Part shown: positions 1-64,000 of the stretch, in pieces
How positions within the stretch are numbered: the first letter of the stretch is position 1
Layout: every line of letters begins with the position of its first letter
NCBI GenBank assembly: GCA_003818605.1
Contig: RPQS01000023.1
Coordinates: 321-64,320, forward strand
From: Candidatus Zhuqueibacterota bacterium
GTDB taxonomy: Bacteria > Electryoneota > RPQS01
Direction: 5' to 3'
DNA length: 64,000 nt
Made by a program: the position numbers and the translations under genes
Notes under the pieces: model-generated
The model's input: only the letters and a program-made list of their open reading frames with translations
Databases searched by the model: none
What the model was told of the DNA's origin: nothing

Positions 1-3000
1 CGTAAAGTGATCGAGGCAATTCCGGCGGGCTGGCAGCACTCCGACCATTGCCAAGCGGTTCTCACCTACGGCGGCGAAGTCTATGCGGTCAACGAATTCC
101 AGGAAACTCCGTGGGTGCAGCATGCCGATATCCAAGCCAATGAAGGAACTGCCGGCAAACTGAGCGTTTACTACACGCGCGAATTTCCCGCCGCCGACGT
201 CGGCCCGTTTCTCAATGATGAAATTCGGCTGATCACTACGCTGGCCGACCGTATCGGCCATTATATCGAGTTCCGCGAACTTCGGCGGATGAATCGCGAT
301 TGGCAAACGGCCACGACTACAGCCGAACCGCGCAAAGGCGAATGGCGGGTGGTGGTGGATCTGTTGCAGCGCACCGACCAGAATCTCTACCGCAGGCTGC
401 TGCGCAAGCTGTTCGTGCGGCTGCGTTCGCGCGGCATTCAGGAAGCGGAACTCCTGCAGGAAAAAGTTCGCGGCGGCGCGCATCTGCCCACCGATGAAAA
501 CCGTCCCACTCCACGCGAAGCGGTGGATCGCATCGTGAACATGGGGATGGACATTTTCGAGATCGCCACAAAATATTTCGACGATCAAGAGCTTCTGAAC
601 TGGATTCAGAATTGGGTGCAGGAGGACCGCACGAGTTTTCTGGTGACGGCTCTGGAAAATCACGGCACGACGCTGAGCGAAATCGCGGACGCGATCCGCC
701 GCTTTCAGCACATCGCCGCGGAAGGCGTGGATTTATCCACCGCCACGGAAAAGGAAGTGCAGGTGGCGCTGATTCAGCGCTTCTTCACCGATCAACTCGA
801 ATACATCAACGTCGCCAAAGAGCACGTCAACGTCGGGGATTTTTACGATCTGCTGCACCGCATCGTTTTTCCGGCGGGCAGCCACGGCAAATTGGGCGGC
901 AAGAGCGCGGGGCTGTTTCTCGCATCGCGCATTCTGAAACGGGCAAGCGCGGAACACGAGATTTTAAAGAACGTAAAGATTCCGAAAACGTGGTACGTCA
1001 CCTCGGACGGCCTGCTCACGTTCGTGACCTACAACGATCTGGAAGAGCTGGTCGAGCATAAATACCACGAGATAGACGAAATCCGCCGCGAATACGATCA
1101 AATCGTACAGGTGTTTAAGCATTCGAGCTTCACACATGAACTCGTGCAGGGGCTTTCGATGGCACTGGACGATTTCGAAGACCGACCACTCATTGTGCGC
1201 AGTTCAAGTCTACTCGAAGACCGCTTCGGTTCCGCCTTTTCGGGTAAATACAAGAGCCTGTTTCTGGCCAATCAGGGCACGAAAAAGCAGCGGCTGGAAG
1301 CGTTGATGGACGCGATTGCGGAAGTATACTCCTCCACCTTCGGTCCGGATCCGATCCAGTACCGCGCGGAACGCGGCCTGTTGGATTTCCGCGAAGAGAT
1401 GGGGATCATGATTCAGGAAGTGGTGGGCACACGCGTAGGCCGCTATTTCTTCCCCGCTTTTGCGGGAGTGGCGTTCAGCAACAATGAATTCCGCTGGTCG
1501 CCGCGCATTCGCCGCGAAGACGGATTGATCCGCATGGTGCCGGGACTCGGCACGCGGGCGGTAGACCGCCTCGCAGACGACTATCCGATTCTGGTGGCTC
1601 CCGGACAGCCCGGTCTGCGCGTGAACATCACCGTGGAAGAAGTGATGCGCTATTCGCCCAACAAGATGGACGTCATCAATCTGGAGACTAATTGTTTCGA
1701 GACGAAGGATGTGCATGAAATTTACCGCGAGTTGGGCAGCGATATGCCGTGGCTGCCGATTGCGATTTCGATTTGCCGCGACAATCATTTGCAGCCGCCG
1801 GATTTCTTCACGACCGATTTGAGCCGCGACGATTTCTGCGTCACCTTCGAGGGTCTGATTTCGCGCACGCCGTTCATGCAGCAAGTGAAAACAATTCTGC
1901 GCGTGCTTCAGGAAACGCTGCACACACCGGTAGATACGGAGTTTGCCTCGGACGGCAAGGACTTCTATTTATTACAGTGCCGTCCGCAGGTTTATTCGAC
2001 GGAGTCCGTACCGACTCCGATTCCGCACGACATTCCGCTGGAGCACGTGGTGTTCAACGCCGACCGCTATGTGTCCAACGGCCGCATTCCGGACATTACG
2101 CATATCGTGTACGTGGATCCGCAGCGCTATACCGAAGTGCAGGATTTGGAAACGCTGCAGGCGATAGGCCGGTGCGTGGGACGGTTGAATCAACTTTTAC
2201 CCAAGCGGCAATTCATTTTGATGGGCCCCGGACGCTGGGGCAGCCGCGGCGACGTCAAGCTTGGCGTGAGTGTGACCTATTCGGAAATCAAGAACACCGC
2301 CGCTTTAATCGAGATCGCGCGCAAGAAGGGCAATTACGTACCCGATCTTTCCTTCGGCACGCATTTCTTTCAGGATCTGGTGGAATCTTCGATCCGCTAT
2401 TTACCGCTCTATCCGGACGATCCGGGAATTATTTTTAACGAGCGCTTTCTCCTCGAATCGCCCAATATTCTGCCGGATATCTTGCCCGAATTTGCGGATC
2501 TTTCCGACACGGTGCACGTCATTGACGTACCGAATTCCGCCGGCGGACGCATTTTACGCGTGCTGATGAACGCGGATCTCGATCAGGCGGTGGCGATGCT
2601 GTCGAAGCCTCAGGTAGGCGGAGACGCGCGCGGCGAACAGCGATTCACGGCGGCGAAAACCGGCGATGAGCATTGGCGGTGGCGGATGCAGATGGTGGAA
2701 AAAATGGCCGAGCAGCTTGATGCACGGCGTTTCGGCGTGAAAGCGATGTACGTCATCGGCAGCACGAAGAACGCGACCGCCGACCCTTCCAGCGATATTG
2801 ATTTGATCGTACACGTGCACGGCTCGCCACAGCAGCAGGAAACGCTGCTGAGTTGGTTTGAGGGTTGGAGCCTCGCGCTGGCCGAACTGAACTACCAGCG
2901 CACGGGACACCGCATGCAGAAACTGCTCGACGTGCGTTTGATAACGGATGAAGACATCGCGTCCAAACGCAGCGACTTCGCGGCCAAGATCGGCGCAGCC

Positions 3001-3042
3001 ACGGACGCGGCGAAGGAAGTCAAGCTGAAATTCGGCAAATAA
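1..3042 (+). CDS. PEP/pyruvate-binding (PPDK_N-type ATP-grasp) protein with C-terminal nucleotidyltransferase domain; probably 5'-truncated by the window edge
   Basis: The frame is open to base 1; the first in-frame start is GTG at 7. The N-terminus reads like the end of a GAF-type domain. GGKSAGLFLASRIL and VRSSSLLEDRFGSAFSGKYKSLFL match the PEP-utilising enzyme / pyruvate phosphate dikinase N-terminal domain. The C-terminal IGSTKN...SSDIDLIVHV is a GS...DxD minimal nucleotidyltransferase motif. Confidence 0.8.
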   Translation, partial: RKVIEAIPAGWQHSDHCQAVLTYGGEVYAVNEFQETPWVQHADIQANEGTAGKLSVYYTREFPAADVGPFLNDEIRLITTLADRIGHYIEFRELRRMNRDWQTATTTAEPRKGEWRVVVDLLQRTDQNLYRRLLRKLFVRLRSRGIQEAELLQEKVRGGAHLPTDENRPTPREAVDRIVNMGMDIFEIATKYFDDQELLNWIQNWVQEDRTSFLVTALENHGTTLSEIADAIRRFQHIAAEGVDLSTATEKEVQVALIQRFFTDQLEYINVAKEHVNVGDFYDLLHRIVFPAGSHGKLGGKSAGLFLASRILKRASAEHEILKNVKIPKTWYVTSDGLLTFVTYNDLEELVEHKYHEIDEIRREYDQIVQVFKHSSFTHELVQGLSMALDDFEDRPLIVRSSSLLEDRFGSAFSGKYKSLFLANQGTKKQRLEALMDAIAEVYSSTFGPDPIQYRAERGLLDFREEMGIMIQEVVGTRVGRYFFPAFAGVAFSNNEFRWSPRIRREDGLIRMVPGLGTRAVDRLADDYPILVAPGQPGLRVNITVEEVMRYSPNKMDVINLETNCFETKDVHEIYRELGSDMPWLPIAISICRDNHLQPPDFFTTDLSRDDFCVTFEGLISRTPFMQQVKTILRVLQETLHTPVDTEFASDGKDFYLLQCRPQVYSTESVPTPIPHDIPLEHVVFNADRYVSNGRIPDITHIVYVDPQRYTEVQDLETLQAIGRCVGRLNQLLPKRQFILMGPGRWGSRGDVKLGVSVTYSEIKNTAALIEIARKKGNYVPDLSFGTHFFQDLVESSIRYLPLYPDDPGIIFNERFLLESPNILPDILPEFADLSDTVHVIDVPNSAGGRILRVLMNADLDQAVAMLSKPQVGGDARGEQRFTAAKTGDEHWRWRMQMVEKMAEQLDARRFGVKAMYVIGSTKNATADPSSDIDLIVHVHGSPQQQETLLSWFEGWSLALAELNYQRTGHRMQKLLDVRLITDEDIASKRSDFAAKIGAATDAAKEVKLKFGK

Positions 3043-3129
3043 TCTGTGCCATTGCCACTCGGGAGACTGAAAGCAGCGAAATAGATTCCGGTCCGCGAAG
3101 CGAGATCTCGCCACGGGCGGAACGGATTG

Positions 3130-3154
3130 CACCAACACCCGGAGGGTGTTGGTG
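3130..3154 (+). other. perfect 11-bp stem / 3-nt loop hairpin about 90 nt after the stop of the first CDS, with no U-tract
   Basis: CACCAACACCC-GGA-GGGTGTTGGTG read directly from the sequence. It may be a U-tract-less terminator or an RNA stability element. Confidence 0.35.
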
Positions 3155-3217
3155 AGTGCCCGGCGCGGCGATCACTTTTCGATAACTCCGAATCCACCGA
3201 TACATGAAGGAGCAACC

Positions 3218-4672
3218 TTGGCTAAGAAAGTACCCGTGATGACGCAGTTACGCGGCCTGAAGGCGAATTTCTGGGTCGCAAACTGGATGGAAGCGAACGA
3301 ACGGTTGGCGTTTTTCGGCGTTAGAGCCATCGCGCCGCTGTACATGATCGCCGCCGTAGCCGAAAACGGTCTTGCACTTTCCTACACCGAAAAGGGACTC
3401 ATCTACACGATCTGGGCGCTCATTCAGTGCCTCGTGCCGATGATCTCCGGCGGATTCACCGACGAATACGGCTACAAGAAAAGTTTGTACGTCGCGTTCG
3501 CGATCAACATCTGCGGTTATTTGACCTTTGCTTTTGCCGCAAGCTTTTGGAGCGCGTTGGGCGCCGCCTGCCTGATCGGACTGGGCACGGCAATTTTCAA
3601 ACCGCCCGTGCAGGGAACGATTGCGAAAGCCTCCACGGAGGAGAACAGCTCGATTGCGTGGGGCATGTTCTATTGGATGGTGAACGTGGGCGGATTTGCC
3701 GCGCCGGTGCTGGCCGCACTTCTACGCGGGGAAACCAACTGGCGGCTGGTGTTTATTTGCGCGGCGGGCGTGACACTCTTCAACTACATTCCGGCGATTT
3801 TCTTTTATCGCGAGCCGGAGAGAGTCAGCAGCGGCCCGCGCAAGACCGTCGGTCAGACGTTTGTGGAAACCATCAAGACGCTCAGCGACAAGAACTTCAT
3901 GGTCTTCCTGCTGATCTTCAGCGGCTTCTGGTTTATGTTTATGCAGCTCTGGGATCTGCTGCCGAACTTCATTGACGAGTGGGTGGTCTCGCGCGATATC
4001 GCGCCGTTCTTCGGCGCCATCAGTCCCGACTTGGTGCTGTCCACGGGCAACGTAAAGCCGGAAATGCTCATCAATATTGACAGCTTTGCGATTATCGCGC
4101 TGATGCTGCCGATGGCGTGGCTGACCGGGAAATTTCACGCGATGATCGCGCTGATCGGCGGCATGATTATTTCGCTGTTCGGTTTCTTCTTCAGCGGATT
4201 TACCTCCATCGGATTGATATGCGCGCTGGCCATCTTCGTCTTTGCCATCGGTGAAATGTGGTGCAGCCCGAAATTTTCCGAGTATATCGGCCTGACCGCT
4301 CCCGCGGACAAGAAGGCCGTGTACATGGGCTATTCGAATATCCCCTTCGCCATCGGCTGGGCGGGCGGCAATCTGATCTCCGGTTATCTCTATGACCACT
4401 TAGGCAGCAAGATCAATTTCGCGCGGGACTATCTGGTCAGCCACTGCGGAATGAGCCCCGCCCAAGCAGAGGCTGTTCCACAGGAAAACGTCATGCAAAC
4501 GATGGCTTCGATGATGAACAACGGAGCGGGAGCCACCGTGGATCAGGCCACAAAAGTGCTGTGGGATCTCCATCATCCGTGGATAGTCTGGGCGATTCTG
4601 ACCAGCGTGGGCGTCGTGTCCACCGCGTTCATGATCGTTTACTATCTTAAAACTCGCAAGCGCGCAGCCTGA
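3218..4672 (+). CDS. MFS transporter, POT/PTR2-like (peptide:proton symporter family)
   Basis: Multi-TM ORF. WMEANERLAFFG resembles the POT ExxERFxYYG motif, and ISGGFTDEYGYKKSL resembles the PTR2 signature. I prefer the TTG start at 3218, 6 nt after GAAGGAG. An alternative ATG lies at 3239; the ORF track starts at 3146. Confidence 0.75.
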   Translation: MAKKVPVMTQLRGLKANFWVANWMEANERLAFFGVRAIAPLYMIAAVAENGLALSYTEKGLIYTIWALIQCLVPMISGGFTDEYGYKKSLYVAFAINICGYLTFAFAASFWSALGAACLIGLGTAIFKPPVQGTIAKASTEENSSIAWGMFYWMVNVGGFAAPVLAALLRGETNWRLVFICAAGVTLFNYIPAIFFYREPERVSSGPRKTVGQTFVETIKTLSDKNFMVFLLIFSGFWFMFMQLWDLLPNFIDEWVVSRDIAPFFGAISPDLVLSTGNVKPEMLINIDSFAIIALMLPMAWLTGKFHAMIALIGGMIISLFGFFFSGFTSIGLICALAIFVFAIGEMWCSPKFSEYIGLTAPADKKAVYMGYSNIPFAIGWAGGNLISGYLYDHLGSKINFARDYLVSHCGMSPAQAEAVPQENVMQTMASMMNNGAGATVDQATKVLWDLHHPWIVWAILTSVGVVSTAFMIVYYLKTRKRAA

Positions 4673-4697
4673 GCCGTTCCCACATTTTTTCACTGGC

Positions 4698-4726
4698 GGG
4701 CGTTCCGAAAGGGACGCCCGTTTTTT
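4698..4726 (+). terminator. rho-independent terminator after the MFS gene
   Basis: GGGCGTTCC-GAAA-GGGACGCCC (9 bp including one G-U) followed by GTTTTTT. Confidence 0.8.
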
Positions 4727-4900
4727 ATTTGTGCTGCCGTTGTCCGGGCGAGATCGCGCTTTACGGACCAGTCTGGAGACCGACAACAGCGGCTAAGTTC
4801 ACGACAACTGTTGACTCTTACGTAACCTTGTGGTATCTTACGGCAAAATCGCTTCCTCCTCCGCTTCGCGCCCCATTCTACGGATAGAAAGGACCACCGC

Positions 4901-7900
4901 ATGGATCCGCTCCGCCTGAATCGCAAAGACGGTTTATTCATCCTGATCTGCCTTTTAGTCCTGACGGCCGGGCTGTTCATCAGCCTGAAATACTTCCGGC
5001 AGGCATTTCCCGAAGCTTCCATCGAATTCCGATACAACCGCGCACAGACGGAGAGTATGGCTCTTGTTTTTCTACAGGACGGAATGGCGCTGACGCCAGC
5101 CTCGGACTATCGCCATGCGGGGCGTTTCGGCTATGACGGGTTAGCTAAAATTTATCTGGAAAAGGAATTGGGAGTTGAAGGTGCGCGACGCTATCTGGGG
5201 AGTCCGGTCAGGCTCTGGTACTGGCAGCATCGCTGGTTTAAACCCAGCACTAAAGAGGAATTCCGCGTCTATGTGACTCCGGCGGGAGAAATCGTGCGGG
5301 CGCAGCACGAAATCGAGGAAAAAGCGGCGGGAGCGAATCTGCCTGAAGACAGCGCACGCGTATTGGCTGAGCGATTCTTGTTCGGTTCGATGAAAATGGA
5401 TCCGGCAAAGTTCACGTTCTTAGAAGCGGAAAAAGCCGGCAGACCCAACCGCACGGATTGGGTGTTCACGTGGAAAGCGGCCGGAATCGAACCAGTGAAA
5501 GGATCGGACTACCGCTACCAAGTCGGCTTGACCGGAGATAAAATCGGCAGCTACCGCGAATTTCTGCATGTACCGGAAGCATGGCAGGCATCGTTCGGCA
5601 AACTGCGCAGCTACAACCGGATGGCAGGAAGCTTTTCCGGAGTCGGGATGATTTTAACGGTCGTCGGAATGGTCGCGCTGTTCTTCCTGCGCATAAGAAA
5701 GAGGGAGATTCGCTGGAAGACTGCCTTATGGTTCGGGATCGTGGCCACGGCGCTGATGCTGCTGAATCAAATCAACGAATTCCCGCTGGAACTTTACGGC
5801 TACGAAACCACGGCTTCCTGGTCGGGATTTCTATTAGAAACCATCTTATTGGCAATCTTTAGTTCTTTCGGCGCGGGCATCGCAATTTTCGGTCTCACGG
5901 CGGCGACCGAAACGATTTACCGCGAGCGATACGGCCATCAGATGGCCATTCCACGCATGTTCACGGCGCAGGCGCTGCGCACGAAATCCGCGTTCAAGAA
6001 TATTTTGCTCGGGGTCACGCTTACGGCTTTCTTTTTCGCCTATCAAATTGTATTCTACCTGACCGCCAACCGATTCGGTGCATGGTCACCGTCGGACGTC
6101 CCATACGACAACTTGCTGAACACCGCGATGCCGTGGCTGGCGGTGTTGTTTATCGGCTTCTTTCCAGCCGTGACCGAAGAGTTCATGAGCCGCGCGTTTT
6201 CGATTCCCTTTCTGCAAATGCTTTTTCGCAACAAGGCTACGTGGCTGGCGGTTCTTATTCCAGCCTTCATTTGGGGATTCGGTCACGCGGAATATCCGAA
6301 CGAACCGTTTTACATTCGCGGTTTGGAGGTCGGTTTAGCGGGAATCATCATCGGCATCATCATGCTGAAATTCGGCATTCTCGCGCCGCTGATCTGGCAC
6401 TATACGGTGGATGCACTCTATACGGCTCTGCTGCTCTTCCGCAGCGATAATCCGTATTTCATTATCACGGCGGCGGTGGCCACGGGGCTTTTAGTTGTTC
6501 CGCTGCTGGTGGCGCTGATCGCATATCTGCGGAAGGGGCAGTTCGCACCGGAAACGGGGCTATTGAATCGGGACGTCACCGCTCCCGCGGAAGAAACGAC
6601 AATCGTGGAAGCAGTTGCAGAATCCACCACTGAACCAACAACCGTTTTATATAAAGCTCTGCCCGGACGCAGCCGCCTGATTGCCTCGGGTCTATTGGCC
6701 ATCGGTATTCTTGCCGCACTGATTCCCTGTGAAAAAATCGGCAAGTTTATGACGTATCGTTTGCCGAAAGAAACCGCCATTAAAATATTTTCCGACAGCT
6801 TGCGGGCAACGGGTTGGGCAAATCCGGATACGCTGCGCATGGCGGCGTTTATCAACGAGGATGACAGCGAATTGGAAGACGACGACCCGATGATCTATCT
6901 GCTGAAGCATGCGGGGTCGGTGGAGCAATTCAACGATATCGCGGATGACCGTCTTGGATTAGGACGATGGCGCGTGCTGGCTTGGGTGCCGGAAAACCGA
7001 TTGCGGTTCATGGGATCCGTTCACGCGAAAACCGGACAGATCGAGAGGATGTTTCCGCTCTTGCCCGAAGAAATGCCGGGAGATAGCCTGCCTAAAGACA
7101 GTGCGCGGGTTTTGGTGGAAGCCAGACTCCTTGCTTTGGGCGAGGATCTTTCGAAACTCGATTTGAAGGACGCACAGCAAAACACGCAGCCCAAACGCGT
7201 GGATCATTCCTTTACGTGGGAGGCGCGGGACGGCGATCCGCGCAACGTTGCCGAGGCAAAATACCGCCGCAGCGGAGGCGTGGATGGAAACTACCTTTCG
7301 TTCGGCCGCCGGCCGTGGTACAAAGCTCCCGAAAGCTGGCAGCGCGAACGCAAGGCAACGACCACGCTGTGCGCCATTAAGGACGGACTGACTTATCTGG
7401 CTATCGGCGGAGTGATTGCCTGGTCGGTGTTGATTCTCGTGCTGCGCACGCGCAAGGGATTCGTGATGTGGAAGAAAGCGTTCCTCATTGCAATCATTCC
7501 GGGAGCTGTCGCTTTGGCGGCGGGATTCAACCGTTTCCATCTCGGACTGTCGGATTACTTCTTCAACATTGAAATTCCATGGGGCGTTTTTCAGACAACG
7601 CTGGTCACGGCGTGGATTATTACGGGTATTACCCTCTATCTGATGTTTACGGTGGCGCTCGCCACGTTAAGCGCTTTGTACCCGGACGCGCTTAACCTGT
7701 TCCGTCGAAAGGAACGGCGCGCCGCCGCTAATGACGTGTGGGTAGCCGCCGCCGGATGGATCGGCTCCACGCTGATCGGGTGGAGCGCCGTCAAATGGCT
7801 GGAAGCGTGGAGACCGGAGTGGATTATCTTTACCGGATGGAATGTACCTTCATGGCTGGCTGTGCCGGTGCCGCTGCTCAACATGCTGCAATTCATTTTA

Positions 7901-8290
7901 CGCGAGCAACTGCTGGATGTTTTCCTGTTGGCGTTTTTCGCCTATCTTTGGATGGGGCCGATGAAAAAAACGGGATGGCGGATTGCGCTGCTTGTCGGAA
8001 TTCTTATTCTGCTGCTTCCGCGCTCTGCCGTGGAACCCGGAGAATGGCTGCTCAGTATGCTGGGCAATGTCGTTCTCGTGGCCACCGCATATATTTTTAT
8101 GCGATTTGTGGTGGCGGGCCGACCTGTGCTGCTGTTTGGCGCAGCGGTGGTTGTTGGAATCTTCATCGTGATTGTGAAAGCTGTGGGCGCAGGATATCAG
8201 CCGGTGATCATCCATGCCTGTCTGGCGGCGGTCATCATGCTGATTGCGCTGGTTTGGTGGCTGTACGGAAGGAAAAAATCCGCGGCTTGA
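4901..8290 (+). CDS. very large polytopic membrane protein containing a CPBP (CAAX protease/Rce1-like, Abi) intramembrane glutamic protease core
   Basis: VTEEFMSRAF (EExxxR), FIWGFGHAEY (FxxxH) and IWHYTVDA (HxxxD/N) occur in the canonical order. Many predicted TM helices are spread over 1129 aa. Confidence 0.8.
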   Translation: MDPLRLNRKDGLFILICLLVLTAGLFISLKYFRQAFPEASIEFRYNRAQTESMALVFLQDGMALTPASDYRHAGRFGYDGLAKIYLEKELGVEGARRYLGSPVRLWYWQHRWFKPSTKEEFRVYVTPAGEIVRAQHEIEEKAAGANLPEDSARVLAERFLFGSMKMDPAKFTFLEAEKAGRPNRTDWVFTWKAAGIEPVKGSDYRYQVGLTGDKIGSYREFLHVPEAWQASFGKLRSYNRMAGSFSGVGMILTVVGMVALFFLRIRKREIRWKTALWFGIVATALMLLNQINEFPLELYGYETTASWSGFLLETILLAIFSSFGAGIAIFGLTAATETIYRERYGHQMAIPRMFTAQALRTKSAFKNILLGVTLTAFFFAYQIVFYLTANRFGAWSPSDVPYDNLLNTAMPWLAVLFIGFFPAVTEEFMSRAFSIPFLQMLFRNKATWLAVLIPAFIWGFGHAEYPNEPFYIRGLEVGLAGIIIGIIMLKFGILAPLIWHYTVDALYTALLLFRSDNPYFIITAAVATGLLVVPLLVALIAYLRKGQFAPETGLLNRDVTAPAEETTIVEAVAESTTEPTTVLYKALPGRSRLIASGLLAIGILAALIPCEKIGKFMTYRLPKETAIKIFSDSLRATGWANPDTLRMAAFINEDDSELEDDDPMIYLLKHAGSVEQFNDIADDRLGLGRWRVLAWVPENRLRFMGSVHAKTGQIERMFPLLPEEMPGDSLPKDSARVLVEARLLALGEDLSKLDLKDAQQNTQPKRVDHSFTWEARDGDPRNVAEAKYRRSGGVDGNYLSFGRRPWYKAPESWQRERKATTTLCAIKDGLTYLAIGGVIAWSVLILVLRTRKGFVMWKKAFLIAIIPGAVALAAGFNRFHLGLSDYFFNIEIPWGVFQTTLVTAWIITGITLYLMFTVALATLSALYPDALNLFRRKERRAAANDVWVAAAGWIGSTLIGWSAVKWLEAWRPEWIIFTGWNVPSWLAVPVPLLNMLQFILREQLLDVFLLAFFAYLWMGPMKKTGWRIALLVGILILLLPRSAVEPGEWLLSMLGNVVLVATAYIFMRFVVAGRPVLLFGAAVVVGIFIVIVKAVGAGYQPVIIHACLAAVIMLIALVWWLYGRKKSAA

Positions 8291-8315
8291 TATCAGGCTT
8301 TATCTCTCTGGAAAA

Positions 8316-8340
8316 GGGTCAGAATGTTCTGGCCCTTTTT
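8316..8340 (+). terminator. rho-independent terminator after the CPBP gene
   Basis: GGGTCAGA-ATGT-TCTGGCCC followed by TTTTT. Confidence 0.8.
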
Positions 8341-8492
8341 CGTTCACGTCTCAAATCATGTAAAAGCCTGTATCACAGAAGTATAGAGGTGTTGTCAGCC
8401 TCTCTATACAACTTTCCTAAATTTCATTTATAACCCACAAGAATACAGCAAGATACTTTCCTCTTTTTACATTGATGTTGTCGTTCATAAGT

Positions 8493-8504
8493 TGTAAATT
8501 TACA
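8493..8504. promoter_or_regulatory. perfect 12-nt palindrome TGTAAATTTACA about 130 nt upstream of the malic enzyme gene; candidate dimeric regulator site
   Basis: The palindrome is read directly in the 340-nt intergenic region. No regulator can be assigned. Confidence 0.25.
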
Positions 8505-8631
8505 GTTGCATTAGACGATCGGCGTAATGCCATTGCGGTCAGGAGACCGACAAAGGCGATATTTAACTGCATGCATGCGGATGGAATTCATCCGCTGTTC
8601 ACATACATTCATAAACCTGAGTTGACCGACC

Positions 8632-10356
8632 ATGAACCGTTTTGAAATGCGTGTGGATCCTCTCACGCAGGAAGTCTATTACGAAGTCCCGCTGCGCGGA
8701 TATGCCCTGATGCAGGATCCGCTGCTAAACAAGGGCCACGCCTTTCCCGCGTCGGAACGGCGTGATTTCGATTTGACCGGCCTCATGACCGAAACCGAAG
8801 GGGATTTGGACGATCAAGTCACCCGCAGCTACGGCATCTTCAAGATGAAAGCCACGGATCTCGAACGTTATGTGACGCTCATCGGCCTGCTCGACCGCAA
8901 CGAAACCAATTTTTACGCGCTGGTCGCCCGTCATCTTGAAGAGATGCTGCCCATCGTATATACACCCACGGTCGGCGAAGCGTGTTTGAAACTCTCACAC
9001 ATTACCCGCCGCTATCGCGGTATTTATGTAACCGCAGCCAATGTCAACTCCATTGAATCCATTCTGGAAAACATCGGCCTGCCCAATATCTCGCTGATGG
9101 TGGTTACGGACGGCGAACGCATTCTCGGCTACGGCGATCTGGGAGCGGACGGGATGGGCATCCCTGTCGGCAAGATTGCTCTGTATGCCGCCGCCGCCGG
9201 AATTCATCCCGCTTCCACTCTCCCCGTTTGTATTGACGTGGGCACGGATAACGAACGGCTTCTGAACGATCCGCTTTATCTCGGAATCCGACAGCGCAGA
9301 CTGCGCGGCGAAGCTTACTATCAGGTCGTGGAGCGTTTCATTCAGGGAGTCTGCCGGGTGTTTCCGCGCGCTTTAGTGCAGTGGGAAGATATCGGCAAGC
9401 AGCACGCCTTCACGCTGCTCGACCGCTATGCGCAGCGCGTACTCAGCTTCAACGACGACATTCAGGGAACCGGAGCGACGGCGGCGGCAGCATTGCGCAC
9501 CGCAGTCCGGATGAAGAATCGGCCGCTTTCCGAAGAGCGCATTGCGATTTTAGGCTTCGGTCAGGCCGGAAGCGGAGTGGCCAATGCAATTGCCACCATG
9601 ATGAACGCCGATGAAGGCATCTCCTTAGCGGAAGCCCGCCGCCGCATTTTTGCCATTGACATGCCGGGGCTATTGCTGGAAGGCATGAACGTGGAACCGT
9701 ATCAACAGAATTTCCTGCAGCCGCTGGACGTCATCGCCAATTGGCCGGTGTCCAAGTTCAACGCGCCCTCGCTGGCGGAAGTCGTGAAGCACGCAAAGAT
9801 CACCACGCTCATCGGTCTCTCCGCTCAGCCGGGAATCTTCGATGAACCCATCCTGCGCGATCTGGCCGCGAACACGGATCGGCCGATTGTATTCAGTCTT
9901 TCCAATCCTACGTCGCAAAGTGAAACTACTCCGGAAGTTTGCATGAAAGCCACCAAGGGCCGCGCGCTCATGGCGGCCGGCAGTCCCTTCGCACCCGTTA
10001 CGCTTCCCGACGGTAAAACCTATCACGTGGCACAGTGCAACAATTTGTACGTTTTTCCCGGAATGGGATTGGGAGCGATTGTCTGTCAAGCCTCGCGCAT
10101 CACGCATCGCATGTTCCATGCGGCAAGCTGCGCGATTTCCGATATGGTCACCGATGCCGAACGCGAAAAAGGCCGTCTGCTGCCGCCGCTCACCGACATT
10201 CGCAACGTGTCTTTCAACGTGGCGCTGGCCGTAGCCAAACAAGCGCGCGAAGATGGCCAAGGGATGGTTGTTTCCGACGAACGATTGGCCGAACTCCTTC
10301 GCGCCGCGATGTGGGAACCGCACTATTATCCGTATCGTCCCAAGCGCACCGCTTGA
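8632..10356 (+). CDS. maeA: NAD(P)-dependent malic enzyme (oxaloacetate-decarboxylating malate dehydrogenase)
   Basis: VYTPTVGEAC, VVTDGERILGYGDLG, FNDDIQGTGA, GFGQAGSGVA (dinucleotide fold) and LSNPTS are classical large malic-enzyme motifs. Length is 574 aa. Confidence 0.9.
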   Translation: MNRFEMRVDPLTQEVYYEVPLRGYALMQDPLLNKGHAFPASERRDFDLTGLMTETEGDLDDQVTRSYGIFKMKATDLERYVTLIGLLDRNETNFYALVARHLEEMLPIVYTPTVGEACLKLSHITRRYRGIYVTAANVNSIESILENIGLPNISLMVVTDGERILGYGDLGADGMGIPVGKIALYAAAAGIHPASTLPVCIDVGTDNERLLNDPLYLGIRQRRLRGEAYYQVVERFIQGVCRVFPRALVQWEDIGKQHAFTLLDRYAQRVLSFNDDIQGTGATAAAALRTAVRMKNRPLSEERIAILGFGQAGSGVANAIATMMNADEGISLAEARRRIFAIDMPGLLLEGMNVEPYQQNFLQPLDVIANWPVSKFNAPSLAEVVKHAKITTLIGLSAQPGIFDEPILRDLAANTDRPIVFSLSNPTSQSETTPEVCMKATKGRALMAAGSPFAPVTLPDGKTYHVAQCNNLYVFPGMGLGAIVCQASRITHRMFHAASCAISDMVTDAEREKGRLLPPLTDIRNVSFNVALAVAKQAREDGQGMVVSDERLAELLRAAMWEPHYYPYRPKRTA

Positions 10357-10401
10357 CATGCCGGTGCGATTTCACGATGACAGGCAACTTCGAAATTTCG
10401 T

Positions 10402-12162
10402 ATGAACGTTCTACTCTTTTTAGCCTTTTCCGCGCTGGCGTTTTGGATAGCTTATCGCACCTATGCCCGCTGGATTGCGCGCAAGCTGGAGGAAGATCCC
10501 AAGCACGTTACGCCCGCGGTGGAGTTCAATGACGGCCGCGATTACGTGCCGACCAAACGCCATGTAGTTTTCGCGCATCACTTTTCGGCCATTGCCGGAG
10601 CCGGGCCGATTCTTGGCCCCACCATGGCCGCACTGTACGGTTTTCTTCCCGCTTGGCTGTGGATTGTGCTGGGCGGAATTTTTATCGGAGCCGTGCACGA
10701 TTTCACCGCGCTCTTCATCAGCATGCGGGAGGGCGGCAAGTCCATGGCGGAAGTAGCGCGGCGCACGCTGGGACCGACCGGTTTTAATTTGTTCATCGCG
10801 TTTACCATCGTGATGATCGTGCTGGTCACGTCCTCGTTTCTCAGCGCCACGGCAATTTCGTTGACTTCGCTGTGGCCGCTCTCGAAGATCGGCGTGGAAC
10901 CCGGCCAAACGTTTTTGAAGACTGTTGTCAAGGACGGCGTGGTCATGGGGCGCATCGGCGGCATTGCGTCCATGTCGGTGATTGTCATTACGCTGTGTTC
11001 ACCGCTGTTGGGATGGCTCATGTTCCGCCGCGGCTTGCGTTTGATTTATGCCTATGGTCTGGCCGCGTTGATTTGCGTTGCTTCCGTTCTACTCGGAATC
11101 ACTTTTCCCGTGACGCTCGCGCCGCATGTGTGGATGGTAATTATTTCCATCTACGTGCTTTTTGCGGCGGGCACACCGGTTTGGGTGATTCTGCAGCCGC
11201 GCGATTTCATCAATGTGCAGATTCTGTACGGCGGCATCGTCCTCATGTTCGTGTCGCTGATTATCGCGGGTTTCGGGGGGATGAACGTTTCCATGCCGGA
11301 TTTCAACCTTGCCGAAGGCACGCAGAATCTCGGTTTGATTTGGCCGATGATGTTTATTACGATTGCCTGCGGCGCGATTTCCGGATTTCATTCGCTGGTG
11401 GCGGGCGGGACCACCGGCAAGCAATTGCCGCAGGAAACCGACGCCCGCAAAGTGGGCTACAACGCGATGCTGCTCGAATCTCTGCTGGCGGTGTGCGTGT
11501 TGCTGACCATTGCCGGTTCGCTTTCGTTCGTAGATTACAAATCCATCGTCTGGCCGACTGATCCGGCGGTCAAGTCGAATCCGATTTTAGGTTTTTCGCT
11601 TGCGGCGGGGAATTTATTCCATCGCGGTTTGGGCATACCGGTACCCTTGGGAACCGTGTTCGGAATTCTGCTGATTGAAGGATTCGTCGTTACGACGCTC
11701 GATGCCGCCGTGCGGCTCAACCGCTATCTGTTTGAGGAGTTGTGGGCAATTCTCTTTAAAAATCCGCCTGCGATTCTCAAGCATTACTGGTTCAATTCCG
11801 GTTTGTCCGTCGTCTTAATGTGGATACTGGCCTATTCCAACGCGTTCAGCACGCTGTGGCCGATTTTCGGAACGGCCAATCAGCTTCTGGCCGCGCTCGG
11901 ACTCTTGGCGGTGTCCAGTTGGCTTTTGCTGCGCAAACGAAAATATTCATTCACGCTGCTTCCGGCGATCTTCATGATCTGCACGACAATAGCATCGTTG
12001 ATCATTCTCCTTTTCAAATATTCCAAACAGAACAACGTATCGCTTATTGTCGCCGATGCAATTATGCTGGGACTCGCAGTCGGCGTTGTCACGCTGGTTG
12101 TTCGCACCTTCATCAAACCGGCCGCCGCCGCGTCCGAGCGGATTCCGGCCGCGGAAAAGTAG
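10402..12162 (+). CDS. cstA: carbon starvation protein CstA family transporter
   Basis: HHFSAIAGAGPILGP signature; polytopic 586-aa protein. Confidence 0.9.
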   Translation: MNVLLFLAFSALAFWIAYRTYARWIARKLEEDPKHVTPAVEFNDGRDYVPTKRHVVFAHHFSAIAGAGPILGPTMAALYGFLPAWLWIVLGGIFIGAVHDFTALFISMREGGKSMAEVARRTLGPTGFNLFIAFTIVMIVLVTSSFLSATAISLTSLWPLSKIGVEPGQTFLKTVVKDGVVMGRIGGIASMSVIVITLCSPLLGWLMFRRGLRLIYAYGLAALICVASVLLGITFPVTLAPHVWMVIISIYVLFAAGTPVWVILQPRDFINVQILYGGIVLMFVSLIIAGFGGMNVSMPDFNLAEGTQNLGLIWPMMFITIACGAISGFHSLVAGGTTGKQLPQETDARKVGYNAMLLESLLAVCVLLTIAGSLSFVDYKSIVWPTDPAVKSNPILGFSLAAGNLFHRGLGIPVPLGTVFGILLIEGFVVTTLDAAVRLNRYLFEELWAILFKNPPAILKHYWFNSGLSVVLMWILAYSNAFSTLWPIFGTANQLLAALGLLAVSSWLLLRKRKYSFTLLPAIFMICTTIASLIILLFKYSKQNNVSLIVADAIMLGLAVGVVTLVVRTFIKPAAAASERIPAAEK

Positions 12163-12168
12163 GATTCA

Positions 12169-12534
12169 ATGGCTCAATCCGATTCCATCAACAACTCGCT
12201 CTGGCTGGATAATGCTCCCTTTGCCGCAACGGTCTGCGATAAAGCCGGGATCATTCAATATATGAACCGCAAAGCTTGCGAAACGTTCGCGAGCGACGGC
12301 GGCGAAAAATTGATCGGCACGAATGTGTTAGACTGCCATCCCGAACCGTCGCGGACCAAAGTGCTCGATATGTTGGAGCGCGGCGAGTCTAATATCTACA
12401 CGATTGAAAAGAACGGCGTGAAAAAGCTCATCTATCAGATGCCGCGTATCGAACACGGAAAACTCTGCGGGCTGGTCGAGTTGTCGCTCGAAATTCCTTT
12501 CGACATGCCGCATTTCATCCGCAAGAATTCGTAA
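12169..12534 (+). CDS. stand-alone PAS domain protein
   Basis: 121 aa. The pattern AGIIQYMNRKACETF...LIGTNVLDCHP...IYTIEKNG fits a PAS fold. Starts 7 nt after the cstA stop. Confidence 0.7.
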   Translation: MAQSDSINNSLWLDNAPFAATVCDKAGIIQYMNRKACETFASDGGEKLIGTNVLDCHPEPSRTKVLDMLERGESNIYTIEKNGVKKLIYQMPRIEHGKLCGLVELSLEIPFDMPHFIRKNS

Positions 12535-12566
12535 TGCACCTGTCCGTCTGACGCGAGGACTTCCAC

Positions 12567-13109
12567 ATGGATTGGTATCTCTCTTGGGTCAGCGCTTCTC
12601 CGCTGCAATCCGCCGCGGTGCAATTTGGAATACTGGGCACACTGGGCGAATTGATTTCTCACGTTCTTAAAACCCGTCGCATCGGGCTGCCTTGTTCTCT
12701 GCTCCAGTTGGCGGGTCGAATTCTGGCGTGGGCTGTTTTAGGAATTGTCATCAAGTATGGCTTCACCGGCATGAAGGGATTTGTCGCGGCTTTGAATGAG
12801 CACAACCTGCTGCCCGCCGCGTGCATGGACGGCTTGGGTTGGGCATTCGCGGTTTCGGTATTCACCAACGTGCTGTTCGGGCCGCAAATGATGTTGTTTC
12901 ATCGCGTCGAAGAAAATCTCATTGCTCGCCGCTGGACGCTGGAAGGAATGCCGCGGGCGTGGTTCACGCTGATCTGGTTTTGGATCCCCGCGCATACGGT
13001 CACTTTTTCGCTGCCGAAAGATTATCAGATCGGACTGGCCGCGCTCTGGTCGGTTGCACTCGGCCTCATCATGGGATTAACCGCCCCCAAGCCCATTGCT
13101 AAATCTTAG
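12567..13109 (+). CDS. small integral membrane protein (possibly Mpv17/PMP22-like); function unknown
   Basis: 180 aa with 4 hydrophobic segments. The tail WFWIPAHTVTFSLP loosely resembles the Mpv17/PMP22 C-terminal motif. Confidence 0.6.
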   Translation: MDWYLSWVSASPLQSAAVQFGILGTLGELISHVLKTRRIGLPCSLLQLAGRILAWAVLGIVIKYGFTGMKGFVAALNEHNLLPAACMDGLGWAFAVSVFTNVLFGPQMMLFHRVEENLIARRWTLEGMPRAWFTLIWFWIPAHTVTFSLPKDYQIGLAALWSVALGLIMGLTAPKPIAKS

Positions 13110-13236
13110 GGGTGTGTCCGGTTTGCTTTTTCGTGGGTTTCGGACTATATTACTCTGTTGTTTTCCGGCCGGTTTTGACCTTTGCGCATGCGGAGATACG
13201 CGTGAAGATCCCGGCCGTTGGTTTCGATAACGAGGT

Positions 13237-16200
13237 GTGATGATGTTTGCGTTATTTTCTTTAATTCAAAAGCAACGCCATAAATACGGCTGGCTTTGTC
13301 TGACTCTAATTTTGCTGACCGTTTCCGGCGTACAGGCACAGGTTGGCGCGGGGGGAATTCCTTTTAGTTTTCAGCGCAATCTTCCCGACGCGGTGCCCAC
13401 GGTTCAAATGCCACAGGTGGATGTGGCGATTTATCTTGCCGAAGATGCGAACGTTTCGAAAGATGAACCGTTCCGGTTCGGCGCACCCATCGAAGTGCAT
13501 TACACGTTGGAAAATTCCGGGCAATGGACTACGCTTCCCGACGGCAGTCGGATCTGGAGACTGCGCATTTCATCACCCGGAGCCTATTCGATTAATCTGC
13601 TGTACGACGCGTTTTATCTTCCCGAAGGCGCGGAACTGTTTTTGTACAACGACCGTCAGACTCAAGTGATCGGCGCATTCACCAGCGCGAACAATTGGAT
13701 TGACGGAACCGGTGCGACCCAGCCATTGGCCGGAGACGCCACGACACTCGAATACTTTGAGCCTGCATCCGTTGCCGGTCACGGAAGAATTTCCATTTCG
13801 CGCGTGGTACACGCCTATCGGAACGTGTTCGGCTATCGCAATCATTTGGATGACTACGGCGATTCCGGAACATGCAACAACAATGTGAATTGCCCGGAAG
13901 GTCTGCCATGGCAGAATGAAAAACGCAGCGTAGCCTTGATTATAGACCAAGGTTTCCGCCTCTGCACCGGTTCCCTCATCAATAACACATCCAACAATTT
14001 CACGCCGTATTTCCTCACCGCCAATCACTGCATTGAAAGCAGTGATGAGACCCACTGGGTGTTCGTTTTCAATTATGAAAGTCCCGGCTGCGATAATCAG
14101 AATGTGCCGACCAATCAAACGGTATCTAACGCGATTCTCCGGTCCACAAACGCCGCCTCCGACTTTGCATTACTGCAACTGTCCACGAATATTCCTGAGG
14201 CTTACCATCCGTATTTCAACGGCTGGTCGCGCATTGACACTCCTTCGACCAATTCCTGCGCGATTCACCATCCCGAAGGCGACATCAAGAAAATTTCTTT
14301 CGACAATAATCCCACGACCAGCGACCGGTATCTCGGCTCATCAGGCGTGGCCGGCTCCCATTGGAAAATCACGACGTGGGATGACGGCACGACCGAGGGC
14401 GGTTCCTCGGGTTCGCCTCTGTTCGACCAGAATCACCGCATTATCGGCCAGCTTCACGGAGGATATGCCGCGTGCGGCAATACGCTCTCGGACTGGTACG
14501 GCAAATTCGCCATGTCGTGGGCTTACGGAACCAGCGCTTCAACGCGCCTTCGCGACTGGCTTGATCCCGCCAACACGGGCGTATGGACACTCGATGGAAT
14601 TGATCCGACCGTAGCGGGGCGCATCGGCGGAGTGGTTGTGGATCCGTACGGCGATCCGCTTAGCGGCGTACGCGTGCATGTGATAGACAGCACGCAGGAA
14701 ACCACAACCAATGCGCTGGGTGAATACATGCTGGCGCTGCCTTCGGGCACGTTCCATCTTGAATTCACCAAGTTCGGTTATCAGCACATGGTGCAAAACA
14801 ATGTTACGGTAGTCCAAAACGATACGGTGTGGGTCAATGTGGTCATGGCGGCGGTTCCCGCCGGAATTCTGGCGGGCACCGTAACTACGCAAGACGGAAC
14901 TCCCTTGCAAAATGCGAGCGTATTCATTTCCGGCACGCCATACGATACGATGCAGACCGATGAATACGGTCACTTCTTTGTAGAACTTCCCGCCACAAGC
15001 TATTCCGTTCATGTGCTGTTCTCCGCAGCTACCAATCCCCCTCTGAACGTGCGGACAGATACGACACTGACGGTACTGCCCGGCGACACGACCCATGCCA
15101 CGGTAATCCTCTACATCTCACTGATTGAACCGGCCGGACCCGATGCGTATGGCTATCGCGCGTACGACCGTTATGACCGAGATCTGCCCGCCCCTTATGA
15201 TTGGATTGAACTCGATCCCTCCTTCGGCGCGCCCGGCATGCCGTTTTCTTTTACCGCGTCGGATTCATCGGCTATTCTTACCGCACCGTTCCCGCTCACG
15301 TTCTACGGCGGCAGTTCCGACACGCTGACCGTGAACGCAAACGGATGGCTGCTGCCCGGCATTCATCGCGAAACCGGATCGGTGAATTCGCCGATTCCAT
15401 ACAACGCAGGCAACGATCCCGCCGGGATTATCGCGCCGTTCTGGGACCGCATGCAGGTCGGACTCGGCAATCAGCAGTTCACATGGTATGATTCGCGTTT
15501 TCATCGCTGGATTCTGGAATTCACGGCGCAGCGCGTGTTGAATCCGACCAATCGCCTGCAAAACTGGCAAGTGCATTTTCTCGATCCCGTGTTCTATCCG
15601 ACTCGCACGGGCGATTGCGAAATTCTCTTTATCTACAGCCGGATGGATCATCTCACGGATTGCACTATCGGAATTGAAAACCCGAACGAGCAATCCGGTT
15701 TGCAGCTTCTCTACAACAGCGCACTGAATACAACATGCTGGCCAATTGAAGACGGCGCGGCGATTCGCTTCACGACGGGCCGCTCCTCCGAATCCGGCGG
15801 CGTCACCGTGAGTCTTACGCTCTATCCGGCGGCTCCGGATTTGTCCGGCGCTACCATCTTTATGGCGGGATGCGCAATCACCGCGAATGCCGAGAATGCG
15901 TTCGTGCATGAGTCGGTTCCCGCCGTTTCCGCCGCCGCGATGTTATTTTTCGCCGGCTATGAAGCGGCTCGTATTTCCGGTATTCCTGTTCAGCCAAATG
16001 TAATGAATCAAGCGGCGATGGAAGCCTGGCGGCTCGATCCGCCTTCGCAGCTTTACGCTTCGCAGTATGACGGAATCGTAACGCTTTCGTGGCGCAAACC
16101 CGAATCCATTCTGGCGGCTCCCAATCCCGATGCGCGCTATGCGGTGTATCGCAACGGAACGCGAATCGCGCAATCTTTGGCGGACACGGTCTTTACCGAT

Positions 16201-16596
16201 GAAGTGCAGCCAAACGGACAAGAAGCGACGTATCGCGTGGTCACCCAATACCGTTATGGAGTCTCCGCTCCGTCCGATTCCGTGCATTTGGTGATTGACC
16301 TGGCCGCAGACGAAAACATTTCAGCGCTTCCCGCCGTCTACGCGCTGCATCCGGCCTATCCGAATCCGTTCAATCCATCGGCAACTTTAGCATATGACCT
16401 GCCGCGCGCGGGCCGTGTGAGCATTAATCTTTACAATGTGAACGGACAGCGGGTGGCCACACTGGTTGACAATGTACAAGCCGCCGGTTTTTATCACGTG
16501 ATGTGGAACGCCGCCGGACAGCCCTCCGGAATGTATCTGGCCGTGTTCGAAAGCGGCGGTCATCGGTTTGTGCAGAAGATGCTTCTGCTTAAATAG
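13237..16596 (+). CDS. secreted trypsin-fold (S1) serine endopeptidase (lysyl-endopeptidase-like) with carboxypeptidase-regulatory-like repeats and a T9SS C-terminal sorting domain
   Basis: Signal peptide. LTANHC (catalytic His) and TEGGSSGSPLF (catalytic Ser). Repeated GxVxD..G.PL..A.V beta-sandwich units. C-terminal YPNPFNPSATLAYDLP...GMYLAVF...KMLLLK is a T9SS CTD. Confidence 0.85.
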   Translation: MMMFALFSLIQKQRHKYGWLCLTLILLTVSGVQAQVGAGGIPFSFQRNLPDAVPTVQMPQVDVAIYLAEDANVSKDEPFRFGAPIEVHYTLENSGQWTTLPDGSRIWRLRISSPGAYSINLLYDAFYLPEGAELFLYNDRQTQVIGAFTSANNWIDGTGATQPLAGDATTLEYFEPASVAGHGRISISRVVHAYRNVFGYRNHLDDYGDSGTCNNNVNCPEGLPWQNEKRSVALIIDQGFRLCTGSLINNTSNNFTPYFLTANHCIESSDETHWVFVFNYESPGCDNQNVPTNQTVSNAILRSTNAASDFALLQLSTNIPEAYHPYFNGWSRIDTPSTNSCAIHHPEGDIKKISFDNNPTTSDRYLGSSGVAGSHWKITTWDDGTTEGGSSGSPLFDQNHRIIGQLHGGYAACGNTLSDWYGKFAMSWAYGTSASTRLRDWLDPANTGVWTLDGIDPTVAGRIGGVVVDPYGDPLSGVRVHVIDSTQETTTNALGEYMLALPSGTFHLEFTKFGYQHMVQNNVTVVQNDTVWVNVVMAAVPAGILAGTVTTQDGTPLQNASVFISGTPYDTMQTDEYGHFFVELPATSYSVHVLFSAATNPPLNVRTDTTLTVLPGDTTHATVILYISLIEPAGPDAYGYRAYDRYDRDLPAPYDWIELDPSFGAPGMPFSFTASDSSAILTAPFPLTFYGGSSDTLTVNANGWLLPGIHRETGSVNSPIPYNAGNDPAGIIAPFWDRMQVGLGNQQFTWYDSRFHRWILEFTAQRVLNPTNRLQNWQVHFLDPVFYPTRTGDCEILFIYSRMDHLTDCTIGIENPNEQSGLQLLYNSALNTTCWPIEDGAAIRFTTGRSSESGGVTVSLTLYPAAPDLSGATIFMAGCAITANAENAFVHESVPAVSAAAMLFFAGYEAARISGIPVQPNVMNQAAMEAWRLDPPSQLYASQYDGIVTLSWRKPESILAAPNPDARYAVYRNGTRIAQSLADTVFTDEVQPNGQEATYRVVTQYRYGVSAPSDSVHLVIDLAADENISALPAVYALHPAYPNPFNPSATLAYDLPRAGRVSINLYNVNGQRVATLVDNVQAAGFYHVMWNAAGQPSGMYLAVFESGGHRFVQKMLLLK

Positions 16597-16618
16597 CATC
16601 GTTAAAAACTCTCCCGTA

Positions 16619-16648
16619 AAAAACCCCGGCATGTGCCGGGGTTTTTTG
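16619..16648. terminator. bidirectional rho-independent terminator between convergent genes
   Basis: AAAAA-CCCCGGC-ATGT-GCCGGGG-TTTTTT: a 7-bp GC stem flanked by an A-run and a T-run. Confidence 0.85.
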
Positions 16649-16666
16649 TTTATGCGTAATGGAAAA

Positions 16667-17143
16667 TTATTTCTTCTCGCTCTCATCCGGCATGCCCGTC
16701 AGAATCATGAACTTTGCATCGGCCCTTGCCATGACTTGGCCGTCCTGCAGGATTTCACAGGATAAAAAGTGCAGTCTCGTCGTGGATTTGTCTATGCGCG
16801 CTTTTACCGTAGCTTTTTGATGCAGTTTTACGGAATGAAGATAGCGAATCGTGAGTTCCGCCGTCACCGCGTCAATTTGAAGGGCGAACATACAGTTGCT
16901 CATCGCGCTGTCCATGATCGCGGCCAATACTCCGCCGTGAACCATTCCCGGAAAGCCCTGATAAGTGGCTTCGCAATCGAAGTCCGCGACAACGTCGCCG
17001 TTGTCCTCCATCCTGAACATAAGCCGGAGTCCGTGTTCGTTTTTCGATCCGCAGAGCCGGTTGTACGGATGGCGGGTGTCGCGCACCGCTTTTAAAATTT
17101 CATTGGCGGCGGCGATGTTTATAGTGGATGGATTTTGCATCAT
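16667..17143 (-). CDS. PaaI-family hotdog-fold thioesterase
   Basis: FPGMVHGGVLAAIMDSAMSNC motif; 158 aa. Confidence 0.8.
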   Translation of the reverse strand: MMQNPSTINIAAANEILKAVRDTRHPYNRLCGSKNEHGLRLMFRMEDNGDVVADFDCEATYQGFPGMVHGGVLAAIMDSAMSNCMFALQIDAVTAELTIRYLHSVKLHQKATVKARIDKSTTRLHFLSCEILQDGQVMARADAKFMILTGMPDESEKK

Positions 17144-17226
17144 CTTTTGTTAAGCTCTTCCGACAGCCCATATCTTGTACGATTATGGATATTATGGGCC
17201 TGCCCTCGGTCGGTTTGTCTTCGATT

Positions 17227-18222
17227 CTATGCAATTGTAATGGCGACCGGTCCCTTTCGCTGTCCGCTTTCCGCGTACCGGTGCGCTTCGGCGGCTTGTT
17301 CCATCGGAAAAGATTTATCAATGATTGACTTCATCTTTCCGGCCACAATGAGCTCCCTGACAGCATCTAAATCCGCTTTACTCCCCGGCGCTAAACCGCA
17401 AATAGCGTGCTTTCCGTCCGCCGTTTTTCCCCGCTTCGCCTGAATCAGCTGTCTTATTTTGAAGCTCACGAACAGATATTTGCCGTTGGGCTTGAGGGCA
17501 TTTCTGGCCTGCGAAAACGATCCTCTTCCCAGAATATCCACGATCAAGTCATAGCGCGCCGCGTTCCGCTGATAATCATCCTTGGTATAGTCCAGGACTT
17601 CATCCGCACCCAACGCTTTGACGAAATCGAATCTCGCGGCTCCACACACGCCTGTAACGTGCGCGCCGTAATATTTAGCGATCTGAACCGCCGCCGATCC
17701 GATTCCCCCGCTCGCGCCAATGATCAGTACATTCTGACCTTTTTGAATGTGCATCTCGCGGAGCAAATGAATCGCCATGATGGAGCCCATGGGAATGACG
17801 GCGGCTTCTTCGTATGTCATATTAGCGGGCTTGAAATCCACGGTTCCGGTTTCCGGCACGCAAACGTACTCCGCATACGCTCCCATGTTCTGACCGAGAT
17901 ATCCGAAGACCTGATCTTTCGCCTTGAACGATTTTACACTCTTGCCCACGGCTTCGATCTCGCCCGCGAACTCGCTTCCCAAAACGTGCACACGCGGTCT
18001 ACGGAAACCGAAATAAAACTTCGCCATCAACAAGAACAGGGAAGGCATGTTGAATTCCCGCATCGTGACTTCGTTCAGCCGCCGCGCCAGGAGATCCCCA
18101 TATCCAACAGACGTCGCGCGAACCTTGACCAGAATCTCGTTGTCCTTCGGAACGGGCTTTTCGACATCCTGCAGATGCAGCACGTCCGGCGCTCCGTACT
18201 CTGTAAACACAATGGCTCTCAT
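17227..18222 (-). CDS. NAD(P)-dependent MDR-family alcohol dehydrogenase / quinone oxidoreductase
   Basis: ILVKVRATSVGYGD and VLIIGASGGIGSAAVQIAK (Rossmann GxGxxG); 331 aa. Confidence 0.85.
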   Translation of the reverse strand: MRAIVFTEYGAPDVLHLQDVEKPVPKDNEILVKVRATSVGYGDLLARRLNEVTMREFNMPSLFLLMAKFYFGFRRPRVHVLGSEFAGEIEAVGKSVKSFKAKDQVFGYLGQNMGAYAEYVCVPETGTVDFKPANMTYEEAAVIPMGSIMAIHLLREMHIQKGQNVLIIGASGGIGSAAVQIAKYYGAHVTGVCGAARFDFVKALGADEVLDYTKDDYQRNAARYDLIVDILGRGSFSQARNALKPNGKYLFVSFKIRQLIQAKRGKTADGKHAICGLAPGSKADLDAVRELIVAGKMKSIIDKSFPMEQAAEAHRYAESGQRKGPVAITIA

Positions 18223-18306
18223 TGTCGCAATTCCGTTATCTTTTCAATGGCCTTCGCCGGACATTCCTTAATGGAAAAAGGGCTTCATCACAGAAACCCT
18301 TATCCT

Positions 18307-18370
18307 TGGCGGCGCGACCGGGATTCGAACCCCGGATACTGTTTCCAGTTTCTACGCGTTCCAAGATACG
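18307..18370 (-). pseudogene. tRNA-derived 3' fragment, copy 1 (anticodon-arm-like, long variable arm, T-arm, acceptor 3' strand plus CCA); degenerate, no foldable 5' half
   Basis: Minus strand reads ...CTTGGAACGCGTAGAAACTGGAAACAGTATCCGGGGTTCGAATCCCGGTCGCGCCGCCA. The T-loop TTCGAAT is present, but the T-stem has a mismatch or an 8-nt loop. I could not build a D-arm or a matching acceptor 5' strand upstream. Confidence 0.5.
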
Positions 18371-18398
18371 AAAATAATGGAAATTCCGCAACCCGTGC

Positions 18399-18422
18399 GC
18401 CGGCATTTACCGAAATGCCGGC
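18399..18422 (-). terminator. 10-bp hairpin about 100 nt downstream of the 1695-aa gene stop, with no clear U-tract
   Basis: GCCGGCATTT-ACCG-AAATGCCGGC, a perfect stem. Confidence 0.4.
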
Positions 18423-18520
18423 GGATTCGCAATGAACCGTGAACAACCAATGAATAAATTACAAAAAGCACTCCCGTGCAGACGATGAGAGTGCCTTTTG
18501 ATGAATCGGAAGAGGAATCG

Positions 18521-21500
18521 CTATTTGATCAGAAGCATTTTCCCGATTTTCGAGAAATCACCCGCATTCATGCGCACCCAGTACATCCCGGACGGAAGAT
18601 TGCGCGCATCATACAGGATTCGGTGGCGGCCGGGCGCCATCATTCTGCTCACGGGCCGCGCGACTTCCTGTCCCATGATATTAAAGAGAATCAGCTCGAC
18701 GAAGCTCTCTTTCGGAACATCGAAACTCAGGGAAGTCGCCGCGTTAAACGGATTGGGATAGTTCTGGTGTAGAGCGAATTCCGTGGGCAGAGACAATGGA
18801 TCGTCCGCGGAACTGACGACACTCAGGTCAACGCGAAGCGTATATGGACTGCCGACGGCGTTATACGTGATGACCAGATTCGAGACAAGTTCCCCGAGAC
18901 TATCCAGCGCGCTCGTTTGAACCGTAATCGTTGCCGATTGATTCGGATTCACTACGCCGGACGCCGGATGGATCGACAGCCATTCGCTGGTGTCAACAAT
19001 GGAGAAATTCAACGGGCATTGGCCGTTGGAATTCCGGATCGTGAAGGTATCTGAAACCGCCACACCCTGAAAGGCCATCAGCGGCATGGATGTTCTGCTA
19101 AGCTGCGCCACAGGGGCGCGCAGTCGAATATCCCGTTGCGTGTCGGCGCCTTCTGAAACTACGACGCCGGCGACTGTCGAATCGCAATAATGCATGTGAT
19201 CGAAGTTGATCGCATATGTGCCGGGATCGAGGCCCAGCCGGTAATGCCCGGTTGAATCCGTGAGAACCGTGTCTGCTGAACCCGTGGCCCAGATGCGGGC
19301 GTTGACTATCGGCTGATTGTTGCCGAAGCTGCCGACAAAACCGGCGACTCCACTCGGAGACTGCAGACCCCAAATTATCATGTCGTCGAAGAAAAAGCCC
19401 ATGTAGTTGGGCACGGACGGGTCCGTACTGAATTCGAATCGGAACATCGGAACTTGACCCATCAACTGGCCGATCGGAATGACCGTATATTGCCATTCGA
19501 ATTGCACATGACCGCTCCAGGCGGGTTGTCCGCCCATGAATGTGTTCACCGTATTCATGGATGCGACATTGTACGGATTTTGCGATGGAGTGAGAACCGT
19601 CCAAGTTTGTCCTGCGTCTACGCTGGCTTTAAAATTGCAGCCGTCGTAATTCAATTCCGAATCGAACCGGAACCAGAATTCCACGGTTGCCGTCGGGCTT
19701 TGCACAATCTGATTGGGGATGAAATCCAGTTTGTAGTCCACGCTGTTCGCGTAGTTCGCACTCATGCCGGTGCCCCACATATTTGCACCGCCATGCGGCG
19801 CGGGAGCTGAAGCGTTTGTCGGCGCTCCCCATGACCAGCCGCCGGTCGCGCCGGGTATCCATCCGCCGTCGTCCATTTCAAAATCGTTCACATAGCTGGG
19901 ATTTCCAACTGTAATGGTCGCAGATCGCGTTGGTCTGCCCCAATAGGGGGCATTATAAGGCCGGATCACATAGGTCTGAAGCCCTACCGGAGCCTGCACA
20001 TGCGTGAATGTCTGCATACCTGCGGCAACCAATCCCAGTCGCATTCCGGTCGTCATCGCTCCCAGCCAGATTTCCACGCTGTCTATAGGGGATGGATTTC
20101 CTTGCGTGTCCAGTGTGGGGTCCGTCCATGTCAGAACCACATTGGGTGGTGTGTAAACGCCGGACAAATTCGTGCAGGGCTGCGGGACTCCTGCTACAAC
20201 CTCCGCCCCCCAAATCGTCAGGTCGTCAATGAAGAATCCGGAATAATGCGTCGAGCTGTTGCTGCCGAACTCAAACCGGAACATCGGAACCTGACCCATG
20301 AACTCACCGATCGGAATCACACAGTACTGCCATATTCGCGGAGTGGTTCCGGCCCACGCCGGTTGACCGCTTAAGCAGGGCGTGGACGTGCTGACCGACG
20401 CAAGATTGTAATTTCCTTCCGTGGGAGTCAGAATCGTCCAGGTGGAACCGCCGTCCAGGCTCGCTTTGAAATTGCAGCCGTCATAAGTCGCTTGCGAGTA
20501 GTAATAGAACCAGAATTCCACCGTTGCCGTAGGACTGGTAACCACCAATCCGCTGTCCAAATCCAGCTGCCAGCAGGCACTCGCGGTATAGTCTGCAAAT
20601 AATCCTGTTCCGACGCAGTTCGTTCCGCTGTGCGGTGCAGGAGCATTCGCATTTGACGGTGTTCCACACGCCCAGCCGCCCTCCTGCTGCGGTTCCCATC
20701 CGCCAATACCCGCTTCGAAATTGTTGAAGTAACCCGGACTGCCGACCGGTAGTTCTATCGAAGTCGGCGCACCGTAATACCCATCGTTAAGCGGGCGGAT
20801 TGTATAGGTATTCAGACCGATGGGAGCATTCTGATGCGTGAAGGTTTGTGCGCCCTGAACGACTCTTCCGATCATGCTCCCTGTTCCGGCTTCGCCAAGC
20901 CAGATTTCAACGGAGTCTATGGTAACCGGATTCCCGTGAATGTCCTGAGTCGGATCCGTCCACGTAAGCATTAGGTCGGGCGCTGTATATAGTCCTACTA
21001 AGTTCGTGCATGGCAGTGGAATGCCCGCCTGTTGGCCGGCACCCCAGATGATTAAGTCGTCGAAGAAGAAGCCGGGGTAGGTGTTCGTTGAGGCGTTGGT
21101 GGCGAATTCAAACCGGAAGATCGGTACCTGTCCCAAGAATTCGCCAATCGGCACCACACAGTGTTGCCATGTTCGCGGCGTCGTTCCCGCCCATGCCGGC
21201 TGACCGGTCATGCACGATCCCGTTCCCATAGAAGCCAGATTATAGGCGGCTTCCGTGGGTGTTAGAATATCCCACGTTGCACCATTGTCAATACTTGCCT
21301 TGAAGTTCGCACCGTCGTATGTAGACGATGAGTAATACGAATGCCAGAATTCGATGTAAGCATCTCCACTCGTAACGGCTAAGCCGGCGTTCAGATCCAA
21401 CTGCCAGCAGGCATTGTTGGCATAATCCCCGAACAAACCGGTGCCCCAGAGGCTTACTCCACTATGAGGCGCCGGGGCGTCAGCTTCGGTCGGCGTACCC

Positions 21501-23608
21501 CAAGACCAACCGCCGGTTTCGGGAGTCGCAATCCAATTGCCGTTATCGCTTTCAAAATCGCTGTAGTATCCCGGATTTCCGACCAACAGCGCGACCGACA
21601 CGGGGCTGCCGAAATAGTTGTCGTTTCGCGGGCGAATCGTATAGGTCTGGAAGCTGATGGGAGCGTTTAAATGAGTGAACGTTTGCGTGCCCGCAATCAC
21701 GGATCCTAAAAACGTTCCGGTGCTGACGGAGCCGAGCCATACTTGCACGCTGTCAATTGCCAGCGGATTTCCTTGGGTATCAACGGTCGGATCCGTCCAG
21801 TTGATGACCACGTTCGGCTCAGAATATGACGCGGTGACGTTGGTGCATGCCGTTGGAATCCCACCCTGCTGGCTGGCGAGTCCCCAAATCGTGAAATCGT
21901 CGAAATAGAAACCGGGGTATGTGTTTGTGGTGGCGTTCGAAGCAAATTCGAAGCGGAAAATCGGTACTTGTCCGGCGTAGTCTCCAATTGGGATCACGCA
22001 AAATTGCCATGCATGCGGTGTTGTTCCGACCCAAGCCGGCTGCCCGGTCATGCACGATCCCGTTCCCAATGCCGCGAGATTGTATCCGCCTTGTGTAGGT
22101 GTGAGCACTGTCCAGGTCGCGCCGTTATCCACACTGATCTTAAAGTTGCATCCATCATAGGTGGCCTGCGAATAGAACCAGTGCCAGAATTCCACAGTCG
22201 CCGCTTCGCTGCTGATGACCATGCCTAAATTCAGATCCAACTGCCAGCACGCGTTGTTGGTGTAGTTGCCTGTCAGATACGTGCCCCAGACATTGGGAGT
22301 ACTGTGCGGAGTTAATCCTGTCACTCCCCAGGGAATTCCCCATCCCCAAGCATCGGTGGCTGGAGTGGCCGTCCACTGTCCGTTGTCCGTGTCGAAATTG
22401 TTGCTATAACCGGGTGTGCCGACTTGAATAGGAACTGTCACTGACGCCCCGTAATAGGGATCAATAAACGGGCGTATACTGTAAGTCAGGTTCCCGACCG
22501 GCGCATTGACATGAGTGTAAGATTGCGCTCCGGGGCCAACGGAACCGAGCAGCGTACCGGTGCCGGCTGAACCAAGCCAGATCTCCACGCTTTGAATTGT
22601 CACCGGATTCCCCTGCGTATCCAAGGTCGGATCTGTCCACGTGAGGATTACATCCGGATCAGAAAAAGCAGCAGCCAAATTCGTGCACGGCTGCGGAATT
22701 CCCGTAGCACGGGCAAATTCAATAGCCAGGCCGTCAAACGGTTGAAAACCCGTGGTGTTGCACACATAATTTAGAGCTGCAGATCCTGCGGTTCCATTGG
22801 ATTGGATACCGATGGTATGCGTGTTCGTACATGCGGTGGCCGGGCGGGTAACCGTATTATACTGAAGTTTGATGTTGCCGTTCTGATAAAGAATCGCTTC
22901 AAACTTCAGATAGATATTCGGGCAGCTTGTCGAGTACCAGCCGATGCCGTCGTATTGTATTACGAAATAGTCGCCGAAATTACGGTATCCGAGAATAACG
23001 GTATCGGTTCTTCCGCCGCGAACTTGATGCAAATCATCCCACAATACCGCGATCATCGGACCCGCTACAACTGAAGCGGGAAGACAAGCATTGCTTAGTG
23101 ATGTGGCGGTTGTCGTAAACTCCAGAAAACCGTTCGTGGCAACGCGTACGCAATCATATGTTGCACCGTAAAATGGAAAAGGAAAACCAATAGGCAGCTT
23201 CTGCCGCGAATAACCGTCATCAACGCTTGTGAAACCCGTTAAACCGCAGATCCATGTGGCTTCCGGATCGTCTCGTAATTCGACCCACTCGTAAGGGACA
23301 TTATCCGGCGGAACGTTGTCGCGGAAAACGTACTGAAATGCATCCGGCCCGCCCTGATTGTCCAATGACCCGCCGTGATCTCCATCATTTTCCAAACGGC
23401 CGTCCAGTTCTGCATACAGTTCCTTCTCAACATCGGTCAAATCAAGACCCAGTTCCAGTTTGTTCCGGAATGTTAGAAATTGTTCTTTTTCGGCCGGCGA
23501 AAACACGGAGGATAACAGCGGATCCGATGGAGATGCAAATGCGCCAACCGAATAGAGCATTAGCACAGTAATTCCGACTGCAAAAAGGCAATTGACAAAC
23601 CGTCTCAT
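18521..23608 (-). CDS. 1695-aa modular T9SS cargo protein (cell-surface or secreted; function unknown)
   Basis: Signal peptide. Four tandem roughly 280-aa modules, then a carboxypeptidase-regulatory-like domain. C-terminal YPNPFNAATSLSFDVP...GMYWVRM...KMLLIK is a T9SS CTD. Confidence 0.9.
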   Translation of the reverse strand: MRRFVNCLFAVGITVLMLYSVGAFASPSDPLLSSVFSPAEKEQFLTFRNKLELGLDLTDVEKELYAELDGRLENDGDHGGSLDNQGGPDAFQYVFRDNVPPDNVPYEWVELRDDPEATWICGLTGFTSVDDGYSRQKLPIGFPFPFYGATYDCVRVATNGFLEFTTTATSLSNACLPASVVAGPMIAVLWDDLHQVRGGRTDTVILGYRNFGDYFVIQYDGIGWYSTSCPNIYLKFEAILYQNGNIKLQYNTVTRPATACTNTHTIGIQSNGTAGSAALNYVCNTTGFQPFDGLAIEFARATGIPQPCTNLAAAFSDPDVILTWTDPTLDTQGNPVTIQSVEIWLGSAGTGTLLGSVGPGAQSYTHVNAPVGNLTYSIRPFIDPYYGASVTVPIQVGTPGYSNNFDTDNGQWTATPATDAWGWGIPWGVTGLTPHSTPNVWGTYLTGNYTNNACWQLDLNLGMVISSEAATVEFWHWFYSQATYDGCNFKISVDNGATWTVLTPTQGGYNLAALGTGSCMTGQPAWVGTTPHAWQFCVIPIGDYAGQVPIFRFEFASNATTNTYPGFYFDDFTIWGLASQQGGIPTACTNVTASYSEPNVVINWTDPTVDTQGNPLAIDSVQVWLGSVSTGTFLGSVIAGTQTFTHLNAPISFQTYTIRPRNDNYFGSPVSVALLVGNPGYYSDFESDNGNWIATPETGGWSWGTPTEADAPAPHSGVSLWGTGLFGDYANNACWQLDLNAGLAVTSGDAYIEFWHSYYSSSTYDGANFKASIDNGATWDILTPTEAAYNLASMGTGSCMTGQPAWAGTTPRTWQHCVVPIGEFLGQVPIFRFEFATNASTNTYPGFFFDDLIIWGAGQQAGIPLPCTNLVGLYTAPDLMLTWTDPTQDIHGNPVTIDSVEIWLGEAGTGSMIGRVVQGAQTFTHQNAPIGLNTYTIRPLNDGYYGAPTSIELPVGSPGYFNNFEAGIGGWEPQQEGGWACGTPSNANAPAPHSGTNCVGTGLFADYTASACWQLDLDSGLVVTSPTATVEFWFYYYSQATYDGCNFKASLDGGSTWTILTPTEGNYNLASVSTSTPCLSGQPAWAGTTPRIWQYCVIPIGEFMGQVPMFRFEFGSNSSTHYSGFFIDDLTIWGAEVVAGVPQPCTNLSGVYTPPNVVLTWTDPTLDTQGNPSPIDSVEIWLGAMTTGMRLGLVAAGMQTFTHVQAPVGLQTYVIRPYNAPYWGRPTRSATITVGNPSYVNDFEMDDGGWIPGATGGWSWGAPTNASAPAPHGGANMWGTGMSANYANSVDYKLDFIPNQIVQSPTATVEFWFRFDSELNYDGCNFKASVDAGQTWTVLTPSQNPYNVASMNTVNTFMGGQPAWSGHVQFEWQYTVIPIGQLMGQVPMFRFEFSTDPSVPNYMGFFFDDMIIWGLQSPSGVAGFVGSFGNNQPIVNARIWATGSADTVLTDSTGHYRLGLDPGTYAINFDHMHYCDSTVAGVVVSEGADTQRDIRLRAPVAQLSRTSMPLMAFQGVAVSDTFTIRNSNGQCPLNFSIVDTSEWLSIHPASGVVNPNQSATITVQTSALDSLGELVSNLVITYNAVGSPYTLRVDLSVVSSADDPLSLPTEFALHQNYPNPFNAATSLSFDVPKESFVELILFNIMGQEVARPVSRMMAPGRHRILYDARNLPSGMYWVRMNAGDFSKIGKMLLIK
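19361..22702 (-). repeat. four tandem approximately 840-nt (about 280-aa) intragenic repeat modules
   Basis: Modules start at about aa 303, 583, 861 and 1139. Each opens G(I/V)P.(P/A)CTN......P.....WTDPT and contains ACWQLDL, YDG(C/A)NFK, GQPAW and QVP(I/M)FRFEF. Confidence 0.8.
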
Positions 23609-24140
23609 TCTGGACTCCCGCGATTTTATGGCTGCGCTCGATTATAGGACGCCTATAAATCATACATTTTCTGCGATAAAATCAAGGCAAACTTACAAAA
23701 ATATAAAATTGTGCTATCCAGAAACTTGCAAGTTAAAGAGAATGATATAGATGGTGCCAACGGATGCTTAAACTGAAAAGGTACGACTTATTATTATTTC
23801 CATTTTCATATTTCTTTTAACTAAAGCCTATATATCTAATTGATTACATTTCCCGATCCCACCCCATACGGATATCGCCGTCCGATACAATCTGGAGCTT
23901 GAACTCCGAAGCAAAGAACCGTCTTTGACAAACGATCCTATTCCCTTGTTCCACTACTACCTTATTTGATTTTTTACGGAAACGCTGCCTCCGACTGAAG
24001 GCAGTGTGTCTAAAACCGGTTATGCTCATATTCCGGACACCCACAAGCCGGACACGATGGATCGGCCGTTTAAAAAAAATGCCGACGTATTACGCCGGCG
24101 CAATCCATTAGCTTGCCGACACATTGTTGACTTGGCGACT

Positions 24141-24178
24141 TTAAAAAGCTTAAGGCTACCCCGTGGGATAGCCTTAAG
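24141..24178 (-). terminator. rho-independent terminator 15 nt downstream of tRNA-like fragment copy 2
   Basis: CTTAAGGCTA-(10-nt loop)-TAGCCTTAAG, a perfect 10-bp stem. On the minus strand it is followed by CTTTTTAA. Confidence 0.7.
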
Positions 24179-24190
24179 AACTTGTATGAC

Positions 24191-24254
24191 TTGCGGAGAG
24201 ACGGGGATTCGAACCCCGGATACTGTTTCCAGTATGCACGCCTTCCAAGAGACG
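24191..24254 (-). pseudogene. tRNA-Ser-like 3' fragment, copy 2 (variable arm, perfect T-arm, acceptor 3' strand TCTCTCC-G); no 5' half
   Basis: Minus strand reads ...CGTCTCTTGGAAGGCGTGCATACTGGAAACAGTATCCGGGGTTCGAATCCCCGTCTCTCCGCA. The 6-bp variable-arm stem ATACTG/CAGTAT and the T-arm CGGGG-TTCGAAT-CCCCG are type-II (Ser-like) tRNA features. The expected GGAGAGA acceptor 5' strand is absent upstream, and the anticodon-like loop has only 6 nt. Confidence 0.6.
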
Positions 24255-24651
24255 GAAACCGTTGAAATTTCGCAGGCCGCGAGACAGCATTTTTGAAAAT
24301 ATCGGCGCGTTTGTCGTCGCGGGGCGTGCGAACTACAAACGACAGAACTATGAGCAGCAAATAAATTCAGCGGCGTCTGTTCTGGTCATCAGAAATTTGA
24401 GGACCGAAGATAGCGAGGATAGGTGCGTCAAACCAAGTGTAACTCGAAACCCCAAATCTGGTAGTTGGAACGGTTGATGTTCGGAATAAATGATGTTTAC
24501 CGCTGTGCCGAGCACAAAGCAGGCTCGTCGTTACTATAATGCACCTTCTGGCAGCAGATGTTAAATCTGGCTGACGACAGCTCATTTCGTTAGCAGACAT
24601 TAATGACCTGTTGAACTCCCCAGAATGATAGATACCTTCGCGGCTTGAATA

Positions 24652-24996
24652 TCAGGCAATTATGATCCAAAGAACCTCCCTCCATGTTCTCGCCTCGTCC
24701 CCAGTCGTAGTCTGAGGAGCTACAAGGCCGAGACTCGTTGTTTGTGCTGGTTTCTTACTTAGCATCGTCGATACAAGTGTCGGCCAGGTGAGTCCAACAT
24801 AAAAAGAGCCATATGTACTCCTTGCACCAAGCACGTTTGCAAGTACACCGGCCGTGCCTATAAATGCAATTGTGATACTCGAATAGAATACCCAGTTCGA
24901 GATTCTAATTCCTTTCGTTCTTGCCTTGTAAAGTCGAATCACTTCTGGTGCGATTGCACCGAGGGCTCCGAATAGAAAAATAATCCAGTCCCACAT
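24652..24996 (-). CDS. small 3-TM membrane protein; last gene of the HK operon
   Basis: 114 aa with three hydrophobic helices. Strong GGAGG lies 7 nt upstream, embedded in the end of the preceding gene. Confidence 0.7.
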   Translation of the reverse strand: MWDWIIFLFGALGAIAPEVIRLYKARTKGIRISNWVFYSSITIAFIGTAGVLANVLGARSTYGSFYVGLTWPTLVSTMLSKKPAQTTSLGLVAPQTTTGDEARTWREVLWIIIA

Positions 24997-25008
24997 TTGT
25001 CAACCTCC

Positions 25009-25674
25009 TTAGAATATTTGGAGATCTTTCGAGATATGTGACTTAAAGTGAAGGAGATTCCATTCTATAGTGAACCCATATCCCGGTCGTAGTGTTCGCC
25101 TTATCTTAATATTGTTGCATATCTTACCGCGCCAAACGTCATGCAAAAGGTGCCGATATCCAATTCTAACGCTTCTAGCGGCTTCTTGGCATGATACATT
25201 TTCGGATATCATGCGGTGCAAGCCTATTTGAGCAGATCTGAGAAGAGCAACTTGGAAGTCCCTATGTTTGACGTCATTGATGCCAAGCATGAAAACATCA
25301 TCATACCCGAAAAAGCCTCTGTCTTTGTATACCTCAATGAACTTTCTCCCAAGACTCTTTGCAGCATGGCATGCTATCGTATAGAGTACTGACTTGTTCG
25401 AAAGTACTTCCATGTCTATGACGCCGACTACTGACTCTGTTTTGAACATCAGACTACATCCACAGAGGCACCCATGGCCATAAAAAGCGAGAATGCCCGC
25501 CTCCTCCTTCAGATCACGCAACAGATCCAAGTGGTTATCGAGTGCTTGGCCATTAAGGTTAACAACGTGTGTTTCTACGCCCCGCGCATCTAGTGCCATC
25601 TGAATCTCGCTGACTACTTCTTCAAAGAGGGGATAGTTTACTATTTGACTGTCAAAAATAATAACTGCGTGCAT
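25009..25674 (-). CDS. minimal caspase-fold (CHAT/peptidase C14-like) protein
   Basis: The order beta-strand HAVIIFDS, then ILAFYGHG (candidate catalytic His), then VLYTIACHAAKS (candidate catalytic Cys about 35 aa later), then GFFGYDDVF...QEAARSV follows the CHAT/caspase-hemoglobinase layout. Motif-level only. Confidence 0.55.
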   Translation of the reverse strand: MHAVIIFDSQIVNYPLFEEVVSEIQMALDARGVETHVVNLNGQALDNHLDLLRDLKEEAGILAFYGHGCLCGCSLMFKTESVVGVIDMEVLSNKSVLYTIACHAAKSLGRKFIEVYKDRGFFGYDDVFMLGINDVKHRDFQVALLRSAQIGLHRMISENVSCQEAARSVRIGYRHLLHDVWRGKICNNIKIRRTLRPGYGFTIEWNLLHFKSHISKDLQIF

Positions 25675-25688
25675 TGTATCATATTCCT

Positions 25689-26291
25689 TTAGACTGATTC
25701 GTTTTGTTCATCTTCAGGATGTGACAATTCCAAAAACATTGCATAAAAGGTCAAACGGAACTGCTTGCCAATCTCAGATCCACTTTCAATCTCTCTGATC
25801 AAATCATCCGCTGTGTACTTGTTCTCACCTAACTCAATTATGGGATTATCTCCGTCATCTTTTACGCGTTTACTCCACTCCCTGAGTGCTCGGAGTAATG
25901 CATCGGTCTCAGCTCTCTCTCCTAATTTGCTATTAATAGTCTCCAACAGAACATGCATTTCCTCCGGCTTCTCTATAAAACCATCAGCACCCAAGTTGCA
26001 CGCGCGTTTTGCATACTGATAATGTCCGAACGCTGTCATCACAATGACAACAGCGCGCTCGTCTCCTCTCGCAGTTTCGCTTTTTCGAAATTGTTCAAGA
26101 AGATCAAGACCCTCTGAATCGCTCGGCAGTCGTATGTCAAGCAATACGACATCATAGGTCTTTTGCTCAAACGCTCTCACTGCCTCTTCCTTAGTACTGC
26201 AACCTATAACATCAAACTTCTCTTCAACAAAATAGTTCGTAATGGCTTTAAGAAGACCTAGCTCATCCTCAATGACAAGGAGACTTCTCAT
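25689..26291 (-). CDS. response regulator: receiver domain plus an approximately 75-aa C-terminal domain of unknown type
   Basis: LLVIEDE, DVVLLDIRLP (phospho-acceptor Asp), VIVMTAFG and GADGFIEKP. I prefer the ATG at 26291, which has GGAGG 7 nt upstream and lies 1 nt after the HK stop. The track start at 26384 would overlap the HK by 92 nt. Confidence 0.85.
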   Translation of the reverse strand: MRSLLVIEDELGLLKAITNYFVEEKFDVIGCSTKEEAVRAFEQKTYDVVLLDIRLPSDSEGLDLLEQFRKSETARGDERAVVIVMTAFGHYQYAKRACNLGADGFIEKPEEMHVLLETINSKLGERAETDALLRALREWSKRVKDDGDNPIIELGENKYTADDLIREIESGSEIGKQFRLTFYAMFLELSHPEDEQNESV

Positions 26292-26292
26292 T

Positions 26293-29115
26293 TCAAACCT
26301 CCGTATGAATCGGAATAACCAATTCAAACTCTGCTCCGTGTGGTACAACTGACAATGCCCGCACAGTACCTCCGATTGAAGCAACTGTGCGACGAACGAA
26401 AGCTAAGCCCATGCCTGAGTGTCCCGAGGCCAATGGGTGCAATGTGAAATTCTCAGCAAAAATCAGATCAAGATCGGGAATACTAGACGAAAATCCCACG
26501 CCATCGTCTACGAAATGTATTTCAGCATTTGTTTCTTTCATAAATACTTTTACTGTTATTTTACCATTCTTGTTCAAGTGATCCAAAGAATTTATAAAGA
26601 GATGATAGAACATATGAACGATTGCATTCTCTGAACCTCTAACTAATCCTCTAAAACCCTCCTCAACTTCTATCTGTACGTTGATCTCCTTCGCTTTGAG
26701 CTGCTCGTTAACAATTTCAATAGCTTGTTCCACGCACTGCAGAAGATTAACATTCGATTGTCCATCTGATATATCGTGAAGACTCCGAGTTGCCTCCACC
26801 GCAAGATCCTTTATTTGTTGTGTGTGCTTAAAGATGTCAGACAAAGCATCACGATACTTAGATTCGTCTTTCAGATATATTTCTTTATGGTCCTGCAGCG
26901 CACATGCATTAGTCATGATGACCGCAAGAGGAGTTCTTATCATGTGCATCATAAAGAGACCATATTCCGCAAGAACCGCCTGCCGTCTAGTGCTGGCAAT
27001 CTTCTGTTCCTCTTCAATTGATCGTATACTTCCGAATAGCGCCGTACGCCCGTGATAGGAGTTGATTGACCGCGATACTGATTCCCCTTGAAAGGTCGAC
27101 CCATCCTTCTTTTTGTAATACAGGATTGACTTCTCTTCTTGCTTATCATACTTTTGTCCTCTTACCTTCTTCTTCATTGTATCCAGCCAATGTTCGAAGT
27201 TCATTGTCTTTTCTGCCGAAACCAGCGATGTTGCCTCGATTTTCTGAAGTTCTTCCTCTGTAAAACCGAACAACTCTCTAAATGCATTGTTAGTAAAAGT
27301 AAATGTGAAGCGATCATGATCACTCTCCTGTATTATGTAAATTGGCGCCACGCACATGTTCCATAGATCTTCTGTTTTCGACATATCCCAGATCACACCC
27401 TCATAAGCGTATGGTTTTTGGTTGGGATGCTTCAGGCTATGTGAATACAGGTTAACCTTCTTGTCTATCCTCTGCGCATTTAGGTGTTGCGTAACAATCT
27501 CCAGCATCTCTCCTTTGCCAAGATCATCAAGCTGGAAATCGTCGTAGAATCGAAGAAACTTCTGAATCTTGTGTTTAACAACATCATTCGGCGTGCTGTA
27601 CCCCAGAATTCTAGCAAAGTTTGAGTTGCAAAACGTGATTACACCGAAGAGGTCTGTCCGAAAAAAACCCAGGTCAAACTGATCATACATAGGTGAAGTC
27701 GAAGTCATGGTGCCACGGATGCGCAATCCAAAAGACTCTCGGGTATATGTAGCATCAATGCGGGCGAAAAAAGGACGATCACTCTTAGCTTCGGATAATT
27801 CGAAATACCTCATACCTGCAATGAAATTCTCAACTCGTTGTGATGGCGATCGGCTCAAGATTTGTAAAAAAAGTTCATATTGTTGCTCGCTTGCCCAAAG
27901 GCTACTGAATAACAGCTTTCCCGTGACGTCGGTGCCTTTCAAATGAAATTGGCTAAGGAAGGACTTATTGCAATGCAAAATCTTCCCGTGGAGATCGGTT
28001 TCAAACACGGCAACTGGAATTTCGTCCATCAACAGTTCGTTCGTTTTCTTGGCGCTGTATACAATATGATAACTCAGCGGAAGCAACCAAAGAACAGCAA
28101 AGAGAATAGCAGCCGTCAAAGAAATCACTTCTTCAAGACAATTGTGTCGGTATCCATAGAGTTTTGACCATAGAACGATGATTAGAACCACGATGTTAAC
28201 AAGAAGGAAAAAAGATCCACTAAAATGTTTCCAGTTCCTGTTCAACCAGTTACTATTAATCATGTCTCGGATTCTGGTCCCCACACCGAATATCCTGTTC
28301 CTCTCGCTTGCTGGTTGAAAACGGAGGAGGAGCGCTAGAAAGAACACAAAAACCTGTCGTAACACAGTCCCAGATGGACATGCATCGAACCTTCCGCAGT
28401 TGAAGTCGTATGCGTGTTCAAAATGCCGCGACAACCATAAATCGTTTCTTTTATCCAACCACAGTTTCATTCGTGTCAAAATAGCGATCTTCTTTTCCAA
28501 AGATATGGAAATGTGGTACAGACCGACACCTCCTAGTATGTTTTCTTCATCTGCTGACAGTTCATGGACATTAGCTGTCTTCGTTGCATACGCGATTCCG
28601 AACGGACACGTGAATAGCGCTGACGATACTGTAATTGGTGATTCGCGTCGATCGCGCTCCAACATTTCGCGCATGACTAGATGTTGGTACTGTTCGTAGG
28701 GACGAAGTTTATGAAATACCGGTTTCAGAATGAGCTTCTCAACAAGGAACAACAAGAATATCGAAACTAAGAGAACCACGATTATAATTGCCAGTTTCTT
28801 TACAATCACTTTAATATCGGTAACGCGCGTCAAGCCTGGATTGGCTATTGTTACCAATTTGGAAACAGACCACCCGGCAGTAAGCATCCATAAAAAAACT
28901 GGATCGAGGAGTCTGTATGCAAAATCCAGCCGGTCTGTGTGCGCAACCTCCAACAACACGAGCCAGCTCTTGAACTGAGGGAATAGGATTAGAACCGCTA
29001 TAAGTACGATCGAGAATCCAGCCACAGAGAAGACGAACTTGGTGTCAAATTGCGTTCTCTCCATGATCGCCACGAAGTAATGTCGAAACCTACTATGTGT
29101 TTTAGGAGTACTCAT
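26293..29115 (-). CDS. membrane-bound sensor histidine kinase (polytopic N-terminal domain, PAS repeats, HisKA, HATPase_c)
   Basis: H-box MHMIRTPLAVI, N-box HLFINSLDH, G1 FVDDGVGF and G2 GHSGMGLAFVRR. About 330 aa of N-terminal TM region carry weak PAP2-like motifs (KPVFHKLRP, CPSGT, SKLYGYRHNCLE). Confidence 0.9.
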   Translation of the reverse strand: MSTPKTHSRFRHYFVAIMERTQFDTKFVFSVAGFSIVLIAVLILFPQFKSWLVLLEVAHTDRLDFAYRLLDPVFLWMLTAGWSVSKLVTIANPGLTRVTDIKVIVKKLAIIIVVLLVSIFLLFLVEKLILKPVFHKLRPYEQYQHLVMREMLERDRRESPITVSSALFTCPFGIAYATKTANVHELSADEENILGGVGLYHISISLEKKIAILTRMKLWLDKRNDLWLSRHFEHAYDFNCGRFDACPSGTVLRQVFVFFLALLLRFQPASERNRIFGVGTRIRDMINSNWLNRNWKHFSGSFFLLVNIVVLIIVLWSKLYGYRHNCLEEVISLTAAILFAVLWLLPLSYHIVYSAKKTNELLMDEIPVAVFETDLHGKILHCNKSFLSQFHLKGTDVTGKLLFSSLWASEQQYELFLQILSRSPSQRVENFIAGMRYFELSEAKSDRPFFARIDATYTRESFGLRIRGTMTSTSPMYDQFDLGFFRTDLFGVITFCNSNFARILGYSTPNDVVKHKIQKFLRFYDDFQLDDLGKGEMLEIVTQHLNAQRIDKKVNLYSHSLKHPNQKPYAYEGVIWDMSKTEDLWNMCVAPIYIIQESDHDRFTFTFTNNAFRELFGFTEEELQKIEATSLVSAEKTMNFEHWLDTMKKKVRGQKYDKQEEKSILYYKKKDGSTFQGESVSRSINSYHGRTALFGSIRSIEEEQKIASTRRQAVLAEYGLFMMHMIRTPLAVIMTNACALQDHKEIYLKDESKYRDALSDIFKHTQQIKDLAVEATRSLHDISDGQSNVNLLQCVEQAIEIVNEQLKAKEINVQIEVEEGFRGLVRGSENAIVHMFYHLFINSLDHLNKNGKITVKVFMKETNAEIHFVDDGVGFSSSIPDLDLIFAENFTLHPLASGHSGMGLAFVRRTVASIGGTVRALSVVPHGAEFELVIPIHTEV

Positions 29116-29270
29116 TTCTCAACCAGTGCGATTGAATAATCGGTTGTCCGGCTGTTGCGATGCCGTCGAATATCGGTGAGAGGCCTATCAGACAAAAGTC
29201 TATACAGTTAAATCAGTATTCATGGTATTTCGACTATACATAACGTTCAACACGCTATTTAAATTATTTA

Positions 29271-29285
29271 TTATCATAATGATAA
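29271..29285. promoter_or_regulatory. 7-1-7 perfect palindrome TTATCAT-A-ATGATAA in the AT-rich region upstream of the HK operon; candidate operator
   Basis: Read directly, 156-170 nt upstream of the HK start codon. TAACGTTC also occurs twice nearby (29241 and 29283). Confidence 0.3.
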
Positions 29286-29671
29286 CGTTCGAATTATAAT
29301 ACAGCGATGTAACACATCGGCGTACTCGCTGTTATTTATTAAGAATGTACAAATAATAGAATATTTTGTCAAGTTAACGTGCAGAACCGTCCGCTATGTC
29401 AATGTGCATTGCTATAACACGAAACAGATTGGCACAGAGTTTCACGCATCCCTTTTGCTGCGCTTTTGAATGCTCGCAGTTGTTTAACAAAGCCGAAGCG
29501 ATGTGGGCTCCTTTCTGTGCATCGTTAGAACAAATAGTACACAATGCGTTACAGATTTAGTGTGTTGTTTGAGGTCGCAAGTTACGGATCTTACGCTGCC
29601 ATTTGCTTGGATGATGGTAATGAAGTTGTCCGCGAATGCCTACCCCTGAATCACTCTGCTTCGCGACCACC

Positions 29672-29718
29672 GATGCCCTATTAGCCGTCGCTATGATGGT
29701 GATGGCACCGAAGGTGCG
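29672..29718. repeat. approximately 46-nt repeat unit, copy A
   Basis: GATGCCCTATTAGCCGTCGCTATGATGGTGATGGCACCGAAGGTGCG. Contains the hairpin GCACC-GAA-GGTGC. Confidence 0.7.
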
Positions 29719-29754
29719 TTAGTCTCGTGCGCTGTGCGCCGCTTCGCAGCATCT

Positions 29755-29800
29755 GATGCCTTACGGCCGTCGCTATAATGGTGATGGCACCGAAGGTGCG
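29755..29800. repeat. approximately 46-nt repeat unit, copy B; 43 nt downstream of the DUF262/DUF1524 gene stop on the minus strand
   Basis: GATGCCTTACGGCCGTCGCTATAATGGTGATGGCACCGAAGGTGCG. The last 34 nt (GCCGTCGCTAT-R-ATGGTGATGGCACCGAAGGTGCG) are identical to copy A except one position. Confidence 0.7.
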
Positions 29801-29842
29801 AATGCCCAAAGGTTCGGTACTTGTACGCACAACCCTTCTGTG

Positions 29843-31591
29843 CTAATCCTGAGTTCGAGACGGCGCTTCAAATTCGCTTTCGTTGAATCCAAGCTTTTTG
29901 GCTACCTTCTCGACGATCTTCGCGGCCCGGTCACGCATGAAACTTCTGTACATGTTGTAGTTCAGTTGCGATCGATCTATGCACGCTCTGGCAAGCTCGC
30001 CGTCGTTCACGTCCTCGAAGTATTCCTTGGGGTGCTGATTGCTCTTGTTCTGGTTCTTCCCCTTCGCAAGAATCCAGTAATTAGCAAAGTGATTGATCTC
30101 TTCCTCAGAGAATCGATCCATTTCTCTCAGCTTCGAGCGAGGAAAGATATGATCGATCTCGGGGGCGTTGGCCCAAAAATGTGTCTTGGCGCCCGACAAT
30201 TGCTGGACCAGCGATAGCGCGAGCGCTGGGTTGCGGTTAAGTAGATCATCATTAATTCCCGTTACTCGTTCCCAGTATCTTGAGTATTCTATCGCTTTCT
30301 CCAAGGGAAAGATGGGATCAGCCCGACTCGCTAGCGGCTTCAGAGCTTCATTTATGAATTTGTTAAGCCTACTGTCAGCGTAACGTGAGAACGGCGCACA
30401 GAAGCCAAATAGATAGAGCGCTTTCCTGAATGGTACAGTTCCATTGTTCGGCACAGTATGTCCGGTCGTGTTCGCCAGGTAGTAGACGAAGGGGACCAGA
30501 GTGTGATACCCCTTAAGGAGGCGACTGCTCACACACCAGCATTGTGTTTGAACAAAGTCGACAGATGACTGAATCGCTCTGCACACCCGATCGTAGTTCT
30601 TCTTGATCGCATCGATATTGTCTTTATGCCTTAGCTTGTCCACGTCAAATTTTGTACCCAGGCCCGCCACGGCAAACAAGCATCTCATCACAAAGTCGGT
30701 ATCAAGCTGAAATGAATTCCCTTCGTTGATTTTCTTGACGAACTCTGGAAGTGCAACGGCTGACTCGCGCCATGAAAGCTTCAGCATGCTGAAAATCAGA
30801 TCCGAGCGATTGAGCGGTGTTCCCTGTCGGTTGATACGAACGAACACCTCCAATACATCGGATTCACTCTTTCGCTCAGGTTTATCACTAGGGAGATTCT
30901 CATCTATGACAGACGCTTTTAGTATGTTCTCGTCTTTGCTAAGAGCATCGTCCATCATCTGAATGTTCGCTCGCAGTCGAAAGACGTCATCATCGCCAAG
31001 CGCTAGGTCGCTCTTCATCTTGCTGATCAGTCGCTCCTTGCTAATGGCGCCCAGTGTATAAATGTCCATAACTTTCAGAAACAATACCTTCCTATCATTC
31101 GCCTCCTCATCATCAGAGTCCGCATGAACATCGACTTGGGTCTGCACCCTTGCTTTCTCTCGCGATTCTGCATTCTTTTGCTGTGCCTCTGCGTCTGCCA
31201 GGAAACGGAAAGAGTACTTCACCTCACGAAAGTCCTTGCCAGGCTTGCCGCTCAAGACATCGAAGTAAAGGTGTCTCCCATTATGTGTACCGAACAGCCC
31301 GATGTACAAGGATTGGAGGCGTTGCTGGCCGTCAAGGACAATTCGCAGCCGCTTGTTCTCGGTATTGCTGTGGAAAACATACGAGGTGTCATCTCTGTAA
31401 TCCTGATCGAACGTGCGGTACTGTATGTCGTCATATGTCTCCCATTCGAGAATGATTCCGATCGGATATGAACGCATCACGGAATCAAGAAGCATTTGGA
31501 CTTTGTCTTCAGTCCATACAAAGTCGCGCTGAATAGCCGGGAGGACTACTTCGTTGTTCTTGATTTGGTTCAGAATCGAAAAGATGCTCAT
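29843..31591 (-). CDS. GmrSD-like type IV restriction enzyme (N-terminal DUF262 ParB-like NTPase, C-terminal DUF1524 HNH-like nuclease)
   Basis: VLPAIQRDFVWTEDKVQMLLDSVMRSYPIGIIL (DUF262 signature) and EIDHIFPRS...ANYWILAKGKNQNKSN (DUF1524 His-Me finger signature). Confidence 0.85.
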   Translation of the reverse strand: MSIFSILNQIKNNEVVLPAIQRDFVWTEDKVQMLLDSVMRSYPIGIILEWETYDDIQYRTFDQDYRDDTSYVFHSNTENKRLRIVLDGQQRLQSLYIGLFGTHNGRHLYFDVLSGKPGKDFREVKYSFRFLADAEAQQKNAESREKARVQTQVDVHADSDDEEANDRKVLFLKVMDIYTLGAISKERLISKMKSDLALGDDDVFRLRANIQMMDDALSKDENILKASVIDENLPSDKPERKSESDVLEVFVRINRQGTPLNRSDLIFSMLKLSWRESAVALPEFVKKINEGNSFQLDTDFVMRCLFAVAGLGTKFDVDKLRHKDNIDAIKKNYDRVCRAIQSSVDFVQTQCWCVSSRLLKGYHTLVPFVYYLANTTGHTVPNNGTVPFRKALYLFGFCAPFSRYADSRLNKFINEALKPLASRADPIFPLEKAIEYSRYWERVTGINDDLLNRNPALALSLVQQLSGAKTHFWANAPEIDHIFPRSKLREMDRFSEEEINHFANYWILAKGKNQNKSNQHPKEYFEDVNDGELARACIDRSQLNYNMYRSFMRDRAAKIVEKVAKKLGFNESEFEAPSRTQD

Positions 31592-31816
31592 GATCGCTCC
31601 GCAGATGAAGTTTCATGTTGAGAGGTTTGGCGTCGTAGCGTGACTGCCGTTAGTAATGCTCCGAAATTGCTTTATGGCATGTTTCAGCCCAGCACTGAAG
31701 ACGGTCTCGCGGATGTTGTCATCCTCTTGCACGAGTAGCGCGCAGCACGAACCTTTTTCTCATCACGCGGGAGTCGTTGTCATCTTTGCTATGATAGTTA
31801 TGGGCGGTGCAGCGTG

Positions 31817-31860
31817 TGCCCTCTGCTATCGTCGTCGCTATGGTGCTGATGAAGGTACGA
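31817..31860. repeat. diverged third copy of the approximately 46-nt repeat; about 50 nt downstream of the 1478-aa gene stop
   Basis: TGCCCTCTGCTATCGTCGTCGCTATGGTGCTGATGAAGGTACGA aligns with copies A and B through TGCCCT, CGTCGCTATG, GTGxTGATG and AAGGTxCG. Confidence 0.5.
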
Positions 31861-31907
31861 GTGGGCAGCAGTGATCGGAAATACGGGTTGACATGGAGTC
31901 CACGGCA

Positions 31908-34900
31908 TCATACCCTGTTGTCTTTTCGTGTCCGCCGATTCGCTGACTTACCTGATACTCTTGTGGGCACAGATAGTTGTTGCTCACCATCCCGTGTTCG
32001 CAGAAGTGCCCAACGTTCGCCTTGAATGGTGCCATCCTTCAAAGAATAGATTCCACTCATCTCTATTCTGCCTGGCCACTTCTCGTGTTGTCCAGTAACA
32101 ATCTCCTTTCCACCAAACATTACCCAGACGAGCGCATACCCAGTCCGATCGAGGAAATCAATCAGAATGTCTTTTCTTGCCAGTAAGCAGCTTCTCCCAA
32201 ATCCAATTCCAGACGGATCCTTGAAGACAATATCGCCGGAACCACTGACAAACCTGCCGTCCTCCCCGTTCCACAAGAGGCTCATGTTATCGATAAGCCA
32301 TTTACATGGAATGTAAATGTGAAATCCTGCTTCAGTAGAGCAGTCGTAGCCACCACTTTCATTGCTATAGGTTTCTGTAGTCTGAAGAATCGGGCATAGC
32401 CGATTAGAGTCCGGCAAATCCTCCCACCCTTGGTGTTCATAATATTCAGTCTGGTAGAAGTCAGCGCATGAAGACCAGAAGAACTCACCCAAATAGACGT
32501 TGTGATACTCGGACGGACTGTCCAATACTGGTCCCCAAAACGTAGATTTTGTCTTCGCCCATTTGACAAATTTGTCAACATCATTTTTGTGAACGATCCT
32601 ACTCAAAATATGATACCACAGGCTCCGTTGTTCTCTTCCACGCATCCTCGCCTCTTCAAGCTCAGCGTCTTGCCAGCCTGGTGATCCGTACAGGCACAAC
32701 CACTGATTGCTATCGTGTGGGTCGCTAACTTCGATAAAGGACTCTACGCGTGGGCTATTATCACCAAGGTGGATCCAAGTTGCATCGTCAAGTTCTGGCC
32801 GCCAGTCAGAAAAGCTGTCGGGCATCCACCAAAGAGTGACGTCATCGTCTTCGTTAAGAGGTTTTCCCCTCTTAAGCACATGAGATGGATCAATGTCGCG
32901 ACCGTAGGTCAGTTGCCAGGGACCCTGGTACTCCTTTTGGGAACTTCCAAAGTGATCACCAATGTACTCGAAGTTGTCCGAAATGCGCGCAAGGATTTCT
33001 CTCAATGCAATCCATTGATATTTCTTGCCGATGCGTTCAACTTTATTTGCTTCGCGTCTCATAGACATTTGGTCGACCTGATCATCGAACCACCCGAACC
33101 GATCAGATGTCCACCCGAGATCAAGAACTCGTTTTATAACGAAACGCTGAATCTGTGAGAGGTCAAAGTAATTTGGCTCTTCATGTACAAGTTTAGATCC
33201 CAATGACATCCCTGATCCAATTATCCACTGATCGAACTTTTTGGAGATTTTTTGCGTATGCCTCAAAATCTTAACAGGGGTTCCGAGACGGCTCGCCGAC
33301 CAATTGGACATGTGGCCATTTGTACCGATCACGTACCTTGCGAAATCCCCAAAATCCATTACTGATCCATAGATTCCAAAAAAGCCCGGTGTCATTTTGC
33401 CGTTCTTTTCATGATCCTTCTTGATCGCTTCAATATTCTGTTCGCTGGGAATGGAAGGCCATTCGCTTTGATAAGGTGGATAGATAAGCAGCGGACAGAT
33501 ATCCAGATCCGGATTCACTTCGAAAGCTCTTTCCACAATTCCGCGAGCATAGTCACGCAGGAGAATGCATGGTGGTGGTGTTCCTTTCTCGAAAATCTGC
33601 TTGTACACATACACTGCGATGTTCTGCACCTCCACATTTTGCGGCCTACGCATGCAGCATCCGTAAGCAACAGCGTACAGCCGTTCAGAAACATATGGAT
33701 CGTTAACATTCTCAAACCGCTCTAAAAGGGGTTGAACGAGATCGAGCCGCGGCGTAAGCAGGCAGACCAGTGCTTTTGTTGCCTTATCGCGCAGGAATCT
33801 GTTCGATGATGTCAAAAACCAAGACAGAGTGGTTGCACCGAGAAATATAGACTCTTTGGACAGATGACTTTGATCCCGATCTGACCAAGCCCAACGAAGG
33901 AGTCGGTCAACTGGCGACTGAGTATCGTATAAGTGATGAATCGGAATTGTCCATGATCCATCTCGTTCTGCCATTTGCCTACTCACAAGACGATCATGCA
34001 GGAACTCCGCATTCAGGGGATGTTTTGGAACCACCGACAGCGTCAGGAGCGCCTTGCGCATATCTACTGAATCCTGCCTTGTGCCAAACTTACTAATGAT
34101 CCGCAGAGTCTCGTTAGTAACACTGCCTGGTGCGCGCGTCACAAGGCTATGAACAAGTGACGAGACAACCTTCCACTGCCTTGCACTAAGTGGAGCCAAT
34201 GCGATGAGATCTCGTCCCGTCCTTTCAGGAACCTGTGCTGAGAGGGCGTCAAGAAGTCCAGAGTTTCTATAGCACCAATTAGGATCAGTTACCATCGAAC
34301 CAAGCGTCATATCCTTAGCAAAGGACGATTTAGGATTATTTGCGTCCAAATGTTGATCGAGTAGACGGCTCGCTATAAGGTGATCTGCGAGCCGTTCGTA
34401 TGTGAAGCGCACGATATCAACGTGCTTGCCATCATTGTCTATTTTGTCCTCACTCAGCAGACCTTCAGCAATCAACTGGGTAAAAAGTGATTTGCTGTGC
34501 CCTAAACTCTGCAGTAAGCTAGCAAGGGCGGATTTTGCATCATCTCTTACCACCCACCGTCGCCCGTGCTCAATCATGATTGAAACCAATGCGTCAACCG
34601 CGCGGCGTACAATATTCTCTTTTTCGTCAAAATCGAGCCTGTCCGGACGTGCAAGGACGTCGTTCAGTTTATCAACGAAGAAGAACAGCAATTTCGTAAA
34701 GCCCTCAACACCCGACGGCATCGTTTCGAGCCCGGCCTTGTTAAGAGTCTCGCAAAAGAGCTTGAGGTAAAGTGGATTCGAGAATTCCGGGTTTAGGACG
34801 GGCACACTCGATGGCATAATCTTGTAATGGGCATAGAATACATCTGTCGCATCGAACTCAATGCCGGAGAATCCATAATGTGTAACGCACAGCAGCCCGT

Positions 34901-36344
34901 TCTTACGCAGATGCTCCGGAACGACTTCGTCGGCGTAGCCTGACCGAATACTCGTAGCTACCGTAACATGAGGATAATGTGCGATCTGTGCCAGAAAACT
35001 GCCCATGTATTTATGCCACATCATTCTGTTTTCGGGTCCCGGCTCGTTCAGAGCATCGACGAGAATCATGGCACGCGTTCCATTAGCGATCGCATATGTC
35101 TCGAGTGCCCCTAAGAACTCATCCGTGGATCCTGAGTAGTCAAGTAACTGGAGAGCGGTTGTCCAAGGATTCGTTTGATATGCGAATTGTTGTCCGAGAA
35201 GGAGGATCGTGGGTATGCCCTCTCTCATCCGCCGATCCGCGACATCACAAAGTAAATGCGTCTTGCCTGTACCAGCCTCTCCGAGAAGGCATAGAACTCT
35301 CTGGTTTACCGCGCGACTACTATCGCTGGATGCAAGCTCGTAGATGTCATCAGCTGCATTCGCCAAAGATGACAGGAGTTGGCGTCCGTATCCATAATCA
35401 AGCTTCTTGGTACTGTCTTCAGTATCTTTCTGACTCCCCATATCTAAGTCCGTAATTGTACGGTGCAGTTGCCATCCAGTGTCACTAACGGTTTCGGCCT
35501 TGCTGGCAATATCTTCCCAAGGTGATTGGACAAGGTCCGGCTTTATTACAGCCTCAAGTAATTTTGTCAGAGTCTGGCATGCGGACACAAGATCGGCAAA
35601 CTCTTTCGTTCCGGCTAAGGGGTTCGTATGATAACCATTAGTCACATCGTACGATGCTTTCCGGAACTTCTTGAAACTACGTTCAAGCGATTTCAAGTAA
35701 ACAGGTGTCTTCCCGAGGGCATCGAAAACTTCAGTGATTGAAACATTGACGTTTAGCTCTGGTGTATATCGCGGTCCAACATCTACCTTGACTGCATTCA
35801 AGCGCCGGCGAAACCATTCGTCCGAGAAAAGCTCTTTGTCGAACCAGAGGCGCGCTTTTCCGACATGAACTGGTAGTGCAAGACGAGAAAGAATCTCACT
35901 CTGCCCCCAGTAATGGAATTTCACCACCATTTTTTTGTCGCACGCCCAGCCTTCCCACTTTTGGACGTGATCGTTCCATCGCTCCATAAACGATCTGGCG
36001 CGCGAAGTGCGTGCGTCCGGCCGATCTACAGGCAGACAGATGCAGTAATCTGTCAAATTAGGGTGCTTATCAAGTGCTGTCTTCACTGATTCATCGATTT
36101 GACTCCACCTACCGTTGTCAGGGGGAGTTTCGAAGAATTTGGCTTGCCAGGCTTTTTCCGCACCATCCTGTAAAAGTGCGTATCCCTCAACTCCACCATC
36201 GGGAGCCCCAACGCGCACAAAGTTCGTTCCTGCAGGGAATGGTTCCAGAGATGCAAGCTGACAGCAAAGCTCCTCGAAAGCGGTTTGCTGTGAGCCACGT
36301 AGTGGGCGGAGGTGGGACCAGTTTAGCGCATTTTGTAAAGACAT
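31908..36344 (-). CDS. 1478-aa STAND/NACHT-type P-loop NTPase with an N-terminal Mrr-like PD-(D/E)xK nuclease domain (Avs/bNACHT-like antiviral protein)
   Basis: The N-terminus FEELCCQLA...VGAPDGGVEGY...AWQAKFF fits the Mrr-cat pattern (FE..., D-GG-h-E, QxK). Walker A is LLGEAGTGKTHLL and Walker B is AMILVDALNE. This is followed by NPLYLKLFCE, typical of NACHT helical modules. About 900 aa of C-terminal region remain unassigned. Confidence 0.7.
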   Translation of the reverse strand: MSLQNALNWSHLRPLRGSQQTAFEELCCQLASLEPFPAGTNFVRVGAPDGGVEGYALLQDGAEKAWQAKFFETPPDNGRWSQIDESVKTALDKHPNLTDYCICLPVDRPDARTSRARSFMERWNDHVQKWEGWACDKKMVVKFHYWGQSEILSRLALPVHVGKARLWFDKELFSDEWFRRRLNAVKVDVGPRYTPELNVNVSITEVFDALGKTPVYLKSLERSFKKFRKASYDVTNGYHTNPLAGTKEFADLVSACQTLTKLLEAVIKPDLVQSPWEDIASKAETVSDTGWQLHRTITDLDMGSQKDTEDSTKKLDYGYGRQLLSSLANAADDIYELASSDSSRAVNQRVLCLLGEAGTGKTHLLCDVADRRMREGIPTILLLGQQFAYQTNPWTTALQLLDYSGSTDEFLGALETYAIANGTRAMILVDALNEPGPENRMMWHKYMGSFLAQIAHYPHVTVATSIRSGYADEVVPEHLRKNGLLCVTHYGFSGIEFDATDVFYAHYKIMPSSVPVLNPEFSNPLYLKLFCETLNKAGLETMPSGVEGFTKLLFFFVDKLNDVLARPDRLDFDEKENIVRRAVDALVSIMIEHGRRWVVRDDAKSALASLLQSLGHSKSLFTQLIAEGLLSEDKIDNDGKHVDIVRFTYERLADHLIASRLLDQHLDANNPKSSFAKDMTLGSMVTDPNWCYRNSGLLDALSAQVPERTGRDLIALAPLSARQWKVVSSLVHSLVTRAPGSVTNETLRIISKFGTRQDSVDMRKALLTLSVVPKHPLNAEFLHDRLVSRQMAERDGSWTIPIHHLYDTQSPVDRLLRWAWSDRDQSHLSKESIFLGATTLSWFLTSSNRFLRDKATKALVCLLTPRLDLVQPLLERFENVNDPYVSERLYAVAYGCCMRRPQNVEVQNIAVYVYKQIFEKGTPPPCILLRDYARGIVERAFEVNPDLDICPLLIYPPYQSEWPSIPSEQNIEAIKKDHEKNGKMTPGFFGIYGSVMDFGDFARYVIGTNGHMSNWSASRLGTPVKILRHTQKISKKFDQWIIGSGMSLGSKLVHEEPNYFDLSQIQRFVIKRVLDLGWTSDRFGWFDDQVDQMSMRREANKVERIGKKYQWIALREILARISDNFEYIGDHFGSSQKEYQGPWQLTYGRDIDPSHVLKRGKPLNEDDDVTLWWMPDSFSDWRPELDDATWIHLGDNSPRVESFIEVSDPHDSNQWLCLYGSPGWQDAELEEARMRGREQRSLWYHILSRIVHKNDVDKFVKWAKTKSTFWGPVLDSPSEYHNVYLGEFFWSSCADFYQTEYYEHQGWEDLPDSNRLCPILQTTETYSNESGGYDCSTEAGFHIYIPCKWLIDNMSLLWNGEDGRFVSGSGDIVFKDPSGIGFGRSCLLARKDILIDFLDRTGYALVWVMFGGKEIVTGQHEKWPGRIEMSGIYSLKDGTIQGERWALLRTRDGEQQLSVPTRVSGKSANRRTRKDNRV

Positions 36345-36481
36345 TTCTTCTATGTCAGTCCTGTGAAACGGTATTATTTCTTTGTCTTGGATCGTCGGTC
36401 ATGAGCAAACACTTTGTCGAAGCGCATAAGCAAGTTTGGTTTCATACCGATCTCCGCTGAGCTTATCTATTGTACGATGTG

Positions 36482-37228
36482 TTACGCATTCGCACCGCCT
36501 ACATTAGCTTCAGTACCTCGCTGTGTGCGAGTCGGACCATGTGCGTACGTATTAATCAGTTTGCACATGCCTTTCCAGTCGTGTGCCTCACGCCTTGAAA
36601 ACTCTTCTTGAAAGCGTCCAATATCGTCATCGTGCTCTACCATCCAGTAATACATTAAGTGCCCTTGGTAACGCATCTTTCTCTCCCGCAATTCGGTAAG
36701 ACCCTGATTTAGGCGTGGAGCCAAAGGGGCCAATTCGTCCAGCACGATTCGACAATGTCCCGGCTTCAGTCTTGGTTCATTGACTTCGTTGTCGAGGTAG
36801 GCACTGACAAAAGCATTGCCGTATACCATATTTTTCTGCATTACCTGAAACCCTTGCCGTTCTTCGTAACGAAAATGACCAAATGCAATAGAAGTACTAA
36901 CCATGATGTCATGGCGGATCATTTTTCGGCTCAATGTGGCGACTATGTCCAACAATGGCTGTACCTCTTGGAGTGCGTTTTCGGCATGAGTGTTATTCAG
37001 CCGTAAGAACAAGATGCCACAGTCGGAGAAAAACAGACCATTCATCGCTGGCCCTCCCGCAAGCTCTCGCCGATACCGATCCGCATGGTCTCTTAGTACA
37101 TCATAGCCATATTGGTAAAAGTGATCTAGTGCATCCAAAGCTTTCTTCTTATCTTTCATCATCGCCTTGAAACCCGAGATGTCCAAGTAAGCAACCCATG
37201 TGTTGCCGTCGTAGGTTTCGATTTGCAT
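36482..37228 (-). CDS. 248-aa protein with a class III nucleotidyl-cyclase-like core (divergent); function unknown
   Basis: VAYLDISGFKAMM resembles the F-x-D-I-x-G-F-T metal-Asp strand. LFFSDCGILF resembles the second (G/S)D strand. IAFGHFRY...VYGNAFVSAYLDNE resembles the G-x-VN-x-A-x-R-x-E segment, but the Asn and Arg positions are substituted. GGAG lies 7 nt upstream of the ATG. Confidence 0.5.
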   Translation of the reverse strand: MQIETYDGNTWVAYLDISGFKAMMKDKKKALDALDHFYQYGYDVLRDHADRYRRELAGGPAMNGLFFSDCGILFLRLNNTHAENALQEVQPLLDIVATLSRKMIRHDIMVSTSIAFGHFRYEERQGFQVMQKNMVYGNAFVSAYLDNEVNEPRLKPGHCRIVLDELAPLAPRLNQGLTELRERKMRYQGHLMYYWMVEHDDDIGRFQEEFSRREAHDWKGMCKLINTYAHGPTRTQRGTEANVGGANA

Positions 37229-37370
37229 GTGAAGCTCCGATAGGCTGTCTTATCTCACGCGCGGTGTGCCGCCGCTGGATCGGCGGGAGGGGGATTGACG
37301 ATGGTTTGGTAGGAGTAGCCGGTGCGGATGTTCGCTTCTTCGGCAAGTCCTGAATTCGTGCGAAGCGGGT

Positions 37371-38186
37371 TCAATTAATACGCTCCACCGGCAGTAACTG
37401 CCCCTCTTCAATTAGTCTTCGGAAATGCATGTTGATTGACTTAGGCAAATCTCCACCCTTAATCATCACTCCAAACTCCATATTCAGAGACATAGCGTAT
37501 TCAGTCAAGTTGGCACTGGAAACAAGCGCAATGATATCATCAGCAACAGCGCACTTGGCGTGAAGAGAGCCGTGCCTGCCCACGCTGTCACGAGGTCGCC
37601 TGTCCAGTGGCCAAAAGAAGATTCTCGCTTTTTCAAGAAGCTCGCTACCAACTGCATCGGTCGCCTGGAAGTCCAGTTTACCTTCGCTTTCTTTGACCGA
37701 TTCCAATATCATAGTAACATCAACGCTGCGCTCTGTTGCCCGTAACAACGCCGACACGATTTGCGGAATCTTGTAGGCCGCAAAGGTCACAACAAGCACA
37801 GATGATTGGGCTCCCTCGATTAGGTCTAACAGTACCTGGTCCGTGCGGCGTAATCCATAATCAAGTCCCGGAGGACCCGTCCACACAAGCTCCATTACTT
37901 CGTCGGTAGTTAGCTTATGCCCTGTACTGAGAGCACCTCTGAGTGCCCAAGCCAATGACCTCGCTGAACAATTTTCTCTCAGGATGAATGCTGACTTAAG
38001 CAAATCGGCGACAGCCTGCCGCGCAGTTGTGGGGATAATTGTGCTTGCAAGAAGTGCGTACTCATTCTCAAGATGATCATCGTCCACTCCTTCAAGCTTA
38101 TCGCACAGCGCGACGACCATCGAAACAGGGAGCTGTTTGATAACAAGCCTCATGAGTCTGAAGAGGTCTTCAAGTTGTGTAGACAT
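37371..38186 (-). CDS. drmC: DISARM DrmC (phospholipase D-family nuclease)
   Basis: HKD motif GSLHAKCAVADDIIALVSSANLT. Sits directly after the DUF1998 gene. Confidence 0.85.
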   Translation of the reverse strand: MSTQLEDLFRLMRLVIKQLPVSMVVALCDKLEGVDDDHLENEYALLASTIIPTTARQAVADLLKSAFILRENCSARSLAWALRGALSTGHKLTTDEVMELVWTGPPGLDYGLRRTDQVLLDLIEGAQSSVLVVTFAAYKIPQIVSALLRATERSVDVTMILESVKESEGKLDFQATDAVGSELLEKARIFFWPLDRRPRDSVGRHGSLHAKCAVADDIIALVSSANLTEYAMSLNMEFGVMIKGGDLPKSINMHFRRLIEEGQLLPVERIN

Positions 38187-38193
38187 GCTTGGC

Positions 38194-40047
38194 TCAGTTG
38201 GATACGAAGAAAGCTACATCTTCAACGGCAAATGTCTTGACGAGGGTTGACCGATCAAGATATTTGTTTCCGTGCTCGCATGAGGTTTCCGGGGAAAACA
38301 AACATCCGTGACACGCCGCGCCGTGAAGAGTCGCATGTTCGTCATATGGCTTGTGCTCCGAGCATAAGGGATCAGAGGCACACAAACGTGCCCGTTCTAA
38401 AGCTTGGAGCACGTGATAGCTCAATTTCTCTGGATCGCCTAAACTAACCAATCCACCCAATGTGCCTTCACTATCCGGAGCCGCAGTGTACAGAAGAAGC
38501 CCAGCCATCGGGCCTCCTGGCAAGTCGACTTCTCGGGAGTAAATGCGCTCTCGTACGCTTGCCGCTGCGTACCCGCTGTCCGTTGCTAGCTGACGGAGCA
38601 CAGCATGTGCGAACGAGTGCAGTAACACGTAACGCAAACCTCGGAATCCCTGCTCGACCGGTGTCAGCTTATGCGCAAATCGCCAAGCCTTATGTGCTTC
38701 AAAGAATTCATGCTCCCTCTTAGCCACAGGTGTTCGTTTGCGCCAACTCTGAATAGCACTTTCCTCAAACTGTATGAAAAGTCCTTCCCCAAATACTTCT
38801 GTTGTTGGAATCCATACGGGAGGTTTGCGTGATAGTGGTGAATAGTCAGCGTTGCTGATTTCCATAAACTCGTCAAACTCGCCGGGCGACTCGACTCGTG
38901 TGAAGCCGATTAGGCTGCGAACTTCCCGCAGTCGTTCTACAAGTACAACTCTTGCAATGATCTCACGGAAATGCTTCGGAACGTCCACTGTTCTTAGCGA
39001 GAAATCTGAAGTATTGCTGATGACTTTCAATCCTGAAAGCACGGACCATTCCGGAAGCTTGAGATCCTTTCCATCCTCGCTAGTACCAACTGGCTTTTCC
39101 GATCTTCGTGCTTCGATTCGGACGAAGATTTCTTCGTCCTTGTAACCTGCAAAATCGGGCAAGTTACCTACTTTTCGAAATGCTCGAAGCACATCAATTG
39201 TCACTGCTTCCGCAAGGACTGACCAGTTCTTATCCACTAGCTGTGAAAGACGGTCCGTCGATTGAGGTATAGAAAGTGCGGATAGGGTAACAGGAAACCA
39301 ACTGTTTGAGGCACCAAGAAGTATCGTCTTGACCGATTCCTCGCACTCCTTATCATCAGTGCGTTTGATGTGGGGATGCCATCCTCTACATTTGGGAAGA
39401 TGCTTCGGCGCATCGGCACCAAATGCATCACCCATTCGGCGTTCTTCTTTGCAAGTCTCGCACCGCACGATAATGTCGGATGCTTCACCCGAAACACCAA
39501 ACTCGAACATCTTCAGAATGATCGGCCGACAGTTGCACGGTCCCTTATGGACATATTCTACCCACGGAAAGTCATCTAAGTGGCCATTACTGCACGCCAA
39601 TAAAAAGCGTACAGGGATCACCGGAGGTGGTCGGTCTGCTTTCTCGCAATGCGTATGTACAACCCGAGTTCTGTCGGGATAGAACGGCTGCTTCTGAATT
39701 TCAAACAGCCCCGAACTGATCGGTGCCAGAAGACTGCATTGTGGACAACGAGCCCAGCGTGGAAACGGGACTACAGGGACACCTGCCGTCACGGTGTTGT
39801 ATTGATTGAATCCCTTTTCATCGTCCTTTGAATCATAAGGTGGATGTCTAAGTGCTTCTATCTGAGATCCAAGTTGTTGCCGCACAGCCTGAAGAAGACG
39901 CTCTTCAGAGATTACTCTGGCGTACGAAATGTCCCAATCATCAAGTCCCATTACCAACACGGAAAAGTTCGGCAAATCAAGAAGGGAGCCAACTCCATAT
40001 GTGTACAGAAGCTGACTGGGACGAATATCACCAAGTTTCGTCTTCAT
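38194..40047 (-). CDS. drmB: DISARM DrmB (DUF1998 protein)
   Basis: C-terminal HGAACHGCLFSPETSCEHGNKYLDR zinc-ribbon signature of DUF1998. A 4-nt start/stop overlap with the upstream helicase indicates translational coupling. Confidence 0.85.
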   Translation of the reverse strand: MKTKLGDIRPSQLLYTYGVGSLLDLPNFSVLVMGLDDWDISYARVISEERLLQAVRQQLGSQIEALRHPPYDSKDDEKGFNQYNTVTAGVPVVPFPRWARCPQCSLLAPISSGLFEIQKQPFYPDRTRVVHTHCEKADRPPPVIPVRFLLACSNGHLDDFPWVEYVHKGPCNCRPIILKMFEFGVSGEASDIIVRCETCKEERRMGDAFGADAPKHLPKCRGWHPHIKRTDDKECEESVKTILLGASNSWFPVTLSALSIPQSTDRLSQLVDKNWSVLAEAVTIDVLRAFRKVGNLPDFAGYKDEEIFVRIEARRSEKPVGTSEDGKDLKLPEWSVLSGLKVISNTSDFSLRTVDVPKHFREIIARVVLVERLREVRSLIGFTRVESPGEFDEFMEISNADYSPLSRKPPVWIPTTEVFGEGLFIQFEESAIQSWRKRTPVAKREHEFFEAHKAWRFAHKLTPVEQGFRGLRYVLLHSFAHAVLRQLATDSGYAAASVRERIYSREVDLPGGPMAGLLLYTAAPDSEGTLGGLVSLGDPEKLSYHVLQALERARLCASDPLCSEHKPYDEHATLHGAACHGCLFSPETSCEHGNKYLDRSTLVKTFAVEDVAFFVSN

Positions 40048-43000
40048 GAATTCGCTCCCTGATTTGCTTGCGTGCCATTGCCAGATAGAGCAGTATCCAG
40101 GCCGTCCTCGTTTCCCAAAACAAGGTTAATGGAATGTTCAACATCACGCAGGGAGTTCAAGCATGTAAAGGTTCTCCAAGGACCGTCGCCGGCTTGGGAA
40201 AGCAGACCTTTACTGGGTTGAGATGACGCCGCTCGATAGGCCAAGAAGTAATGCCGTGCGTCTTGAATTTCTCGTAACCAGACATCTCTTCGTTCTGCGA
40301 GCATTGCCTTGACTTCTGCTGCCCGATCATTAGCGCCTTCAACATTCAATACCCGATCAGTGATAGCGGCGATAGCGGCATCCATCAATTCATCGTCTCT
40401 CTTCAGTTCACGAGCAGTAATATTGTGATTGAGCCGCTCAGAGGCTAAACGAATAAGAGAGACCATCAGCGCTGAAAGCCCTCGATCCAGAGCTCTGGGC
40501 GCAAATGGAGTGACTGACAGCACCTCAACATGTTGATAGAATGTCGAATGGTAATGCTCAAACTGCTCGAAATGCGATAAGTCGCGTGGTCGTGCCCAGT
40601 TATAGATTGTACATACGAGTCCAGGAAATTTTCTTCCAACGCGGCTTGTCGACTGAATATACTCAGCCGTCGTTTTAGGTTGTCCAAAGACCGCCATCAA
40701 GCCAAGCCGGTCCACGTCAACTCCGACCGAAATCATGTTGGTTGCGATCAGTACATCGAGTGGTAACGGGCGCGCAGATCTTTGCCCAAGTGCAGCCTTT
40801 CGCTCGGCCTCTGCTGCCTTGCTGAAGACGACATCCAAACGATCTAAGATCTTAGGTATATCAGCCGCACTCTTTCGCGATGTAAGTTCTTCGAGAATTG
40901 GTCGCCGTGCACGATTAGCCAAGCCACGCGAACTTGTGTCGCGCAATCGCGTGCTTACCTCGTCCTCGACCAGTCTTCGAGCACCTCCCAGTTCTCGAAT
41001 CGCATTAAAATAACCGACGAGTGTCATCCATGGATCAGCCAGCGTGTCGTACTTGTCGTAGAGAAGCTGTGCTGCAGCCAGAGATGCCACATACACGCGG
41101 ATCAAGGCAGCGGGATTGCTTTTACCTTGTGCGCAGATGCCAAGGTACTTGCGTCCTGGATATTCCGCACTTGGAGTCCGCTGTATTGCAAAGAAGTTAT
41201 CTGTAATGTCCGTCCCATGGGGTGGAAAGACTTCCAGCTTTCGTTGATAGAGCTTGAAGACTTGTTCTTGAGCGCGCCTGATGGTTGCCGTTGAAGCAAT
41301 GACTTTAGGCCTGACTTTCTTTCCGTCAATTTCCCATGATGCCAATGCATCAATAGCCGTTTCATAAAGCCCAACGAGCGATCCGAGCGGCCCATTGATC
41401 AGATGCAACTCGTCCTGAATGATTAGATCTGGTGGCCGCAGCAGAGGATGAGCTACCGACTGAACGGCTGGAAGTCCTCGATAGGCATTGTGTGAATCAG
41501 CGTCTTCAATTTCAGGAGAACGAAATCCATGTCGTGGACAGTATTTTGTGACCTGTCCGAACAACATTTGCACCTGTCCCTTCCACGGCATCTGGGCAAA
41601 CTTGTCAACGGTGGAGATGAGCAGGGCAGGCGGATGACGATAGATTTCCTCATCTACTACTAATGCTGGAATCCCTTCGTTTGGCGATTGTTTTGCCCCA
41701 AACGGACACTCACCAAGTTCGTCTCCGCAGTAGATGAACGTTCGCCACGGCGTCCCCGGTCCGACATTCACAGTAATGTGTCTGCCCGGATCAATTGTCC
41801 TCCCACACCATGGACAAGAGGTCAGTTGCGCCGGTGTCCCACTTTGGCCATAACCAGCGTCGCGCACCTGCTGAATGGCTTCTTGGGATTGTGCTGTTGT
41901 ATTGGGTGTAGATTTCATGCCCACCCACAGTCCAATGCGAAAAGGCTCCTTTCCCCACTTCTTCGGATCTTCTCGGCGAATCACCTCGCAAGCGCACATT
42001 AAAGTTGCAGCGCGTTGAAATTGTTGCAGGGTTAACAGCCGCAGCGTGTATCTCATCAATACGGCGACGCCAAACTCGCCTGGCCGTCCTGCAACAACTC
42101 CCTGAAGTCGTCTCATCGCTATCGTATAAGCGGTCAGTCCCAAGTATGCTTCGGTCTTACCACCACCTGTCGGGAACCATAGTAGATCCGCTGTAGCATC
42201 CGTGGGATGTGTGCGGTCTTCATGATGCAGATCCGTAACGCTCGGCAAGTTCAACAGGATGAATGCGAGCTGAAACGGATACCAACTTCGGTTTGCCGGT
42301 ATGTCAAGATCGGAAAGGTCTGGCTTTTGTCCTTTGCGTACTTCTTTGACGAAACGTGATCGCACGCGCTGTTGCCACATGGCTCGATTGGCAAACCGAA
42401 AGGCATCAGCTGCTTGAGGGTTTGATTCCAAGAGCGCGATACCTGCGCGGATTCTCGCCAATGTTCCTGTACATTTCTTAAGTGCCTCATTCGCGGCCAT
42501 TGCATGCTTCTGCAGGTCTTCTGCCGGATCATCAATCTTCTTGCGGTGTTGTTCAATCCACTCGGCATAAGCATCCGGCAGCGCCTTCAGGTAGCGTGGC
42601 AAATCCGCATCTGAGGCCTCCGACAGCAGTTTCATATCCAGAACCAGCGACGCCAGCGCCGGAATGTCTTTGGCCGTGGGTGGTGTGGTTTGTGGAATCT
42701 CCTGCGTGGGAATGGTGCGAGTTTCCAGTCTCACTGCCCGTTCATAGTCATCGGGTGATACGACCGCATGGACGGAGGTTCCGTGGCCGACGGCGAATTC
42801 AAGCCGCCGCCGATAGAGCATCGTCATGGCGTCTGTCTCCATCACCACCAGCGGATCAACTTGGTCGGAGGTGCGGCTATTCTTGACCCGCTTACGAAAT
42901 ACTGCCTGACCATCGGTTGATTCGACGATTATCTCCGGTTGAAGCAACCATGCTTCATCCTGCCTGACCTTTGGCTCCTGCTTTCCGTTCACCAGAAACA

Positions 43001-43577
43001 GTGTGACAATCCATTCATCCTGACTTTTTCTGATCCGCCCTTTGACCGATACATCCGGGTGTTCTTCATGCGGGTTCCACGGCACAAACTGACCCTCGCG
43101 CATCATCAGCTTGTCCGTCACGCCTTCAATCTGCTCACGTTTCCATACACGCAGCAAAGTTCCATCGGGTCTCTTAAGAGTTTCGCTGTCAGCTCTGGTG
43201 TACTGCCCCCAGCGCACGGTCAGCTTCAACGCTTTGGCTGCACCATCCACGGAAAAGGTCATGCCCATGGATGACGGCCGGAAGGTCTTGGTGGGTAGCG
43301 GAAACAGCTCGGCCTTACCATCCTCGGCGCTATCTGTGCCGGCTTGGCCCACTTCATCCAATTCTTCGGGGGCAATCTCCTGCTTGCGCGGGGCCAGCAT
43401 GCCCACCAGATAGCGTTCCCGCACACGGTCTTCGGCCACTTCCTCTTCTTCGCCACCTGCCGGGCCGAGCAGATCCTTCTTGATCAGCTCTTCTAACATA
43501 TCGCGTATTTCGGCTTGCGAAGGGGGCGGGGTTGCCACGGGTTCTGTCATAGCAGGAGTGGAATTGGATTCGGTCAT
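40044..43577 (-). CDS. drmA: DISARM DrmA (DEAD/DEAH-box superfamily 2 helicase)
   Basis: FPTGGGKTEAYLG (motif I), IIQDELHLI (motif II), IATNMISVGVDVDRL and QSTSRVGR (motif VI). Confidence 0.85.
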   Translation of the reverse strand: MTESNSTPAMTEPVATPPPSQAEIRDMLEELIKKDLLGPAGGEEEEVAEDRVRERYLVGMLAPRKQEIAPEELDEVGQAGTDSAEDGKAELFPLPTKTFRPSSMGMTFSVDGAAKALKLTVRWGQYTRADSETLKRPDGTLLRVWKREQIEGVTDKLMMREGQFVPWNPHEEHPDVSVKGRIRKSQDEWIVTLFLVNGKQEPKVRQDEAWLLQPEIIVESTDGQAVFRKRVKNSRTSDQVDPLVVMETDAMTMLYRRRLEFAVGHGTSVHAVVSPDDYERAVRLETRTIPTQEIPQTTPPTAKDIPALASLVLDMKLLSEASDADLPRYLKALPDAYAEWIEQHRKKIDDPAEDLQKHAMAANEALKKCTGTLARIRAGIALLESNPQAADAFRFANRAMWQQRVRSRFVKEVRKGQKPDLSDLDIPANRSWYPFQLAFILLNLPSVTDLHHEDRTHPTDATADLLWFPTGGGKTEAYLGLTAYTIAMRRLQGVVAGRPGEFGVAVLMRYTLRLLTLQQFQRAATLMCACEVIRREDPKKWGKEPFRIGLWVGMKSTPNTTAQSQEAIQQVRDAGYGQSGTPAQLTSCPWCGRTIDPGRHITVNVGPGTPWRTFIYCGDELGECPFGAKQSPNEGIPALVVDEEIYRHPPALLISTVDKFAQMPWKGQVQMLFGQVTKYCPRHGFRSPEIEDADSHNAYRGLPAVQSVAHPLLRPPDLIIQDELHLINGPLGSLVGLYETAIDALASWEIDGKKVRPKVIASTATIRRAQEQVFKLYQRKLEVFPPHGTDITDNFFAIQRTPSAEYPGRKYLGICAQGKSNPAALIRVYVASLAAAQLLYDKYDTLADPWMTLVGYFNAIRELGGARRLVEDEVSTRLRDTSSRGLANRARRPILEELTSRKSAADIPKILDRLDVVFSKAAEAERKAALGQRSARPLPLDVLIATNMISVGVDVDRLGLMAVFGQPKTTAEYIQSTSRVGRKFPGLVCTIYNWARPRDLSHFEQFEHYHSTFYQHVEVLSVTPFAPRALDRGLSALMVSLIRLASERLNHNITARELKRDDELMDAAIAAITDRVLNVEGANDRAAEVKAMLAERRDVWLREIQDARHYFLAYRAASSQPSKGLLSQAGDGPWRTFTCLNSLRDVEHSINLVLGNEDGLDTALSGNGTQANQGANS

Positions 43578-43594
43578 GGCGGATATTATTTCCG

Positions 43595-46500
43595 TTAGGT
43601 GTTTTCGTTATCGAGTATGTCAGGCTGATTGGCAACCTTGGCCTTGGCGGCTCTCTTGCTCGGCTTCTTCTTGCCCACATCCCACAGGCCCTGCGCGACC
43701 TCTTCAGCATGCCGTTCATGATTGAGCTTGAGCAACCGATCCAACACTTCGCGGCGAGCCTTCTCGCTGATTGTGAAGCGAACGCCTTGCTTCGTGGCAT
43801 GGAAACCATGTTCGAGCTGCAAGTCGCTCCAGCCGTAGGTTTGCGCTACGGCCTTGTCCATCTCAATTTGAAGCTCGCGAAGTTGTTGGATGTCCCCAGC
43901 CTTTTCGTCTCGATCATGAAAGCGATTATAAGTACCTGTTAGGCCCTCGCTCCGTTCTTTCATGATTGCCGTGCGGTAGTTGTGATACCGCGATCCGATG
44001 TCATCGATCTCTTTCGTTGACTTTGGGAGTGGGTAAGTCTCAAAACAATCAGATGGAGTGTACCGACCGCGAGTTTCAAGGCTGGACTGGTATGATACTA
44101 CCCATACTTGGTGAATCGAAGACTGAAGAAGTGCGAAGAAATTAAAGGTGTCAAAAGCGAATACACCGACGGCATGACTGAACACGATATCGGGACAATG
44201 AGCAACGACAATGAAGTGTTTACTTGTAAGTGCGGTGACAAACACCCGCGACATTCCGGAGACGGCCTCATAAAGGTTCGGTGCAGTTCGATGATAACGC
44301 CACCACTTAGCACTATTCTCTTGTGAGTCGACATCGCTGTGACTAACTGTTCCTGCCTCATATTTGGTTCGGACAATCCGAAGACAATCTGGAAAGTCCT
44401 CAGCAACTGGACCTGGATAGTCAGACGGGACAAATCCGTTTCGCAGCCAAGCAGTCCTCTGCCTTTCATCCGCTTCTGACCAGCTTCCTTCAAACGCTCG
44501 TGACAATGGCCAATCATGAAAATTGGCAATCCAACGGCTGGGTGACTGGTCGGGTCGTGATGTCAAATCCTCACCGTTTAAGAAACGATACACGACTTTG
44601 TGATTCTCCTCGCTCATAGTGAATAGCAAACGGGCTTCATCTTCGGAGAGTAGGAAGTGCTTGCCATGAACAGTCGATCCAATGAATGCTCGTCGTTCGT
44701 TAGCTTTGAGTCGTAATGGCATACCCAGTACTTTACCAGGAGTTCGCAGAAACGAAGTAATTCCAGAAACTCCTTTGTTCTCCAATACAAACTCTCCTGC
44801 CCACCGTCCTTTGCATATCCAGACGCAGGCAATCTCCAATGCTGCGGTGCCAGGCCACGGTCGGCTCGGGATGGCACGTATAATTGAACAATTACTCAAT
44901 ACGAGTTGATCCAGGCCGACTTCACGTGTTGTTACCTGCGAGATTGAATTACTTGCCAGCATTCCAATTATACCGTCTATCGCGACCAATAGGCTTGCAC
45001 GTAAATAGAAATAGGCGAACAAATCTGCGCTACCTCTTCGATCGTTTGCGATGTGACAGACCATATGCTCCCGGTAGTCAATGCCAAGTTGCCCGGTAAT
45101 ATGTTGTCCGCCAGAGAATGGCGGATTACTCAGAATGGTGTCAAATCCAATCCTGCCATTTGCAAACACTTCCGGGAATTCTACAGCCCAGTGGAACGTA
45201 CGTCTCGGCTGCAATTGACCTGCGGCAATTCTCGGCTCACTGGAGTTCAGTGCATCATAAACCAGCTCTTCGAGTTCCGCCAGCAGAAGCACTCGATCAT
45301 CATCCGATGTCTTCTCTGACAACACTCGTCCAGCCTTCTCTAACCAATCCTGTACCAACGAGTTATAATTGCCCTCTCGCTGCCCTGCGGTCTTGAAGGC
45401 CGCCGCAATCACCAAATCCGCTAACAAGCGAACCTGATCCGTAGCAATATCTGCTTCCCGAAGCAACCGTTCCTTTTCAGCTGTATCCGTTACACCTTCC
45501 GTGGCCATGTCTTCCAGCTTCTTGCGGAACTCGGCTGCCTTTTGTAAGGCCGCATGAATGGCTGTTGTATAGAACCCGGCAAGATGTTCGGCGTGCAGTT
45601 CCTTGCCACGATCCGGATTGATGTGGAAGTTCTCTACCTGCCGTGGATCGGTTACACCTAAGAGAGAGTCGCCACACTTTAGCGAGTGATCGAGAAACTC
45701 AAACGGCCTGCCCTTGGCCAATGTGATCAACCACAGCGAAAGCTTGGCCATTTCTACAGCCATGGGATTCTTGTCCACACCATACAAGCATCGATCGGCA
45801 ATAATTCGCCGGGCAATAGTCAGAGCTTCGTCTTCATTGTCCAAGGGAATGACCCGCTCTTCCGGTCTCCCTTCTGATGGATCGCCAAACGGCGTGACAA
45901 TAGGCCTTGTTCCGGCCTCCTTCTTCGCCTTCCCCCACGCTTCCAACAGAAGTTCGCTCAAGTAGCGACACGCCTGCACCAAGAACGCCCCCGACCCCAT
46001 GGCAAAGTCGCATATCTTGAGTGCCAACAGTTCCCGCGCCGACTTCAGATTCCACTCTTCACGCGGCTTGCCATCCGCCGGACCTTCATACACCAGCGGT
46101 TCCAAGGCATATTTCACAATTTCTTCGGTGAGCGTACGTGGCGTATAATGCGTACCGGTCGTGCGCCGATCGCTGCCCTGTGTTACGTATACGCTGCCCG
46201 GAACGATCACCGTTGGATAGCCCTGTGTGTCTTCACGAAGCAAAGCCGCATAAGGCCGTACGCGTTCCACAAGCGCTTGATCATTCTCACAAGCGACGAG
46301 CAATCGCTGGTCATCCAAGAGAGGAGGATTGGTCAGCGCGCGCTTGATGGCAGGCGCACTTCGTCCCGTCAGATCATGCAGATAATCTGCCAGATCATCT
46401 ATGCCGCGCTGGTGCAGCCTTTCCAGTTCTTCTAATGGAATCTCTTCTTCCTTGCCACGCGTTCCGGTCAATCCTAACACCGGACTTGCCGCCCGGACAG

Positions 46501-47824
46501 CAGTGTGATCGAGCAGTCCCTCATACACATGTCCGATTTGCTCAATGTCCAAAGCACGAAACGACAGGCGACGCGCTTCTTTCGGCCCACCGCCCGGCAT
46601 GGGCATCTGCAGGATTTGAAGCGCTTCCAGAAGATGAAGCACGGTGCGATTGTTGATTGGCAGCGGGACTGACTGCGTATCTTTCCACGAGGTTCCCTTG
46701 GGACGTCCTTCAAGAAACGGATAGCGATCCGGACTGAACAGCTTGCCACCGTAAGCAGGCAACCTCATGCGGTCGTGATCAATCCCCCCGTATACTGCCC
46801 GGAATGTGGCCAGCAGCCTGCACCACGCGTCAAGCCGCCTCTCTAACACTTCCTCGCCATGCTGATCCGCTTCTTCACGCAATTGTGCGCGGAGCGTGGA
46901 TACGGCGTAGTATAGATCGTAGAGCGGATCACCCAACAGCAATAAACCGCGCTCTTCCGCCGAAAACAGGAACACCAGCCGCATCATCACGGTCAATGCG
47001 GCATCATAAACCTCTTGCTCGGTGATGCCCTCAAGAAGTCCGCCTTTGCGATCCTTGTTTGAACGGTCAACGGCCTGCACCAACACTTCTACGGCTTTGC
47101 GAACCTGATTGCCGAGCTGTTCGGTAACTTCCTGCTGGTTTTGTGCACTCTCCGTGAACAGCGCCTCAAGCGTCTCGTTGTCAGCCACACCAAACAACCG
47201 TCGCTTGCAGAGCAAGCTGCGAAATGCGCGCAGGGTGATCTGCTCTTCAAACCAAAGTGCCGCGTACCAAGAGGTGAAGGTAGTCGTCTCACCCTTCAGT
47301 GCGTGAACAAGCATCCAGTGTTCGCCGTTAGTCACGATGCCAAGACGAACGCCCGTACCATACAGTAGCTCCATCATCCGCGTCGCCGGAGACGCTTTCC
47401 AGTCCTTACCGGGCACGATCTTGTCGAGCCCTTGCGAGACTGGATAGACTTGAATCAGGACACGCGGCTTCTGATCGGAGGGATTTGTCAGGACTATATC
47501 AGGACAGAGTGTTTCGCGTTGCTCAGAAACACGGACCTTCAGGTCATCGGGTATCTTATCCCGTGCCAGCAGAAGTTCGGATGGATATTCCAGGGTTTCC
47601 TGAAGTACATAATCAATCCATTCCTGATGGATCTTAGGATCTGCCTTAACGCCCCCTTGATTATCCTGCCACTCTTCGTAGGCATTTCGAAGGATCTTGT
47701 AGGGATCGGGTTCATGAGCATCAAGCCCTTGCGGGAACACACGCATGAGCACCGGCATAGACATGAACGGTCCGGAGACTTCTACCAACGAAAGCCAGTC
47801 TGCATGGTGTCTTGCAATGGACAT
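43595..47824 (-). CDS. drmMI: DISARM DrmMI (large N6-adenine DNA methyltransferase, Eco57I/type IIG-like)
   Basis: DFAMGSGAFL (SAM-binding motif I) and ILSNPPFSGG (NPPF catalytic motif IV); 1409 aa. Confidence 0.85.
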   Translation of the reverse strand: MSIARHHADWLSLVEVSGPFMSMPVLMRVFPQGLDAHEPDPYKILRNAYEEWQDNQGGVKADPKIHQEWIDYVLQETLEYPSELLLARDKIPDDLKVRVSEQRETLCPDIVLTNPSDQKPRVLIQVYPVSQGLDKIVPGKDWKASPATRMMELLYGTGVRLGIVTNGEHWMLVHALKGETTTFTSWYAALWFEEQITLRAFRSLLCKRRLFGVADNETLEALFTESAQNQQEVTEQLGNQVRKAVEVLVQAVDRSNKDRKGGLLEGITEQEVYDAALTVMMRLVFLFSAEERGLLLLGDPLYDLYYAVSTLRAQLREEADQHGEEVLERRLDAWCRLLATFRAVYGGIDHDRMRLPAYGGKLFSPDRYPFLEGRPKGTSWKDTQSVPLPINNRTVLHLLEALQILQMPMPGGGPKEARRLSFRALDIEQIGHVYEGLLDHTAVRAASPVLGLTGTRGKEEEIPLEELERLHQRGIDDLADYLHDLTGRSAPAIKRALTNPPLLDDQRLLVACENDQALVERVRPYAALLREDTQGYPTVIVPGSVYVTQGSDRRTTGTHYTPRTLTEEIVKYALEPLVYEGPADGKPREEWNLKSARELLALKICDFAMGSGAFLVQACRYLSELLLEAWGKAKKEAGTRPIVTPFGDPSEGRPEERVIPLDNEDEALTIARRIIADRCLYGVDKNPMAVEMAKLSLWLITLAKGRPFEFLDHSLKCGDSLLGVTDPRQVENFHINPDRGKELHAEHLAGFYTTAIHAALQKAAEFRKKLEDMATEGVTDTAEKERLLREADIATDQVRLLADLVIAAAFKTAGQREGNYNSLVQDWLEKAGRVLSEKTSDDDRVLLLAELEELVYDALNSSEPRIAAGQLQPRRTFHWAVEFPEVFANGRIGFDTILSNPPFSGGQHITGQLGIDYREHMVCHIANDRRGSADLFAYFYLRASLLVAIDGIIGMLASNSISQVTTREVGLDQLVLSNCSIIRAIPSRPWPGTAALEIACVWICKGRWAGEFVLENKGVSGITSFLRTPGKVLGMPLRLKANERRAFIGSTVHGKHFLLSEDEARLLFTMSEENHKVVYRFLNGEDLTSRPDQSPSRWIANFHDWPLSRAFEGSWSEADERQRTAWLRNGFVPSDYPGPVAEDFPDCLRIVRTKYEAGTVSHSDVDSQENSAKWWRYHRTAPNLYEAVSGMSRVFVTALTSKHFIVVAHCPDIVFSHAVGVFAFDTFNFFALLQSSIHQVWVVSYQSSLETRGRYTPSDCFETYPLPKSTKEIDDIGSRYHNYRTAIMKERSEGLTGTYNRFHDRDEKAGDIQQLRELQIEMDKAVAQTYGWSDLQLEHGFHATKQGVRFTISEKARREVLDRLLKLNHERHAEEVAQGLWDVGKKKPSKRAAKAKVANQPDILDNENT

Positions 47825-50800
47825 CAGCGATGTCCTCCGGCTGAACGGGCCAGTTTCTCTGGAACGTAAAATGTTACCGCAACCGGAAAGAGTCGTGATG
47901 TTGGGTTTGCGAATCTCCCTTGAATTGCTTTCACTTCCTGATCCAGTTCACTTGGGATAGTCTTCAAACGCTCCGCTAAACTGGTCCGATTGCGTTCAAG
48001 CTGTTCTCGTTCTGGATCGGTCCAAAGCGCAATCTGTTCAGGTTCAGGAGTCTTAAGCTCGTCTCGGATCGTCTGTGCCAGTTCTTCCATGACGGCAGTA
48101 ATATTTTTGATATCCTGATCCCGCCGCTCGTCAAGAAACTTCTGTAATCCCGCTGTTCGATCTGTGGTTCTTGCTTCTAACGATTGATACAGAGACTTCT
48201 CAAGATTTGGCCACAGCTTTCGCAGTTGCTCCTGCACTGGCGGTGGTGCATCTTCGGGAAGTCCTGCATCCAAAATCTGTTTCACCTGCGTTACGTTGAG
48301 CCTGCGGAAGCGACCTTCATCAATGATCCCACCGGCAGCAATCAACTCTTCATGCAAACGGTGGTTATCTCCGCCCAGTATGACTAATCGGCCATGGGCA
48401 ATGACGGCCGGAGTGTTCAAGATGTTGTTGGGCACAAGGCGTGCCGATACCCTGTTTAGCTGCTGCCGATGTTCGGTGGCCCAGACCTCGGCGCGAAGCA
48501 GGCGTAAAGACATCGCGACCAAGCGATGATTCAGATGTACGAGTACAATGTCGTCTCGACCTGCAATCAACGTTTGGTCAAAGGTAATCGGCCGAATACG
48601 ATGGGTATGTGGGTGTTCAAGTCCTTCAGAGCATCGTGCCCAGCTTCCTGCGAGTGCTGGCATACTGAACACAGGGCATTCTTTTCTTTGACCCGTTGGA
48701 TCGGGCCAGACTCCTGGCACAGACGCTTCGATCAGCGAAGGCTGTCCTGCCATCTGCAATGCCACATCCACAGCAGACTTAATGCTTTCGGGCGACAACT
48801 CAAGATCAAGCCGTGTGTTGTGAAGTTGTTCGCGCAGTTTGGCAATCTGATCACGCAGGTTTCGTTCTTGTTTTAGAAGTGCCTTCGGAATCTTGGCTTC
48901 TTCTTCTGCGTTGCGTGTATTCAGCTGAGTCCGTCGGCCCAGCATTGCTTCTTCAACCTGCGATGCGATGACCGGTCCCACCTTTCCAAGATCCTCGCGA
49001 ATGTTCTCCACTTTGATCACCGCTCGCATGAGAAACTCAAGATCGCCTTCTAACTGACCCACAGGCAGATCGCTGGATGGATTTTTCTCGTTATAGCCCT
49101 TCCCCACAAAGTGATGGATCAAGACTTCTGGCGATTTCTGTCCATGACGATCAAGCCTACCATTGCGTTGCTCCATGCGATTGGGATTCCATGGAATCTC
49201 GTAATGAATCAGGCGATGGCATTGGTTTTGAAGGTCAATACCTTCGGAAGCAGCGTCTGTTGCCAGTAGTATTCGTACAGCGGAATCAGCCGCCTTTGCT
49301 TGAAAAGCGTTCTTCACTTGCTCGCGGGTGCGACTGTCCATTCCCCCATAAATCATCTGTAGTCTGCCATCACGCGCAAACCCATGAGCTGCAAGCAAAC
49401 CGTGTAACCATTTTTGAGTTGTCCGATACTCCGTGAATATTAGAACACGTTCATCGTTCCATTGGCCGTTTGGTCTCAAAGTAGTATTCAACCAGTCTAC
49501 TAAGCTCTGCGCTTTGGTGTCAGGTTGCGACGCCGTATCGGCATAAACAGCCAGCGTCTTGAGCAGCCTCTGCTCCTCGCTTGATAGTGGCCGCAAGAGA
49601 TCTGACGCGCTTTCGACTGCTTCGACGGTCCCTTCTTCATATTTCTCGTCGTCCGAGAAGTCTTCTTGCAGTTCTTCTAACCGTCGACGCAGTACCCCAA
49701 TAGTTGGATATGCCAGTTGTCGCTGCGCCCGTCCTTTCTTAGCACGTAGAGACTCCATGTGGCACTTTAGTGTGGAAGCAAATGCTGCTGGCGATGAAAA
49801 CAGTCGTTTCTTCAAAAGCTTAAGCACGAATTCAGCGGCAAATCTCTCTGCATCGGTAGACGCCGCCTTCTGCCTCAGAAGTGTGTATTGATGAAGAGTC
49901 TGATGTATGTCTTTTTCCGCGCGCGTATAGTCAACTTCCAACGGTCTAATCTCACGTTTCGGAAATCGTGGAGTTCCATCCCATTTGGGAGGTAGCTCAC
50001 TTTTTAGGCGACGGACCATTACCGCGTGAAGTTGCTCTGGGCGTGGTCTTACTCCCCGAGCAAAGCGTTGATTGTCGAGTAATTCCAGCAAAGCGCCAAA
50101 GCTCTCATGGTAACCGTTGTGCGGAGTTGCTGTCAGAAAAAGCCGATGTTCAAAGTGAGATATTATTGTACGAATGGCTAGCGTACGCTGTGAATCAAGA
50201 GCATAATGTCCTGAACCAGAAGGCGCGATATTGTGAGCTTCATCAACAATTAGCAGATCGAAACGTCTTGGATACGTGGGCTCGCCAGCTGCTGGCAGCA
50301 CTTCACGATAGAGCCGCATAGGTCTATCTCGTTTCAAGTAGTCAATCGATGTAATAAGTCTTGGGAAATGCGTCCACGGATTGACTTGGATTCCTCGCGT
50401 GCGACGGAGTATTCGCATGAGTTCGCTGTCAACAATCCTGAATTCGAGACCGAACTTATCTCGCATTTGCTCTTGCCACTGAATCTGAAGTGAAGATGGG
50501 CAAACGATGAGCGCAGTATGGACTCTGTTGCGCAGGATCAACTCCTGCATCACGATCCCAGCTTCAATCGTCTTACCTAGCCCTACATCATCTGCGATGA
50601 GCAGGTTGACACGCGGCATACGAAGAGCTCGAACGACTGGATCCAACTGGTAGTCTTCAATCTCAATCCCGCTTCTGAACGGTGACTGCAGGGTTGATGC
50701 ATCGGCTGACGAGATTGTTCCCCACCGCACAGCATTCAGAAATGCATTCATGTAGTGCCCGTTATCAAATGCATCGGGCTTTGGCAAGGCCGACTTGGCA

Positions 50801-51018
50801 AACACGTGTGTGCCGGACTCCAGTTCCCAAACGACCTGCAGCTCTTCACCCAGAGCATCATCTTCGACCGATGCAAGAGTGACCAGATGCGTTGGTTGTA
50901 CAGCAGGAGAAAATGTTTGTCCATTCGTCGGAATGGCGTGGTTGATTTCCGAAACCACAAAACGTCTCTGTCGTACAACTACTAATTGACCTGGTTCTGG
51001 TAGAAGATTGGTTAACAT
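47824..51018 (-). CDS. drmD: DISARM DrmD (SNF2-family helicase)
   Basis: LLIADDVGLGKTIEAG, LLIVDEAHNI, LFLTATPHNG, ILLATDAASEGIDLQ and YEIPWNPNRMEQRNGRLDRHGQ. The stop overlaps the drmMI start. Confidence 0.9.
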   Translation of the reverse strand: MLTNLLPEPGQLVVVRQRRFVVSEINHAIPTNGQTFSPAVQPTHLVTLASVEDDALGEELQVVWELESGTHVFAKSALPKPDAFDNGHYMNAFLNAVRWGTISSADASTLQSPFRSGIEIEDYQLDPVVRALRMPRVNLLIADDVGLGKTIEAGIVMQELILRNRVHTALIVCPSSLQIQWQEQMRDKFGLEFRIVDSELMRILRRTRGIQVNPWTHFPRLITSIDYLKRDRPMRLYREVLPAAGEPTYPRRFDLLIVDEAHNIAPSGSGHYALDSQRTLAIRTIISHFEHRLFLTATPHNGYHESFGALLELLDNQRFARGVRPRPEQLHAVMVRRLKSELPPKWDGTPRFPKREIRPLEVDYTRAEKDIHQTLHQYTLLRQKAASTDAERFAAEFVLKLLKKRLFSSPAAFASTLKCHMESLRAKKGRAQRQLAYPTIGVLRRRLEELQEDFSDDEKYEEGTVEAVESASDLLRPLSSEEQRLLKTLAVYADTASQPDTKAQSLVDWLNTTLRPNGQWNDERVLIFTEYRTTQKWLHGLLAAHGFARDGRLQMIYGGMDSRTREQVKNAFQAKAADSAVRILLATDAASEGIDLQNQCHRLIHYEIPWNPNRMEQRNGRLDRHGQKSPEVLIHHFVGKGYNEKNPSSDLPVGQLEGDLEFLMRAVIKVENIREDLGKVGPVIASQVEEAMLGRRTQLNTRNAEEEAKIPKALLKQERNLRDQIAKLREQLHNTRLDLELSPESIKSAVDVALQMAGQPSLIEASVPGVWPDPTGQRKECPVFSMPALAGSWARCSEGLEHPHTHRIRPITFDQTLIAGRDDIVLVHLNHRLVAMSLRLLRAEVWATEHRQQLNRVSARLVPNNILNTPAVIAHGRLVILGGDNHRLHEELIAAGGIIDEGRFRRLNVTQVKQILDAGLPEDAPPPVQEQLRKLWPNLEKSLYQSLEARTTDRTAGLQKFLDERRDQDIKNITAVMEELAQTIRDELKTPEPEQIALWTDPEREQLERNRTSLAERLKTIPSELDQEVKAIQGRFANPTSRLFPVAVTFYVPEKLARSAGGHR

Positions 51019-51770
51019 TGCACTGGGATTTTAGGTATTCAGTTTATAGACTCAATGTTGATTCTTGGATGGACGATTGATATGAGTTCGCGAAGTGTGC
51101 TGTGCAGAGAGATTCGGCAGGAATCATCGAAGGGATAGCTGAGGATGGTGATTCGATCTCCAATAGCGCACATCATTACGCGATACATAGCAGAACAGGT
51201 CTTTACAATTAAGGGTTTCACTCTGACATAGTCAAGAGAATTTCATAGCCGACCAAAGAAGAATAGTATGTCCAGAGACGTTTTCCAGATTGATAGTGGA
51301 ATATGGAAACGCTTGCATGTTCAGTGGTTTAAGGTGCGTTATTTTCTTCGCGGTGGGGATCATTCTTGGATGCTGATTTTATCAGTGCAGGGATAGAGTT
51401 CTGGCTGTCAACGCGATTGTAGATTTGATGTGCTGAAAACGGCGATCATTGGCGGAACAGCGGGTGGTCAGCGGAAATTCTGCCCAGGGACATCACCGCA
51501 GGGGGTTGTTTTAAAACGACTTGGGCGCTGTCGCATTCGGACGCGAATTCTTCACATGGGCACAAGCAGTAAAAACAATAGGCTGGAAATCGCTTCCCAC
51601 GGCATTCCGGCCGGCCCAAACCCCACCCCGAAAATGATCGGGGCTTACAGATCAGGTTTGTTGACATGCATTGCATGATCTGCGGCACAAGCACTCGGTG
51701 AACAGCTTGGCTTTCTGGCATAAGAGGGTAGCAAGTAAAACCTATCCTCTGGCCAAAGGAGAAACCAAGC

Positions 51771-52199
51771 ATGGAAGAACAAACCGAAACCGATGTGGTC
51801 AAGTACCGCGTCGTGACGGATCCCGAAGTCGAGCAGTATTTCAACTACGATCTCGAAGTTGACGACGAAGGATTCCTCTACGATGACGACGAAAATCTCG
51901 TCGGAGCGGTCGTCGAATTCAAAGAGTACCCGGATCACGAGACGCTGACTGCGATCTTTCAAGATTTGTTGGTCAAAGCCGTGATGCAGACTCAGGACGA
52001 GAGCGCGGACGACGCGCGGGAGATGATTGAAGAGTGTGACGACGAGTCCGACTTTCCCGATGAGCTGGATCTCAGCAAAACTTTCAGTCTCTTCTTCACG
52101 GTCGAAGGTCACAGCGGACAATACCGCATGTTGCTCGATAACAATGATTATTGGGTCGGGTACAGCAACGGTCGACGCAATGACCGGTGGGACATTTAA
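51771..52199 (+). CDS. 142-aa extremely acidic protein; candidate DNA mimic / anti-restriction protein
   Basis: AAGGAG lies 8 nt upstream of the ATG. By my count there are about 40 Asp+Glu against about 10 Lys+Arg. Transcribed divergently from drmD. Confidence 0.7.
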   Translation: MEEQTETDVVKYRVVTDPEVEQYFNYDLEVDDEGFLYDDDENLVGAVVEFKEYPDHETLTAIFQDLLVKAVMQTQDESADDAREMIEECDDESDFPDELDLSKTFSLFFTVEGHSGQYRMLLDNNDYWVGYSNGRRNDRWDI

Positions 52200-52210
52200 C
52201 TTCCCACCGG

Positions 52211-52239
52211 ATCGGTGTGGAAATTCTGCACCGATTTTT
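52211..52239 (+). terminator. terminator after the acidic-protein gene
   Basis: ATCGGTG-(11-nt loop)-CACCGAT followed by TTTT. Confidence 0.55.
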
Positions 52240-52273
52240 AGCTATGGCTATCGCGCGTTTTTTCGGGTGGTAT

Positions 52274-52291
52274 ATTTTAACCCCTTGAAAT
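52274..52291 (+). repeat. 18-nt direct repeat, left copy (ATTTTAACCCCTTGAAAT)
   Basis: Matches 57699-57716 at 17 of 18 positions. GGTGGTAT lies just outside this copy, and its reverse complement ATACCACC lies just outside the right copy. Confidence 0.5.
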
Positions 52292-52360
52292 GCGGATGAA
52301 CTCAGATCAAAAGATTTTCGATTTAATCGCAGTTTTAGCTATGAAAAGTGCCGTAGGCCC

Positions 52361-52389
52361 TTGACAACGGGCGTGTTTGTGTGTATATT
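52361..52389 (+). promoter_or_regulatory. near-consensus sigma70-type promoter
   Basis: TTGACA, a 17-nt spacer, then TATATT. Confidence 0.6.
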
Positions 52390-52395
52390 ATAGGT

Positions 52396-52547
52396 GTGCG
52401 TTGCGGGAACGATATAAATTCCCCAGCACATAAAAATAAATCCCGAAAAATCCACTAAACACGGAATTCCCGGAATGGAAAAATGACGGCTTGAAGTGAA
52501 AAACTGATAACGCAGATTTTTTCCATGCCGGTGATACCGGCATTTTT
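52396..52547 (+). ncRNA. candidate approximately 150-nt small RNA (promoter to intrinsic terminator, no ORF)
   Basis: Begins about 7 nt after the -10 box at 52384-52389. Ends at the hairpin ATGCCGG-TGATA-CCGGCAT plus TTTT (52525-52547). No plausible ORF or RBS lies between. Confidence 0.4.
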
Positions 52548-52653
52548 CGTGGTTACAAATACATATTTATGGTCGACCCTGCCCAAGGGAATTCATACGT
52601 TCGATTATTCAAATTAACCGCCTAACGGCAGACAAATAATCACAGAATTCTCT

Positions 52654-52688
52654 GGGTTGGACCGAAAGTGGTCCAGCCCTTTTCTTTT
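52654..52688 (+). terminator. strong rho-independent terminator immediately upstream of the 279-aa gene
   Basis: GGGTTGGACC-GAAAGT-GGTCCAGCCC (10 bp including one G-U) followed by TTTTCTTTT. Confidence 0.75.
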
Positions 52689-52726
52689 CGGTGAATGCAG
52701 ATATTCATAATCCAGAAAGGATTCAT

Positions 52727-53566
52727 ATGCAAAGAAAAAACATCCGTCCGTCAACAACATTCGACGGACACCACACCAACCCATGGTCGTACTTCGATCA
52801 TCAAAATCTCGCACTTTATCTTAATCCGGGGCTGACATCCGGACAACTGCTGCACATTACCAGTGCGGGTTCCAGTTTTCTGTCCGAAATGCCTAAGACC
52901 ATGAAGTTCCAGATTGACCCACCGACGATAGCCGCGCCCATCACCTTACAACAAGCAAATGAACTAACTGCGCGATACACACCGCAAGTCCTTCAGCGTG
53001 ACCTGTTTTCGTGGATGACACCGGCACATTACGATTGCCGAATGGCCATGGCTTGGATGTTTTCTGCCCCGCTTGCGCCGTGGTTTACCGATAGCATTCA
53101 ACTGCGCTTCGTTGGAAGCAATCCGCGCAGACGCAAATGCATCATGGAAACACTGTCACGTCTGCTATACGGACACGCGAACGCCGTTGGGTTGTCACAA
53201 GCAAACCCAATCGTACTGTCAACAACAAGGCCGGAACTTGACACCCTGAACACCGTAGCGTCGCACGGGGCACTTTTGGCAACGGCTGGAACTGATAAAA
53301 TGTTTACCGGCAAGTTGCAGGGACGAACTGCGTACCTAATATGCAATCCGTCATTCGAAACTTCGTTGATTTCATTACCACCGGCATCGCTGGCCGCCTG
53401 GCGCGAAACCATGCTTGCCGTGCAGGTACAAGTTATCAGCAAGCTACTGAAACGATTTGAAGATGAACGCGCGCGTATGGCTGCGCAACCAGCAAAGATT
53501 CCGTACTACACATTTCAGCACGGACCAGTCCTCCATGCCATTGCCGAAGAAATGGATGCGATGTAA
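52727..53566 (+). CDS. hypothetical protein (279 aa) of the replicative module
   Basis: I prefer the ATG at 52727 with AAAGGA upstream. The track start at 52691 abuts the terminator. No recognisable motifs. Confidence 0.6.
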   Translation: MQRKNIRPSTTFDGHHTNPWSYFDHQNLALYLNPGLTSGQLLHITSAGSSFLSEMPKTMKFQIDPPTIAAPITLQQANELTARYTPQVLQRDLFSWMTPAHYDCRMAMAWMFSAPLAPWFTDSIQLRFVGSNPRRRKCIMETLSRLLYGHANAVGLSQANPIVLSTTRPELDTLNTVASHGALLATAGTDKMFTGKLQGRTAYLICNPSFETSLISLPPASLAAWRETMLAVQVQVISKLLKRFEDERARMAAQPAKIPYYTFQHGPVLHAIAEEMDAM

Positions 53567-53605
53567 ACATCCGATGAACGAACTAATTTATGAAAGGATA
53601 TCCAC

Positions 53606-53890
53606 ATGGAAACTCGTGACCAAACACTAAGTGCCCTTTTACTTGCGCGTAAGCAAATCATGCGCGGGTACCGCACCAACGAACGTGGCGACATTCTATT
53701 TCGCTTTGATGACAGCGAAGGCGTTCGCCAGATCGAAGACGGCTTCTACCAGAACACAGAACTGGTAGCCGTCCAGGACTTTGCCGCTGCTCTGCGACAG
53801 GTCAAAAACATTATATTCAAATTAAGGAATTCAAATTACTATGACAACACCATTACAACAGGTTCAACCCGAATACAAAACACAAGATAG
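53606..53890 (+). CDS. hypothetical small protein (94 aa)
   Basis: ORF with protein-like composition directly upstream of the primase-helicase gene, overlapping it by 50 nt if that gene starts at 53841. Confidence 0.5.
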   Translation: METRDQTLSALLLARKQIMRGYRTNERGDILFRFDDSEGVRQIEDGFYQNTELVAVQDFAAALRQVKNIIFKLRNSNYYDNTITTGSTRIQNTR

Positions 53891-56396
53891 CCAAGTAGGC
53901 GCAGCGCCATTTGCGCTGCAGCTTTCGGTCTCCCTAAAGCACGTATGCTCCAAGGAAGACGGCAAGAAAGTGCAGCAGTACGAACGCTGCACCATGAATT
54001 CGCAGCAGGAAGATGCCTTAAGGATCATCTTCACTACTAAAAACTATTCTACCAATGTTTGGGGCGGAAATAGACATTCAGATAACTATATTGGCATGAC
54101 TGGCGTGGCTCTCGACTTCGACGGGGGCTTTACAATAGACGAAGCGAAGGCAGTGTTCGGTTCCTACAATTACATTCTGCATACGTCTACATCGCATAAT
54201 GTAGACAAGGATGGCATGACTGCTGAACGCTTTCGCGTGATTCTACCGTTTGCACCGGGGGATCTTCGATTCACAACCGCTGCTGAATGCAAGAAGGTCT
54301 ACTTGAAGCTGTTAAGTCTGTATCCGCAGATGGACCCGGCTTGTACAGATGCAGGGAGACAGTTCTTTCCTTTCAGCACTGAAAAGGGGGCAGAATTCCT
54401 GCTGCATATAAATGCAACTGGAAAGCATTTTGACATTGATATCAGCGATGTCGCTGACAACGAAGTGGCGGTCGCGTACGAAGATCGCGAATGGGACGGT
54501 GAACTACGGCCTAAGGCCGAATTAGATCGTATTCTGAAGTTCTGTCCGTTCGTACGCTGGATGGACCAGCACATTGACAATCCCAAGACGGAAATGCACG
54601 AACCCCTGAAGTTCGCATTGATATCTAACCTGTGCTGGTACGAAGGCGGGCGCGAAGAAATCCACAGAATACTTGGCCGTGATTGCAGGTCGGGGAAGTA
54701 CTTTCCTGGCCTGGTAGACGACAAGATAGATCGCGTTCTGGAATTCTACAACCCGCAGACTTACGCGAGCGCAATCAGATTAGGATGGCCGGGACCGGCA
54801 CCGAAGAAACCTGCCGGGCCTGCTGGCTGGGGGAAGATCGGAACGAAACAGCCGCGTGAATTCGTGCAACTGGATTGGGATGACAATATTGTCGTCAAAT
54901 TGGACGATGTCTGGGCGGTGACAAGCCTTGAAGAACTTAAGGCCGATCTGTTGCCGGTATCGAAGAAGCTACCGGCTGTATGTCCGGTCTGCGGTAGCGA
55001 ATCAGCTACTGTGAAGCTGGACACCTTCCACTTTGCCAATATCTGGTGTGAAAAGTGTCAGAAGGCTTACTATGAACACCCGGTTTCGCCGGGGATATTT
55101 GCATTCAAAGGGGAGCTGTTTCGCGTGGAAATGCGCTCGAACAAGTTCATAAGTCCGGAGCCGCTAAAGAAAGAGCACTTCAGAACTCCCGAAGACTTCG
55201 ACTATGCGAAGCGGTTTGTATTCAACGACCCGTTGCGCAGCTTTTCCAGTGATGACTTTCAGATGCGACGTATTGGCAGCGGAAACTTTACAAGTCTCGG
55301 GTATGAATTTGATACCAGCGACAACGCTATCATACTTCGCTATCCTCCACTTCCAGTTAAGGTCCAGGATAACGCCTTCATCAACCGGTTTATAGAAGGG
55401 ATGTTCGGTCAGTACGCGGACTTTGTTCGCGATTGGATGGCCTTATACACCTATACCAACTATATGAGACTGCCGGTCATTGTCTTGGCGGGTGACCGCT
55501 ATGCGGGTAAAAATACGTTTGCCGAAATGGTAGGGAAGATCTTTCCCAAGTTGATGGGATTATGGGACGGAGACGTAAAGCCTTTTAATCCGCAGTTTAC
55601 GAACAAGCTTTTGTTCGTGGACGAAAACCGAAACGCGCACAAGCCCGAGCAGTATGCGGAATTGAAGCGCATCACAGGCAATGACAAGCTGCCAATCAAT
55701 AAGAAGTTTGAAAATGAATTCAATGCTCCCAACAACCTCAATATTATTATTACTACTAATGATCCAAAACCGATCTTTCTTAAGTGGGGAGAAGAACCCC
55801 GTGACGATAAGGTTAATAACTTCTTTATCTACGAATGCAAGGCCGTGCCCGAAGATCAGATAGACAATCAGCTGAAACACAAACTCGAAGATCGTCTCGG
55901 TCACTATGTACGAACGGAGCTTAAGGCACGATTCGAGCGACTGTCGAAGAACTTCGACTCTCGAAGCCGCTACTTCATCGCTGCGCCCATAACAGACTTC
56001 GCTTCTGACCTTTATGCGTCCAGCATGACCAGCGTTGAAATGGAAGCTGAAGAACTCGCAGAAGCAATTGTATTGGGTAAGCATGAAACCGTAACGAACG
56101 ACCGTGGCTACGAGATCCGATCCATCTGGTATGATCCCACAGAATGGAATGGGGATTATTATGTGAAGCTGAAAAGCATCCGTGATCTGATCACGTTTCT
56201 GAGCCTGCGCAGCGCAAGCACCGTCAAGGCATACACGGAAGCGCTGTGCCGTTTGGGTGTGATTTCCATGCGATCAGACTATCGCAATAACAAACAGCAA
56301 TTGGGTTATAAGATTCTTAGATCCAAAGATTACTATAATCCGGGAACTGGATTGGACGCTGAATCGGGCAAAGAAAATGAAGATAAGCCCTTTTAG
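53841..56396 (+). CDS. bifunctional replication protein: N-terminal archaeo-eukaryotic-type primase (BT4734/VirE-N-like) plus C-terminal SF3 (P4/D5-like) helicase
   Basis: GVALDFDGG (DxD), ILHTSTSHN, RFRVILPF, a CxxC...CxxC zinc motif (CPVCGS...CEKC), Walker A GDRYAGKNTF and Walker B LLFVDEN. An alternative start lies at 53994. Confidence 0.8.
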   Translation: MTTPLQQVQPEYKTQDSQVGAAPFALQLSVSLKHVCSKEDGKKVQQYERCTMNSQQEDALRIIFTTKNYSTNVWGGNRHSDNYIGMTGVALDFDGGFTIDEAKAVFGSYNYILHTSTSHNVDKDGMTAERFRVILPFAPGDLRFTTAAECKKVYLKLLSLYPQMDPACTDAGRQFFPFSTEKGAEFLLHINATGKHFDIDISDVADNEVAVAYEDREWDGELRPKAELDRILKFCPFVRWMDQHIDNPKTEMHEPLKFALISNLCWYEGGREEIHRILGRDCRSGKYFPGLVDDKIDRVLEFYNPQTYASAIRLGWPGPAPKKPAGPAGWGKIGTKQPREFVQLDWDDNIVVKLDDVWAVTSLEELKADLLPVSKKLPAVCPVCGSESATVKLDTFHFANIWCEKCQKAYYEHPVSPGIFAFKGELFRVEMRSNKFISPEPLKKEHFRTPEDFDYAKRFVFNDPLRSFSSDDFQMRRIGSGNFTSLGYEFDTSDNAIILRYPPLPVKVQDNAFINRFIEGMFGQYADFVRDWMALYTYTNYMRLPVIVLAGDRYAGKNTFAEMVGKIFPKLMGLWDGDVKPFNPQFTNKLLFVDENRNAHKPEQYAELKRITGNDKLPINKKFENEFNAPNNLNIIITTNDPKPIFLKWGEEPRDDKVNNFFIYECKAVPEDQIDNQLKHKLEDRLGHYVRTELKARFERLSKNFDSRSRYFIAAPITDFASDLYASSMTSVEMEAEELAEAIVLGKHETVTNDRGYEIRSIWYDPTEWNGDYYVKLKSIRDLITFLSLRSASTVKAYTEALCRLGVISMRSDYRNNKQQLGYKILRSKDYYNPGTGLDAESGKENEDKPF

Positions 56397-56433
56397 CGCT
56401 GTCTTCGCTATCTAAATCGAGCATTAACACGCA

Positions 56434-57252
56434 TCCGTGAAGGAAATGAGAAACTGCCTTTTTGAAAAATGGAAAACTTCACTCTGTAAGTGGAGCAAAA
56501 TCAGTCTTCCGTGAAGGAAATGATAACGGTGTAGGTACTTTTCTATAAACTAAAAATTGTAGTAGTATCGGTTTCCCGGCACTACCCCCCAGAAAACTTT
56601 CTGGCGATTTAGCTCTCATTTCCTTCATTTCCTTCACGGGACGTTGAAAATACTCGGGTTACAGGGTGAAGTTTTATGATCGTGATTCTCACAACCTTCA
56701 CCGAAAACTTCACCACTACCCGGCACCGGGCGAAAAGAAAAAGTAGTAATAGAAATAGTAGTACCGGATCTGTAACCTGTGGCCGGGGGTGTTGGTGCCC
56801 TGCGAACGCTTCTACTACTTCAACAATACTATTATTTTCTTGCGGCAAACTGGGACCGATCCCAAGCGAAAGGAATTGTCGGGTCGAGTCGAGCGGGGTC
56901 GGAGCATAAATCAGTCCCCAGCTGATTACTGAAGAAGAAGTAGTAGTATTGGTGTTATGGGTCCTACGGACCCGAATTGGGCGATATGTCCGTCGTTTCC
57001 AGAATCAATAACGCTTCTACTACCTTCGGACCGAGCTGATCAAGCACAAAGTAATAGTAGAAATAGTAGTATTGGTCCCTCCGGGACGCATCAGTCAACG
57101 AACGATTGGCTTGCTCGAAACACAAACACTTCTACCAGCCTGGGCCGAAGCATTTGGAGCGTCGGTGCGTAAGGTCAACGTTGCGTACGAACAGCACCAC
57201 TTCAACGTCCAAGTGCGAACACTACTATTACTACCACTACTACTATTATTTT
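56434..57252. repeat. non-coding iteron-like field; candidate replication origin of the element
   Basis: TCCGTGAAGGAAATGA occurs at 56434 and 56508 (direct) and at 56625 (inverted, 15/16), with a half copy at 56616. TAGTAGTAYYGG(T/A) occurs at 56550, 56756, 56941 and 57064, and two of these copies are followed by short GC hairpins. Inverted AGTAGTA-rich blocks lie at 56808-56836 and 57222-57252. Confidence 0.65.
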
Positions 57253-57270
57253 TCTACGGAGTAGAAATCT

Positions 57271-57465
57271 ATGAAAGCAACCACTGAATACCTGAAACGC
57301 CTGCTCGAAGAAAACAGGCGCATAAACCGTGAAGCACAGTTTCGTCTACAACAAATCAAAGATTATGACTTTGATACCTATGTATTCGAGCCACCTGATA
57401 TGCCAGATTGGGCAAAGGCACTGCGTGCGCATAATAATAACGTTCGAACAGTGCACCTACCCTAA
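57271..57465 (+). CDS. hypothetical small protein (64 aa)
   Basis: GGAG lies about 9 nt upstream of the ATG. N-terminus has coiled-coil-like composition. Confidence 0.45.
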   Translation: MKATTEYLKRLLEENRRINREAQFRLQQIKDYDFDTYVFEPPDMPDWAKALRAHNNNVRTVHLP

Positions 57466-57698
57466 TAAAAAGCATGCTCTGTCCCGAAGGGGCAACTGGA
57501 GATAATTGTGATTGTTGTCTGTTTACCCACGAGTGGTAAACAGTCTACACACCCACTGAAAGGAAATTGGCCGGGGAAAAAGCCTTGGTCAATTTTTTTT
57601 GGGAATTTTCTAAAGGTCTGCCTTAGGGCTCCCGCTATCACTGCCCTTTCGTCAGGCGATCATGCAGGATCCCCACCCAAAGACCATTTCTAACACCT

Positions 57699-57716
57699 AT
57701 TTCAACCCCTTGAAAT
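57699..57716 (+). repeat. 18-nt direct repeat, right copy (ATTTCAACCCCTTGAAAT)
   Basis: See the left copy at 52274-52291. The core TTCAA-CCCC-TTGAA is itself an inverted repeat. Confidence 0.5.
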
Positions 57717-57963
57717 ACCACCGCCACCCCGTGTCCAAAGTGTCAATAATGCAACACAAGATGAGCCCGACGGAGAATTTGTCGATCCAGTAACGTAAAA
57801 GAGCAGGTGCAAACCCGCTCTTCGTATTTTCAGCGCCCTGATCGAAAGATGAATCGAACGTACTTCACTAGGGCTTTGCCGGCTTCATAAACAAGCCCCA
57901 GAGGGATATTTTGCCACACAGTGTTCTCCTTGTTATATGTTTCTGATTTCTTATACCTGAAAT

Positions 57964-57992
57964 GAAAAAAGCCGATGACTGCTCACCGGCTT
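57964..57992 (-). terminator. minus-strand rho-independent terminator with no annotated gene in front of it
   Basis: Minus strand reads AAGCCGGTGA-GCAG-TCATCGGCTT followed by TTTTTT. Both stem arms (AAGCCGATGA and TCACCGGCTT on the plus strand) also occur in the terminator at 60711-60747. Confidence 0.7.
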
Positions 57993-58222
57993 CTGTTTGT
58001 GAAGTATGCTCAGACGTCGACTACCCCGATTACGACGAGCGAACACCACAAGCACCAGCCTACACACAGATGTGGTTAGACCACTGGAGCCATTGGGGAG
58101 ACGTGAAGAATCCAGTCGGGGAGCCGATGGAATCAGGTGCGTAGACAAGACTGCTGTCTGGGTAACCGCACAATTCCAATTTCATAGCGGTCTTGTTAGT
58201 GATCTCCAGCTACCGCAATACT

Positions 58223-58249
58223 AAAAGAAAAGGCCATGCAATCATGGCC
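58223..58249 (-). terminator. minus-strand terminator downstream of the wHTH regulator gene
   Basis: GGCCATG-(4-nt loop)-CATGGCC followed on the minus strand by TTTTCTTTT. Confidence 0.65.
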
Positions 58250-58264
58250 ATTTCAACTTTCAAA

Positions 58265-58296
58265 AGCTCCAGATTATCGGCTGGAGCTATTTTTTT
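58265..58296 (+). terminator. plus-strand-oriented (possibly bidirectional) terminator
   Basis: AGCTCCAG-(8-nt loop)-CTGGAGCT followed by ATTTTTTT. Confidence 0.6.
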
Positions 58297-58332
58297 ATGA
58301 ACCACACGGACGCATCACCAGCCGATCGATTC

Positions 58333-58659
58333 TCATTCGGGTAAATCACGAATAACTTCCTTCATCTGCTGGCGATACTTGCGTAGTGCATTTCGTCCGA
58401 CCTTTGTCAGGCGCAACAGCGTATGCGGCATCCGCCCCTCGAACTTCTTTTCAATGACGATATAGCCACTTGACTCCAGCCTGGCCAGATGTGTGGAAAG
58501 GTTACCGCGTGTGAGTCCTGTCTGTCGCTCCAGAAACAGGAAATCGGCTTCCTTTGCGACATAGAGAATTCCCATAATGGCAAGCCGGGCTGGGGCATGC
58601 ACCACCGGATCAATGTCCGGCACACTTCCCTTTTCGGTTCCGCTCTCGTCACTGAACAT
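58333..58659 (-). CDS. winged-helix (ArsR/MarR-like) transcriptional regulator
   Basis: HAPARLAIMGIL...LERQTGLTRGNLSTHLARLESSGYI...LTKVGRNAL fits a wHTH pattern; 108 aa. Confidence 0.75.
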   Translation of the reverse strand: MFSDESGTEKGSVPDIDPVVHAPARLAIMGILYVAKEADFLFLERQTGLTRGNLSTHLARLESSGYIVIEKKFEGRMPHTLLRLTKVGRNALRKYRQQMKEVIRDLPE

Positions 58660-59324
58660 CAGTGTTCACCAGTAATGGGTAATCACGCAGGAAGTGGCGC
58701 AGGCGTTCAAGCCCGATGCCGATGAGCAACAGTCCCGCCAGAACAATTACCCAGCCTTGACTGACGTGAATATAGGCAGCCAGCCAAATCATTGCAAGCA
58801 TGGGGACGACGATCATCCACATTCGTTTCATTCCCAAGATGACTCCCACGACTGCCATGCCGATACCGACGAAAGAACCGGTGTTCGAGCTGAGGTCACC
58901 TAGGTTGTGGGGCAAAGGATGTACGGCGGAATTCAATCTCAACGAAAGGCTCATCGAAATGCTGAACAAAAAAATGAGTACAAAGAACAGGAAAATCGCG
59001 CGCCATCGCCAGTTGCGTGGAAAGTCACGGCGGGCAACAAATTTGGAATAACCTAAGCGCGGATAGGTAATCCGCCGTCGCCAGATCCAGATCAGAAGGT
59101 AACCCAGAATTGCGGTAGCACCGATCGAAATGAGACCTTCAAAACCACTTGGAAGCGTCTGGAACAAGGGGATGCTTTCCGACAATACTGGCCATGCAGC
59201 CAAGAAGACGCCCATACACACAAACATGAAGCCCAAGCAGGCAATGAGGGCACCATCTTTATTAAACTCTTGGTAAATCTTTTCTTCCATTTGTCTGAAG
59301 TCGTTGTCCGCCTTCATAATACCT
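58649..59324 (-). CDS. integral membrane protein co-transcribed with the wHTH regulator
   Basis: I prefer the ATG at 59324 with GGAGG 5 nt upstream. The track start at 59560 adds an implausible leader. About 5-6 TM helices. 11-nt overlap with the regulator gene. Confidence 0.7.
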
Positions 59325-59340
59325 CCGGTTTCACGACAAT

Positions 59341-59369
59341 CAAACTGATTTGTTTTACAAACTGATTTG
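59341..59369. promoter_or_regulatory. tandem direct repeat CAAACTGATTTG x2 (17-nt period) just upstream of the membrane-protein/regulator operon; candidate autoregulatory operator
   Basis: Copies at 59341-59352 and 59358-59369. Each has inverted CAAA/TTTG arms. Confidence 0.4.
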
Positions 59370-59528
59370 AATATACTAACTAAAAAGCGGTTTGTCAAGT
59401 ACCCCAGGTATTTCCAAACCACAAGCATAAACGCACATAAGGCTTTCAGCAGCGTTTGTTCAACTTGGGTATCTGCACAAACATCCGTAGATCCGGCTAT
59501 TGTTAGCCTAAACACGAGGCAAATCACT

Positions 59529-59554
59529 AAAACAAAAGCTCGCACACGCGAGCC
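59529..59554 (-). terminator. minus-strand rho-independent terminator ending the YbjN-like gene cluster
   Basis: GCTCGC-(4-nt loop)-GCGAGC followed on the minus strand by TTTTGTTTTA. A second 9-bp hairpin lies at 59569-59594. Confidence 0.65.
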
Positions 59555-59600
59555 TTTCATACTCTCATACGTCCTGGCAATGCTACCGGGACGTATTTTT

Positions 59601-59831
59601 TTATCCCTCGCCCGCGACGGTCAACATTGCCTCTGCCTTACAGCACAACTCTTCACCCGACGCCTTCGCTGCCGACAACATCGCAGACCAAAACATTTGC
59701 TCTTTCAGCGGCTGACCTAACGGCACGAAGACAGGCACAATCGGGACGCTGTCGAGTGAATAGCGGGTATTGACAACGCGCACATCACCAGTCGATTTCA
59801 TCAGCACGGATAACCTCTCCATCGTGGACAC
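59601..59831 (-). CDS. hypothetical 76-aa ORF; overlaps the end of the upstream ORF by 47 nt in another frame
   Basis: ORF only. It could be a separate small gene or the shifted C-terminus of the 134-aa ORF. Confidence 0.3.
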   Translation of the reverse strand: MSTMERLSVLMKSTGDVRVVNTRYSLDSVPIVPVFVPLGQPLKEQMFWSAMLSAAKASGEELCCKAEAMLTVAGEG

Positions 59832-60189
59832 ATACTGCCATCACCGGTCGACCCGGCATTCCGAAAGTGAAGCAGCCCCGGCGCTTGTAATACCTGACGG
59901 TACCCATATCTGGATCAAAGCCCATGTTCTTCACGGCCCAAGCCAAAGCAACACTGTAGCCGGGCACCAGTCGGGCTATGCTATGCAGAAGCTGCACGCG
60001 GCTTGCATCCAGCCTATGCACACGTTCATCAATGCGATCAAGCACGCGTTGGCTGGCAGAAATCGCGGCCAAGGCTCTGTCACGTTCAAGTAATCGCAGT
60101 TCCACCTTTTCACTTCGTGACTGCCGAATCAGTGAAATCATTTCGACCGACAGGCCATCGAATTCACCTAGCTTCTCTGGGCTAATCAA
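59785..60189 (-). CDS. hypothetical protein (134 aa); 4-nt start/stop overlap with the upstream YbjN-like gene
   Basis: Start/stop overlap with the upstream gene and a coiled-coil-like N-terminal half. Confidence 0.55.
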   Translation of the reverse strand: MISPEKLGEFDGLSVEMISLIRQSRSEKVELRLLERDRALAAISASQRVLDRIDERVHRLDASRVQLLHSIARLVPGYSVALAWAVKNMGFDPDMGTVRYYKRRGCFTFGMPGRPVMAVCVHDGEVIRADEIDW

Positions 60190-60683
60190 GGGGTAATACG
60201 TGTGGCGTCCTCCAGTGCTGTCAGAGCTTCAGCCGGCGAAAGTTCACCAGAGATTACTCTCCGTATGTACGGCAGGTGATCGGAAATTATTGAAAAGCCA
60301 AGATAGAGCCAATCTCGTAGGCACGCAAATCCCGGCTCTGCGCTCTCGCATGACAGCGTGCTCTTGAAACCGATCCGGCCATCTGGAACATATTCCACAT
60401 CAAAGTTGCCGATCCACAGCCCGTAGTTTGCCCGCGCTGCATACTCTGCGATGACCGGCAACTTGTCCTCCGGAATCTTCACCAACGGAAAAGTCCAAAC
60501 TGTCAGCACGCGCCCTGACACATGCACTGCCATTTCATAGATGAACATCTCGTCACCGATTTGCAGACTGTGGTGCAAGTCAAAGATCTTGCTATCGGTG
60601 CCACCACGGAGTCTTAGCTGGGAATGGGGGACGCCAATCTCATCCAGGAAATCAACTACCCGCTGCGCAAACGGATCTATCAT
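60186..60683 (-). CDS. YbjN-like (type III secretion chaperone-fold) protein
   Basis: I prefer the ATG at 60683 with GGAGG 4 nt upstream, because the track start at 60761 would run through the upstream terminator. The overall pattern (...LTVWTFPLVKIPEDKL..., ...ANYGLWIGNFDV...) resembles the YbjN family. Motif-level only. Confidence 0.5.
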   Translation of the reverse strand: MIDPFAQRVVDFLDEIGVPHSQLRLRGGTDSKIFDLHHSLQIGDEMFIYEMAVHVSGRVLTVWTFPLVKIPEDKLPVIAEYAARANYGLWIGNFDVEYVPDGRIGFKSTLSCESAEPGFACLRDWLYLGFSIISDHLPYIRRVISGELSPAEALTALEDATRITP

Positions 60684-60710
60684 CACACCTCCTTTGGCTC
60701 TTATGCCAAC

Positions 60711-60747
60711 AAAAAAGCCGATGATAAACTCACCGGCTTTCTTTTTC
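60711..60747 (-). terminator. rho-independent (bidirectional-looking) terminator after the beta-helix T9SS gene
   Basis: AAAAAA-GCCGATGA-(5-nt loop)-TCACCGGC-TTTCTTTTT. Confidence 0.75.
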
Positions 60748-60762
60748 GCATTCAAAAACAAC

Positions 60763-63700
60763 CTATCTGATCAACACCATCTTCTTCGAATCTACGAAGT
60801 TTCCGGCTTTGATTTGATAAACATAGACACCAGATGCGACCGTTATGCCAGAAGCGCTCTTGCTGTCCCACATGATGCGATATGCACCGGCAGGGCGAAC
60901 TTCATCCACCAGCGTTGTTACTTCCTGCCCGAGGATGTTGAAGATCTTCAGTTGAATCTTTGTCATCTCGGGAAGATCAAATTGAATCTCTGTGTTGGGA
61001 TTAAACGGATTGGGATAGTTCTGATACAGCTTATATTCGGTGGGAATGGCCGAAGTATTCACTGGTGTGTTATCCAGATTACGGGTATGATGATACGATT
61101 TGGTCAGAGCGATCATCCTTCTGATCAATTCCCGGAAATCCGAAACGCGATTCTCCGGGTACCGGCAAGACAGCTTCTCCTTCTGCCCGCAGAAGAAATG
61201 GACTCGCATCGCCCCGATAACAGCTTGGACAGAATCCCGCTGCGAAGTCGGTTTCATAATGATTCGTTCGAAGCCATCCAAAGCATCTGACGCTCTTCCT
61301 TCTTTCATCAGACATTCAAGATACAGCAGGCGCGCCGCGATTCTAACGGAGTTGGACACGGCATTCTGTTCCTGCCTTAAGAAGAAGTTTGAAAGTTCCT
61401 CATGGATATTTGCTTTATGAGCAGACACATAATAGTGTGACAAGGCAGGCGCCAAGCGCGGATCTTTTCGATCACATGTTGTAATGAACGTCTTGAACTC
61501 TTGCGAAGCCGCCGCATAGTTTTTTTCGCGCTGAAATTGAACACCCTGCATATATGTTCTCGCAACCACAGAGGTTTTTGAGTTCTTATTTGTGCTCTCT
61601 GACGATTTTTCGGAATACGCCGAACCATTCTTTGACCTCCAATTGTCCGATGTTTTAGTGCTCGGCACACTTGATGTCGAAGCAATTATATCCCTACCTC
61701 GATTCGGGTAAGAATCATTGACAAGAAGGTACTGCGAACTCGACTCGCCACAAGATCCAACCGCTGCCGCCGCGCTATCGCTTATCCAAAACAACATCGT
61801 ATCGGGATCTAAATGGTTCCAGAATGCGCTGGTATCCGGTCCGAATGGATACCAGTAGTTATTGGTCACGTCCAAGGTGTCTGTCTCATCGCCGGTGATA
61901 ATATATTGTCCCGTGGAATCAAATAAGTAAAATCCGTTCTCGCCATTGACCAGCGCAAAGCATGACATGGCCGATCCCTCCAACAACGGTCCGCCATAGT
62001 CCGCGAAAACACAATTGGAGTTATTCGAAAAGTCGAGATCTCCTGCGTTTACCACAACTTCTGCCGTTGAATCGCCGCCGTTGTACAAATACTGACTGCA
62101 CGAATTCGTCACTGTTGAAGTATAGCCGTCCGAGTAGAGACCCGGTCCTTCATTCCCAATGAAGTATGAGCCTGTGATTTCTGTTTCATATGCGTTGTAC
62201 ATCCATAGTCCAACCCCTTTGTTGTTGTAAACCCAGCAATCGGTCATTTCGATGTCTCCGTCAAAAAGAAGGAATCCAATCCCCCCTTCAGCGCTTAGAG
62301 AATTTCGAAAAGTACAACTGCGTAGATAACTTGAATCGCGTTCAAGGCCTTCGAAGGCGATCCAATTATTTGTTGCGTCGAAGGCGCAATTACTCATTCG
62401 CACGACCGGACCTATACCACCTACAGTATATACATACCCCGCGCTGCGAAATTGCGTGTAGTCTGCACATAGCAGCGTATTTCCCATCAGATGCCATCCC
62501 GTCCAATTAGACGAATCATGGCTAAATCCCAAGGTAATCGGCATTGAAGCTGTTCCTTGAAAATGGATTTCGCCGCGTGTATTATTGCTTGTTGCGAAGA
62601 TGAACACATTCTCACCCAGCGTTACCGTGTGATTCGCGGCACCGGGCCATGGTTTGATAAACAGCGTTCCGCCGTTCACGTAAATGGAGTGGTTTAATAC
62701 GGTTGGTGCCCAGATGGTCATGGTGTCGGCGTCATATAATACCGTATCGGCAGGGCTCAGTGAAGTAATGTGCGTGTTGCCGCTGTCCGGATCTGTCGTA
62801 TCGGCGTTCAACGGACTACTGACGTAGCGACCATGTGAATCCTTCGTCCAGAAAATGTAGCTGACTAAAGTGGATTTGGAACCTGACAGCAGATCCCATA
62901 AATAGGTGCTGTCTGCCGCAATTCCGTTAAGGCGCGATGTCGTCCAGTTCATGCTGTCCGGGAACAGCCTCCACTTCAGAACCACCTCCTGCAGCGTGTC
63001 TGTGCTCGCGGTACCGACATAGTTCTCAATAAATGCGCGTGCGGTGACATTGATCGTATCCGTCGGTTCGGTCAAAGCAGAGTCCGTCATATTCTGCAGC
63101 CGTAGATACGAATAGATCCAGGCATCTTCATTCTGCGGTCCAAGGTGATTTGCGAAAAGCGAATCCTGCACTTGGATCGGTCCGAAATAGTTGTCCGTGA
63201 TGTAACTAAGCGCGCTGCTTGAATCGCCGATCATGATATACGCACCGGCACTCGCCGAATCGTTGAAGATGAATTGATTGGATCCATACTCCAAGTGAAG
63301 ACTGGACGGACTATAAGCATAGAGTAACATCCCCGATGAATCCCGGAACATATTGCACCGACCGTCGCCGAGTTCGAGGAAGTTGTCTCCCGGCTCAATC
63401 GAAATTTCGGGGAGCGTATCGCCGTTATACGTGAACTGACATGCATTCGCATAGACCGTACAGGTTTGAGATTCTGCCAGTATCAATCCTGAGCGAATGT
63501 TTTCCGTGATGATGCAGTTATTCATCGTAAGATTTGCGTCTGACTGAACAACAACTCCATTGTCCGAACAGTTGCGGACAATAACGGAGTTGAAATCTAG
63601 GCTTCCGTTAGCCAGCAATAAGCCAGTCCCCGAAATGTTTTCGATGGTCACGTTGTTCAGATAGCTGCTGTCAGATCCGACATCGGCGGAGTTGTTTACA

Positions 63701-63999
63701 ATGATGGAACCCGAAGAATTAAAACTGACATTCTTCAAACGAATCACTGGCACGGGTTCTTTCTCTTCGGACACATAGATGGGATTAACTGCGCGCTCGA
63801 TTTCGGCGTGTTTTACTTCCAGCCAACCGTTTGCAACGACAACACCCGACCAGTTGTCCGTAGTATCGGCACAGGTCATCGTGATCGGTGCGTCGCTCGT
63901 GCCCTCGATTATAAGTCTGGGGTTGTCTCCCGATGTCCCCTCGTAAGTAAGATTTACCGTGATCCCGGAGTCAATTACTACAGCCAAATTGCTGTCCAC
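60763..63999 (-). CDS. right-handed beta-helix repeat protein with T9SS C-terminal sorting domain; 5'-truncated by the window edge
   Basis: Repeated N-rich beta-helix turns (NNSADVG, NVTIENISGTG, VRNCSDNGVVV, CIITENIRSG). A helical TPR-like segment. C-terminal YQNYPNPFNPNTEIQFDLP...GVYVYQIKAG...KMVLIR. The ORF is open to the window end. Confidence 0.85.
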   Translation of the reverse strand: MDSNLAVVIDSGITVNLTYEGTSGDNPRLIIEGTSDAPITMTCADTTDNWSGVVVANGWLEVKHAEIERAVNPIYVSEEKEPVPVIRLKNVSFNSSGSIIVNNSADVGSDSSYLNNVTIENISGTGLLLANGSLDFNSVIVRNCSDNGVVVQSDANLTMNNCIITENIRSGLILAESQTCTVYANACQFTYNGDTLPEISIEPGDNFLELGDGRCNMFRDSSGMLLYAYSPSSLHLEYGSNQFIFNDSASAGAYIMIGDSSSALSYITDNYFGPIQVQDSLFANHLGPQNEDAWIYSYLRLQNMTDSALTEPTDTINVTARAFIENYVGTASTDTLQEVVLKWRLFPDSMNWTTSRLNGIAADSTYLWDLLSGSKSTLVSYIFWTKDSHGRYVSSPLNADTTDPDSGNTHITSLSPADTVLYDADTMTIWAPTVLNHSIYVNGGTLFIKPWPGAANHTVTLGENVFIFATSNNTRGEIHFQGTASMPITLGFSHDSSNWTGWHLMGNTLLCADYTQFRSAGYVYTVGGIGPVVRMSNCAFDATNNWIAFEGLERDSSYLRSCTFRNSLSAEGGIGFLLFDGDIEMTDCWVYNNKGVGLWMYNAYETEITGSYFIGNEGPGLYSDGYTSTVTNSCSQYLYNGGDSTAEVVVNAGDLDFSNNSNCVFADYGGPLLEGSAMSCFALVNGENGFYLFDSTGQYIITGDETDTLDVTNNYWYPFGPDTSAFWNHLDPDTMLFWISDSAAAAVGSCGESSSQYLLVNDSYPNRGRDIIASTSSVPSTKTSDNWRSKNGSAYSEKSSESTNKNSKTSVVARTYMQGVQFQREKNYAAASQEFKTFITTCDRKDPRLAPALSHYYVSAHKANIHEELSNFFLRQEQNAVSNSVRIAARLLYLECLMKEGRASDALDGFERIIMKPTSQRDSVQAVIGAMRVHFFCGQKEKLSCRYPENRVSDFRELIRRMIALTKSYHHTRNLDNTPVNTSAIPTEYKLYQNYPNPFNPNTEIQFDLPEMTKIQLKIFNILGQEVTTLVDEVRPAGAYRIMWDSKSASGITVASGVYVYQIKAGNFVDSKKMVLIR

Positions 64000-64000
64000 C

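Follow-up and report, generated by a model that had tools for sequence, protein, structure and literature searches.

A candidate signal-gated caspase-like protease module with interchangeable sensors in a bacterial defence island

Some bacterial response regulators gate proteolysis, RssB and CpdR serving as ClpXP adaptors for specific substrates, and bacterial gasdermin operons carry a protease gene beside the gene of a small membrane-active protein. For bacterial caspase-like effectors, the only drivers known so far to our knowledge are nucleotide second messengers or CRISPR complexes. Detocs consists of the TPR-histidine kinase DtcA, the stand-alone receiver DtcB and the receiver-PNP effector DtcC (bioRxiv 10.1101/2023.01.24.525353). 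SAVED-CHAT of type III CRISPR and CBASS is reported to be a caspase-fold protease activated by upstream signalling (bioRxiv 10.1101/2023.06.23.546230). Type IV Thoeris is reported to pair a TIR protein with a caspase-like effector activated by TIR-made N7-cADPR (bioRxiv 10.1101/2024.10.24.620036).

Here we analysed a four-gene block within a 64,000-nt stretch of DNA from a Candidatus Zhuqueibacterota bacterium (the window; Table 1). An earlier note had described the block as a tightly packed operon for a membrane/PAS histidine kinase, a response regulator, a caspase-like protein (P3) and a small membrane protein (P4). The block proved real: the genes lie on one strand, separated by 1, 14 and 12 nt, and the ribosome-binding sites of the three downstream genes (GGAGG, AAGGAA and AAGGAGG, the last being the strong site of P4) lie close 5' of the start codons. 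The arrangement is not due to chance because 12 other lineages show kinase, regulator and P3 in the same order, at loci of 48 to 67% GC where measured. A sigma-70-like promoter candidate precedes the kinase gene; across the region, sites of this kind are in total no more numerous than in shuffles. The block does have the lowest GC in the window (1-kb bins), at a measured 43.4% and not the ~37% first given, versus 54.7% in the left flank and ~50% in the remaining island. Its GC content is set apart from both the island and the core.

Table 1. Features of the four-gene block and its left edge, in window coordinates.
Feature	Position	Strand	Extent	Basis or remark
Sensor histidine kinase gene	26293-29115	minus	940 aa	ORF list
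PAP2-like polytopic membrane domain	28051-29115	minus	kinase residues 1-355	hydropathy, motifs, sub-threshold Pfam PAP2
Three PAS domains		minus	kinase residues ~356-706	Pfam
Kinase core		minus	kinase residues ~707-940	H-box His724, HATPase_c
Response regulator gene	25689-26291	minus	200 aa counted from ATG	ORF list
Receiver (REC) domain	25917-26291	minus	regulator residues 5-119 by Pfam	Response_reg E 1.9e-21
Coupler, ~65-70-aa C-terminal domain	25692-25904	minus	regulator residues ~130-200	alignment, family HMM
P3 gene, stand-alone minimal caspase-fold protein	25009-25674	minus	221 aa	ORF list
P3 putative catalytic His67	25474-25476	minus		FYGH67G after strand 60-65
P3 putative catalytic Cys102	25369-25371	minus		IAC102H after strand 94-100
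P4 gene, small membrane protein	24652-24996	minus	114 aa	ORF list
tRNA-Ser(GGA)-like 3' half	~24190-24250	minus		sequence likeness; ARAGORN negative
Two terminator-like hairpins	24178-24149 and 24099-24081	minus		3' of tRNA-Ser-like half
Sigma-70-like promoter candidate TTGACA-17-TACATT	29344-29372	minus		~230 nt 5' of kinase start; consensus match only

The proposed location in a defence island was confirmed by PADLOC. The GmrSD-like, STAND and DISARM neighbours were identified as HEC-05/GmrSD, Avs2 (1545 bits) and a complete class 1 DISARM system (DrmC/B/A/MI/D), and the block is placed between these and the 3' fragment of a tRNA-Ser. The fragment, also foreseen, extends from the anticodon loop to the acceptor end and is likely an att remnant at the left edge of the island; ARAGORN found no tRNA.

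The window kinase possesses a phospho-acceptor H-box, MH(724)MIRTPL, and an ATP-binding HATPase_c domain (E 1.4e-11 in Pfam; G1 at 870, G2 at 901), the two marks of a two-component kinase; its HisKA match is weak (E 7.6e-5, under the Pfam cut-off). Hydropathy predicts about 5-6 TM segments at the N-terminus. A PAP2 domain was defined as a polytopic membrane domain with a Pfam match and the motifs KX6RP, PSGH and SRX5HX3D. Motif C1 is intact (KPVFHKLRP, K131-P139), C2 reads PSGT (residues 247-250) and has therefore lost its His, and C3 reads S-K-x5-H324-x3-E. Pfam PAP2 matches all fell under the gathering cut-off (E 0.019 for the window, 2.6e-5 for locus L018 and 1.3e-4 for L016). Kinase residues 33-596 share 30% identity (E 5e-64) with the stand-alone PAP2/PAS sensor preceding the L018 P3 homologue; judged by this alignment, the N-terminus of the window kinase is homologous to a one-component PAP2/PAS sensor. 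No PADLOC model matched the kinase.

Alignment with seven family regulators located the acidic pair (E8/D9), phospho-acceptor D52, T86 and K108 of a canonical receiver in the window regulator, and Pfam recognised no known output domain behind it, both as anticipated. In this the pair departs from the canonical two-component system. Its PADLOC matches were weak and at the REC level only (SduA, PDC-M60 and PD-T4-6). Residues 130-200 and nine homologous tails had no sequence match in Pfam, NCBIfam or PDB. The output is nevertheless not the "orphan" it had been called: the tail is a conserved domain, always ahead of the protease gene, with the family consensus W-L..P ... T-L..I..EIE.GT.FGK.QE..IY.LA. 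An HMM of the family from which the window sequence had been left out retrieved the window tail at E 4.5e-6 and, run against 3,820 six-frame segments from loci that were all located through P3, matched only genes directly upstream of P3 homologues. This coupler appears to be a small helical adaptor domain, previously undescribed.

P3 had been taken for a caspase/CHAT-like protein with a His/Cys dyad, and this assignment was upheld by structure prediction and family motifs. Window P3 had no Pfam match at E <= 1 and none in NCBIfam or PADLOC, and did not reach the gathering threshold of CHAT (PF12770) or Peptidase_C14; its relatives gave sub-threshold clan CD matches to Peptidase_C25 (1.5e-4, two relatives), C50 (2e-3) and CHAT (4.7e-3, one relative). 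The family is rare, occurring in about 25 lineages. Using twenty remote homologues, we obtained an AF2 model of high confidence (20-sequence alignment, pLDDT 90.5, pTM 0.88) with a caspase fold, an alpha/beta architecture around a central six-stranded sheet as in caspases and CHAT. Foldseek matched it best to SAVED-CHAT 8tl0 (E 8e-5, TM 0.57), the top matches to SAVED-CHAT and caspase-4/1/11 spanning E 8e-5 to 9e-4 at moderate TM of 0.45-0.57; a giant-virus caspase (1e-4) and, at weaker scores, flavodoxin-like folds were also returned. His67, followed by Gly, comes after strand 3 of the model and Cys102 after strand 4, the positions expected of a clan CD dyad, so placed as the putative catalytic pair. 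Both residues lie in conserved family motifs (FYGHG and ACH(S/A)AK.LG), the Cys being kept in 24/25 distinct members and the His in 21/25. Four members (L005, P0008, P0010 and P0012) have lost the catalytic His, and catalysis is therefore not universally required. As the earlier note expected, no PADLOC model matched P3, P4 or any P3 relative, and the 20 family members had no meaningful match in PADLOC-DB v2.0.0.

Wherever the DNA upstream could be read (16 of 16 lineages), the gene immediately 5' of the P3 homologue ends in the coupler. The carrier is a receiver behind a histidine kinase in 13 lineages, the window included, a PAP2-like/PAS sensor in two and a stand-alone protein in one. The kinase, receiver-coupler and P3 series is found in the window, L003-L009, L010-13, L014, L015, L020, L023 and L025, with kinase inputs that vary between loci (GAF/PAS, TPR, PAP2/PAS). 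At L016-19, the coupler forms the C-terminus of a PAP2/PAS sensor with no kinase or receiver, directly ahead of P3; at L022, it is a stand-alone 74-aa gene overlapping the P3 start by 4 nt. Because some couplers have neither kinase nor receiver with them, the core is the tail domain plus the protease, and the phosphorelay is one of several inputs. The kinase, regulator and protease, as a unit conserved across lineages, fit the proposed kinase-regulator-protease logic. This unit comprises three genes and not the four first supposed: P4, with 2-3 TM segments predicted by hydropathy, has no Pfam, NCBIfam or PADLOC match and no homologue found, shows no relationship to the small proteins that follow P3 elsewhere (hhalign probability 0.1%), and is lineage-specific, outside the core.

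This composition resembles Detocs in its phosphorelay with a non-transcriptional and potentially cell-damaging output (predicted here), in the modular swapping of parts, in the TPR-type kinase of the L020 relative and in the island location of the window copy. In contrast to Detocs, the module has no second "buffer" receiver gene, its receiver bears a ~65-aa non-catalytic domain with the enzyme encoded separately, its effector is caspase-like and not a PNP, nuclease or hydrolase, and the coupler-effector pair is also found with sensors lacking a phosphorelay. Gene and domain content thus place it outside Detocs, as had been suspected; membership was rejected on the single receiver gene and the lack of a receiver-enzyme fusion. 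SAVED-CHAT supplies the best structural match to P3, but its SAVED sensor, which binds cyclic oligonucleotides, forms one protein with the protease, whereas P3 is minimal, carries no sensor of its own and is accompanied by a coupler domain on another protein. In type IV Thoeris, too, the sensor and its effector, a caspase-like protease that stands alone, are reported to come from separate genes, but the sensor is a TIR protein that is absent here, where the predicted control is protein-protein and acts through the phosphorylated receiver; PADLOC and Pfam, the two comparisons made, gave no sequence link between P3 and the Thoeris effector. As with RssB and CpdR, receiver phosphorylation is predicted to control a protease and not a promoter, but here the dedicated partner has a caspase fold and is encoded by the adjacent gene, and the domain that would link the two is new. 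The adjacency of P3 to a small membrane protein gene recalls gasdermin operons, and a gasdermin-like logic had been suggested; P4, however, is polytopic, matches no gasdermin or other family and is not conserved with P3, and searches of P4 against Pfam, NCBIfam, PADLOC and for homologues revealed nothing gasdermin-like in the module.

We interpret the locus, with a probability of about 0.5, as a signal-gated caspase-like protease module with interchangeable sensors. On the best reading, its invariant core is the ~65-aa coupler and a ~220-aa stand-alone caspase-fold (clan CD-like) protein with the His67/Cys102 dyad, the coupler riding on whichever protein brings the signal. In the window, the membrane kinase, through its PAP2-like lipid-phosphate-type domain and three PAS domains, would perceive an envelope or cytoplasmic cue, autophosphorylate at His724 and pass the phosphate to Asp52 of the regulator. 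Once phosphorylated, the receiver would change how its C-terminal coupler is arranged, dimerisation being the simplest means, and the coupler, presumably in contact with P3, would turn the protease on by induced proximity or relief of inhibition. The output would be proteolysis, not transcription, with P4, encoded 12 nt downstream, as a possible substrate or effector. The earlier interpretation is in this sense supported in part.

Other explanations of the same architecture were weighed. The tail could be a novel small DNA-binding domain of a conventional transcriptional two-component system, with P3 and P4 as regulated cargo: the helix/short linker/helix pattern of the coupler is loosely HTH-like, the L022 layout of a small upstream protein and a larger downstream gene is also typical of DNA-binding antitoxins and regulators, and membrane-tethered one-component transcription factors of the ToxR type provide a precedent. 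We consider this improbable. No coupler member matched HTH, RHH or winged-helix Pfam models even at E <= 5, a PDB sequence search with the coupler yielded no DNA-binding protein, two lineages have the coupler as the C-terminal part of a 5-6 TM sensor, and invariable adjacency to one protein family under such diverse inputs is a pattern seen more typically among protein-protein partners. The same partnership with its sign reversed would be a toxin-antitoxin-like pair in which P3 is a constitutively toxic protease, the coupler its inhibitor or decoy substrate, and the fused sensors lift inhibition. Both signs agree with the present data. The coupler is always 5' of P3 and the overlapping L022 gene has the classic antitoxin-toxin layout, but no toxin-antitoxin family matches the coupler protein or P3, and P3 members without the catalytic His still keep the coupler; we regard this version as similarly improbable.

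More improbable still is that P3 is not a protease but a pseudo-caspase scaffold or a phosphorelay accessory, such as a regulator-directed phosphatase or connector. The dyad positions are the most conserved in P3, and P3 also accompanies one-component sensors and the stand-alone coupler, settings that lack a phosphorelay on which it could act. The members without His and the weaker flavodoxin-like matches fit such a role, and a metal or redox site could be made up of the CxCG beside the His and the His after the Cys, both of which the main subfamily conserves; the divergent P0003, P0005, P0020 and P0021, however, retain both dyad residues despite loss of the CxCG.

For the signal-gated protease, the role is most plausibly in conflict or defence, or in stress-triggered growth arrest. 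The proposed link to defence islands held for the window and for L005, where an HKD+Snf2 defence-type gene is next downstream, and failed at loci lying among housekeeping genes: L010-13 (dapA/dapB/HPPK on one side, aldehyde dehydrogenase/ilvD on the other), L018/19 (hemB on one side, vWA genes on the other) and L020 (moeA and an ABC transporter nearby). Neighbour proteins scanned in L003, L004, L016 and L020 matched no defence-system component, PADLOC returning only generic TPR, REC, kinase-domain and candidate (PDC) models. An MNT/HepT pair lies near L010 and an IS481-type transposase at L016. Neighbourhoods elsewhere are mixed, and defence is therefore plausible but unproven. Physiological regulated proteolysis in envelope stress or development, with the island position incidental, is a serious contender, if short of an even chance. 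It is favoured by the housekeeping settings and scanned neighbours, by a PAP2-like/PAS input suggestive of lipid-phosphate or envelope sensing, and by the finding of no relatives in viral, plasmid and phage collections. Against it are the window copy's company of HEC-05, Avs2 and DISARM and its GC unlike island and core, the mobile or defence-type genes at L005, L010 and L016, and neighbours that differ at every locus around a rare, patchy family, as expected for accessory genes. Anti-phage defence specifically is conceivable but less likely than not. Unlikely, as we judge it, is the most far-reaching possibility, an undescribed immune or suicide module in which a minimal caspase is activated by induced proximity via a new ~65-aa adaptor carried on a receiver, on a PAP2-like/PAS lipid sensor or alone. 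Such a module would parallel, in prokaryotes, the activation of caspases by adaptors, and no earlier case would exist of a caspase-like protease gated directly by His-Asp phosphotransfer.

If the signal-gated reading is true, the locus would represent a new class of two-component output, in which a receiver governs a dedicated caspase-fold protease by way of a new adaptor domain, and a new class of input for bacterial caspase-like effectors. The constant coupler-protease pair under three sensor formats offers a testable hypothesis on how the protease is switched, and the PAP2-like/PAS sensor suggests that the trigger may be lipid-phosphate or envelope status. If defensive, the module would be a system missed by current annotation tools.

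The block proved to be laid out as the earlier note had described: its four minus-strand open reading frames are present, with intergenic gaps of 1, 14 and 12 nt and GGAGG, AAGGAA and AAGGAGG directly 5' of the three downstream starts. A public gene call (locus L001, 6716-9382) places the kinase start 52 codons later, giving 888 aa; the 940-aa start, which includes the first transmembrane segment, is supported by the alignment to the sensor of a related locus, L018, beginning at residue 33.

Positions of the four-gene block and its defence neighbours in the window
Feature	Position	Strand	Description
Kinase	26293-29115	minus	ORF, 940 aa
Regulator	25689-26291	minus	ORF, 200 aa counted from ATG 1 nt past kinase stop
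P3	25009-25674	minus	ORF, 221 aa
P4	24652-24996	minus	ORF, 114 aa
HEC-05/GmrSD	29843-31591		neighbour
Avs2	31908-36344		neighbour, 1545 bits
Class 1 DISARM, complete (DrmC/B/A/MI/D)	37371-51018		neighbour

P3 and P4 matched nothing in Pfam, NCBIfam or PADLOC, the PADLOC outcome having been anticipated for a novel module. Word-indexed homology searches with either protein returned self-matches only, a P3 profile recovered just 3 relatives from the same database, and PDB sequence searches with P3 or its profile gave nothing significant. HMMER, run exhaustively on 1.84 billion representatives, identified only 20 relatives, all remote (200-245 aa; E 1e-9 to 7e-4), which share the motifs vvFYGHGc.CG, KIVY.vACHSAK.LG and YIGY. 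Individual members match weakly to Peptidase_C25, Peptidase_C50 and CHAT, all families of clan CD. AlphaFold2 required an alignment: prediction of P3 from the single sequence was unusable (pLDDT 40), and prediction with the alignment reached pLDDT 90.5 and pTM 0.88. In the resulting model, His67 ends strand 60-65 and Cys102 ends strand 94-100. Foldseek returned SAVED-CHAT (8tl0, E 8e-5, TM 0.57) and caspase-4/1/11 as top matches, with moderate TM-scores, and a giant-virus caspase ranked first in the viral library. The Cys is present in 24/25 distinct family members and the His in 21/25. As modelled, P3 has a caspase fold, with the TM-scores moderate and four members lacking the His; the possibility that it is not a protease fold, raised beforehand as a refutation, is not borne out. 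A Zn or redox site built from the CxCG and CH motifs in place of the dyad was ranked lower, divergent members keeping only the His and Cys. In four relatives, namely the one at locus L005 (7929-8705) and the proteins P0008, P0010 and P0012, the putative catalytic His is replaced (A, R, V or M), and P0012 has lost the Cys as well. These His-less relatives keep CxCG, L005 also keeps the kinase-regulator-coupler context, and they may be pseudo-proteases.

All related loci were reached through P3 homologues, in part by a search with a 10-sequence subset of the 20-sequence P3 alignment. A large kinase followed by a ~200-aa regulator and P3 occurs in 13 lineages (window, L003-L009, L010-13, L014, L015, L020, L023 and L025), with kinase formats ranging from cytoplasmic GAF/PAS arrays of 878-1536 aa and a 500-aa TPR kinase to the membrane kinase of the window. 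The nearest relatives of the window P3, P0005 and P0003, lie in loci with neither kinase core nor regulator; immediately 5' of the P3 gene is instead a ~620-aa PAP2-like/PAS membrane protein. These proteins align with residues 33-596 of the window kinase at 28-30% identity (E 5e-64 and 5e-52) and carry the regulator-type tail domain at their C-terminal end. At a further locus, L022, the tail is a separate protein of 74 aa whose gene overlaps the start of P3.

The tail, which we call the coupler, is the part of the regulator that had been described as an output without recognisable identity behind a canonical receiver. The receiver is indeed canonical (E8/D9, D52, T86 and K108), and the ~70-aa tail is unmatched in Pfam, NCBIfam and PDB sequences; Pfam searches of ten tail sequences gave noise only. 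It is common to the regulators of all 13 kinase-regulator-P3 lineages, with the consensus W-L..P ... TL..I..EIE.GT.FGK.QE..IY.LA. An HMM of the tail, from which the window sequence had been left out, was searched against the six-frame segments of the window and all loci (3,820 in total); its only matches were genes immediately upstream of P3 homologues, with E-values of 4.5e-6 for the window regulator and about 1e-3 for the one-component sensors. The invariant unit is therefore coupler plus P3. The PDB search with the tail profile yielded nothing significant, the best match being the 71-residue MAP3K15 chain 6v0m (E 0.12), presumably a SAM domain. The W-L ... T-L..I..EI pattern of this chain resembles that of the coupler profile, but the coupler had no match to a SAM model in Pfam. 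Two loci encode 346-aa regulators (L008 6666-7706 and L009 3956-4996) with an extra N-terminal REC-like region ahead of REC and coupler.

The window kinase contains ~5-6 N-terminal transmembrane segments, three PAS domains, an H-box (His724) and HATPase_c. Its membrane domain bears degenerate PAP2 motifs (KX6RP intact, PSGH changed to PSGT, third motif S-K-x5-H-x3-E), and the Pfam PAP2 match is sub-threshold. The phosphate-binding residues are kept but the C2 His is absent, which suggests, speculatively, that the domain may bind lipid phosphate rather than turn it over. Judged from sequence comparison, the phosphorelay would be one of three ways of feeding the coupler-P3 unit. The window version joins a PAP2/PAS sensor like that of the one-component loci to a kinase/receiver relay.

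The best-supported reading is that P3 is controlled post-translationally. Sensor activation would be passed to the coupler, in the window via His724 to Asp52, and the coupler would switch the caspase-like protease P3. Since dimerisation is a common signalling mode of both receivers and PAS domains, and caspases are switched on when brought close together, we favour activation by induced proximity, although inhibition and release in the manner of an antitoxin is equally compatible. Within post-translational control, we infer the coupler-P3 contact, catalysis, the direction of control, the substrates and the trigger.

P4 is a small membrane protein as proposed, with 2-3 transmembrane segments and no homologues found. 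Elsewhere, the gene after P3 encodes in six loci a ~150-aa protein whose C-terminus has a hydrophobic hairpin (PFVVLCLIA..RVGKEAWC); a ~90-aa protein ending in NFEF follows P3 in two, a 54-aa ORF with two transmembrane segments follows it in L022, and nothing is called downstream in at least four lineages (L007/L010-13, L016/17, L018/19 and L020). P4 shows no relationship to any of these proteins (hhalign probability 0.1%), and its membership of the ~150-aa family was ruled out by HMM as well as hhalign. The conserved core is thus three genes rather than four. The ~90-aa proteins (L015 4638-4913 and L023 4646-4915) end in ...GFS..(V/L)GA.(L/I)(V/I)N.S.S(V/I)NFEF, a beta-rich C-terminus whose last residue is Phe and which recalls the beta-signal of outer-membrane proteins. 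P3 is thus often followed by a small protein, in many cases hydrophobic, but not by a conserved one; this is compatible with a swappable effector or substrate without being evidence for either.

An anti-phage defence role remains tentative, at roughly one chance in three. In its favour, the window copy lies in a bona fide island, the expected GmrSD-like, STAND and DISARM neighbours being HEC-05/GmrSD, Avs2 and a complete class 1 DISARM, and its GC is distinct from both island and core. The block does hold the lowest 1-kb GC bins of the window, at 43.4% rather than the ~37% first estimated (left flank 54.7%, remaining island about 50%). Among the other loci, an HKD+Snf2 gene comes next after L005, an MNT/HepT pair lies near L010 and an IS481-type transposase at L016; the neighbours vary from locus to locus, and the P3 family is rare and patchy. 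Against this role, L010-13, L018/19 and L020 lie among housekeeping genes, the other neighbour proteins scanned with PADLOC gave no defence-system component (the matches were confined to generic domain models for TPR, REC or kinase and to PDC candidate models), and no relatives were found in the viral, plasmid and phage collections IMG/VR, PLSDB and INPHARED. The locus sample is too small for a defence-enrichment test.

The tRNA-derived fragment at the island edge is a tRNA-Ser(GGA)-like 3' half (~24190-24250, minus strand), followed by two terminator-like hairpins. ARAGORN detected no tRNA, there is no intact tRNA anywhere in the window, and neither an intact tRNA nor an att partner was found to the right of the fragment. 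To its left, a second tRNA-Ser-like 3' half (18300-18360, minus), ending in CCA and 28/31 identical to the core of the 24195-24225 copy, is flanked by an alcohol dehydrogenase gene and the gene of a 1695-aa, putatively T9SS-sorted protein. Such a tandem pair of att-like remnants suggests that integration took place repeatedly at a single tRNA-Ser site. A 35-nt direct repeat occurs just downstream of the HEC-05 stop (29684-29718), overlapping the stop region (29766-29800) and just downstream of the Avs2 stop (31831-31865), with 97% identity between the first two copies and 63% for the third; the repeat could serve as a common terminator or mark cassette boundaries. Between Avs2 and DrmC lies a 248-aa ORF (36482-37228, minus) with no Pfam or PADLOC match. 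In the stretch 53841-57300, an 851-aa protein with DUF5906, which we take to be primase-like in integrative elements, is followed at 56.4-57.3 kb by short direct repeats that are AT-rich; with the T9SS-sorted core-like genes at 60.7-64 kb, these features suggest a right island end near 57-60 kb. Two proteins (13237-16596 and 60763-63999) carry a Por_Secre_tail (T9SS) sorting domain according to Pfam, and the C-terminus of the 1695-aa protein (18521-23608) looks similar, by eye only; tails of this type suggest that the host belongs to the Bacteroidota/FCB group.

The module resembles Detocs in that a phosphorelay is proposed to drive a non-transcriptional effector, but lacks the buffer receiver and receiver-enzyme fusion that define Detocs. 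The effector fold of P3 recurs in SAVED-CHAT and in the caspase-like effectors of type IV Thoeris, both of which, however, are driven by nucleotide signals. Gasdermin systems, to which a resemblance had been drawn, are not matched. No description of a kinase-regulator-caspase module was found in the literature searched, which is absence of evidence only. The earlier interpretation thus stands in part and is sharpened, with a three-gene core and a newly recognised coupler domain. The comparative data support well an undescribed signalling-to-protease architecture, rare as a family and with putative function and role, which we read as a caspase-like effector gated by a signal, the coupling domain and the inputs being new.

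Follow-up and report, generated by a model that had tools for sequence, protein, structure and literature searches.

Within the window, i.e., the whole 64-kb stretch of DNA analysed here, an open reading frame of the minus strand, read from the sequence as starting with ATG and encoding a product of 248 aa, lies between two defence systems (Table 1). On its 5′ side the genes follow the order DrmD-DrmMI-DrmA-DrmB-DrmC, which is the full class 1 DISARM set. On its 3′ side lies a gene for a giant STAND NTPase, matched by NCBIfam NF041813 (1241.6 bits, the cut-off being 1000) and by the PADLOC Avs2 model (E=0). The setting given in the preliminary description, DISARM upstream and a giant STAND NTPase downstream, can thus be made more precise, since the DISARM operon is of class 1 and complete and the 1478-aa protein is Avs2. 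A search for island boundaries revealed no tRNA gene within the 64-kb window, and two ORFs of 303 and 291 aa near 52.7-59.6 kb have no sequence relatives in the PDB.

Concerning the transcription context, the same description had reported a common orientation of the three genes, gaps of 142 and 137 nt devoid of a convincing terminator, and an own ribosome-binding site. The drmC, 248-aa and Avs2 genes are indeed all on the minus strand, and both the gap lengths and the absence of terminators were reproduced. In the gap that follows drmC, a terminator-like site, a promoter-like site, an inverted repeat and an Rfam match were sought and none was found; the gap that precedes Avs2 has no terminator-like site, inverted repeat or Rfam match either. 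The sole terminator-like site found is within the 248-aa ORF, outside both gaps. Two weak sigma-70-like hexamer pairs occur near the Avs2 start (36402-36373 and 36358-36330), but they are not significant, because four such sites were counted in the whole scanned region against 1.7±1.3 expected. Since the genes are co-oriented and the gaps are free of terminators, the 248-aa gene could be co-transcribed with its neighbours, and it is possible that it shares a transcript with drmC. The ribosome-binding site would correspond to a GGAG located 6 nt ahead of the ATG, which we retain as putative; the host resembles Bacteroidota, in which Shine-Dalgarno-like sites are often unused.

Table 1. Features of the locus, listed in the direction of transcription, with coordinates in the window.
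Feature	Position	Strand	Evidence or remark
Class 1 DISARM operon, complete	37371..51018	-	PADLOC and NCBIfam matches; context only
DrmD	47824-51018	-	PADLOC, NCBIfam
DrmMI	43595-47824	-	PADLOC, NCBIfam
DrmA	40044-43577	-	PADLOC, NCBIfam
DrmB	38194-40047	-	PADLOC, NCBIfam
DrmC	37371-38186	-	PADLOC, NCBIfam
Gap between drmC and the 248-aa gene	37229..37370	-	142 nt
GGAG Shine-Dalgarno-like site	37235..37238	-	6 nt 5′ of the ATG, read from sequence; putative use
Predicted cyclase-fold gene (248 aa)	36482..37228	-	ORF; 431 homologous 50%-identity clusters; AlphaFold pLDDT 90.2; class III cyclases make up the best 50 fold matches in the PDB
Motif VAYLDISGFKAMM, strand 1 to helix 1	37157-37195	-	First metal-binding Asp, D16 (codon 37181-37183), and family-specific K21
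Motif LFFSDCGILF, strand 2-3 hairpin	37007-37036	-	Second metal-binding Asp, D69 (codon 37022-37024)
Conserved basic/Cys residues	36749..36835	-	K132 (36833-36835); PGxCR motif with C159 and R160 (R160 codon 36749-36751)
Segment VYGNAFVSAYLDNE, helix 4	36785-36826	-	Counterpart of the class III G-x-x-V-N-x-A-x-R transition-state helix, without Asn and Arg
Gap between the 248-aa gene and Avs2	36345..36481	-	137 nt
Avs2 (AVAST type 2 STAND NTPase), 1478 aa	31908..36344	-	NCBIfam NF041813, PADLOC; functional link to the 248-aa gene unsupported

Fold and active-site residues

At the sequence level alone, the likeness of the 248-aa protein to cyclases is marginal (E=0.88 with CyaB; E=1e-3 and a probability of 20% with hhalign), and phmmer against the PDB returned nothing. 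When the family profile was compared with PDB sequences, HAD hydrolases came on top through spurious matches of 23 residues. Viral matches at E<=1e-3 include guanylate-cyclase-domain proteins. The evidence for the fold is structural. An AlphaFold model based on a 110-sequence alignment reached a pLDDT of 90.2 and a pTM of 0.87, superseding a model from 5 sequences only, which was unusable (pLDDT 47.6). In a Foldseek search of the PDB the best 50 matches are all class III adenylyl/guanylyl cyclases, with E values from 2.6e-8 to 2.7e-6, a probability of 1.00 and a target-normalised TM of 0.51-0.65 for single-domain cyclase chains, lower for the long multi-domain ones. This check bears out the resemblance to class III cyclases that had been proposed. 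Furthermore, model and matches agree on the distinctive feature of the CHD fold, a beta-alpha-beta-beta-alpha-beta core with a dimerisation arm.

Spirulina CyaC (1WC4), Pseudomonas aeruginosa CyaB (3R5G) and Synechocystis Cya2 (2W01) have the same fold and the same topology as the modelled protein, namely strand 1, helices 1-2, strands 2-3, helix 3, the strand 4-5 arm, helix 4 and strands 6-8. Both metal Asp positions are common to them, as is a G-x-x-x-x-x-A framework in helix 4 followed by a PGxhxh strand. Unlike these cyclases, the 248-aa protein has neither the Asn and Arg, nor the Lys that precedes the second Asp by four residues, nor the phosphate-binding Arg; it carries two extra C-terminal helices, has no regulatory domains and does not match PF00211. 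The comparison shows that the CHD topology is preserved in full, together with the two metal-binding Asp, and that the protein has a divergent class III cyclase (CHD) fold.

The three motifs quoted in the preliminary description, VAYLDISGFKAMM, LFFSDCGILF and VYGNAFVSAYLDNE, translate exactly as quoted. Its placement of the first two on the strands of the metal-binding Asp residues also holds, as their counterparts in the alignment with CyaB are the segments FSDIRGFT and FVGDC (in full, VFFSDIRGFT and FVGDCVMVF of 3R5G, respectively). For residue mapping, and for that only, hhalign was used in local mode against six real cyclase domains, the global mode being meaningless. D16 and D69 match the metal Asp residues (FSDIxGFT and GD) of CyaB and of six annotated cyclases. 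Conservation at these positions is nearly complete: of the 252 full-length members without a gap at the position of D16, 251 have Asp there (9 more are gapped), D69 is Asp in 260 of 261, and the adjoining S68 is at least 95% conserved. The family-specific K21 is Lys in 235 of the 252.

The situation is different in helix 4, where the counterparts of the cyclase Asn and Arg are F140 and Y144 according to hhalign, or V141 and L145 in a register set by eye. Among 261 members, no Asn occurs at columns 140, 141, 144 or 145 and there is a single Arg, at 141; these four columns hold Y/F, V/L/I, F/Y/V and L/F/I. The substitution of the usual Asn and Arg, first noticed in the window protein, is therefore true of the whole family. 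The base-specifying Lys/Glu four residues ahead of the second Asp is absent as well, the Lys of DKFxGD being placed by hhalign opposite L65, a column that is hydrophobic or variable across the family. Other residues are conserved instead: K132 in 255, C159 in 246 and R160 in 252 of the 261 members, and likewise W195 family-wide. At the level of aligned sequences, this shows a family from which the canonical transition-state Asn and Arg have disappeared along with the base-specifying Lys, and which has near-invariant residues of its own (K21, K132, C159, R160 and W195). K132, C159 and R160 could take part in substrate or phosphate binding.

The family and its genomic neighbourhoods

An exhaustive profile search recovered 431 clusters of relatives at E<=1e-3, 155 of them at E<=1e-30, nearly all corresponding to single-domain proteins of 200-260 aa. 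A further 120 listed members measure 206-258 aa and one more 336 aa, and for none of them is a Pfam domain precomputed. No sensory or regulatory input domain appears in the cluster and member lists of the family. The 248-aa protein itself gave no significant match in Pfam, NCBIfam or PADLOC, and its sole match in PHROGs is phrog_23933, of unknown function (E=1e-3). The Pfam family PF00211 (Guanylate_cyc) does not match the window protein at E<=1 and matches only 2 of 110 relatives, with a best E of 3e-3, below gathering; some family members bear the automatic UniProt name “Guanylate cyclase domain-containing protein”. Relatives are scattered over Bacteroidota, Desulfobacterota-like bacteria, other bacterial phyla and several archaeal lineages, and no member was found in phage and plasmid collections by tblastn with either the window protein or the family consensus. 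A literature search found no paper on this family or on a cyclase-Avs pairing, in agreement with the earlier remark that a cyclase-like protein paired with a nuclease-NACHT protein is not known to have been described. Altogether, this is a large, uncharacterised family of stand-alone proteins whose class III cyclase fold is divergent.

The genomic context was surveyed in 64 loci with a family member; these were found with a single peptide pattern in one genome for each species, and the survey thus covers part of the family. The preliminary description had regarded the 248-aa protein as possibly a partner in signalling, either for the nuclease-NACHT protein or for DISARM, or as half of a new two-gene system, and had called for a survey of conserved adjacency among homologues. 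Conserved adjacency to STAND or DISARM genes was not found. No Avs2-family protein is present in the 64 loci, even by family HMM at E<0.1; nor are homologues of DrmA, DrmB, DrmC or DrmMI, apart from two generic SNF2 helicases. Conversely, when the four closest Avs2 homologues on long contigs were inspected (7 loci), the 5 kb around the Avs2 gene contained no family member. The adjacency of drmC, the 248-aa gene and Avs2 is known from one contig, and the immediate neighbours of the family are heterogeneous, all of which speaks against both proposals.

Indeed, the +1 neighbours carry domains as unrelated as methylases, nucleases, CHAT, RelA/SpoT, transposases and sugar enzymes. Clustering by BLAST of the proteins within four genes, at two stringencies, yielded just one combination that recurs, in 7 Flavobacteriia-type loci, and consists of a ParB-like protein of 451 aa and a Dam-like methylase; an iterated HMM search from these two proteins recruited no other neighbours. 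In PADLOC, 94 neighbours matched 332 models, among them mad2, PsyrT, type I/II methylases, BrxH/DruE helicases and SngC. In individual loci the family gene lies between hsdS and hsdM (L086), near a SIR2-Piwi (L087) or near a relaxase plus R-M (L090), and type I R-M is found inside the fetched flanks in 5 of 72 loci. In at least one locus (L085), on the other hand, the gene is embedded amid sulfur-metabolism genes, without defence context, and elsewhere one +1 neighbour is a GDP-mannose dehydratase. In qualitative terms, family members are linked to defence and mobile-element regions.

Known systems and candidate functions

Among signalling systems of prokaryotic immunity, Pycsar is outlined in one account as a cyclase plus a cyclic-pyrimidine receptor protein (PMC11224242). 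Like the Pycsar PycC, the 248-aa protein is small, has a class III fold and is located in a defence island; its catalytic residues differ, and the PADLOC PycC model does not match it even at E<=1. The observation that no canonical cNMP-binding effector adjoins the gene stands, its neighbours being DrmC and Avs2, and a cNMP-binding TM or TIR effector is not recurrent in the 64 loci either. In Panoptes, the mCpol protein is a minimal Cas10/GGDEF-like cyclase that is constitutively active, guards against phage depletion of its signal and is always paired with a 2TM-beta effector (PMC12657230). It provides a precedent for a domain-only cyclase, the 248-aa protein being equally minimal, single-domain and in a defence context; the fold of the latter, however, matches class III and not Cas10 or GGDEF, and it has no fixed neighbour. 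The C1 domain of mammalian adenylyl cyclase has two Asp residues without the Asn/Arg/Lys set. The same combination is seen in the 248-aa protein, which thereby resembles the C1 halves of heterodimeric cyclases, and chains of 1AZS and 1CJK are among its Foldseek matches. In contrast with such halves, no C2-type partner gene occurs near any family locus, and the conserved basic residues specific to the family would suggest a self-sufficient homodimer.

We consider it rather probable that the solitary CHD-fold protein is the product of an autonomous, conflict-related accessory gene, located by accident between an independent DISARM and an independent Avs2. The protein would probably work as a dimer, as a nucleotidyl-transferase or cyclase that depends on Mg/Mn, and its substrate pocket would differ from those of cAMP, cGMP and cCMP cyclases, so that its product would presumably differ too. 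The survey of loci shows an autonomous accessory gene that moves horizontally, with no fixed partner, into variable regions rich in R-M, other defence and mobile-element genes; that its juxtaposition with DISARM and Avs2 is an accident of island assembly rather than a two-gene system is strongly supported. With moderate confidence, a conflict-related role could be ascribed to it, whether it forms a module by itself or generates a signal that acts in trans.

To our knowledge, CBASS, Pycsar, Thoeris, type III CRISPR and Panoptes were each discovered via a small cyclase adjoining an effector. The present family combines a cyclase fold and an intact two-metal site with a pocket whose substrate and transition-state parts are replaced; it has no adjacent effector, yet recurs in defence-rich and mobile regions. 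Defence-island screens based on Pfam cyclases would have missed it, since it has no Pfam hit. If active, it would stand for a new product or a new single-gene logic of nucleotide-based immunity; if inactive, for a clean example of a cyclase-fold pseudo-enzyme.

The latter alternative, in which the cyclase fold would persist without turnover and serve to sense or to scaffold by binding metal or nucleotide, is unlikely. Given the absence of the Asn, Arg and base-specifying Lys throughout the family, and the likeness to the non-catalytic halves of heterodimeric cyclases, the protein may not be an enzyme; moreover, at least one account places cyclase-like folds with non-enzymatic roles on record (PMC13060281). 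Nevertheless, both Asp residues are about 99% conserved, together with K21, K132 and R160, among sequences 25-40% identical to the window protein, and conservation at such distances is typical of an active site under selection. In addition, GGDEF and Cas10 palm enzymes function without the class III Asn/Arg pair.

Rather unlikely too, in our estimation, is that the family constitutes a new module for anti-phage defence or conflict, complete in itself. It would then be a minimal enzyme of class III fold whose rewired pocket makes a non-canonical nucleotide product or consumes an NTP pool, acting alone or via a receptor encoded elsewhere. Such a protein might guard methylation-based systems, since one member lies between hsdS and hsdM, others beside the ParB/Dam modules and this one beside DISARM; PrrC, which sits within a type I R-M locus, would be the parallel.

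We see a small chance that the protein serves ordinary physiological signalling, as a cyclase or nucleotidyl-transferase with no relation to phage defence, and is passively carried in variable regions. The sulfur-metabolism and GDP-mannose dehydratase contexts would fit this explanation, as would the failure to find the family in phage or plasmid records. Against it stand the patchy bacterial and archaeal distribution in non-syntenic neighbourhoods, the lack of a sensory or regulatory input domain, and the repeated location of the gene within or beside R-M, pAgo, toxin-antitoxin and mobile-element genes.

A two-gene system, in which a nucleotide signal made or removed by the cyclase-like protein would gate Avs2 or Avs2 would activate the cyclase, appears highly improbable. 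The genes are adjacent and co-oriented across a terminator-free gap of 137 nt, and elsewhere in the family a stand-alone Mrr_cat nuclease is the +1 gene of L007 and a weak Hjc-like nuclease match is found at -1 in L001. However, neither the 64 family loci nor the 7 Avs2 loci reproduce the pairing, and the two weak promoter-like sites ahead of Avs2, whose count is not significant, would point the same way. Furthermore, the window Avs2 exceeds the NCBIfam equivalog cut-off over its length, no additional nucleotide-sensor domain was detected in it, and Avs2 has been described as sensing phage terminase directly and oligomerising upon recognition (PMC13601566, PMC11564622); a systematic survey of STAND proteins makes no mention of a cyclase.

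Least credible of all is a sixth, accessory DISARM gene, e.g., one that encodes a regulator or signal generator and shares the transcript of drmC, for which the shared strand, the 142-nt gap without terminator- or promoter-like site and the frequent proximity of relatives to DNA methylase-based systems could be invoked, but the five class 1 genes are present and complete without it, no DrmA, DrmB, DrmC or DrmMI homologue is near the 64 family members, and the protein matches no PADLOC model.

With no relative more than 42% identical to it, the window copy stands apart from the family, and for this reason a lineage-specific link to its neighbours may exist that would be invisible to comparison. 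In the annotation adopted here, DISARM and Avs2 are complete, independent systems and the 248-aa gene is a separate unit.

Fold and conservation of the 248-aa protein

The 248-aa ORF, which lies between drmC of a DISARM set and an Avs2 gene, opens with an ATG preceded 6 nt upstream by GGAG, and is separated from its flanking genes by gaps of 142 and 137 nt. A translation and sequence check thus agrees with the preliminary description on the ORF, its RBS-like site and gaps, and on three quoted peptides, which are encoded exactly at 37157-37195, 37007-37036 and 36785-36826. Both gaps are free of terminator-like sites, inverted repeats and Rfam matches, the sole terminator-like match falling inside the ORF itself. 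Two weak promoter-like hexamer pairs stand immediately before Avs2, the count for the region being 4 against 1.7±1.3 expected, which is not significant.

The protein has nothing significant in Pfam, NCBIfam or PADLOC, no PDB match by phmmer, and a marginal match to a PHROGs family of unknown function. A word-indexed search gave just four relatives, at about 40% identity; an exhaustive profile search recovered 431 clusters at E<=1e-3, including 155 at E<=1e-30, with lengths almost always of 200-260 aa among the matches listed. A second profile search added at least 120 members of 206-258 aa and one of 336 aa, none of those listed carrying a precomputed Pfam domain. So many relatives of nearly uniform length define a sizeable single-domain protein family, whose members are "hypothetical" at NCBI, some being automatically named 'Guanylate cyclase domain-containing protein' in UniProt. 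In a small subfamily (P0362, 336 aa; P0053, 304 aa) the C-terminus is extended by about 100 aa that contain CPICTG and CEGC motifs and may fold as a zinc ribbon; no other domain addition was seen in the family.

The cyclase-like fold claimed earlier is borne out, mainly by structure prediction. An AlphaFold model built on 5 sequences could not be used (pLDDT 47.6); one built on 110 reached a pLDDT of 90.2 and a pTM of 0.87, the topology comprising strand 1, helices 1-2, strands 2-3, helix 3, a long strand 4-5 hairpin, helix 4, strands 6-8 and, at the end, two extra C-terminal helices. The best 50 Foldseek matches in the PDB, among them CyaC 1WC4, Cya2 2W01, CyaB 3R5G, mammalian AC and soluble GC, are all class III adenylyl/guanylyl cyclases (E 2.6e-8 to 2.7e-6, probability 1.00; target-normalised TM 0.51-0.65 for single-domain cyclase chains), and viral structure matches at E<=1e-3 include guanylate-cyclase-domain proteins. 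On this predicted model, the assignment to the class III cyclase fold is correct.

Judged by profile comparison, the sequence-level links to cyclases are weak but consistent. The family profile met CyaB at E=0.88, with VAFiDisGFk opposite VFFSDIRGFT and fvSDCgilf opposite FVGDCVMVF; Pfam Guanylate_cyc was touched by 2 of 110 members, at 3e-3; and hhalign against six annotated cyclase domains from plasmids gave a 137-column local alignment (E=1.1e-3, probability 20%).

A conserved metal site in a different pocket

Residue conservation was counted over 261 full-length members (252 ungapped in the D16 and K21 columns). The metal-binding Asp residues are nearly invariant: D16 is Asp in 251/252 ungapped sequences and D69 in 260/261. 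The positions of the transition-state Asn and Arg correspond to F140/Y144 in the hhalign register, or to V141/L145 in a by-eye register anchored on G137, and the family has Y/F, V/L/I, F/Y/V and L/F/I at these four columns, with not a single Asn and only one Arg among the 261 members. The substitution read in the one protein therefore holds family-wide. Furthermore, the Lys that cyclases carry four positions ahead of the second Asp is missing in the hhalign comparison with cyclase domains, and conserved instead are K21 (235/252), K132 (255/261), C159 (246/261, in PGxCR), R160 (252/261) and W195 (256/257). These counts indicate a strongly selected metal site within a pocket that otherwise differs from that of class III enzymes. 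Members would then be metal-dependent nucleotidyl-transfer enzymes of non-canonical specificity, probably working as homodimers through the retained strand 4-5 arm. That they are instead non-catalytic binders seems rather unlikely, when the lost Asn and Arg are set beside the retained Asp pair. C70, beside the catalytic Asp in SDCG, is Cys in 171/261 members and is replaced by Ser in 76 others; C70 and C159 could conceivably act in redox chemistry or in metal binding.

By fold and metal site the protein belongs to the class III nucleotidyl-cyclase (CHD) superfamily; nevertheless, it departs from it in three residue-level criteria and in Pfam membership, and is for this reason not classed with the canonical adenylyl and guanylyl cyclases. 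In having the metal site alone it is similar to the C1-type 'metal-only' half of a cyclase, but the neighbourhood has no gene for a C2-type partner. It is not Pycsar, which is defined by a cyclase and a receptor protein (PMC11224242), since it has neither a PycC profile match nor a cNMP-binding effector. Nor is it Panoptes, in which a Cas10-like mCpol always occurs together with 2TM-beta (PMC12657230). An earlier search of defence islands for cNMP cyclases yielded 967 PycC proteins (PMC13069673), and would miss this family because its members lack Pfam cyclase matches. We rate the family as an uncharacterised, stand-alone CHD-fold group with a rewired pocket.

The defence island and the proposed partnership

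The ORF follows a complete class 1 DISARM set, and with the GmrSD-like gene straight after Avs2 the island, of flat G+C (about 0.48-0.52), lines up three or more known systems consecutively on the same strand. No tRNA was found in the window. The ORFs beyond DrmD may serve the replication of a mobile element and mark where the island ends on that side. Two large proteins in the vicinity bear type IX secretion sorting domains, which suggests that the host is Bacteroidota-like. Avs2 itself has diverged strongly: among 5.8 billion clustered proteins the closest relative shares only 38-44% identity with it, yet it scores above the NCBIfam equivalog cut-off.

Features of the window around the 248-aa ORF
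Feature	Position	Strand	Basis
DrmD	47824-51018	-	PADLOC + NCBIfam, DISARM set
DrmMI	43595-47824	-	PADLOC + NCBIfam, DISARM set
DrmA	40044-43577	-	PADLOC + NCBIfam, DISARM set
DrmB	38194-40047	-	PADLOC + NCBIfam, DISARM set
DrmC	37371-38186	-	PADLOC + NCBIfam, DISARM set
248-aa ORF, start ATG	36482-37228	-	ORF call
Avs2, 1478 aa, downstream of 248-aa ORF	31908-36344	-	NCBIfam equivalog NF041813, 1241.6 bits (cut-off 1000); PADLOC Avs2 E=0
GmrSD-like type IV restriction protein, 582 aa	29843-31591	-	Pfam GmrSD_N/GmrSD_C; PADLOC HEC-05
Island edge: PAS/PAS histidine kinase, 940 aa; receiver-domain protein, 231 aa; 221-aa ORF	25009-29115	-	Receiver protein, weak SduA-like PADLOC match; 221-aa ORF, no PADLOC or Pfam match
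Very large secreted protein	18521-23608	-	Type IX secretion sorting tail (Por_Secre_tail)
Very large secreted protein	13237-16596	+	Type IX secretion sorting tail (Por_Secre_tail)
158-aa and 291-aa ORFs; 851-aa DUF5906 protein	51645-56396		158-aa and 291-aa ORFs, no Pfam match

The proposal that the gene is a signalling partner of Avs2 or DISARM, or half of a new two-gene system, was examined in 64 loci, obtained by peptide pattern and tblastn with one genome per species, in which ORFs were called, the family member was placed among them and neighbours within four genes were clustered. They span Bacteroidota, delta-proteobacterial and Desulfobacterota-type MAGs, Elusimicrobiota, Omnitrophota, Zixibacteria, Bacillota, Methanosarcina, Methanothrix, Bathyarchaeia, Hodarchaeota and others. 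None holds a relative of Avs2 (phmmer with the window's protein; HMM of 60 homologues, E<0.1) or of DrmA, DrmB, DrmC or DrmMI (phmmer), and the DrmD query matched two generic SNF2 helicases. Conversely, no family member occurs within 5 kb of a related Avs2 (four genes in seven loci, on contigs >70 kb). Avs2 is described as directly sensing phage large terminase and oligomerising once the target is recognised (PMC13601566, PMC11564622); the word 'cyclase' is absent from a systematic STAND survey. As no conserved neighbourhood emerged from either side, the adjacency is best explained as island packing. Fold and substituted residues thus stand, and the partnership does not.

Neighbourhoods of the family elsewhere

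The downstream neighbour is on the same strand in 45/55 loci (median gap 65 nt) and the upstream one in 42/56 (median gap 124 nt), figures that exceed what is usual for genes at large by only a little in the direction of operons. The downstream proteins are mutually unrelated, including HATPase_c_3, N6_N4 and N6 methylases, CHAT, FRG, RelA_SpoT, Mrr_cat, DEAD helicases and DUF58/VWA. Tightly coupled downstream genes (overlap or <=20 nt) are also diverse, encoding a pPIWI-associated nuclease, a DNA methylase, GDP-mannose dehydratase, an Lcl_C protein, an RHS protein and an IS91 transposase. Within two genes on either side, 94 neighbours matched 332 PADLOC models, among them mad2, PsyrT, type I and II methylases, BrxH/DruE/DpdJ helicases and SngC.

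The sole recurrent set pairs a 451-aa ParB-like protein immediately downstream, in seven Flavobacteriia-type loci, with a 319-aa Dam-like methylase next to it in six, and may form a three-gene unit with the family member in that clade. The ParB-like gene (LEGNRRVTALK motif) follows tightly, at gaps of -16 to +50 nt, and the methylase has a DPPY motif; both occur in L021, L023, L024, L033, L048 and L064 (about 8001-10950 each), and the ParB-like gene only in L028 (about 1800-3085).

Six metagenomic loci were inspected with precomputed Pfam annotation. In L086 (6471-10237) a type I R-M operon, which also has a Schlafen/AlbA_2 gene, carries the family member between its hsdS and hsdM genes, an arrangement reminiscent of restriction-linked prrC. 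In L087 its island also contains HigBA-like genes, a NucS_C protein and a SIR2-Piwi protein; in L088 a type I R-M system is 4 kb away; in L090 its neighbour is a relaxase/MobC element that comes with R-M genes; in L085 it lies among sulfur-metabolism genes, and in L089 among genes of unknown function. Within the fetched flanks, type I R-M occurs in 5/72 loci and an R-M-type methylase in 12/72, roughly tenfold above a rough expectation for random placement that is an estimate and not a matched control. The boldest reading, in which the genes would be single-gene or trans-acting conflict modules that produce a non-canonical nucleotide and perhaps guard systems based on methylation, seems rather unlikely.

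Taken together, the gene is patchy, horizontally moving and self-contained, favouring defence-rich and mobile variable regions with no fixed partner. The two-gene hypothesis fails, yet it would be reasonable to include the family in experimental screens. By tblastn, it was not found in 50,697 phage and 72,556 plasmid records. The chromosome of the archaeon Methanosarcina hadiensis carries two copies (L039, L051), one split, pseudogene-like, into 82-aa and 127-aa fragments, and fragmented copies are also seen in L066, L067 and L069, so that the family's genes seem to decay often.
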